A stretch of DNA of 64,000 nucleotides from Sphaerodactylus townsendi (GCF_021028975.2 NC_059430.1:90582001-90646000), one strand, 5' to 3'. Shown: positions 1-64,000, counted from the first letter of the stretch. The notes: generated by a model from the sequence alone, not told the origin. Numbers and translations: made by a program.

Positions 1-1403
1 TCGCTGATGGGAGAAAAAACAGTAACACTCCAGCAGCTGAATGCTTCAGGCTCCATGAAGGACTGTTCTCTTTTATTTTGGTAACCCACCTTCTTCTTGT
101 GCATTGCCCAAAGTCCCCTGCAAACGTGATGGACCACCTCTTTCCCCAGTAGCATTTCATACTGTACGTTGACAGCAGAGGAGTTTTGTTGTGACTATTT
201 CCAGCTGGCCACAAGGATGAAAGACCTACTCTTTCCATTATTTCTGCAGATACAACCTTTCTGATACAACGTTTCTGGAAATTCTGAAGCCATGACTTTT
301 CCCCCTGAACTTTGACTTTTTTTTCTCTGTAAATTTCAGATAATAGAATATTTGCATGGATTAAAAAAAGCTTCTCTTTCAGAAGGTGGAAAATAAGCCA
401 GAATTTGAAGCAGGCAAGAGGATCTGATGGTGAGCAATATCTACCATATCCATCCATTGTAGCTGTCCAGTACCATAGATGAGCTTACACAATCCTGTCA
501 TAATTAACAAGCATTGTTTTGAGGGTGTAAAGGGCAGCTAACTGAAGACGGCAGTAAAAGCAATTCACTCTTATTTCCAAAAAGATAGCTTTCCCCCTCA
601 ATTTTCACCAAAAAATCCATTTTTTCCCTATTCAACAGGTCCACAGAAAAATCATTTTTTCTTCCCAGGATTTTTGAGGTGCTTCCTTGGCATTTATACT
701 TCTGCTTCTTAAGTTTGAGCAACTCAGCTGCTCATCTCAGTGCACAAGCCGGGCCATGAGCTCTGGAAGAAAGCAGAGGAAAGAACAACAGGTAGAAGGA
801 CAAATAGCTCCACAACACCTTTCTCTATCTCTTGATCCCAACAAGACTGAGTCAATAGGTGGAAGCAGTGCTGATGTCTCTTCAGTTCTTGTTAGCCGAA
901 AATAGGGTCCATATTAAAAATAATTTGTCAGGACAATGTGAAATGTATCCAGGAAATGTATATTCAGAGAATAAATGTGCACATGTTCTGGGATGCTGTT
1001 CTTTCACCATGCCAGTCAGCCACATGGACAAGGAAGGGTGGGGTGACGGTAGAATTACTGATTTGGATAGTATTCACTTGATCCTGTCATCCTATAGAAT
1101 TCCCAGTCTTCAAACAAGAATTAGAGTAGAATGTAACCAAGCTATTGGAAAGAGGAATAAGTCCATTGTGTGTGTGACTACACATGGTCTCCCAAAAACT
1201 AAGTGGAATCCTCACTTGAGATTCTTGCTTCAGAAACCATCTTGCTTTTTCCCTTTTGCAGAGACAGAAGAGCCATATTTAGACTCATCAAGACAGTTTC
1301 AGAAAAAAACACTATTTAATGTTTTAGAATTCATTCACAACTAAAACAATTTCTGGAAATTTTTCTCTACAAAAAGAAATAAAACCAGCTAGTCAAACCA
1401 AAA

Positions 1404-4400
1404 TCAGTAAGCATAAACTTTAACTTTATGGACTTCTTTGTCTGCACATTCTCTTTCCCTGTCATAATAATAGAAAGTATTGTCTCTTCTCTGCAGTTTC
1501 TTCACAAATCCTGTTCCTGGCCACCTTTCCACCTGCATGCAGAAGGGCAAGGGAAAAGGAACTCAGATATTTCAAATGGCTGGCATGAATCTATCCACAT
1601 ATCCCCTTGCAAAAGGGATTACATCCATGTACAAATAGGCCTCAATCTAACTGGATGATATGTGCACACATGTCCATGCTGGATTCAGGATGCACATACA
1701 AAAGACACTGTGCACAATTCCCCATCTTGAACTGACAGCCAGAGTGGCATGCATGCAAACATTTTTAAAAACCCACCATTAACCTGTTGAAGGGAATTAT
1801 GGTAGGGGACTTCATTTAGCCCCCACTATTTCCCCATCATGGCCAAACAGCTGATTAGCAACAATTCTAGCATTTTACAAAGAACTATGTGTACAAATTG
1901 TATGCATTGGCTATCTGACTGGGAACACAGTCTTGTTACTAATAAATGTGGTATACTTGGTAAATTTGCTAGATCCTAATCTGTGCTACATGCATTCCAT
2001 TCTGGGTTGACACGCCCTTTGTGCTATCTATCCAATCTCCTCCCTCAAATGAAACACTGCTACCCCTGTGCCCCTTGCATTCTAAGAGCTTCATGGGAAA
2101 ACTGATTTTTCATAAAACTTAAAGAGATAGTGAGAACCTATACAGTCTTCACAATATTTTAGTGTTTCAGACAGTCTTATGACTGTCATCCATGAACGTA
2201 TGGGCTATTTGTATCAACCAGCAGATGATGCTTTCAAGATTTTTTAGGAGCTAAATTAGGGCATTCAACAACTCAAAGGACTGAATCTTGTTTCTACTCT
2301 GAATAAAATGGCTATAAAGACAAGAAAGACTGAAAGGACCCATCTAGGAAATGGAAGGAGGGATTGGGCATTAGGGAAATCTATAGACAAGTACTGCGGA
2401 GTTGTAGAAGCAGTGTCAGGAAAGCTCAGAAGGAGTGAAGGCTAGCAAGGGATGCTCAGAAAAACTCTGCTGCTCAGAGAGGATGGTAAAATGTTAATTA
2501 GTGGCAAAGGGAAGGTGGATCCAACCAACTCCTCTTTTGCCTCTAAATTCTACTGAAAAGGGAACTGGGTGCAACCACTCAAAAGGAGCATGAACAGTGC
2601 AGCTCAAGACTGAAAAGGAATCGCGTGGGGAATGTAACAGAAAAAAAGAAAGTTCTGGGAAACTGCAGACCAGTCAGTCTGACTTTGATACCAGTAAAAA
2701 ACCAGATTATAAAGAATTCAGTTTGCACGCATCTTGAAAACAATGAAGAAAACTAGAAGAAAGGACTGATTTGTCAAAAATGAATTCTGCCAAACTCATC
2801 TTCAAAAAAAACACCACAGATTGTGGATTGTGAGAATGATGTGGATGTAATATTCTTTGATTTCAGAAAGCCCCGTGACAATGTCCTCCATGGTATTTTG
2901 GCTAAATGGGGCCTAGAGGGATTCACAGTTGATTGGAGAACCACATTAAAAAAGAGTGCCTCTCAACAACATTTCATCAGTGGGAGTTCTCTAGTGAGGA
3001 GCTACAGGCAGGTATCTTTCAACATTTTTTTAATCAATTACTTTGATGTAGGAGGGAAAGGAATTCTTATCAAATTTGCACTTGACATAAAATGAAAGGG
3101 ACAGTGAACACTGTAAAGTACTAGAATAAAATTCAAAATTGCCTAGATAGTTTGGAAAAAGGCTGAAATGCAACAAAATAAAATTCAGTAGAGACAAATG
3201 AAAAGTTACAAATCCAAAGTTATGAATGTAGTAAAAATTAATCAGAAACATGGATAAAACATAAGAGAACTGGCTTGGCAGCAGTACACATGAAACAGAT
3301 CTCCAGGTAGCTGTCACAAGCTGAACATGAGTTAGCAGTGTCATGCAACTACAGAAAAGGTTAATACATTTTTTAGGCTGTCTTGAAAGAAGTATAGTGG
3401 CCAAGCCACAAGCAGTAACAGATCTACTGGAGTCTGAACTAAACAGATGTCATCTGGGGTACTGAATCTAGGGATGAACATTAAGAAAGCTGTAGGTGAA
3501 CTGGAACATATTCCGAGAAGGAGATTGAAGATGGTCAAAGGATCAGAAAATGATCCCTTCTCCTACAAAAAGTTGAAGAAACTAGACATGTTTATCCTGA
3601 GGAAGTGAAGGCTGAAGGGAGACACGGGCACACTCTTCAAGCGCCTGAAGGACTGTCACGTGGAAGAGGGCAAAGATGTGTTCTCTGTCACAGAAAGCAA
3701 GATTACAGTTAATGAGATTAAGGCTCATTCCGCACATGCAGAATAATGCACTTTCCAACTGCTTTCAGTGCTCTTTGAAGCTGTGTGGAATAGCAAAATC
3801 CACTTGCACACAGTTGTGAAAGTGGTTTGAAAACGCATTATTTTGTGTGTGCAGAAGGGGACTAAGTTACAGGAAGGTAGATTTTGGATGAACATTAGAA
3901 GAAATGTCCTAATCCTAACAGCATTTTGGCAGAGAAGCAATCATCTGGGCAGGAGTGAGCTAGGGGCCTGTTGCTCACTGGAGGACTTCAAACAGAGGCT
4001 GGGCAGCCACTTATCAAATACTCTAGCTCCGGATCTCCTGAACTGAGCAGGGAGTCGAACTAGATGGCCTAAAGGCCCCTTCAAAGTCTAGAGTTCTCTA
4101 ATGCAGCCCTGAGAGTGCTTCTCTGTGGTTCATGTTATCTTGTCAGAGTTCCAGGTTTGATTATAAAACAAAATACAGAAAGCTCAATGCAACATGATAT
4201 TTGAGAAAATAGAAGAGCAGTATGTTCTAAAGAATCAAAAAACCCAGAATGCAAATAATGATTAAGTCACTCAAAACTCTGGAGTTTTTACTGCTAGACC
4301 TTAAAAAGTAAACTTACCAGTTCCTCAGACCATCCTAGGATTGCCAACTCTGGTTTGGGAAATACTTGGAGATTTATACTTCAGCAGGGTATAAAACCAT

Positions 4401-7400
4401 AGCAGTTATTTTCTCTTGGGCAGAAAAGCAGCTAATTTCCCTCGGGGAGTTGATCTCTGTAGTGTGGAGATCAATTATAATAGATCTCCAGATGCCACCT
4501 GGAGGTTGGCAACCATAACCATGGCCTATATACTAAAAAAGTACACCAGTAGGTTACCCCTAATTTGGTGCTTCATTCAACCATTATTAAATGATTGTCA
4601 TACATTCCATTATACTATCAGTTGGGAGACCTATTTTATTCTGATCTAGAAGTCATGATGCTCTTCTGATATGCTGACTGTACAGCTCAGAGGTGGAAAT
4701 GGGGAGGCCAGTTCTTAACTGCTGAGATAAATTATCACTTTTTTGAAATCTTGATTTACATCTTGGAGAGTTCAGAAATGAAACCATTTCCAAACAAACA
4801 TGCATGCTGTCAAAAAGAAAGAGTGGCTTAAATGTAAGATGCACAAGGGCTACCTATGACAATGGTTTTTAAAATAAGGAGCACTCCAGATAAAGTGTTG
4901 CTTTACTAGCTGACTAGCAGTGAGCAACCCAATACTACTTAGAGATGGACATCAGTATTTTTTATGGGCACAGCAGAAGACCCAGTGGTAGATCATTTTA
5001 TTTATTCTGCCACTGAAGCTGACTGGGTAACTTTAAGCCAGTCATATATTTTCAGCTTAATCGACCCCACAAAATTGTTGTGAGGGTAGAAAGAAGGAGG
5101 GGAGAATGGTATAAGTTGTTTTGGGTTCCCACTGGGGAGAAAGGCAGGGTATACATCAAATAAAATATAATAAATTGGGGAAAAGGTGAATCCATTTATT
5201 GCCTAAAAAATGACAGGAGGAAGAAAGGAAAAAATTGAATAATATGAAGAGAAATAAATGACTTAAATAGAAAGGAAACAATTATTGTCAAGCTGACAGG
5301 TGACTAGACTAAGTAGCTTTTTGCCTAGTCAGTGGTGCAGACCTCTAAACTGTGCTTTTGCCTTTCCCAGAAAACTATTCACTAAATAGCATGAGTGTAT
5401 ACAGCACAGCTGTGCTAGCTAGGGCTATATTCTCACACTAATACTTCATCAGATTCTAGGGCATGGCGTTCTTTGTCTCTTTCCTTAGGGTAAGGTGTAT
5501 TGGCTGCTAGGCATGCAAATGGTCTCAGAAGAATAGAACAGAAGTCCAGGAGCACCTTACTGGTGAACTAAATTTATTCCAGGATAAGTGTAAATGAATC
5601 AGAGTTCACTTCATGTACATCCATAAGGAATTTATTTATTGACCTTGTGCATGTGATAATAACAAAAGAAACAGCCTGCTGGATCAGACCAAAGTCCATC
5701 TAGTCCAGCATTCTGCTACTCGCAGTGGCCCACCAGATGACTTATGAAAGCTTATGCCAGAATAAATTTTATTCGGTCTCTGAAGTGTGACTGGACTTCT
5801 GTTACATTTTGCTGCTACACACTAACACAGCTACCCCTCCAGAATTATTAGGACTGAGAAGACAGTGGAATTTGTGTCATGGCTGCTGCTGTCAGAAAAA
5901 GCCAGTTTCAGTAGAAAACAGCATTTGGAGGCTGCTTTTCCAAGTGAAAGGTTACAGGTTTCCCAACCACAATAGCAGCCCCTTCCTCTTTTCTGTGTTC
6001 TGTTATGGCTTTCCCATCCATGCCAGCGAAACAGTTCAGCAGAAGGAGGCAGGCTTATTCACATATTTCTATGGCAGTATTACAATCAACATTTTAAAAG
6101 AACGACTTAGCCACAGCTGGATCACACTTGCAGAATAACCAGGGCTTACCACACTAACGTGCTTCACTTGTTTATACTCAATTTCATCTCTGTATCCAGC
6201 TTGCTGAAATCTGTACAGATTCTCAACTTCATCTGACCATGCTTTGGCCCGACGTATGGATTTCGGCTTAATAGCACAGGCTTCAGAAAGATTACTTGTT
6301 AATTTGCTACAGGTAATTTGAAGAAATACAAAAGCAGAGCGTTGAATTAGTAAAATAATATTGATTGGGTGTTGGTCTAAAAAGACAGGAATTGAATGTA
6401 CAAACATGGTCAACAACTTCTACCTTGTAACAACTTCTAGAATAACACTCAAACAAAAGTGCATGCTTTTAAAATAACAATAACATTGACTACACCAACT
6501 ACAAGAAACTTTATGCAGCAAACACTTCACAAATGTGATGAAGTGGGGACCAGTTTAAAATATCCCAATTTACAAATGTCTCTTTCACAAGGAAGAGCTG
6601 GCCTTCTATTGCCAAAAAGATTATGTGGGAGAGATACTGTCGCAGACAGACTTGGAGTCCAATTTTCTCTTCTCGTATTGTTTCTTCAGGCACTGAGGGG
6701 AAGAAGGAGCCTCAAGTATAATTCCTTCTCAGTTTGGAATCCTTTGAATAGTATAGCGGCAATCAATGGTCACTGGTGAAAGAACAGGGAGGTGTGTACT
6801 TTAAAGGTACAATTTCCCTTCCCTTTGTGACAGTGTCCATGCCTGAATGGTCAGGAGCTAGCACCTGCATCCTGCTTCTTTTTTGCTGCTGGGAGTTCAT
6901 TCTAGCCTACCACTATATTTCTACAGATCATCTCCTGCTCTGCCCTTTTCCCCCTCCCTGCTTGTCACACAGACTGTGACTTAAGAAATATATATAATCA
7001 CAATTGCAATAAATACAATTTTTGCAATGCTGTTTCTCACCCACCTCTGATAAATTACTATTTCCTAATACACTGAAAGACCTCCCTTCCCTTGTCCCCT
7101 CTTTTGCTCTTCTGCCCACCCTCCAATGTTTAGTCAGTGCCATGAATGTATAGAGATGATCTAAATTGATTGGATTGTTTGTTTTAATTGTTGATCTACT
7201 GTTGGAAGCCACCTTGAGCCCACATGGGGAAAGGTGCCCTAGAAATCAAACAATAAATAAATAAATACATCTACATATGGTGAGCAAAACTGTCACTGAG
7301 GGGGGATGAGAGTTCAATTACACTTTTAATCTGAAGGCCCTATATAATGACCACTTACATGTCTTCAGGGCTTTCTGATTCTCTGCTGCAGGACACACTA

Positions 7401-7414
7401 GGCCCTTCTGTCAT
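1404..7414 (-). CDS. MEIG1: Meiosis/spermiogenesis associated 1 (MEIG1), 3 coding exons: 7359-7414, 6150-6306, 1404-1532; 113 aa
   Basis: Exon 6150-6306 encodes [40 protein letters not shown] and exon 1404-1532 encodes [42 protein letters not shown], both matching MEIG1. GT-AG sites are present. The first exon ([18 protein letters not shown], phase-2 donor GTAAG) is inferred from phase fit and is less certain. Confidence 0.93.
2290..4100 (+). mobile_element. Decayed CR1-type LINE, RT region to 3' end
   Basis: [14 protein letters not shown] resembles the RT motif DVIYLDFSKAFD.VPH; LIKFA.D.K, KLQEGRF..NIRRN and LE.FKQRL..HLS are typical of the CR1 ORF2 C-terminus; many stops and frameshifts. 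Confidence 0.85.
3722..3862 (+). mobile_element. 141-bp PIF/Harbinger-like MITE (family A), nested in CR1
   Basis: Imperfect TIRs GGCTCATTCCGCACATGCAGAATAATGC / GCATTATTTTGTGTGTGCAGAAGGGGAC; 3-bp TSD TAA; two more copies in the window. Confidence 0.85.
4337..4516 (+). mobile_element. ~200-bp element with AGGGTTGCCAAC-type inverted ends (hAT-Blackjack-like MITE); related copies near 9230-9425, 27455-27626, 50386-50591, 60565-60762, 60908-61110
   Basis: The shared core (gcagccattttctccaggggaactgatctc...ccacctggaggttggcaaccct) recurs six times in both orientations. The superfamily call rests on TIR resemblance only. Confidence 0.65.
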
Positions 7415-7629
7415 ATGTGCCTTTCCAGAGGAGAAAGATGTACAAGGTACAGCATTAGGATCCATGAACCCAAAGGGATTGTCCATATGAACTCCTGCAA
7501 GGAGACAACGTGAAATTAAAATTGCAGACATACCACTAAGGTATTCCACAGCAATTTCACACACACCACTGAAAATACCCTCGAATTTCTTAATCTGCCT
7601 GCATGACTAATTTAGAACTTTCATATGGT

Positions 7630-7890
7630 TTTCATATGCTGCTTTTCTCTACCATAAAGCAGCTTACAAATCACCTCCCCTGCCCCACACACAATATAAC
7701 ACCTTGTGAGGTAGGTGGAGCTGACAGAGTTCAGTGAGAACTGTGATTAGCTCAAAATCACCTATTAGACTTCATGTGGAGGAGTGGGGAAACAAAATCA
7801 GTTCCCCAGATTAGAGTCCATCACTCATGTGAAAGGATTTGGGAATCAAATCCAGTTCTCCAGATTAGAGTCTGCCACTCTTAACCACTT
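7630..7890 (-). mobile_element. tRNA-derived CORE-type SINE (Squam3-like)
   Basis: Similar to the copies at 12700-12993 and 57622-57875. Confidence 0.7.
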
Positions 7891-8482
7891 ACCAACCTAG
7901 TTCTGGAAATGCATACATCTAGTTTTTAAGTCAGGAACCCACCTCAGAATTGACTCATTGCAGCTACATTCAGTGCATGTTCCAGAAACTGCAATGCTAA
8001 TAAAAGGCTGGCAAAAGGAAAACTACCAGAATGCACAGAGTTTGCCAGCTCTCAGTTAACACTAATTTTTATTTTATTCCATTCTACCCTTTCTCAGCAC
8101 AAGCTGAGTCCAGAGCAGATAAAAGTAGAAAGTTTACAATTTAGAAATACAATAAAAACATAAGTATATAAATATCAATTTAAATCTTACATCTCAAAAC
8201 CAAATCGTTCATAATGGTGCACAAAAAATATAACCAAATAATGATGATTCCATTGAATATATGGTTTAGCTAATTTAAAGGACTATCATGGGCAGAGATC
8301 AGTCCCAGGGAGAAGAAAAAAATGCTCATAGCACAAAACATGAAAACAACAGCACCATCTAGTACAGAAGGAACCAGTGAAGAAAGAGGGGACAACCCAA
8401 AAGGAAAGCAAGAGTAAATGAAAAAGAAATGGAGGGAAAGAGGAAGGGATGGAGGGGAGGCCAGTAGATGTAACCTATCTTT

Positions 8483-8991
8483 GGCCCACTCCGCACGTGC
8501 CAATAAACATGGGTTTAGAATGGGGGGAAAACATGGGCGGGGGAGGACTTTGTACAGATCCCACCCCTAAAGTGAGTCTGCCCCATGTTATTTCCCTCAG
8601 ATCAAGTTTTTTGAGAATCACGTAATTTATGAGTCTTTTGAAAAATCCTGGGTTGCAGCTGCTTGTGAGCAAACAGCCTGGCAGGAGGTGCTTTATTCGC
8701 CTCGGTTTTCCTTTTTTTAAAAAATTCACGGCTTACATCTGCATAGCCATGCATATGCAGAAAGTCATATCATGGTATAGTGAGATGTCAGCAAGGCTGT
8801 GGGGGCTCATTTGTGCATGCCTGCATAGCTATGCATCAGTGGAAGGTAAATTTAAAAAACAGACATGTGAAGGCGTGACAGCAACCTGCATCTAATCACT
8901 GCCTACATGGATGCATGCAAATGCGAAAAAGGTGAATGAGTTACTTTATCTCAACTGCAACCCACTATACATTTGCTGTGTGAAGTGGGCC
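8483..8991. mobile_element. Putative Harbinger-like non-autonomous DNA element
   Basis: Imperfect inverted ends GGCCCACTCCGCAC / GTGTGAAGTGGGCC; no clean TSD. Confidence 0.4.
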
Positions 8992-10329
8992 TCAGTCTTC
9001 AACCACAGGCCTGGTGGAATATCTCCATCTTACAGGACCTCTGGAACTGAGCCAGGTCCTGTAGGGTCTAAGACCCACTCAACTGAGAATTCCATCAGGC
9101 CAGGGCCAGGGCCAGGGCTGAAAAAGTCCTGGTCTTGGTTGAGGACAGCTGGAAAATGTTGGGGCCAGGAATCACCAGAACATTGTTTACTGCTGAGTGT
9201 AATGTACTTTGGGGGATGCAGCAGGAGGGAATCCTGAAGATCTCTTGGAATTAGAACTGATCTCTACACTACAGAGATTGGTTTCCCTGGAGAAAATTGT
9301 TGCATTGGAAAGTGGGCTTTACAGCATTTCACCTGACTGAGGTCTCTTCAATGTCAAACCATGGCCTCCCCAAGCTCTGTTCCCTAAATCTCCAGCTGTT
9401 TCCCAGCCCAGATGTGGTAACCCTAGTGAAAACACCATCAGAAGAAAGCAAAACTGAAATGGTCCAGTAGTTACATTTAAAGACATCGTAAAATTAGAAG
9501 TCTGAATGTTTATTCTGAAGAGAGATCATGGAATCAGGTCTATTCAGCCAATGTTGACAAAAGCTACACTGCTAAAACTGAATTCCAGATGAGAAAAATG
9601 TGCAGAAAAGGCTGATTGAAAATCAAGTCAGATTTGTGCAACAGGCACATTTAGAAAAAAGTTACATTGTCAAGGTCAGGGGATATGCCATCACATATAG
9701 TACACAATGTGATGTAAATATGTTCCATTTCCTCAATATTTCCTTTACTCACACATAATATTTCCTGTTGTATCTTGTTTGGCAAAAGTGGTGAACAGAC
9801 AGGAGTCACCTGCAAAGTGATATCATCAGCCAGTGATCAGGCATGTATCAAAAACTGTACCTTGATACATGATCACATCATGCAGAAGTTGGAGAAAGAA
9901 GCAGGAATAGGACACACTGAAGTGAAACTAAAGTAAAAAGGGAGCTGCAGCAAAAACAAAACAATATGTTTGTCTTTAACTTATCACAAGACTTCGTCAT
10001 GAGTTTCCACTGATGTTTTAACTTGCAAGCTAAGAACATGCTCTAAATTTCATTTTAAAAGCCAAATCAAATGAAAATGCACATTAAAAAAAGACTGACA
10101 TCTGCACATTATTGCTTATATTGTTTTAACAGGAACACCACAATATTGTTAGTCTATAGGTAACTTAAAACAATATTTCATTTCAGTGTAACTCAACTTT
10201 CTTGACATTTCTTTAGTTCATAAGACATGCTTATAGAGTCTATAGGCTCTTTAGTTTTCCTGTTACTTTGGAAGCTCTTCGCCTGATAGCCCGGATCTAG
10301 CCATGCCCAACTTGCATTATTTTGTTTGT

Positions 10330-10510
10330 TTTTCTGCAGCCAATTTGTGGCGACCCTATTTGGTTTTCAACCAGAGAGATTGACAAAGGAGGTTTACCAT
10401 CGCTTTCCTCTGCCCCTAGTGAGACTGCTATTCCTTTGTTGTCTCCCATCCAAACACTAACCAGATTCAACCCTGCTTCGCTTCCAAGATTTAATGACAC
10501 CCAACTAGTT
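10330..10510 (-). mobile_element. 5S rRNA-derived SINE (5S-Sauria-like)
   Basis: Minus strand reads atcttggaagcgaagcagggttgaatctggttagtgtttggatgggagac, a degenerate 5S rRNA internal control region, followed by a Sauria-like tail (gcagaggaaagcgatggtaaacc...gggtcgcca). Confidence 0.75.
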
Positions 10511-11357
10511 TCAGGACAGGGAGCAACCAACGCGCCAACAGACATAGAACCAATCAAGGCCGCTAATACTCTAATAAGCCCCGCCCCCTACTCCAGCACC
10601 TATCGTCTGAGTCGAAGGAGAAGAAGGGGCGGGGTAGGCCGGTTTGGGGTGGTGCTGATACGGCACCCAATCAAGGAGGTTCATTCATGTTTTCTCTTCA
10701 GAGCAAGACGACTTTTCATTCTTGCCCGTTTTCTGCACCGCCCAAAAGACTTCTCCTGTCCCACCAATTAAAGAAAAGCCACTCACTCCTCACAACGGCT
10801 TCTCCACTAGAACCGCACGCCGCGTCTCTTTTTCAAACTGTGGGTCGCAGTGGTTACACGGCAACCTAGCAACTGTTGGCGTCCTTTCCGCCGTCTCATT
10901 CTAAGCAATAGGAGCCAAGATGGGAGGTGGGCGCTGCGCTACGTAGCCAATCAAACAAGTGTTTTTGAGCCGGCGCTGGCGAAAGTAGCCAATCAGAAAT
11001 CTTTCGCGCACGCACGGACCTATTTACTGGCTATTTACCCAGCAGAAACAACGGAGCAAAGGACTACGAAAGAAAACTCGGGTCGCTTTCAGAGGCGCTG
11101 CTGCAATAAGAAAATTGCTGTTCTTTTTTATTATTAATAACAAATAATCATTAGCAGATTCTTCTGCATTTTCGCCGCGCGCGATGACGAAGCTCCTCCG
11201 ACCTGTTATCGCGCCCGCTAGGTTGACGTCAGGTAGAGAACTCGAGTGCGCTTTGGTGATTGGGCTGGACTCGGCCAATGGGTGGAAATCCGGAAGTAGC
11301 AAAGTGGAAGTGAGAGGCATGCAACCGTGGGAAGCGGTTTGATCGCCCAGCAGAGCC

Positions 11358-28900
<17,543 letters not shown>

Positions 28901-30815
28901 TGCACAAGAGGGGAAGTGCTGCATTGATTGGGGGGGGGGGGGGGTAGGAAGGGGTTGACTGTCAACTTGTTTCTGTTATTAGTAGAGAAGTCCTTTTGAA
29001 TCTCGTCACACTAGTGACCCATGCTTAATTTAAACTGGTACACTGAAGCTGTCTCGTTAACTGAACTTTTCTGTTTTTCTGCTGTGCATTCCAAGTTGCT
29101 CTTTGCTTTTACAATCAGTGTTGGAAAATTTAGCCAGTGCTGCATAATTCACTTGTCTTGTTTTATGTTTCCAAACTATAGGATAGCTACAGCAAAAGTC
29201 AATGTTAAGCAAATATGTAGTTGACAGTGCAATTTCACAGAATGACAGAAGAGTTGAAGTAACAGGTTTTACCTTTTATAAAATTATCTTTTTAAAAAAA
29301 TATATCTAGATGTTCAATGGTGGTTTCCCGCTGTTCCTACTGCAGCCCTCACAGGAGCCCAGTAATACTGAATAGTGGCAGCAGGTTGATTGTTATTCAA
29401 TGTGACCTGAGGCCATGTTCTCACATGGTCCACTCTTTTTCCTGGCTTTCACAGCTTGTATATTGTTGTACATTCTTTAAAACTGAATAGGTTACTGATG
29501 AAGGCAGAATCAAAACCTTTACAGTGCTGTCTGTCTTGCTTATAAATTCCAGGGGGTGAAGGGAGGCAGCACATCCTCCTAGGCTTTTACTGAATGCAGT
29601 ATTTAGAGGGGCTTATTATTTAGTCACACATGTGGCTGTAGGATTTAATCATATTCCACATGATTTGAAAATAGCCATAAAGGCTGATGAATAGCCACCC
29701 CCTTTCTGCTGGCTTAAAGGGCATGCAAGGAAACAAAGATGGATATGAGAGGAAGTAATAGAGAATTTTTACTTTATTGTCACTTAGTTGTAACACCAGT
29801 TCTAATAACACAACTCACATCCTTCGGTCAGCCTTTCTGAAGCTATGTCTTTAGCAGCCTGGCTTAATGTTGGCCTCCGGTTTCTCTTTCTGGTTTCCAG
29901 CAGGCCTCAGGCCACCAACACTGGTAATGTTTACAGTTCTAGGTTTGTATTCATTTCCCCTGAAGCAATTTGCAAAACTGCCAGAAATGTCATTATCATG
30001 TAATGATGTTGTAGAATGGTAATTACCAGCTGGAATGGAGAGAGAGAATGAGCTAGAATAGAAGAAAATGTTGCTGCTGCAGGTGAGGAATATTAGTTTA
30101 GCTGATGAAGGACATTACAGGATGGCTGCTTTTTCCAATCAACCTGCCTGTCTTCCTCCCACATGACTTGTGCTAGGAAAAACCTTTTTAATGGTTTGGC
30201 AGGAAACTACCCAGTGAGAGCTGGCTTTGAAATACAGCTGTTGGATTCAAGGAGGGACAGGGAGAACATTAAAAGGTTTTATGGAAAATCTAGTCTAAGG
30301 ACTACCCAATTTTCCTGTTCCTTCTTGAATCTGAACTTCATGGGAATTTATGCAGATACTACCTTTCAAAGTCAGGTGCCAGTGGTGAGTCACAATTGTG
30401 TACTTAATTCCTTGCAAATCCTTTTGTAGTTGCACAAGAATGGTATGAAGTTAGGAGCCACTGTCATGACAACCATCACCCCACCACAAAACAACAAAAA
30501 GATTTTTGGTACAAGAATCTCGGTGTGGCTGTGCTGGAGCTTGCCCCACACTTGGCAGACTTGGCAAGAAGTAGCTCAGAGAGAACTGAACAGGCTGCCA
30601 GTGAGGAAAGCAATCTGACTCTAAGCACAAAAAACTAGAACAGGCTGTTGTCCACCTGGGAGGAACAAAAGAGCTTGGAGTAGCCCACACCTGCAGCAAG
30701 GGCAGCAGGATAGATAATGGGGTGGTGACAGAATGGAGCCAGGAGTGAAAACGTGTATAGGTACCCTTAGGTTTTTCTGATACCACTAGGAAAAATATGC
30801 ACACTCAGCCTAGGC

Positions 30816-30882
30816 CCGTGGTGGCGAACCTTTGGCACTCCAGATGTTATGGACTACAATTCCCATCAGCCCCTGCCAGCGG
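30816..30882. mobile_element. One-armed hAT MITE remnant
   Basis: Left arm is similar to 37800-37947 (ctccagatgtt...actacaattcccatcagcccct); flanks GCCTAGGC / GCCTAGGA (7/8 TSD). Confidence 0.7.
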
Positions 30883-31406
30883 GCCTAGGAGAAAGTATAG
30901 ACACTGGAGAGTCTTCACCTGTGTAGCTTACCTAACCTGGGCAGGGGCAGACTGAAAGTTCAGCAGATCCCATGCCAAAGGCCAATGAGGCCTGAAGAGG
31001 GCACTCATAAGTCATATCAAGGATGAAGTAGTAAAAAATTCAAGTATTTTATTAATACTCCCTTATACAAGTGTTGATGCATGTTGCTAATGAAATAAAT
31101 CCATTTTGACAGTACCAGAAATAGCAAAATGTGCCTTAAGGATGTCCTACTCTTGGTTTTGCAAACTCTATGAAGTTGATTTATGTTCAAAAGTAGCCAC
31201 ATGAGGCTCATATCTGAATTGTCTTTCTGGTTCCTGGTACTGAATACTCATCTGCAATCAGTTGCTTCTTCAGAAGACAATTATTTGATCTTCCCATTGT
31301 CTAGATATTGTTTGTCAGTCCTTTTTAGTATTGTAAATGACAGCTTTCAATCAAAGGTCTTTTAGAACAGTTTCAATTGCGGGTAACAAAAAAAAATTCA
31401 AATAGA

Positions 31407-34400
31407 TTATGTTGCCACATCCATTGTGATACCTTCACATTTTCCAGTATGTTGATCTGTGCAGGTAACATGTAAGGATCCATCCCTAAATAAGAGAGAT
31501 GTTTATAATGTTAAAAAAATCTAATGCCTAGGAAATCCTGTTGTGTATGTATAAGAGTTTTGATTACACATCTGAGTGCCAAACTGGACAAGGAACATAT
31601 AAAGAGGACTCATACTTCAAAAATGAAGTTGTGATGTAGAAAACAGTACCCTTCCCCAAGCCACCTTGAAAGTTTTACTTAAGCATGCAAAGGTCCCGGA
31701 CAAATTGACTCCTAGTATGGTATCTGAAAGCTGCAAGGAAGCTTGTTTCTCCTGGTAACCAACTGAGAAACTGTAGCTTAGATCTAAAGTAGTATTTCTT
31801 GGGACAGAAAGACTTCTGCTTGCAAAGGGTGACTTTTTCCACACATACGCCTCCAATTCCAAATGCCACCTGAAATGCTGTTCCTTAGATCTCATCCCCC
31901 ACAATTTAGTGCTATAGAAGAAGCCAGAAGTAAAAAAAACCCCAGCCCTCCTTGGTTGGAGTCCTTAGCCCATAGCACTGGTGTTCTGGAGCCATGCCTA
32001 TGTATCTTTTGTATGTAAGTGAAAAAGGAAGGGTTCTAGTATAAAAGAAAACAACTATGTTCCATGTTTATATCAAATAGGGTGATTGTAAATTATATCT
32101 AGCAACTCCAGTGTCAATTGTAGAATTATGCAGAAAAGCACCAGCAGTTTTTCTCTACTTAATTAACATGTGTAGTATTCAATTCACCAAAGTTATTATT
32201 TCAAACAAGTACGAATAAAAAAATTCCAATTTCTGTAAAATATATGTTCGTATAAAGTTGTGTTACTGGATCACAGAATATTTTGGTTTCACAGTACCTT
32301 TTCATTGTAAGCACAGTTAGTATGTCATGCAAGCCTTCTTTCACATCTAAATCCTGGAGTACAATCTGTTCAAACAAGAAAGCCCCCTATATTTATATCT
32401 GTTTAATGTGTTTAGCAAAAAGAATATCACATACTATAGAAATGCATTGGCAATCAGATTCAGAATCACTTTGTTTTTATTCAGTTTGCTCTCCATTTTC
32501 ATGTGTGAAAATACACCCATATAAAATTCAGATGCCACAGAAGTCCACAGTGATTTTCAGGAAAAGAGTTTTTTTTAAAAAAAAAAAACTTGCCATGAAA
32601 GTCCATAATCTAGGGTTAGATGAATGCTCATTAGTTTCTACATTTATTACAGGGACAAAGATTGGTAAATGGGAAAAAATCAGTCAACATGACCAAACTT
32701 GTTCATTAAAGAGCCTCATTAAGAGACACTTCTCCTATACTTGTCTCACTCAAAGATAGAACCACAGTGTTGAATTAATTCACAGCCACTTCTGGACCTA
32801 CCTAAGGTGGTAGCCATCTTAGGGGACAAGGAAAAGACAGAATTGGAAGGTTTGGATTTGAAAAATTGATCGGTAGAGATGAAGGTAACCTCAAGTAGCA
32901 TGCAGTCAAAACTGCTGTGACAGAACAAAGGCATTCCAGAGATAGAGGTGTTTTTAACCCACAATGGCCATTTTGGAACAATTGGAGGGGGGGGCTAACA
33001 TTTCAAAACAACAATCAGTGGGGGAGAATCCTTAGGGGCAACTGAGCATAATGCAGTTGAAACCACTGTGACAACCCAAGGGATTCCAGAGATACAGGTG
33101 GTTTTATCCGTGGCAGCCATTTTAATATTGGGACTTTTTCTCTACAGCGGAAACACATTACTTCCACTTCCTCTGAACAAAGCAGAACCGCATTTTAATC
33201 TTTTGGTGGGACAAAGTATAGTGACATGGAAACCACTCTCACAGAGCATTGCCAATATGAAAACCGATTGTATGATGGTATCATGTCGCCAAAATCATAC
33301 TACACAGCTCTTTTTTGCCAGAATTAACCTCCATCCCATTTCTTGAGGGACAATACTAGCACAGAGAGGAGGTGAAGCATGAGTGTGTGTCCCCCCCCCC
33401 CCCCCCCCCCCCGTGGCCTGGGCACTTAAGAAGGAACTATGTATACTACAGTGGCTTCCAGGCCACTGAAAAAGATACAAAATATTTAAAAATACTTTTT
33501 TTTACTGTGAGTTGCCCTGTGAGCCCTAAAAGCCTGAGTATGGGGTTTGTTTTAAAAATAAACACCATTCAGCTTTTACATGTGGAAACTTTGATAAAGA
33601 TCACATGGTAACTACTGTTCACTTCAAAGCTGCCACCTTATTTTTCACAGTAGCAAAGCAATTATTTCACCAGTCATAATTTATTACATAAACCCTATTC
33701 AATACAATAGCTTATTCAATACATTTTGTGGAGCTTCTGCAAGAATGATGATTTTAACAGGGAAAAGGTTTTAATAGTCTGTTCAGTATGCAAATAAATA
33801 TACTTTCTACTGGTACTTGCTCACCTGTGCAAATTTGTCATCCTCTTTTATGGGACTTTTTTCCAAAGATTCGTAAAATTCTACAAAAATGGAGGAGTTG
33901 TTTCCTGGAGCTTGTAAAATATGTTGCCTTCGAGCTGGCAAAGGAGTTCCTGACGGCAATGCCACCACAAATTTATCAGTACCTGACTCATCAACTGTCT
34001 GCGAAAACAGAGATTTGTAGTCTCAGCACTTCAGACAGAAGGACACCAAATCTCAAGTCATTACTGTCTATTCCAGAACAAAGGAAAAGTAATACTTTTA
34101 CAATCAGCACAATGATCCTTCATAAAACAAAGATCAGATTGCAAATGCCTGAACAGATCCATACTAACTTAATACTACTAATTAAAAAAACATTAATCAG
34201 ATATTATGGTTCAGCTGAACCTCAGTTCAGGCATGGTTTTAAAAAAAAAAACTAATACACATCCTTGCCCAATACTCCAAAAGAAAGAAAAGTAGAAATT
34301 CTCAGGATATTTCATTATAGCAAGCAAAGCCAAGATCTTCACTTAAAAGGCCATAAAAAAATCTCAGGCTTACCTTGACCAAGATATCTTTGGTAGAACA

Positions 34401-37400
34401 TTCAACAGACAGTGTCTCACTGTCTAAGAAGAGATTCTCTCTTCCTAACAAGATCCCAGCTTCTATGGCAGCCCCAATGGGAATGACTTCATCTGGTGGT
34501 ATAGAATTCAGCAGTTCAACTGTGGGGAATAGGTCTTTGATCAACTGTTGTAATTTGGGAATACGAGCAGATCCACCACAGAGAACGATCTAAGGGATAA
34601 AGAAAAATTAACAGGACAATATCGAAGCTTTTAGACTTTCCTGCAAGTTTATATTGGAGCAGATTTTCGAACCGGGAAAAAAAAATCTTCCTGAAACACA
34701 ATACTAATCACATCTTTTATCCAAATCATCTTGGGAGAAGGTGGGAAGTATTCTAAGTGCTCTTTAATGAAGCTGCCAACAGATTCCATTGTGATGGGTG
34801 AAGCGCAGAAATGTGCCCTAGATACACTGCAACTAATAAGAACATTGTTTTGAATCAGTCAATAGGAGCTGTTGGCTGAGTTAACATCTGACAGGGAGCT
34901 TAAAGTAAAGTTCTCAAGGGTGGAGTGAGAAGAGTTAGTCTAACCGGAGCAGCAATTAAAGATCTAAGGGGATTTCAGAGATTTAGCTAAGTTGCCCTAC
35001 CTGAATGTACTGAAGCATTACAGGAGGCCAGCAGAGTTTTCCTGGGTTATACAACTTAGTTGCAGCAAAATGCTATGATGTTACAAAGCTACCTGAGTGT
35101 GTTTTCTTTAGGCATATATTTTGTAAAACCTAACCATCTCACGCTTCCCAGTTAAGTGTTGATATTTACCTTCGGCTGCAGGTTTGTTTTGGAAATAAAC
35201 TTTGGTTTTGTTCATAGTGTGCATCATTTGCCAATCAAAGCATGGATGGGTTTATACTCAGACCCAGATCCATCTTCCTTTGAATCTTCTTTTTAATTTC
35301 CTTTCAATAACACAGGTGCAATGGTGGTATGGCAGAAAACATATTGTTACAGAAAGGAAATTCCTGTGAGACAGTGGCTAGACCCCAGGAAATCTGTCAC
35401 AGTTTGGTGGCACTGAGAGTGGGAAGGTTTTAGTGAATTCTTGTCAAAGTTGACCATAGCATGATGCCTTAGAACACCCATGATGTCCTGACTTCTTTTT
35501 TTAAAAAGGCAAAATCAAATAGAGGAGCAAAAAAACTGAAATGATGCCCAAAAACTTGATTTTTAAAATCACTGGTTGTTCTTTAAAACCTGCCACATTT
35601 TGCTGGATAGATATGCTTTTTAAAAAACACACACACACAAAAAGGACACAATGCACTGTCCCCTTTTTATTCTGTTAAATAATCCTATTTAAGGGATTCC
35701 TCCCATTTTCTGGTGGACTAAAGGCTAGCAATCAAGATAACTGGATAGCTCAATGGCTTCCGAGTTCCTGGTCTGACTAGCCTCCCCAAAAGGGGCACCC
35801 GTAACACTGTGATATAAAATTTATTTTCTTTTTTAAGTTTAAAAAATAATTTTATTTCACACAAAATTAAAAATTTACATATATTACCACATACTTGTCG
35901 AACAAAATATACATTTTTGTTATTCCTCTATTGGGAATACTTCATTACAATTTTAAACTTTGTGGTCTTCAGTTGACTTCACCATCCGTTTTGCATAATT
36001 CCTATGCCTTGTTCTTAAACTGGAAACTTAAAATTTTTATGCTACGGCTAATTTTTATAATACAATATTACCAACACCAGTTTTACTACCTTAACTCTCG
36101 TTTAAATTAATACCAATAAATTTCTTAATCATTCAGTTTAAAATAAATCTTCTATCTAGCTTATATAATATTGTTAAATTCATATGATCCTTCTTTCTAT
36201 GACAGACTAAGCTTGAATTTACCCCCAAAAAAAGTTTGCAGAAGTTCCCAAATCTTCTCTTGTTTTTGATCACTCTCATTCTGTAATTTCTTTTTAACTG
36301 ACAGCATAAAGTGACAAGAGAAAGTCCCGAAGGAAATTTTTGCTTTTTGTAAGAAAACAACCCCCGAAATCAATTTACTTTTTCAAAAATTACCATAGGG
36401 GAGCCCAATATAGTGGGGTAGGTGGGAAATTATATTGAGATGGGAAGTTTTTTTGAATAAACACACATTCAAGGACTGCACATTTAGAAACCAATCCCCC
36501 CATTTCTGGATAACATTAGTTATAGATCACACCCCGAATATTGCCACAAACAGCTTGAAGCTCATCAAAAAAACAATGGATCAAAGGCTGTTACCCTTGA
36601 AGAGTTACTAGGGTTTAAAGATTACTAGTCTGCTTTGTTTATACATAACTGTATTTGCCATGTGTGGCATACTAATGACTTGGAAGAAAACACAAGCAAG
36701 AAGCATGTTCAGGTCATTTAAAAACAAAAATCTAATTACCCAGGAGAAAATCTCACTAAACAGAGCCGTTGAGCCAAGTGTCTACTTATAAGCTCACAGA
36801 ACTGCATAATCATTGGTCAATTAATCAGGACTACATTCTTCCTACTCACACTATATAAATGAGACAGTGTTCTTATAAAATTAAGTGAGAGGAACAATAG
36901 ACCCAGTCTACCAAGGATATGAGAGATTTGTCTCAGTTGGCACCTGGGCACCAGGCACCAACCACCTTGAGCATATTGAAGTTTTAAAGGTAAAGACAGT
37001 CACCTGTGCAAGCACCGAATCATTACTGACCCATGGGGTGACGTATCACAATGTTTACTAGGCAGGCTATTTTTGCACGAGGGGTTGCCACTGCTTCCCC
37101 AGCTGCTACACTATACCTTAATCAAGGTGGGAACTCATTTTACTGACCTTGGAAGAATAACAGGTTGAGTCAACCTTGAGCCAGCTACTTGAAACCAACT
37201 TCTGTCGGGATCAAACTCAAGTTGTGAGCAGAGCTTTGACTGCAGTACCACAGTTTACCGCTTTGCGACAGAGGGCTCCTATTCCAGTGTATTAGGAACA
37301 ACAACAACAAAAATCCAGGATTACCTTACTGATATCATCTGCTGCCAGCCCAACTTGGTCCAAGAGTTTTTTTATGGCGTCTATGCATTTGTTAAAGAGT

Positions 37401-40400
37401 GCAGAACAAATCAGTTCAAATCTGGCCCTGTTGTATATTTTAAAAAGATGAAGAAAAAGAAGGAAGACTTAAATACATTTTCTTCCTGAGGGAAAAGTTT
37501 ATCTGGGAGGTCAGCTGGACATCTGGTGTAGCTAATTCAGCACAAGATGAGACCTGAAATGCAGCATGAAGAGCAGGCTTAAAGAGCTCTGACCTTAGTA
37601 GCCAAACACAAGAACTATTTCTCTACACTGCAACACCATGCCACCTTAGCTGTTCCAAGTTTGTACGACCACATAAGGGGCTCTACTGTCCCTCTTGTAA
37701 ACATATCTTCCTGCGAGGCCAATTGCTTACACTGGTAATTAGCATACTGCAGAGCAAACAGAATACATGTTAGTCACTGTTTTGGCTATCACACTAGTGC
37801 AGGGGTAGGGAACCTGCGGCTCTCCAGATGTTCAGGAACTACAATTCCCATCAGCCCCTACCAGCATGGCCAATTGGCCATGCTGACAGAGGCTGATGGG
37901 AATTGTAGTTCCTGAACATCTGGAGAGCCGCAGGTTCCCTACCCCTGCACTAGTGTGTACACTAGATCACATGAACGGAAGTAGTTGTATGGATGTTTTG
38001 TATTAAAAAGAGAAAAACTGATGGCTTCAATCAGCACATGAACCAACTTTAAATCCAGGATCCATCACATTATATGTTCATTTCAATAAGACTTGAGTGG
38101 CCAGAAGATAGTTGCACTTAACTGTAGTTCAGAGTTTTCTTCTAGGCTGGAACACATCAGAACTGTGCAGGCCAGCTCTTTGGAAGATCCTTCCAACTCT
38201 AACTCTTTAAATAACTGTACCAGGGGTGAGGGGCTTCCCTTTAAAGTGCTCCAGATGCCATTTTCGCACATAAACAATGAAGTGTTTTGAGTGGGGCACC
38301 CTTTCCCTCAGTTCTCCTGAAATGCCACAAGCCCTAGGCTAACAGCTGATCAAGAAATACAGATCTAACTAACTGTGTGGCAGGAGGAAGGGAATGTGTG
38401 CCTGCACAGAACACAACCCAGTGAACAGCAATTACAGGTAACTGTTTTCATAATTGGTCTTCGGTGCAATCCCATGCTGGGAAGCTAACAAGCTACTACC
38501 CCCACAAAGGCACTGAAAAAGAGAATGCAAACTCACTTTGCCCATTGATCTCTCCCTTCTTGCACAGAGAGCAGTGCTTCACAAGTGTATCCAAAGATTA
38601 CTATGTCACTACCCTGGAAATATCAGCCAATGGAACACCTCACACAAATGTAGCCAATGAAGCCTGTTCCCTTGTGCAGTGTGCAAGGATCTGGAGGGAG
38701 CAGGGAAGTCCTGTAAGTTGTGGGGACAATCCTCTTGGATAAAATTTGTGAAGAAGCAGCCTTCCCTTTGGATGGGCCTGAATGAAAAATAAATCATTGT
38801 GGAACCCTTTGAAAGGATTCTGTCCTTTTAAGATAAAACAATAAGGGTCTCCTAATACTCGAGGTATGTAAAGTTTGTTCAGCGGTAGAGGTGGCAATCT
38901 GAAAAATACCAGACATGTGATACTTTGTGAAAAATAGAATCTAGAGACCACCTTGGGTAAAAATTGTAGACTATGTCTCAGATACCTTCCCATCATAAAA
39001 CTTGATGAAAGGAGGATTTGCTCTTAAGGTAGCTAGCTCACCCACCTTTTTCATTGATGTTATAGTCACTAGGAACAACTCTTGAGGGACAGTATGGACA
39101 GAGGGCAGAAAGTCAGTAGCTCAAAGGGAGCTAATGTAAAATTACTGATAGGGACCAGTGAGATACTATGGGGGTCCTTGGAGGATAAAGGTTGAGGAAT
39201 CCCTTCAGAAACAACTTGGAATAGAAAAGGGAAAACAGTGTTCTGTCCTCTACAAGGGAATGTGATGTAAATATTGCAGCCATATTGCGCTTTAAATGAC
39301 GAAAGGGCTGAATTCAATGACTATAAAGAAAAGAAACATTCAAATACCAATGGAAAAGGGCAGGTTGTGCAGAAACTTATTAGCCCAGGTAGAAAACATC
39401 CCAATTTTTGAATATACTAAAGTCTTTTCATCAGCCTGTAAGCATTAAGAAATCTAAAAGCAAAGGATGAGAAACCAAGTTGTTAAACAGCTTCTTTTTG
39501 ATGACACACAACCCTTCTGAATAGTAAATCTGGGATCCGAGGAAGTTGTATATTCCTGCCCCATCTAAGTTGCTGAATAATCAGTTAGAAAAGGCCTTTT
39601 CCCAGAGGATAGCTTTTAAGTGTGAGGCATGGTCAATTCAGGACTTAGGGGTGAACAGGTGGGAGTGTTTGAATTCTGCCACATGGTACAACTCACCAAA
39701 ACATGATAAATATTAATCTATCCTCACTATTTTTTAAAGTAATGCCTTCAGGGTCATGAAGAAGGGCAAAGAAAAAGATTGACAAATAATGGCTCAGCAA
39801 CAGAGAAAGAAGAATTCAGAGATGAAAACTCAATCTTCATGTTGGGGTAGCAAAGAATGAACTGAGGAAAGGGGGCACCTCCTCTAAGAGCATCTGGAAC
39901 CCCTCCCCCTGATAGAGCCTGAAAGATCTTCTGCACAGCTAGCCTGCACAGCTTCAATGTGGGACTGCCCCAAAGACCAATAAACATTAGAAAGACAACT
40001 GCAAGACTGAACATAAGCAATCGGATTCAAATTTGTAAAACCAATGAATAATTTGATTAAATGGTAGCATACTACATACTCACTAGAAACAAAAGTTTAG
40101 AATAGTTTTTTCCTCAAGGAACAGTTACCCTTACCTGGAAACATTACAGTCAAAATCTATTCCATCATAGAGAGAGTCAACAAAGCAGTTTGCACTTCCC
40201 AGCGTTGACAGCGCATGCTTTGCCACTTCAGCACTGTTCATCAGCTTCATCATGGCCCTCGAGTTCCCTCTCACATCATACTTATAAGACCTAAGTTTTC
40301 AAAAAAGTAATTACCAACTGCAGATAAAAAATACACTCAGCAATATATTAGTAATCATTAGCCTCATTGATCAGTTAAACATCCAAAGGTAGGTACAGCA

Positions 40401-43400
40401 GAACCTGACTGCAAATCCTTTTGCTGGAATGTGACTCTAATTATGCATTATAACAGTGCATAATGTACACATAATGGAGTGAACAGTAAGACATTTCAGC
40501 CTTACAAAGAAGTTTCACGGGAGTTACTAGCCTGTCTGCTCACTCTTGATTATGAAAGGAGGCTTGAATGAAAGAAATTTTTTTGAGAAGCTTCCCCTCC
40601 TGGTTGCCCAAAGGCCATTCTTACATGCCATAGGCCAGTGGCTGTTTACAAGTCTGTAACTTTCTCTAGTCAATCAAATAGGGTACACTGCACTTGCAAC
40701 AGCCAGTATTTGAATACAGTCAAATTTAAAAACTGATCTTCAATGAAACTCACTAGGTGACATCGTACAGGCACTCTCCTGACAGTTCTAAAAGAGAAAT
40801 CGTTTCAGACTTTGGTTCAGTTCCATGTTATCTTAAAGCCAGGAGAACTTACCTTTGAAATTCGGAAGCCAGATGCTGGGCTACGGCTTCCGTGAAACAG
40901 ATTCCACCTATGCTATCATCTGTGTTAGTAGAGAGAACGTGGTACAGTCCACTGTTGACTTCTATAACAGTGATAGAGAGGGATGCTCCTCCAAGTTTGT
41001 AAACTAACACGTTGCTTCAACAGCAAAAATTAAAAAGCAAGATTAATGAGGTTAATGAGACATGAGTATTATACTACAGCCCTTTATCATAACAATAAAC
41101 CCTTTAAAACACTTATAACAAGTTTGGTTAAGGCTGAGGTTTCAGTTACCTGCCACTACCACTTAGCTTTGAATCCCAAGTTTAAAAATTCAGTAACGTA
41201 AATTTTGTAATTAGAACTGTAATCTTCTTACTGCCATTTGAACCAATCAGCATTTAATAAACTGATACCAACATATATTCTACCCATGTTCATAATGAGT
41301 TCTGAGCATCGCATTTCCACAGATCAATTCTCTGCGTACAGCAGCAGGAGGGGGTGGGATGCCACAATTCTACTGAATACAGCAAGGGTGATCTGTGAGC
41401 CAGGTTTCAAACACATTGATGTAAGACTATTGGGTAACAGGGTGCAATGTTTAAAGCCATGGGTTCTGAAGCTGGACCCCAACTGGAACAATTTCAATGG
41501 CCAAACCAGACTACAACAGTATCTGAACCTTAGATATACCATGTTTCCCCGAAAATAAGACAAGGACTTATTGGGGCTTATCTTCAGGGGATGTCTTATT
41601 TTTTCCCATGATTTTGCGCAACCCACAAGACCAGATCAGATGCACCAGGGAATATGTAACTAGGGCTTATTTTCGGGGTAGGTCTTATTTTCAGGCAAAC
41701 AGGGTAGTTGGGTTCTGCTGAAGCCAAGGGTGGGTGGTACATTCTGAAGTGGCAAAGTTGTGAATTCTAAGGTTTTTATTCCAATGAGGCTTGAAGAACT
41801 AGGGCCCCTTCCGCACACACAAAATAATGCGTTTTCAAACCACTTTCACAACTGTTTGCAAGTGGATTTTGCTATTCCACACAGCTTCAAAGAGCACTGA
41901 AAGCAGTTTGAAAGTGCATTATTCTGCATGTGCGGAATGAGCCTAGGATAATACTACAGGAGCACAAGCATCCATTATCTTAACCAACCATAATTCCATT
42001 TTTCCTCTTTGCTACATTTAATTTTTCTCATTTCTCACTGTGAAAATTAAATGAAACTACTCTAAGCCTTTCATATAATTCAAAGCATTTTAAAAATATA
42101 GTATGTATCAAATAGTAATGCTATTTGTTTGAGAACTATAAATCATTACCTTTTTCCATTGGGTGAGTCTTGCCCAATTCCATATGCCAAAAGAGCGGCA
42201 GATGGTTCATGGATTAGCCTTAGAACATTCAGCCCAGCTGACACAGCAGCTTCTCTGCGACAGATACAATGGTCAAGAGATTGGCATTTAATTTCCAGCT
42301 ATTGTCTTGTCTCAATACAGAACAGAAAAATGCTCTGTCATGAATGGGTAGAACTGAACCCAAACAAACCTGCCTCAACGAACTTATACACCAGTTCAAG
42401 GCATGCTTAAATAGCCATAGGTGTAAAACAAATGAACTGAAACTAGATAAAGCATAAAATCACCATAAAGACAGATATGGAAGCAAAAGCTACTGACCCA
42501 CTCTAAGCAACCTAGTGTATATAATGTTTGAGAGTTGGGATTCAGAATCTAAATCTCCCATGCCCAAAGCCAATGTCTCTTATAGCTAAAATTCCTGCAG
42601 ACACATTTAATCCATACACCCCCACAAAGGACATTCTTACCCAAGAACATTCTTCTGTTTCTCTCCAAAATCAAAAGGCACCGTAATAACTGTGTCATTG
42701 ACATCAGCACCCAAAGCAGACTGAGCTGTTTCTACATATTAAAAACAAACCCACAGTGTTATAAGAGCAAAGCCATCGTTTCAAATGAGGAAGTGTCAAA
42801 TGTGGAATGTTAGTTTTTTACCTTTCATTTTCCTGAAGATCAGTTTTGCAACTTCCTCAGGAGAAACAAGTTTGCCATCTATTTCATAATGAAGTTTACC
42901 AGTCTTTTCAATGACCTACAAATGAGGACAAACCAAAGACAATTCTCAAAGGGCCCACAAAAAGATCTGTTAAAAACGGCCGCATATGTTTATTCATGTC
43001 TCTGCACAATTCACAAATGAAGCGGGAGGTAGATCCTCCACATTCAGAGGCATGACTGGGGAAGGTCTCAGCCTCTACCGCCTGTTGTTGGCCTTCCAGA
43101 ATAACTGGGTGGCCACTGTGAGAAACTGGATGCTGGACTAAATGGACCACTTGGCTGATCCAGCAGGCCTCTTTCTTATCTTCTTAGATAATGCAGAAAA
43201 GAAGATAATGCAGAGAGCTTTTGCTCAACTACTGCCCCATGCTCCTTTTCATGTCAGAAATTATTCTCCAACTATGAATACCTCACAAGATCAACAAGAT
43301 ATTCTGAAGTAGCAGCAGCAGGTATTTGGGACAAGCAACCTAACACAGTGATCGCCCAACTATAAAGTTCTTCCTCCACTGACTCTTGACAATTCCTGTT

Positions 43401-46326
43401 TTTGGGAAAGAAGCTTAAGTTCCAGTTTTCTGTGAGGCTTTCTAGATATTAAATGGGCACTTTGGGGAGTTATTATCAGTATTACTTTATTGATGCATTT
43501 GTTTTAATGATTTTACCCTGAATTGTGCTTTGTGTATTTGCCTGTATTTTGTATTTGCCAAAACAGCCTTCATGCACATATGCAAGGAAGGAACATATGC
43601 AAGAAAGGAACACAGCCTTCATGCACATATGCAAGCTTACTATGAACACCCTGCAGTATGGGGTTAATCCTCCCACTTCCTCCAGTTTCCCCCTATACTA
43701 GCTGAACTATGTTCAGAAAAATTCCTCTCACTTCAAAGGCTATTCTGCAAGTAGCCTTACTGGCTCAGAGCAGGCAGGCAGAAGTAACCCATTTCAGCAG
43801 GAAACCTTTAATCGCCAATGGATAACTGACATTTACTAAAACAAGCCACAGAACCTTCCAAAAGCAAGGGCAAATAAATGCTTCTTAGCCCACAAGTATC
43901 TGAAACAAGTCTTGTAATTGTGAAAAAATGAGTTCTGATGCTGTGTATAGGATGCCAAAAGCACAAATGAACTTATCCTATTCATGGGGGGAAAGTATAA
44001 AATAGACTAATCATTTCTTTTATTTTCTTACCGAACATTTACTTTCCGCAATGTACTTCTGAGCTTGCAACTCACCAGGGCTGTCAAAAGAAGAGAATGG
44101 AAAAGACTGCTCAAAAGGGATCACATAATATTTTGTGCTCGCATTCTTATTTCATATGAATCACCCCGCACAAAGTCTTAGTTCTGCTAAGGTCCAAATT
44201 CAAAGCCTTATTTATACATTAAGGTACAGGACCTACTTCTGGACTTTGCTTCTTACTTGTGAAAAACAGAAAAAAAAAGAACCAAACCAAAGCAAATCCC
44301 ATTTCAGACAATCATGTTGACCTCCTCTGGTCCCATTTAGCTCTCTCATTTAAACAACAGCTGCTTAATGACTGTGCTGCATGGGAAAATATTTTACTCA
44401 GACTTATTTCCACATCTTATCACACTGGAAAGAACAGCTCATTTTTTATTCAGCATCTTCAAACCTACAGAAAACCCCCAGAGGAAGTTCACTGTGGCTT
44501 CACTGACCTTCTCCCAAGAATTTGCTTCACTTTCACTACAGTGTTCGAAAGATTTCTTACTCTGTTTTGTTTAGCTGCCAACCCAACAACCTGCAAGAGC
44601 AAAATAATATAATCAAAAAACAAACATACTACAATCTTCTTCCTCATGTTCCATTAAGGAAAGGAAAATTACCTCTTCATTTTCTGAATACGCAACCACA
44701 GCAGGAGTAACTCTGTCACCTGCATCGTTGGCAACAACATCTGCACGACCATCCTGAAGAAATATACAACCAGTTTATTATCAGTATCAATCACAAAGGA
44801 AAGAAACATAATCTTATTTATTACAGCCTGCATGCCCCTTTTAACATTTTTTGCACTGGGTCAGGTCTTGGCTGCCAACCGAGGGCATGTTCTATTTCTA
44901 GACTGGGCGAAGACAAAATCATATGTTTCTAATTTACATTAAAAACACTTACAGCCCAATCCAGATTGGAGAAGAGGGCAGAAGGGGCTGTGGGAATAGT
45001 GCAGGTTCCGTGCATTTTTACAAAACAGATAATTAAATCTCCAATAGTCAATGAGAGGCCTTGCTCAAAGCAAAGATGGAGACATACAGTATCTCTACTA
45101 ACAGTAATAGCCAGTACTCTAATTTACATATTATCTCCATATATATCCCAGATATTTTAGAGTCTTAATCAAAGTACCATTAGCAATATTTTTGTCCCTT
45201 TTGCTTTCATTTTGGCAGTCTCATGTTAATAAAAATTACATATATGAGCCATTATTACATATGGTTATTTAATATTTATATAAAAGGTCTGTAAAAATGT
45301 GCACGTAACAATACAAATATGTGTGTAATGTTTGTTCCTGTCTTGTGGCTCTCAAACATCTGAATACATGTAATTATTTGTATGCGATTATTCTATGTGG
45401 CTCTTACGTTAAGCAACTTTGGGCACCCCTGGTGTAAACTGAAGTTTCATACTCTGTAACCCTTGCAGCCCACCCAATAAACTTTAACCACTGTGTTTTT
45501 CAATTGTGTCTGGGAGGGTCATTCCTCATGGGGGGCCAAGAGGGAACCTTAAAGGCAAGATACCACCGATGTGCGATGCAATCCACACAGTGGATAACTT
45601 TCTGCCTCTGTGTGCCATTGCTCCTTCTGCATGGACAGACCTAGGGGTGCCATTCATTCTGTCACTGGGGCTGGGCTGCTGTGTAGGGGGCTGGGGGCAC
45701 CCATATCAAGAATGGGTGACTCTGTGTGAACAGCCTCCATGGTTCCTGGGAGAAACTGTGCAGAGTGGTGGTGGTGGAGTTGCGAGGGAGGAACAGACAG
45801 AGAGGAAAAGCTTCCACTCTTTTTCTGCAATGGGAAGCTTGGCTCGACATTTCAAGGGTCTCCAGGATCTTCAATTCCATTTTGGTAAGCTAACGAGAGC
45901 TCAGAGTGAGAAAAAAACATGGATTTTGGCACAGGGGACTTCTCCAAATCATTAGTTGTCGATTTACAGTGAGAATGTCGCTACTTAGAAGCAGGGAAAG
46001 ACACTGGACTGCAAACTTTTCTCCTAACAGACTATCCTTCCGCTCCCAGGAAGTTGAACATATAAGAGACCCAAAAACCACGTGTTTTATTATCCCTAAC
46101 GCGCCAACTTTCTACTTGCAGGTAGCACCGTACGCAACAGGCCAAGACCACTTCCTCTATGCAAGACATAGGACTGTGCATCCCAGCAGCTACATTATGT
46201 CCTCATCCACTCCATATATAGCCCAACCGCAATGTTAATATTTCCCTGCTCCGCTGTCGCCAAACTCACCTTATAAACGGCGACGCAGGCGCAGGTGCTC
46301 CCCAGGTGGACGCCGATGGCCGCCAT
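31407..46326 (-). CDS. HSPA14: Heat shock 70 kDa protein 14 (ribosome-associated complex Hsp70L1), 14 exons: 46270-46326, 44673-44753, 44508-44590, 44032-44080, 42822-42915, 42641-42731, 42150-42254, 40853-41014, 40135-40290, 37325-37427, 34374-34589, 33825-33998, 32298-32365, 31407-31485; 505 aa
   Basis: Peptides [19 protein letters not shown] / [22 protein letters not shown] / [17 protein letters not shown] / [22 protein letters not shown] / [12 protein letters not shown] / [21 protein letters not shown] introns, 1518 nt in frame. Confidence 0.97.
34790..35425 (+). mobile_element. Putative 5' LTR (34790-35401) followed by a PBS-like sequence
   Basis: TGTGA...TCACA inverted termini, internal AATAAA near 35194, immediately followed by gtt-TGGTGGCA. 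Confidence 0.5.
36986..37280 (-). mobile_element. Sauria SINE
   Basis: (ACCTTT)-type tail (aaaggtaaag on +) and the conserved body actcattttactgaccttggaagaataacaggttgagtcaaccttgagcc. Confidence 0.8.
37800..37947. mobile_element. 148-bp palindromic hAT MITE
   Basis: Almost perfect 74-bp inverted arms starting CAGGGGTAGGGAACC; perfect 8-bp TSD CACTAGTG. Confidence 0.92.
38350..40020 (-). mobile_element. Decayed DIRS-type tyrosine-recombinase retrotransposon
   Basis: Minus-strand peptides [33 protein letters not shown] (HxxR box) and [21 protein letters not shown] resemble the DIRS YR C-terminus; boundaries approximate. Confidence 0.75.
41539..41704. mobile_element. Tc1/mariner (Tc2-like) MITE, 166 bp
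   Basis: TIR CCATGTTTCCCCGAAAATAAGAC / GTCTTATTTTCAGGCAAACAGGG; TA TSD; same terminal type as 21799-22038. Confidence 0.8.
41803..41943 (-). mobile_element. 141-bp Harbinger-like MITE (family A)
   Basis: Reverse complement of 3722-3862; TSD TAG. Confidence 0.85.
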
Positions 46327-47070
46327 GACACCTCAACTTCCTCAAGGGCTACGCCATGCTGTCTCCCTTCCACCCAATGGCCTAAGAACTCAGCAACGGC
46401 CAATCAACAGCGACTTCATTCGACCAATCAAAAGAGAGCAAGACGTAGCGTCATAAAGTGTATTAACCAAGGTAGGCTGGGAAGAGGGCAGGGTTTTAAG
46501 GGGCGGTTGGGTTGGCTCGGGGGCGTTTCGGAAGGGGGCGCGGCCCGAATTTGATCCCAGTTAGGGGCGGGGCTTCGGCTGACGGCCACGAGCGGCACCG
46601 GTATTTGTGGAGGCTTCTGCGCTGCAAATTATGGTGCAAATTTGGCGCGCGTGGCGCTGCTCCTGGGTCGCCCTGGCGCTGGCCGCGATGAACCTGGCGG
46701 GCTGCTTCCTCCAGAGGGCCGGGGGTGCGGAAGCCCAGTGTGAAGGTGAGGGGCCCGCTTGTATCCCTGCACCTGTTGCTCCTCGCGGGACCATCTGCGG
46801 CTATAATTAGCCAGGCGCATGTTATTCACAAGGGCCCCGCTCTCTTACACAGCACCCTTTTAGCTCGAGCCTTCGTCGTTCTCCGGCGAGAGCTCCCCGG
46901 TCCTGCAAAGGGGGGTGGGGGTTCTACTAACAATTTCTGCGTGAGTTTTGGCAAGTTAGGCGGGGCTGGCTCCCTCCCTCCCTTCAGCTGGGCTTTTCTG
47001 TGCAATGACTGTAGCAAGAAACTGACTCGCACGTGGATGTGCAAAATGCAACGAGGAGGAGAAAGTCGCT
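46230..47070. promoter_or_regulatory. CpG-rich bidirectional promoter HSPA14/CDNF
   Basis: Start codons at 46326 (-) and 46631 (+) are 304 bp apart; three CCAAT boxes near 46374, 46400 and 46424; GC boxes near 46500 and 46563; high CpG density. Confidence 0.85.
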
Positions 47071-50000
47071 AGAGATGTTTCTCCCTCTCCCATAGCACTG
47101 GAGTTGTGGGGCACCGAGTGAAGGTGACAGGGCAGAAAATATTTCTTTGCTCAACGGGGAGCTAAATTGTGGGAATCACTGCCAGGGGGCGTAGCGACCG
47201 CCCACTATCATAAATGATTTTAAAAGGCAGAAATGATTTTATATGGCAGAATCCCCCTGCCCTAGATAGGCCAGGTTAACTGGATCTTGTCAGAACTCAG
47301 AAGCTATGCAGGGTCCGCCCTGGTTAGTATTTGGATGGGAGACAACAAGGAATACCATCTATTCCTTGAAAAACCTCTGGCATCCCCATAAATTGGCTGT
47401 GACTTAACAGCATTTTCTACCGTCCATAACAGAAACAAAATAATTTGAATTTCAATACAGCTACAACATAAAACAACTACCAATTATTAATTGTGGTTAC
47501 GCAGAATGTTCCTGAGCATACCCATTCAGAGCGTTGAAAGAGTTTTTGGGTTGCTCATTTGTTTCAAGGCACAATTCAAAGTGCAGGATCTTACCTTCAA
47601 AGCCCTAAATGGTTTGGGGCCAGATTACATGAAGGACCAGCTCCTCCCATATTGTCGATCCTTCCAATTAGAATCTGCCTCTCAAGCTCTGCTCTCTGTT
47701 CCCGCACATAAAGAGGAGAAATGAGTGGCTGGCCACCAGAACCAAGGCTTTTTTAGTAGCAGCATCTTGCTTGTGGAATGCCCTTCTCTATGAGGTTTGC
47801 TTGCCAACTATATTGCTTTCTTTTAGGTGCTGGGTCATAATGTTCCTGTTCTCCCCGGCTTTTAACTTAGGGATTCTTATAACACTATTATAGTCTGCTT
47901 TTAGTGTGAAAACTGTTATTCTAAGCTGTTCAACAATCTATGCTTTTAGATTGTGGCTGGGTTTGTAAAGCTGACTGTTAATGCTGGATTTTAATTAATT
48001 TTTCATGTTTTGTTTGTATTATGCTTTATTTTGTAAGCTGCCTCCGACAGATTTCCTGGAAAGGCAACATAACAATTTGCTGAATAAATAACAAATAAAT
48101 AAAATCCTACGGTGTTCAGTGGGTCTTACTACTAGCTAATGAGTGATCGTAACCAGTGTCTAGAATTTACTAAGAATGTTGGATCTTGAATGTTGACTGA
48201 AATACTCTCTTATTGCCTATAGATGGCATAAGAATATCACAGAATCACCTTCTGTCATCCTTTGTATAAACTGTTAATTTATTGATTAAAACTTCATATT
48301 CTTCCTTTCCTTGTGGTTCAACGTGGCTTTGTGAAAAATGTAGTAGGCTTTTCAGCAACACTTATTTTCACATTCAGTGTTGGCCCCGGTGAAATTATGT
48401 AGTCCTTTAAAAATAAATAGCGTTGGGAAAACCTGTGCTTTCATTCACAAAGTCTCTTTGTCTGCTGTGGCAAAATCAAGGATTAACACATTTAAATGAT
48501 CATCAGCTAGCACCCATGCTGTCAAGTGTGTAAAGGATACCCACATAGTATTGTATTGTCCACTCAGACTGGCAGCAGCTCTCTAAGGTATCAGGCAGAG
48601 GTCTTAATGTCAAATTCCTTAAAACAGGAGAAGCTGAGGATAGAACCCAGGACCTTCTACATGCCATGCAGATGCTCTGCCGTTGTGCCACAGCCCCCCG
48701 CCCCCCGTGAAAATGATGACAGTGAAGATGATGGCTAGAAAATGATGACAGTGAAGATGATGGCTATGGGGCACATGGGAAAGTGTAGGGAGACTGATAG
48801 ATCATGTTTGTAAAATGGGATTAAAAGGTGAACAGGCTTACATCATACTTGAATCTGTCAGAGTTCATCTTCTAAGGGTCAACAAGCCAACAGATATAAA
48901 TAATTCCACGCATGGCCAACTTTAGCTGCTTGGTGTTAAATTTTCATGATGTGGAAGGGACTTAATTGCATTTATAAGAACAGTTCCAACCAAAGTCTCT
49001 ATTCAAGCCAGAACTAATGGATATAGTATGGAAATAAGTTATATAAGCCTGAAAATCTTTATATAGTTTTACATTGTCAAATACTGGGGTAATTCAGGAT
49101 TCCATTAAGGGAAGCTGCATTGCTTTACAAAAAAAGTATTCACAAAGCTTGGCTTCCAGAGCTACAAAACAAAGCAATCTCATTAGCTTAATAAAAATAA
49201 ATCTTCAGTGCTGTTGCCCAAAACTGACTTCCAGAATGAACCAGAACCAATCACAGTTTTCCAGCTGATGACCCAATCCGGGGGGAAGGTGCAAAAATGG
49301 CATCTGGGATTGGTTCAGCACTGCACTGGTGTGTTTGCCCCCTCTGCTGGCATAAAAGGCACCCACGTTGGCGGAGAGAGCAAAGACCCCGGTATCTAGG
49401 CGCCTCACAGCTCCGCAGCAGCCAAACATAGAAGTGGGTGCCATGGCGGAACTACACTGGCATCCAAACAGTAAATTCTCAGGGTGGAGCCAAATTTAGT
49501 CAGCTTCCACCAGGGCTTTCAATCCAGGAATACCTCAGCATGAGCTTTGGGTTTACACCACCCGCTTCGTTCAGCCCTATGGACGGCTTTTCAGGCAGCT
49601 GTGTTTTTTCTTTTTTACTACCTCCCCACACTGCCTGGAAGTCCTCTGGAGGTGATGATGCAGTGGCACCATCCCCAGTTGCTGGAGCCCCATGGATTGG
49701 GCTGCCATTGTACAGACTACATTTGAACAAATACTGAGGAAAATCCAATAGAACTGTTGAAAGGATATCTGATATTCCCACATACTCCTTTGAACTTTTT
49801 CAATGTTCTACATAAGCATGTTTCATTAACTAAGAATGCAAAAATAATCCCTTACAGGAAATAGAACCTTTGCAGACTGAAATATGTCACATCACATAAT
49901 TATCAAAGTGAAACTGATCGAGAGCAGCACTTTTGAAAAGCAAGTTATTTTGTGTCCATCTTACCCATTACAGAAGTAACAGGTTGTTAGTATCAACAAG

Positions 50001-53000
50001 CATATACATTTGGAGATTTTTGCACTGGATATTATTCAAGGCTGGTTCTCCATCCATGCCAATCAAACACATTCTTGGGGCAGCACATTGAAGAGGATAT
50101 TGATGCACTGCAGGGGCTCAGTGGTACAGGAAGGGACTGACAACCTTTCCAGGACCTGGGCTGTAGCAGACCAGGCCCAAACCAAACCCTAGAGATGATG
50201 ATGTACCACAGTTGGACAACCAATATACCTGGAACTGGCTCTGACAATGTTCATAACTGATTCTTCTCCACTTCTCTGGAGTTCTTCCAGCCTGCCTTAT
50301 GGATCATAGATTTCTATGCTGACCTCTTCCAGCATGACAAGGTTTGCCACATTGCCCCTGGCCACTGGTGGGGTAGGAGAGGGGTAGGGTTGCAATATCT
50401 AGGTTGGGAAACTCCTAGAGATTTGGGGATGAAACCTGAGGATGACAAGGGACATCAGTGGGCTGCAGTGCCATACCAATTCATCCTCCAAAGCTTCCAT
50501 TTTCTCCGGGGAACTGATCTGTTTACTCTGGATATGAGCTGCAATTAATTACAAGGGATCATCAGGACCCACCTGGAGGCTGGCATCCCTAACCATGACA
50601 CATTTATCAGATGGGTTTTTTTTCTTTATGAGCAAGTAAGAACCGTATACTGTTTCACTTTCTTCGATAGCTCATTACTTCTGCTGTAAGTAAAGTTAGG
50701 GGGAATTGACAAGCATGTTTTTCTATATAATTATTGCAATGCAAGTGGCTTTATACTGTGGCCTTGTTGCTTCCCAACACAGACCTTTAGCAGATGAAAG
50801 CTCAGTGTTCTACGATTTCCCCATTTCCCCCATAATGCAGTGTGAGCATGTTCCCTATGTTTGACTGACAACAACATATACATTCATTTGAGTGCAAGGG
50901 AGTCACAGGAGTCCACTGCAGAAGTAGGAAGCAAACGGAAGCATTGCAAAATAAACATTTTGCATCTTCTCCATTGTCCATTTTCAATTTCAACTTCTTC
51001 CAGAGGCCTTGAGTTCACAGGCAAGTTCTGCCCAGAAATTATCAGTTGAGAAATAGGATTATCTAATTCCCATGCCATGGCTTTGAGTGTACCCCATGCC
51101 AAAAGAAAAGGGGTCTCAGAGGGACACACTGCATGGGATCCAGATTAAGCTAGCAATTTCCACTGTTCCCTCTGCTGACTATCCTTAGTATCCCTTGTCC
51201 TCTAGGAACAGAATTTCATGGAGTTGAACAGGACCTCAATGGCAGAGAACTTTTGTTCTGTTGATAGACAATTTGGTCTGGATCTCTTATAGTCACTGAT
51301 ACGAGCTACAAGCACCCATCTCGGGATACAGAAATCTACCAATTCTACAATGGGTCAGTTTCCAGACAAAATACACTGCAAAGAGGGCAAGCCGGCTCTT
51401 TAATTTATTCATTCATTCATTCATTCATTCATTCATTCATTCATTCATTCATTCATTCATTCATTCATTCATTCATTCATTCCACTTTTATACCACCCTC
51501 CCCCAAAGGGCTCAGAAGAAGAAAGGGCTTTAAAAGAAGAAAGCCAATCTCTCCTTCAGAACAAAACATGTGATGTTACCTTTTTGATTTTTATGGAATA
51601 CAAGTGGAATATTCTCTGCAGTCTACTTTGCACATTACTGTTTTATTCATGCATTCTGTGTATGTGTTTTAATGTTTTCCTTTCTCCCCATTACAGTTTG
51701 CCAACATTTTTTGGGCAGATTTTACAGTCATCTAAAAGAAAAGCATTCAGATTTCTCTGTGGCTTCTATAGAGAACGAACTAGTCAAAAGTTGTACGGAG
51801 GCAAAAGGAAAAGAAAATCGCCTGGTATGACTTCTCTCATCATTAGAAATGTTTGAGATGAAATGTCTCAAACCAGGAGAGCTTCGGCAGGAGTGGGGAT
51901 AGGCTGGTAATCTTTTGCCCTTACCACGAACATCAAATTAGTGTTGACAGCAGGGCTCTCCTTTCTTTCTGTAGTGCTATTATATCGGAGCCACGAGCGA
52001 TGCGGCTACCAAGATCATCAGTGAAGTCAGCCGCCCGATGAGTGCCCATATACCCGTGCCTAAAATCTGTGAGAAGCTGAAGAAAATAGACAATCAGATC
52101 TGTGAACTCAAATTTGGTATGCAGGACAGAACCACCACCAAGCCTGCCTGGCAGTCCAGTGATTCTCTGAGTTCATTATTGTATACCAGCAATTCTGCTG
52201 CTGGCTTGTGCATAGTGATCGCAGCACAATTGGGGCAAACACACATAGTTATGCTGTTTGTAATGACCACTTCTGACATCCATATATAATGATGTTCTTC
52301 TTGTGGAGCATTTGCCATGAGTAGCAGGTGCGGTTTTCTATATAGGCCTCTTCAAATAATCAATTTTTAAAATTGTTCTGGGCTTTTGTAGAACTTCCCT
52401 CTCCCTGCCCCCACCCTGCATCTTAGGGTGAAACCAAATATGACAGCATCCTCATGGCTGCCACAAGGACAACACTGCCCCCATTCTAATGGCATTTTAA
52501 AATGCCACAAAGGCCCAATCCTGATTAGGCTTGCAGCACTATGCTTCTTTCTCACACATCTTTTCAAGTGGGTGGATAGCCCACTTGGCTGTTTTGGCAT
52601 TTGAAAAAGTGGAAGGGGAGACAGGAGTTCCATGCTGTGGATCTGGACAGGATTGGACCCTGAAGCATTTTAAAATTTCTTCAAAATGGAAGCAGTATCC
52701 TTATAGTGGCCATGAGAGCACCATTGCATTTTGTTTGGCTCTTAGCTATTTGTAACTAAAGCAAGTCTTTTAAAATGTTTTTTGAGTTCCACCTGTCAGT
52801 AAAAGCATGGTAGACACTTGATCCTGGCTTTTGCCAGATGATTCACCTGGACAACTGGTTTCACTTTACGCGAGAAATGGTATAGCATGCCTTTGGGTTA
52901 AACAGGTGTTTAAAATAAATTTAAAAATCTGAATGAGGGTTACTTTCCTTTGTCAAGCTTCTGCATTTTGGTATTGGTCACTGGTGTCAGTGTTTTCAAA

Positions 53001-54287
53001 TTAACAGTTCAGAAAGGTTGCAATGATCACATGACATTCCTGACATTTTTGTAAGTAATTTTTATGCAGGAAGTAAAATGTCTACTGGTGAGTTTCCCTG
53101 TGCTGTTGTCCCTTGGCAGGTTGTAAACAGACAGGAAGTTAATGCCACTCCATCTGACCATCAAATGTAAACTGCAGGTTCAGGCAGCCTCAATTTGCAC
53201 CAGAGCTGGGGGGGCAGGTCTAGTTATTCGAAATCAGGTACTCTCAGCTATTAGCATTTTACAGGAAATATCAGGTGGCCTTACAAAAGGTGAATTTTCT
53301 TTGTGCCTTCAACCATTCAGGAATTGAGTGCTGTAATAAACTGCCTTATGGATTTAGCCAGTCCACAGAAATGAAATATTTTTGAGGGGAGAAGTCCTTT
53401 TTGTAAAAGAAAATTACCCCAAATTGCCCCAATTCACTATCCTCAAGAAGATGAAGATATTGCTAAAGAAGTTTTAGGGTATCATCACAATCTGCTCAAG
53501 TAAGTTAAGCATTAAGGATTAAGTTTTCAGTACATTCACATTCTGGTCACCACCTTGAGAGGAAAAGGTACAAAACCAGGCAACAGAAGTGATCAAAGGA
53601 TTGGGGCAACTAGCATGTGTGGAAAGGTAAAAGAATGTGGTTCAAGAGGGGATATGACAGAAGTCAACAAAATGATGCATGGGATGCAGAAACCAGAGAG
53701 ACTTTTTTCCTTTCTACTTTCCCATAATATTACAGCTCAGGATACATCAATTGCATGGACAACGGATTCAGGGCAGGCAAGGGCAGTATTTCTTCAAATA
53801 ACATAATTAAGCTGTGGAACTCACTGCCACGGTAGGCTTTAACAAGAAATAGATAAATTTGTGAAAGACTGATCTATCTAGAGCTGTTTGCTTATGACAG
53901 CTATACAGAACCTTTATATTGATAGGCTGTAGAACAATGCCAGTTTGTACAGATTGGCCACTATAGGAAACAATGTCATGGGAACTAGCAAGCCAGATAA
54001 GAAAGCCATCTTTTTAGATGAGCAATGGAAGGTGGGGTTTGAGGGTGGGAAACAAAAATAAAGAATGAAATAATTAGAGCATATTTCTCTGGGTATTTGT
54101 TTTTACAGAAAGAACCCTTGACTTAACATCAGTAGACCTCTCGAAGATGAGAGTGGCGGAGCTGAAGAAGATCCTGGATAGCTGGGGAGAAGTGTGTCGA
54201 GCATGCATTGAAAAAACAGACTTGGTGAACCTGATTAAAGAGCTGGCCCCAAAACACACAGCTCCAACTTCTAGAACTGACCTCTGA
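46631..54287 (+). CDS. CDNF: Cerebral dopamine neurotrophic factor, 4 exons: 46631-46745, 51697-51824, 51975-52116, 54109-54287; 187 aa
   Basis: Signal-peptide-like N-terminus, [45 protein letters not shown]-like [25 protein letters not shown]-terminal RTDL. The head-to-head position with HSPA14 identifies it as CDNF rather than MANF. AATAAA at 54972-54977. Confidence 0.95.
47265..47420 (+). mobile_element. 5S rRNA-derived SINE fragment
   Basis: gatcttgtcagaactcagaagctatgcagggtccgccctggttagtatttggatgggagac is a degenerate 5S rRNA segment; related to the copy at 10330-10510. Confidence 0.75.
47500..47860 (+). mobile_element. L2-type LINE 3' fragment (similar relic near 59000-59200)
   Basis: [28 protein letters not shown] resembles the L2 ORF2 C-terminus. 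Confidence 0.65.
48555..48697 (-). mobile_element. tRNA-derived SINE fragment (Squam2-like)
   Basis: Minus head ggggctgtggcacaacggcagagcatctgc...gtcctgggttctatcctcagc is a degenerate tRNA with A/B boxes. Confidence 0.6.
48709..48766 (+). repeat. Perfect 29-bp tandem duplication
   Basis: GAAAATGATGACAGTGAAGATGATGGCTA x2. Confidence 0.95.
51406..51482 (+). repeat. (ATTC)n microsatellite, about 19 units
   Basis: Directly visible in CDNF intron 1. Confidence 0.98.
53550..53880 (+). mobile_element. CR1 LINE 3' fragment
   Basis: [13 protein letters not shown] resembles CR1 RGDMIEVYKIMHG; ataattaagctgtggaactcactgcca is a typical CR1 3' segment. Confidence 0.7.
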
Positions 54288-57200
54288 TGGCATGTGAATC
54301 AAAGGAAGCACATGGTGACTTACAGCATTTAATTAATTCATGTATTTATTCAAGCACTGTAATGTGCTCAGAATGTAGTGGGGTGACCACAGCCTCATCT
54401 GGATGGTCCATGAAGGCAGATCATTGCAAACAGATGAAACCACTTGGTTTGTCCTCCATCTTGGATAATGACTTTGGGATGTGAGCGGGACAATAAAAAG
54501 TAGCAATAATTTCCATGAGGAGAATGATCCTGTAACTCGCTGAGGAAGTTGTTGAAGTGCTGATCAGTGAGGTTCCTGGTAGCCAGGAGTAAGCTGAGCT
54601 GACTTCCAATGCAGCTGGCAGAACTGCTGGGGTTGCCTGGTTGTGGCCTGGGTGCTGCTTCCCAGTTTAGAGCCAGTCAGGTCCTGTGGTGCTGCCAGTG
54701 TTGCTCAGTTTAATTCAGCTTGTTTAATTCAGCTCAGTTTAATTCAGCTTGTTCCTACAGATTTCAAATTTCATATCCCTAATGTTTTGATCCCCAAATC
54801 CCATTTTCACTTGGCTTCTCCTTTTTGCAAATTGAACCCCTGGTGTTTTATTTTGGGGTCCTTTTCATTTTCCTATCTTTGTTTTTTCCCCCCATTAAAA
54901 TGATCTTCATCCTATATTCCTCTTACTGATTTTTTCCAGTAGGAAGTTCAAGTGTGTGACAGTCAGTGCTGAATAAAGCCATTACAAAATGTGCACAATT
55001 GTAGCAAGTGTACAAATGATCATACATGGTATTTTCTATCAGTCCCTAAATTTCTGTTTTGGTGTAAAGTGGAGATCCTTTCAATCAATTTGTTAACCAC
55101 TTGGAGCAAACAATGTTTGGGAAAGCAAGATAGGGAAAAAATAAATATATAATAAAATAATGGGCTGAATTTGGCCTCTGTAATACTATGCACAGACATG
55201 CCAATTTCTCATCATTGAGTTGGAGCTCATGAATCTGTTTAACTAATGGTAGCACCTTCTTTACGTGTGCTGGAGGAAGGCAGCACTATCACCAGGACAG
55301 ATCTGCAAGATTTAATTCAGCTTTGTACAGGGACAGGAAGCAAGTATCATTAGGTAATAGTTGAGTAACAAGACAATTTATCAGGTAACATGTTTGCTCA
55401 ACAGCCAGTTAATCTTCCCAGAAGGACTGGCATGCAGTAGCTTGGAAGGCATTTCTGAAACAGACGGCATTCTGTGCTGCCAATGCTCTGCAGTAGTTCT
55501 GAGCAACTAATCTCCTCTTCCACATGCCATGACAGTGCTTGGCAAGAATCCAGAGCTCTTTATGCCTCCTGGTGTCATGTGAGGAGAAGAGATAGTCCAT
55601 TGTCCACCTACAGTGAAACTGGTGATAAAAAAAGGAAGCCCTGAAACACTAGCTACTGTTAGCAGGAATTCAGCCATAGAGAGATGGTGTCAAGAGGACA
55701 CAGGCTTGGTTCAGCCTCCCATACTATACTCATATCCTGGGTCATTGTAAGCTCTACAGAATTAATTCATGGGCCCAATGGAGAGAGAAGTGTACGGGCT
55801 TTGTGGAATCCAGCGCAGAGGATGATTCCTGTGTACAAAAAACAACCAGCCTTTTCAGGAAATTATACTTTGCTGAGCATTCTCAAAAATATCATCTGCG
55901 TTACCAACATAATAGCTGGTCCTCAAGGGGAAAGGAATTAGAGAGGGAGGGGGGTCTTTTAGTCGGTGAGGTTCTTTTTAAGAAGGTACTGGGAATGGCC
56001 AGTGTTTATGTCATACCTAGTAAATTGCAAGCGCATATGCTGAGCATGGGGAAGCATACAGGCACTCAAACAGACTACATACCAGATACTGGCACTTTCC
56101 ACAAAAGCCACTGAAAATGTTTGGCAAACTCAAAGCGATTCTTGGTAGCCATTTTGTGGTCATTCTGTGTCCTTTTTTTAAAAAAAAACTCTGTTGCTCC
56201 AATGCTACAAGACAATGCTACAAAGCCTTGTGCTGTGATTCTCTAGGGGCTGTGTCTGTGTAGCTACATAGACACGATTCCCCTGAAATTAAAAAAAAAT
56301 TACGGAAATGCAGCTCGTGATGTTTGGCACGAGCACTGAAAATCGCACCAAAGAGGAAGCTTGGGGATTGCAAAGAGGCATGGGAAACATTTTAAGAGAC
56401 CACATGGCAAGTATAAATGTTTTCAAAAAAGAATAGCCAGGGATCAGCATGCAAATAAAACGTTTTCAGGCACGAAATAAAATGTTTTGGGCTAAAAACC
56501 ATGCAGAACTCCATGGAGGAAACATTTTATTTCCTGCCTCAAAGCATTTTATTGTGTTGTGCAAAAAGGGTTACTGTCAAGAAAAATGTTGCATACCTTG
56601 TGTAGCTCCCTTAGGCTGATGCTCATTAAGCTAGATGGGATGTGCATTCAGATCAAATCAAGCCTACTTTAAATCCAAAATGAGCCATTTAGGGTTGGTT
56701 CAAGGATATCCCAAATGACCCAAAACACAATGTTCTGGGAGTAATGAAAATTTCACTCCTGGAATTTCAAAAATGTTTGATTTGGGGAGAATAAGAAGTA
56801 AGGAGGGTGAAAGAAGAAGCTGGTCTGCCAAACAGCTGTCACTCCATATCTCTGTCCCTTTAGATTTTAAAGGAACTAGAAGATACCACCACCACCCCTA
56901 CCAACTGATGCTATCCAGCAACTTTTAGCTGGGTAGAGGTGCTACTGAAATTGGAGATAATGGTATGTTATTTCCTATGGGCATTTAATTGTGAGGCAGA
57001 CTTCCCCAAAGGTAGACAGCCCATCCCTATACATAATTGGGTAAGGGTTTGAATGTCTGACGAATGTCTGATGAATGTCCAAAGCCCTGTGTGTCCTACA
57101 CTTCAATTGGCCATTGCCACCTGTGGAGCACCTGCTCTGCAGCCTGGCAAAAGCCTCCCCTGCCCCCCAAGCTGCACCAGGCCAAAGAGGGACAGCAACA

Positions 57201-57621
57201 CCCTCACCCTCCGCCCCAAAGCCATGCCAGGCAGAAGAGGGCCGGCAACACCCTCCACCGCCCCTTCCCAGCCCACCCCTAGCCATCCCAATTCCCCTAC
57301 CACTAGTCATCCTTTGCCACCTTTCCCAACCCCTTCCCACCCTCCTCCACCCTAGCCACCCTTTGCTACCCTCCCCAATCCCTAGCCACCCTTCCACCCC
57401 TAGCCATCCCTTGCCACCTTCTCCAACACCTGCTCACCACTTGATGATCCCCCTGTTTGGACTCAGTTGCTGTCTGCCCACCAAGTCAGCATCATTGGGC
57501 AAGAACCACAATTACCTGGAAATCTTCTGCCAATGAATAGGCTAATGAGAACCCTACTTATGTCTTGTGGGTTTTTTTTCACATGGGTCCCGTGATCCCC
57601 AGCAGATACGTTTTGATGATC

Positions 57622-57875
57622 AGAAGAAGAAAAAGAGTTGAATTTATACCCCTTTCTCTTCTATAGGAGACTCCAAGGGGCTTACAAACTCCTTTCCCTT
57701 CCCCCCCTCACAACAAACACCCTGTGAGGTGGGTGGGGCTGAGAGAGCTCAGAAGAACTGTGACTAGCCCAAGGTCACCCAGCTGGCATGTGTTGGAGTG
57801 CACAGGCTAATCTGAATTCCCCAAATAAGCCTCCACAGCTCAGACAGCAGAGCGGGGAATCAAACCTGGTTCCTC
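57622..57875 (-). mobile_element. tRNA-derived CORE-type SINE (Squam3-like), 5' truncated
   Basis: High identity to 12700-12993. Confidence 0.8.
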
Positions 57876-59716
57876 AATGGCACTGGTGCTCCTTCTCCTT
57901 CTCTCTTGCCTGCTCAAGTCCCATATAAGTTCTACCCCATCTTATAATGTCTATTTTCATTGACACTACATCCTAATGTTGTTACAACATGCACATCCAT
58001 GCTTCATATCATTGACTGTTAACATAAGGAGAATTCAAAATGATAGGTCTGATGTTAATGCCAATAAAGGCCTTGCGTTTGTGTTTGATATGTCTAAAGT
58101 TTTGGTTGGCAGATGAGATTACCTTTTTTTTCCTAAGCTTATTTCCAGTAAATGGCATTGATGGCTAAAATATTCTTGTTCCAGTGACAACTAGTGGGTT
58201 TAATGACTGGTAGCTTCCAGCTTAGACACACCCACTTGCTCAGTCAGCAGCAAAAGCCAAACAGGTTACTGTTTAATTGATTAATGCTATTTATAAACCA
58301 CCTTTCAACATTGGTCCATAGGTGTACATACTCGTAAAATACTAAAGTTTAAAACACATCCAAGGTTGAGTTTGGTATGCAACTACCAAAAGAGAAGCAA
58401 GTCTTAAATTCTGCCATTGGAAGTAAGCCTGGGAAGGAGGAATGCAAGTCTCCCTTGGTTTTTGAGAGAACTGATTCTTCTTTAAAGACCAGCACTGTTT
58501 ATCTGGAGGCCTGCCTGCTTCCCCGTGTTCAACATATGTCTACGTGAATAAACATACCATAAAACCACCATCCATCTCCATTACTCATTTTTAAAAGGAC
58601 TCTAAAATATTACTCTTGGAAATTGGAGAATGAAGAAAGCAAAACCGGCATTCATTCTCTCAAAGCAGAACATGATTTATTTATATTTAAATGTCTTTAT
58701 ATTTAAATTCACTTCAGGAGGAGTTAAAGGGCAGAGACATAAAGAAGATTATGTCAAAAATGTTAAAAGATCATGAAGGGCTGAAAGGAAAAAGACAATT
58801 GTTAGAATCATTTTGGGCATTAAAACAAGAATTCCAGCTTGTCACCAGCAGAGCTAAACCAAAATCCAGACGCCTCTGAAGATCTGAAGTGGCAGATAGT
58901 TCTGAGAAGATAATAGAATCTTAATAATGCAACTCCATCAAATGATGAGATCAGTCAACACTCCAGGCCATATATTCTGCTAGTACATAAAGGTCTGTAC
59001 TGGCACTCGTTTATTTCCAGGCTCAGTTCAAAGTTCTGGTTCTTTGCTTTGAAGTTCCAAACAGGCTGGAAATGTGCAACCTAGACATCCTGAGATAATC
59101 TTCTGAGGTTCTCTTCCATGTACCCCTGCCTTCAGAAATGGGGCAGGTAGCCACTGGGTCAGGCTTTTCAGTTTTAGCATCTGCATTGTGGAATACCATT
59201 GTCCTACTGAAAAAAACTAGACTTTTGGTATCTTTCTGGTGGTTTGTTATTTACCCAATACTGATTTTAGATTATCTTTGAGGATCAGGCTAGGAACTTC
59301 TAAGATCAGATCTTTTGGTGATACCCTGCTTTTAAAGCTCTTTGATGATGTTTATTAATTAGCAGTAGGCTTTGCTTTCTGAAAGCATGCTATTTGAACA
59401 TATGTGAATACTTTGCTGGGCTTACAGTCAGAGAGTTATATTAATATTTTAACGCTGCTTAATATAATATTATCATTGGTAATTTCTTATGTTTTTGTTT
59501 TTATTATGCTTCATGTACAATGCTTTTATTTGTAAACCACCATTCCCCCCCCCCCCAGAGAGTAGAATGTATCGTAGTACAGTGAGTAAGGGAATAAATT
59601 TGGGTCTTGGCCTTAAAGTTGCCTCTTCTTTAAGCATGCCCATTTTATACCTCTCTGTCCCATCTGTACTTAGTTCAGTTCTTGACTAGACCCTATTTAG
59701 CCACATATTCCAAATA

Positions 59717-60428
59717 CAAAGGCGTGGCTACCAAGGGGACAGGGATACGTGTTGCACCGGGCGCACGCCTTTGGAGGGCGGGGGCGCAAAAAATTCAAGC
59801 TCATTTGTTTTTTTGTAATTTTAGTGTTTTTTCAGTTTTTGGCCTGCAGAGGGCACGGTTTTTAGGCTAGCAGCACCAAAATTTCAAGGACTTTTGGGGA
59901 GATTCTTCTAATAATACCACCCAGGTTTGGTGAGGTTTGGTTCATAGTGTACAAAGGTATGGACTTCCAAAGGGACCCCCTGAACTAAACTTCACCAAAC
60001 CTGGGTGGTATCATCAGGAGAGTCTCCTAAATATCTCCTGAAAGTTTGATGCTTCTAGCTTAACAATTACACCCCTGACAGCAGGCACCCCCCAAATTTC
60101 CCCAGATTCTCCTTTTAAATCCACCCCCTTCGGTATGAATTTAAAGGGAGAATCTGAGGTCCCCAGTTTAAACATTGAATGTGATGCTGTTTCAGGGTGG
60201 GGGAGAATCCACCCCAAAACAGCATCACTTTCAATGTTGTTTTAACTGGGGACCCCAGATTCTTCCTTTATGGTGGATTTAAAAGGAGAATATCAGCTCC
60301 CTTGTTTAAACACCATTGTAAGTGATGCGGTTTGGGGGTGGATTTCAGCATCACAGCGGCCGCCCATGGAGGGGGGACGCAAAACTCAGATTTTGCACCG
60401 GGTTCCATTTTTCCTAGCTACGCTTCTG
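59717..60428. mobile_element. 712-bp non-autonomous hAT element
   Basis: Imperfect TIR CAAAGGCGTGGCTA / TAGCTACGCTTCTG; perfect 8-bp TSD TCCAAATA; internal inverted repeats. Confidence 0.85.
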
Positions 60429-62322
60429 TCCAAATAACATCTTTGTATATTTAAATTTCCAAAATAGACAAATTGATGCAAATGAAAAGACTCATCAACT
60501 CACAGATCAAAATAAATTTTTGACAAACGACATGGAAGGCATGGCCTTCAAACACTTCCCACTGTGACTGCCAACCTCCAGGGATAGCGGGAAACCTCCT
60601 GGGATTACAACTGATCTCCAGACATCATAGATGTGTTCACTTGGAGAAAATAGCTGCTTTGGAAGTTGGACTCTATGGCATTATACCCCATAGAAGTCCC
60701 TCTCTTCCCCAAACCCCACCTTCCTCAGACTGCACCCCCAGCCTCCAGATATTTCCCAACCCTACTTGCCGTGGTATTCCTACAGATTTTATTTTTTATT
60801 TATTTGCTAGCTTCATTTTTACATGTTTTTTGTCTCCAATGAGGACCCAAAGTGATTTACTTTGCTTAATCCTCCCAACAATGCTATGATGTAAATTACA
60901 ATGATATGGGGTTGCCAACCTACAAGGTGGGCCTGGAGATTTCTCAGAACAGCCATTGATCTCCAGAGATCAGTTCCCCTGGGGAAAAAAAACAGCAGCT
61001 TTGGAGGTTAGACTTTATGGCATGTTTCCCTTCTGGGCTCATCTCTTTACCAAACCCCACCCTACCCAGGGTCACCTCCAAAATCTCCAAGCTGGAGTTG
61101 GACACCCTAGCTGAGAGTGACAGGCTAAGGTCACCTGGGTCTTTTTTCATTCTAACCACTACATCACACTGGGTTACAACTCTATGTTTTTAGGCCTAAT
61201 CTCTGATCAGTGGTTTTTGTCATGACTTACTGCTAGATTAACCAGCCTGGCTGGAACTCTATGCTTGTTGACTTAATGAGTCAATTGCAAACAAAACAAA
61301 ACAAAACCCTGAAAGGACTTCATTCCGGTGTGGCTTGTGGGATGCCAGTCAGAAAAAAAGCCCCTGAAAGCACAGAAGGATTTTTCAATGGATTTGTGGA
61401 GTGACAAGAACCCTAAAAGGTGTTTGAAACAGGAACTGAAACATTGATACTGAAATTATCTAAATTGTCTTATGCAAGACAAAAAAGAAAGCACAGTAAA
61501 AGCTGAATCAACAATACACAGGATCCATCTGTGTGGCGTCTGCTTAGGAGACAGCTCCCTCTGTGATAATAATTAGCCAGGAAGTGGGCACTGCTGCCTG
61601 ACTCCTCTGATGCTGAAAGAGAGGTCTGCTTCCAAGAAAGCAACAACCAGAGGAACATTGTTGAACATCAACATTATCTACAAACTAGTCAAGATAAGGA
61701 AAAGGTTGGCACAGCCTTAATTCCCTGTGTGGTCCTGATTGTTCAAAAAAAGATGAGGGAAGAGAAGGGGATTATGGCTGTGCCTGGATGAGAATATGAC
61801 TAATAAAAAGAGCTGTCTGTACACAGACCCACAGCAATTTCTGATTGTCTGAACACTGGGCTGTTATTGCTATAGTGTGTAGTGCTAAATAGATTAATGA
61901 GAATCCACAGGTTTTTTACACAGAAGGAATTACATCAGGTGCATATAAATAGGGCCATCTAAATTAGCATTTGTTACTAAACCAGCAGAAAATTTCGTAT
62001 TTTAACAAACAGCAAGGAAGTCTATTGATCTGATGCAAATTGTTCACTTGTCTAGTTTTCCTAAACAGAGAGTTTGGCAATCACTAATAAACATGGGGGG
62101 AAATAGAGCAGCATCACATTTTCCCCAGCTTTACTGGAAACCTCTTGTATACCATCTACAGCCTCATAATTAACCAGAGTAAACCCGCTTCCCTGCCTTA
62201 ACTGCAGTTAAGAGATAGGTCTGCACAATAGCAGAGAAGGCAACAGCAAGTCAAATTTCTATGTTTATCCAGGATCTTTATCCAGGATCTTGCCAGTAGT
62301 GAAATCTGGTTAGCTTAGCAGC

Positions 62323-62937
62323 TATGCTGCCAGCAAACAGGGTGTGGTCAGATCCAGCCTCACAGGGCCAAACGGGGCAGGCAACGATGTAGTCAGAGAA
62401 CAGTCCAATGGGTCAGGGCAGGTGGCTGGCAAAAGTGTAGTCAGAAGTCAGTCTAATGGGTCAGGGCAGGCAACAGGCAAAAGCTTAGTCAAGAGTCAGT
62501 CTACAGTACAGGAGATCAGATAAACATGCTGGGAATCAGCAGTAGATCAGGCACACAGAGGCACCGGGGCAGAACCTAGCTCAAGGCAAGGCTTATATAC
62601 AGAGCCTTGCCTACGGGCCTGGGATTCTGCAAGGAGTTAATCCTCATCAGATGCAAACACTTCTATCTTCCCATATCTTGCTGCAAGAAGAGCACTTCTT
62701 TTTTCCTGCAGCAGCTGGCTCTGCTTTAGCCTTCTGTGCAAAGCTGGCTCATCACTGGGTTCCTTAGGGAGATCTGCAGGCTCTTCTACCTGCTCAGCAT
62801 CAGGCAGGGAAGGGCTGGGAGTTGGCTCTGCTGCCTGCTCTTCCTCATGAGCAACCAGCTCTGGTTGCATCATGTTGTCAGGTCCTGCATCAGAATCCTC
62901 TGAGTCCTGGTAAGTACCCTGGGGCTGGCTCATGACA
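62323..62937 (-). mobile_element. Solo LTR (Gypsy/ERV-like), 615 bp
   Basis: Minus strand begins TGTCA and ends GCATA (CA mutated to TA); 5-bp TSD GCAGC at 62318-62322 and 62938-62942; TATATAA near 62593-62599 on the minus strand. Confidence 0.7.
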
Positions 62938-64000
62938 GCAGCCAAGAATCCTGGTTAAGTTGGATTGCCAACCCCCATTTACGTCTGATTTCCAGACTAC
63001 TGGACAGGGTTGGCAAACTTTTGGCATTTGTTTCCTGCCACCATTTCACATGTGGAAATTAATATTCCGTATAATTTGTCATTTCTGGATTATAGTAAGA
63101 TTGCACGATTGATATGAAACTATGATGGACCTAAGGGAAATGGTGTATAAAAGCTCCCTTTTGTATAATGCTACTTCAAAGCTAGGAGCACACAGAGGCA
63201 AAAAAAAACTAACACTGAAGGGTTAATTCCTCACAGAGCCTATGGCAATGAGCAACATGTGAGTGGGTGGAGTTTAGAACTTAGTCAGAGCTACTGACTT
63301 ATTGTTGGCTGGAACTCTTGGAACCAGAACGTTCAGACATATTAAGTACCTGTGTATAGACCTGTGGCATTTACAGAGAATAAATATTTGGGAGAAAGGA
63401 GCCTACTCTAACCAAAGAGGGGAATAAACCTCTAGGAAAAGAATTCCTAGCCCAGGTTCTAAAAACAGAGCTAGTTAATTTCCTGAACTAGAAGAGAGGG
63501 AGCTGGCTGAATGAAACAGATGATGTCAGATAGGGACCAATCTCTAGCCAGTTCTGAGATGGATTTACTTCAAAAGGTCTGAAGTGATCCTACAGTTTGG
63601 GGATGTCTGAAGGGAAAAAGAAAACAGGGTCAATACTCTTCCTTCCAGATTCTGGGCACCAGAATTTATACATGAAACTTCAAGTACAAATCTTAGTCAA
63701 AGATGTAATATAACGAGAAAATCTGTCTTACTTCAAAGACATTAGAAATCTGTATTGAACTGAAATCTTACCAAACAGCCAAATCTGAGCTGCACTATTA
63801 CAAACATCTTAATTTTTTAAATGTTTGCTTATTTCCTTCTCACCAAATTTATCCCCACCCGTATCCTATTCCCCTGAGGAGTTGAATAAAATTTGGATGT
63901 TTTATGGCCGAACTTGAAAAGTCTCTCGTGTGAAAATCTGAGATCAAACTCAGGAAAGAAAGGAGGGGGTGGCAATCCCCTTTGTTTTTAAAGTGGATTC

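What the first reader, a model, noticed from the sequence alone, without database searches (positions are those of the whole stretch)
28901..31406. SUV39H2 is missing from the CDNF-HSPA14-[SUV39H2]-DCLRE1C-MEIG1 block
Established: in human the H3K9 methyltransferase SUV39H2 lies between HSPA14 and DCLRE1C, on the HSPA14 strand. Seen: the order and orientation of the other four genes match that block, but only 2506 gap-free bp separate the DCLRE1C and HSPA14 stop codons. I found no CpG island and no chromodomain, pre-SET, SET or post-SET peptide on either strand. Inference: a clean deletion or relocation of a testis-enriched heterochromatin writer in this lineage. If truly lost, SUV39H1 or other H3K9 methyltransferases must cover its role.
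Basis: partly seen in the sequence, partly recalled or inferred. Interest (0 to 1): 0.8.

Follow-up and report, generated by a model that had tools for sequence, protein, structure and literature searches.

The report
SUV39H2 gene missing in a gecko
In this gecko genome the histone methyltransferase gene SUV39H2 really is absent from its usual place between HSPA14 and DCLRE1C, but this loss is shared by lizards and snakes generally and was published in 2026.

Summary
The window comes from the gecko Sphaerodactylus townsendi. DCLRE1C (+) ends with a stop at 28898-28900. The HSP70-family gene taken as HSPA14 (-) ends with a stop at 31407-31409. The 2,506 bases between them contain no N and no CpG island. 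They also hold no chromo, pre-SET or SET peptide in any frame. Full-length SUV39H2 from tuatara, turtle, pigeon and frog finds nothing in the 64 kb, while the same queries find the exons in bird loci.

It is not an assembly collapse. Independent short-read contigs tile the interval, and one contig from a related species spans it.

Three other squamates have the same MEIG1-DCLRE1C-HSPA14 order, with spacers of 1.75-3.1 kb: leopard gecko, alligator lizard and a boa. Pigeon has SUV39H2 in a 15-kb interval, and a sea turtle and two other birds also carry it there.

Two protein word searches found SUV39H2 in tuatara, turtles, birds, mammals, amphibians and sharks, but in no squamate. All squamate hits group with SUV39H1 in a tree.

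I could not search the whole S. townsendi genome or any RNA data.

The parts
6072..6419 (-). Open frame holding a MEIG1 coding exon
   Evidence: Pfam Meiosis_expr, E 4e-15. It is conserved with the MEIG1-side genes of Eublepharis, Elgaria and Candoia.
10501..11750 (.). CpG island between divergent MEIG1 and DCLRE1C
   Evidence: GC 0.53-0.56 and CpG o/e 0.77-1.07. DCLRE1C exon 1 starts at 11358.
11358..28900 (+). DCLRE1C (Artemis) coding region in 13 mapped blocks, with stop TGA at 28898-28900
   Evidence: tblastn of P0001 (NCBI 'protein artemis isoform X2 [Sphaerodactylus townsendi]'): most blocks match at 100% identity, including the last exon. Some mid-gene blocks match less well (down to 50%), as expected for isoform X2.
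28901..31406 (.). Whole spacer between the two convergent stop codons, where SUV39H2 lies in outgroups
   Evidence: No N, CpG o/e 0.10. No SET, Pre-SET or Chromo match. No tblastn hit with full-length SUV39H2 or SUV39H1; the best in the whole window is E 0.29. No Rfam family. It is colinear with the Eublepharis spacer in 7 blocks of 70-83% identity.
28930..28944 (+). Run of 15 G just after the DCLRE1C stop
   Evidence: Short-read contigs of two samples break here (table 8).
30807..30883 (.). Fragment of a very abundant squamate SINE-like repeat
   Evidence: Word depth is about 10^7 in all runs. It is absent (75 bases skipped) from the spanning contig of the related species (tables 2, 5, 8).
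31048..31099 (.). Candidate poly(A) signals of both convergent genes: AATAAA on the - strand at 31048 and on the + strand at 31094
   Evidence: Pattern scan only; use not tested. If both are used, most of the spacer is 3' UTR and the two transcripts would overlap slightly.
31407..42298 (-). 3' part of the HSP70-family gene taken as HSPA14 (stop on the complement of 31407-31409). Exons were mapped up to 42298; the 5' exons towards the CpG island were not mapped.
   Evidence: Pfam HSP70 on three exon frames. The exons are conserved and colinear with the 506-aa HSP70 gene next to DCLRE1C in three squamates. They are also colinear with the 513-aa HSP70 gene just upstream of SUV39H2 in pigeon, at 64-85% identity. 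They are only distantly like solved HSP70s. The name HSPA14 rests on synteny and length.
46001..47250 (.). CpG island between divergent HSPA14 and CDNF
   Evidence: GC up to 0.63, CpG o/e 0.65-0.86.
51588..54284 (+). Open frames holding three CDNF coding exons, taken as exons 2-4
   Evidence: Pfam ARMET_N (E 1e-8 and 1e-22) and ARMET_C (E 1.5e-25).

Best explanation
The window is the MEIG1-DCLRE1C-HSPA14-CDNF block of the gecko Sphaerodactylus townsendi. In birds and turtles SUV39H2 sits between HSPA14 and DCLRE1C on the HSPA14 strand; by the literature the same holds in tuatara and mammals. In the ancestor of lizards and snakes the segment carrying SUV39H2 was removed, by one or several deletions. 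This brought the 3' ends of DCLRE1C and HSPA14 to within 2-3 kb of each other. The gecko inherited this state. What remains is probably mostly the two convergent 3' UTRs plus a little repeat DNA. Squamates keep the paralog SUV39H1, which presumably carries the pericentric H3K9 trimethylation alone. Shown: absence at the locus, contiguity, sharing among squamates, presence in outgroups, and squamate proteins being SUV39H1 only. Inferred: a single stem-lineage event, the deletion mechanism, and compensation by SUV39H1.
For: Species: the last DCLRE1C exon is 100% identical to S. townsendi Artemis. Absence: no N and no CpG island; no SET, Pre-SET or Chromo match in six frames; full-length tuatara, turtle, pigeon and Xenopus SUV39H2 give nothing better than E 0.29 in the 64 kb or E 0.5 in three other squamate loci, yet hit bird exons at E 1e-8 to 1e-27. 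Contiguity: contigs of two samples tile 28001-32400, and one 5,634-bp contig of a related species spans it colinearly. Sharing: Eublepharis, Elgaria and Candoia have MEIG1(-) DCLRE1C(+) HSP70(-) with stop-to-stop spacers of 1,752, 3,081 and 2,005 bp. The two gecko spacers are colinear. Outgroups: a sea turtle and three birds have a Chromo/Pre-SET/SET gene next to DCLRE1C. In pigeon the HSPA14 stop to DCLRE1C stop distance is about 15.05 kb. Genome-wide proxy: the SUV39H2 group in two word searches contains tuatara, turtles, birds, mammals, amphibians, coelacanth, lungfish and cartilaginous fishes but no squamate; squamates first appear at 56-57% identity as SUV39H1. In the tree the SUV39H2 clade (100/99) has no squamate, and the 10 squamate proteins form one clade (100/99) sister to tuatara SUV39H1 (95/87). 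SUV39H1 is present in the geckos Eublepharis and Gekko kuhli. Literature: SUV39H2 is listed as lost in squamates with conserved synteny, segmental deletion and a retained paralog, based on 261 genomes (PMC13005343).
Against: I could not search the rest of the S. townsendi genome, its raw reads or any transcriptome. The genome-wide absence rests on annotated proteomes and on the paper. In S. townsendi's own runs no unique short-read contig bridges the SINE at 30836-30854; only the related species' contig, which lacks the SINE piece there, and the gap-free assembly do. Outside geckos the spacers are not alignable except for a short piece near the HSPA14 end, so a shared breakpoint, and hence a single event, is inferred by parsimony only. 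I did not see the tuatara locus itself. SUV39H1 of S. townsendi itself was not listed.
Confidence: 0.9

Rival explanations
1. Relocation: an intact SUV39H2 ortholog lies elsewhere in the S. townsendi genome and only the syntenic slot is empty.
For: The whole genome was not searchable here. The paper notes BLASTn coverage of 75% or more for SUV39H2 queries in squamate genomes.
Against: The paper assigns those hits to the paralog by phylogeny. No squamate protein falls in the SUV39H2 group, although RefSeq squamate proteomes are in the collection, including that of S. townsendi. All squamate hits are SUV39H1 in the tree.
Confidence: 0.03
2. Assembly collapse or mis-join: sequence carrying SUV39H2 was dropped between 28.9 and 31.4 kb.
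For: Short-read contigs of the same species break at the poly-G (about 28935) and at the SINE (30807-30880).
Against: No N in the window. Contigs overlap across the poly-G. A single contig of a related species runs from the DCLRE1C last exon to the HSPA14 last exons with only small indels (record 17). Three independently assembled squamates have the same compact spacer.
Confidence: 0.01
3. Several independent losses: geckos and other squamates each lost SUV39H2 separately rather than once in the stem lineage.
For: Spacers of the geckos versus Elgaria or Candoia share no alignable junction, only about 38 bases next to the HSPA14 end. Spacer lengths differ, from 1.75 to 3.1 kb.
Against: Gekkota, Anguimorpha and Serpentes all lack the gene in the same slot. 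The paper reports absence in all examined squamates. One loss is far more parsimonious, and lack of alignment is expected after more than 150 million years of neutral change.
Confidence: 0.04
4. No single clean deletion: SUV39H2 first became a pseudogene and then eroded by many small deletions until nothing recognisable was left.
For: Nothing in the data separates this from one event. The paper also says that deletion boundaries cannot be delineated, because the nearest outgroup diverged about 250 million years ago.
Against: The interval shrank from 15 kb or more (pigeon; larger in turtle) to 1.75-3.1 kb in every squamate seen, and neither flanking gene's 3' end was damaged. That is more simply explained by one or a few large deletions. 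No exon remnant survives in any of four squamates.
Confidence: 0.2

Closest known systems
Squamate-wide loss of SUV39H2 reported in 'Chromosomal rearrangements and segmental deletions contribute to gene loss in squamates' (BMC Biol 2026;24:72; PMC13005343; preprint 10.1101/2025.07.03.663111)
   Same: It concerns the same gene, and its class fits what is seen here: conserved synteny, evidence of segmental deletion, limited sequence divergence and retained paralog SUV39H1. It proposes the same compensation by SUV39H1.
   Different: The main text does not name Sphaerodactylus or the flanking genes, and its supplements were not available here. These are refinements, not a new result.
Other squamate gene losses by segmental deletion with a retained paralog in the same paper (KDM3A, CAV3, ADAP2, TBC1D14; also RBBP7 among chromatin genes)
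   Same: Flanking genes are kept in order, the intergenic distance is shrunken, and nothing is left of the gene.
   Different: They are different loci and functions. I examined none of them here.
Mammalian SUV39H1/SUV39H2 redundancy (from my own knowledge, not tested or looked up here: in mouse, single knockouts are viable, while the double knockout loses pericentric H3K9me3 and male meiosis fails)
   Same: It gives the rationale that one paralog can carry the function.
   Different: This is experimental redundancy in mouse, not a natural loss. Nothing about squamate chromatin was tested here.

Membership tests
Squamate SUV39H2 loss with conserved synteny (PMC13005343) | Flanking genes keep the ancestral order and orientation | tested here: met
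   MEIG1(-), DCLRE1C(+), HSP70-family HSPA14(-) and CDNF(+) in the window. Pigeon has HSPA14(+), SUV39H2(+), DCLRE1C(-).
Squamate SUV39H2 loss with conserved synteny (PMC13005343) | No SUV39H2 coding remnant in the slot | tested here: met
   Pfam scan of six frames at E<=10. tblastn with bird exons and four full-length SUV39H2 proteins gives a best E of 0.2-0.3, with a positive control at 1e-8 to 1e-27.
Squamate SUV39H2 loss with conserved synteny (PMC13005343) | The interval is contiguous and not an assembly artefact | tested here: met
   No N. Contigs of two samples tile it, and a single contig of a related species spans it. There was no long-read check.
Squamate SUV39H2 loss with conserved synteny (PMC13005343) | Intergenic distance reduced relative to outgroups | tested here: met
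   1,752-3,081 bp stop to stop in four squamates, against about 15,050 bp in pigeon and more in the sea turtle.
Squamate SUV39H2 loss with conserved synteny (PMC13005343) | Shared across squamate lineages | tested here: met
   Eublepharis (Gekkota), Elgaria (Anguimorpha) and Candoia (Serpentes) have the same arrangement.
Squamate SUV39H2 loss with conserved synteny (PMC13005343) | Outgroups including tuatara retain the gene | tested here: met
   Shown at the locus in a sea turtle and three birds. Tuatara has a SUV39H2-clade protein, P0298, but its genomic position could not be fetched.
Squamate SUV39H2 loss with conserved synteny (PMC13005343) | No SUV39H2 ortholog elsewhere in the genome | tested here: inconclusive
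   No squamate protein in the SUV39H2 group, and all squamate hits are SUV39H1. The S. townsendi assembly and reads themselves could not be searched. The paper reports this for 261 genomes.
Squamate SUV39H2 loss with conserved synteny (PMC13005343) | Paralog SUV39H1 retained | tested here: met
   SUV39H1 is present in many squamates, including the geckos Eublepharis macularius and Gekko kuhli. S. townsendi's own SUV39H1 was not among the members listed.
SUV39-type histone methyltransferase gene (chromo + pre-SET + SET + post-SET) anywhere in this window | Any of the four domains encoded in the 64 kb | tested here: not met
   tblastn of SUV39H2 and SUV39H1 proteins against the whole window gives nothing better than E 0.29. 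The Pfam scan of the spacer was negative.

The most novel reading that the evidence does not exclude
The stem-squamate loss of the germline-enriched H3K9 methyltransferase SUV39H2 left SUV39H1 as the only SUV39 enzyme. This changed pericentric heterochromatin and repeat silencing in the germline, and so contributed to squamate peculiarities such as diverse and active transposons and frequent karyotype and sex-chromosome turnover. Nothing here tests this. It is only not excluded.
Probability: 0.07. Interest if true: 0.6.

Novelty: already known. Interest (0 to 1): 0.2.

Why it matters
SUV39H2 is one of the two enzymes that lay down H3K9me3 at pericentric heterochromatin. In mammals it is enriched in testis (my own knowledge). 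Its natural absence from more than 11,000 species is a ready-made experiment on how far SUV39H1 alone can sustain heterochromatin and meiosis. That point has already been made in print. This window only adds a clean, gap-free example from a gecko, an early-branching squamate lineage, and shows that the interval has shrunk to little more than two convergent 3' UTRs.

Tried and rejected
- The look-up of encoding contigs on isoform proteins P0001 and P0020 and on tuatara Artemis P0042 found nothing on record. The tuatara locus was therefore not seen.
- The 10-kb flank of the sea turtle locus L001 held no canonical SUV39H2 exon. Its minus-strand frames hit the window only at 25.4-27.2 kb, inside a DCLRE1C intron. 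I read these as shared LINE debris: the bird-turtle hits carry CR1-like motifs, and the window hits themselves were not classified. They are not SUV39H2. Pfam on its ten largest frames was empty.
- The hummingbird locus L004 reached only the last two SUV39H2 exons.
- blastn of the four squamate spacers against the pigeon and turtle SUV39H2 loci found only multi-copy repeat pieces.
- Rfam on 28500-31900 gave nothing meaningful.
- Earlier scan notes gave nothing beyond this same finding.
- The paper's supplements are not held.
- No RNA run was listed, so 3' UTR ends and expression could not be tested.
- The large representative search served only to obtain a SUV39H2 protein id to seed the word searches.
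- HSPA14, MEIG1 and CDNF were searched exon by exon, by reference.

Full report
**What is there**

The window has no N. The long open frame 27647-28897 (+) is 100% identical to NCBI 'protein artemis isoform X2 [Sphaerodactylus townsendi]', and the next best hits are other geckos at 63-73%. The window is therefore from this gecko.

That protein maps onto 13 blocks from 11358 to 28897, followed by TGA at 28898-28900. On the other strand, the frame ending ...GITMDVAT is followed by TAA on the complement of 31407-31409.

Exon-by-exon Pfam scans gave these identities:
- Meiosis_expr (MEIG1) at 6072-6419 (-).
- HSP70 on three minus-strand exon frames between 34.3 and 41.0 kb.
- ARMET_N and ARMET_C (CDNF) at 51.6-54.3 kb (+).

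The HSP70 exons are colinear with the 506-aa HSP70 gene next to DCLRE1C in three other squamates. They are also colinear with the 513-aa HSP70 gene just upstream of SUV39H2 in pigeon, at 64-85% identity. They resemble solved HSP70s only distantly. I call this gene HSPA14 on synteny and length.

CpG-island-like stretches lie only at 10.5-11.75 kb and 46.0-47.25 kb, where the two divergent gene pairs meet. The spacer has CpG observed/expected of 0.10.

**Is SUV39H2 really not there?**

- All 74 stop-to-stop pieces of 25 aa or more from six frames of 28701-31606 were scanned against Pfam at E<=10. None matched SET, Pre-SET or Chromo.
- The last three SUV39H2 exons of a gull (L003), recognised by sequence and by a Pfam SET match, found nothing in the window or in the leopard gecko locus.
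- Full-length SUV39H2 of tuatara, snapping turtle, pigeon and Xenopus, and SUV39H1 of tuatara and bearded dragon, gave nothing better than E 0.29 in the 64 kb. In three other squamate loci the best was E 0.5.
- The same search hit the exons present in two bird loci at E 1e-8 to 1e-27.
- Rfam found nothing in the spacer.

**Is it an assembly artefact?**

Four public runs were laid on 28001-32400. In two samples of the same organism, short-read contigs cover the whole stretch. They break only at a run of 15 G (28930-28944) and at a SINE-like fragment (30807-30883) whose word depth is about 10^7.

In a related species, about 4% diverged, one 5,634-bp contig runs from the DCLRE1C last exon to beyond the HSPA14 last exon. 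It is colinear, has small indels only, and lacks just the 75-base SINE piece.

One weakness remains. In the gecko's own runs no unique contig bridges 30836-30854. Only the related species and the gap-free assembly cover that point.

**Other species**

Loci were fetched through Artemis or SUV39H2 proteins.

| Species (locus) | Arrangement | Stop-to-stop distance |
|---|---|---|
| Eublepharis macularius (L002) | MEIG1(-) DCLRE1C(+) HSP70(-) | 1,752 bp |
| Candoia aspera (L006) | MEIG1(-) DCLRE1C(+) HSP70(-) | 2,005 bp |
| Sphaerodactylus townsendi (window) | MEIG1(-) DCLRE1C(+) HSP70(-) | 2,506 bp |
| Elgaria multicarinata (L005) | MEIG1(-) DCLRE1C(+) HSP70(-) | 3,081 bp |
| Pigeon (L007) | HSPA14(+) SUV39H2(+, 8 kb of CDS span) DCLRE1C(-) | about 15.05 kb |

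The two gecko spacers align colinearly in seven blocks of 70-83% identity. Geckos against Elgaria or Candoia share only a short piece next to the HSPA14 end.

A sea turtle, a gull and a hummingbird have a Chromo/Pre-SET/SET gene tail to tail with DCLRE1C. The turtle interval is larger than the pigeon one.

No squamate spacer shows homology to the pigeon or turtle SUV39H2 loci, apart from multi-copy repeat pieces.

**Loss or relocation?**

I could not search the rest of this genome. As a proxy I obtained SUV39H2 protein ids from a search seeded with a bird SET exon. I then ran two word searches of the 5.8-billion-protein collection.

With tuatara SUV39H2 as query the hits fall into two groups.
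- **SUV39H2 group** (E<=7e-160, 61-83% identity): tuatara, turtles, birds, mammals, monotreme, marsupial, amphibians, coelacanth, lungfish and cartilaginous fishes, but no squamate.
- **SUV39H1 group**: squamates first appear at E 2e-146 and 56-57% identity, all named SUV39H1, level with tuatara's own SUV39H1.

A maximum-likelihood tree of 34 proteins has a SUV39H2 clade (100/99) without squamates. The ten squamate proteins form one clade (100/99) sister to tuatara SUV39H1 (95/87). The tree used only proteins listed in the best 120 hits, and no gecko protein was among its rows.

A cluster look-up shows SUV39H1 in the geckos Eublepharis and Gekko kuhli and in many lizards. S. townsendi's own SUV39H1 was not among the listed members.

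**Literature**

A full-text search found one relevant paper, BMC Biol 2026;24:72 (PMC13005343; preprint 10.1101/2025.07.03.663111). Its points on SUV39H2 are these:
- SUV39H2 is among 53 genes not retrievable in squamates.
- The paper proposes compensation by SUV39H1.
- It explains the high BLASTn coverage in squamate genomes by paralog hits.
- It used 261 squamate assemblies, short and long reads, and transcriptomes.

Its supplements are not held here. The main text names neither Sphaerodactylus nor the flanking genes.

**Mechanism and confidence**

The best reading (0.9) is an inherited stem-squamate deletion of the SUV39H2 segment. The remaining spacer is probably mostly two convergent 3' UTRs. 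Candidate AATAAA signals lie at 31094 on the plus strand and at 31048 on the minus strand, but their use was not tested.

The rivals rank as follows:
- Relocation: 0.03.
- Assembly collapse: 0.01.
- Independent losses in different squamate lineages: 0.04.
- One deletion versus pseudogene erosion cannot be resolved. I give gradual erosion 0.2, as a variant of the same loss.

**Verdict**

Interest is low. The session adds only base-pair detail and spacer sizes.

Noticed in passing
window 28898-28927: The DCLRE1C stop of S. townsendi looks like a recent nonsense change. The related species has C instead of T at 28898 (CGA instead of TGA). Reading through gives 9 more residues, ...RCTRGEVLH, then TGA at 28925-28927. 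That resembles the C-terminal ...ARGEALH or ...AAGESLH of Gekko, Paroedura, Lacerta and Candoia Artemis. Heteronotia also ends at ...LCS.
   Followed up: partly
window 30807-30883: A 75-base SINE-like fragment is present here but absent from the orthologous contig of a related species, so there is a lineage-specific insertion or deletion inside the spacer. The same core occurs as an inverted pair at 37838-37909.
   Followed up: partly
window 25446-27221 (+), inside the DCLRE1C intron before the last exon: Frames resembling turtle minus-strand frames (up to 54% identity over 92 aa, E 1e-15). I took them for LINE debris, because CR1-type motifs were seen in the bird-turtle comparison. They were not classified further.
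   Followed up: partly
L001 38921 / L008 20279-32879 (Caretta caretta locus): The deposited 453-aa SUV39H2 model of the sea turtle ends only 82 bases from the DCLRE1C stop. The canonical last exon (post-SET) lies 12.5 kb further in, at L008 20279-20383. The extra 3' exon looks like an annotation artefact or an unusual isoform.
   Followed up: partly
hit lists: No ray-finned fish appears in the SUV39H2 group; bichir, tarpon, eels and many teleosts show only SUV39H1, SUV39H1-A or SUV39H1b. Cartilaginous fishes, coelacanth and lungfish do have SUV39H2. This suggests a second, independent absence in actinopterygians. It was judged from names and scores only.
   Followed up: no
P0405 (Ammospiza maritima): A deposited 'SUV39H2 isoform' carries Pfam Meiosis_expr together with Pre-SET and SET. 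This is probably a chimeric gene model joining MEIG1 and SUV39H2 across DCLRE1C.
   Followed up: no
window 31048-31099: Poly(A) signal motifs of the two convergent genes sit within 50 bases of each other on opposite strands. If both are used, the DCLRE1C and HSPA14 transcripts would overlap at their 3' ends, which could be a side effect of losing the gene that used to separate them.
   Followed up: no
window 51300-51500 (+): A tandem simple repeat in a CDNF intron reads as repeated 'FIHS' in one frame. I saw it only in the frame listing.
   Followed up: no
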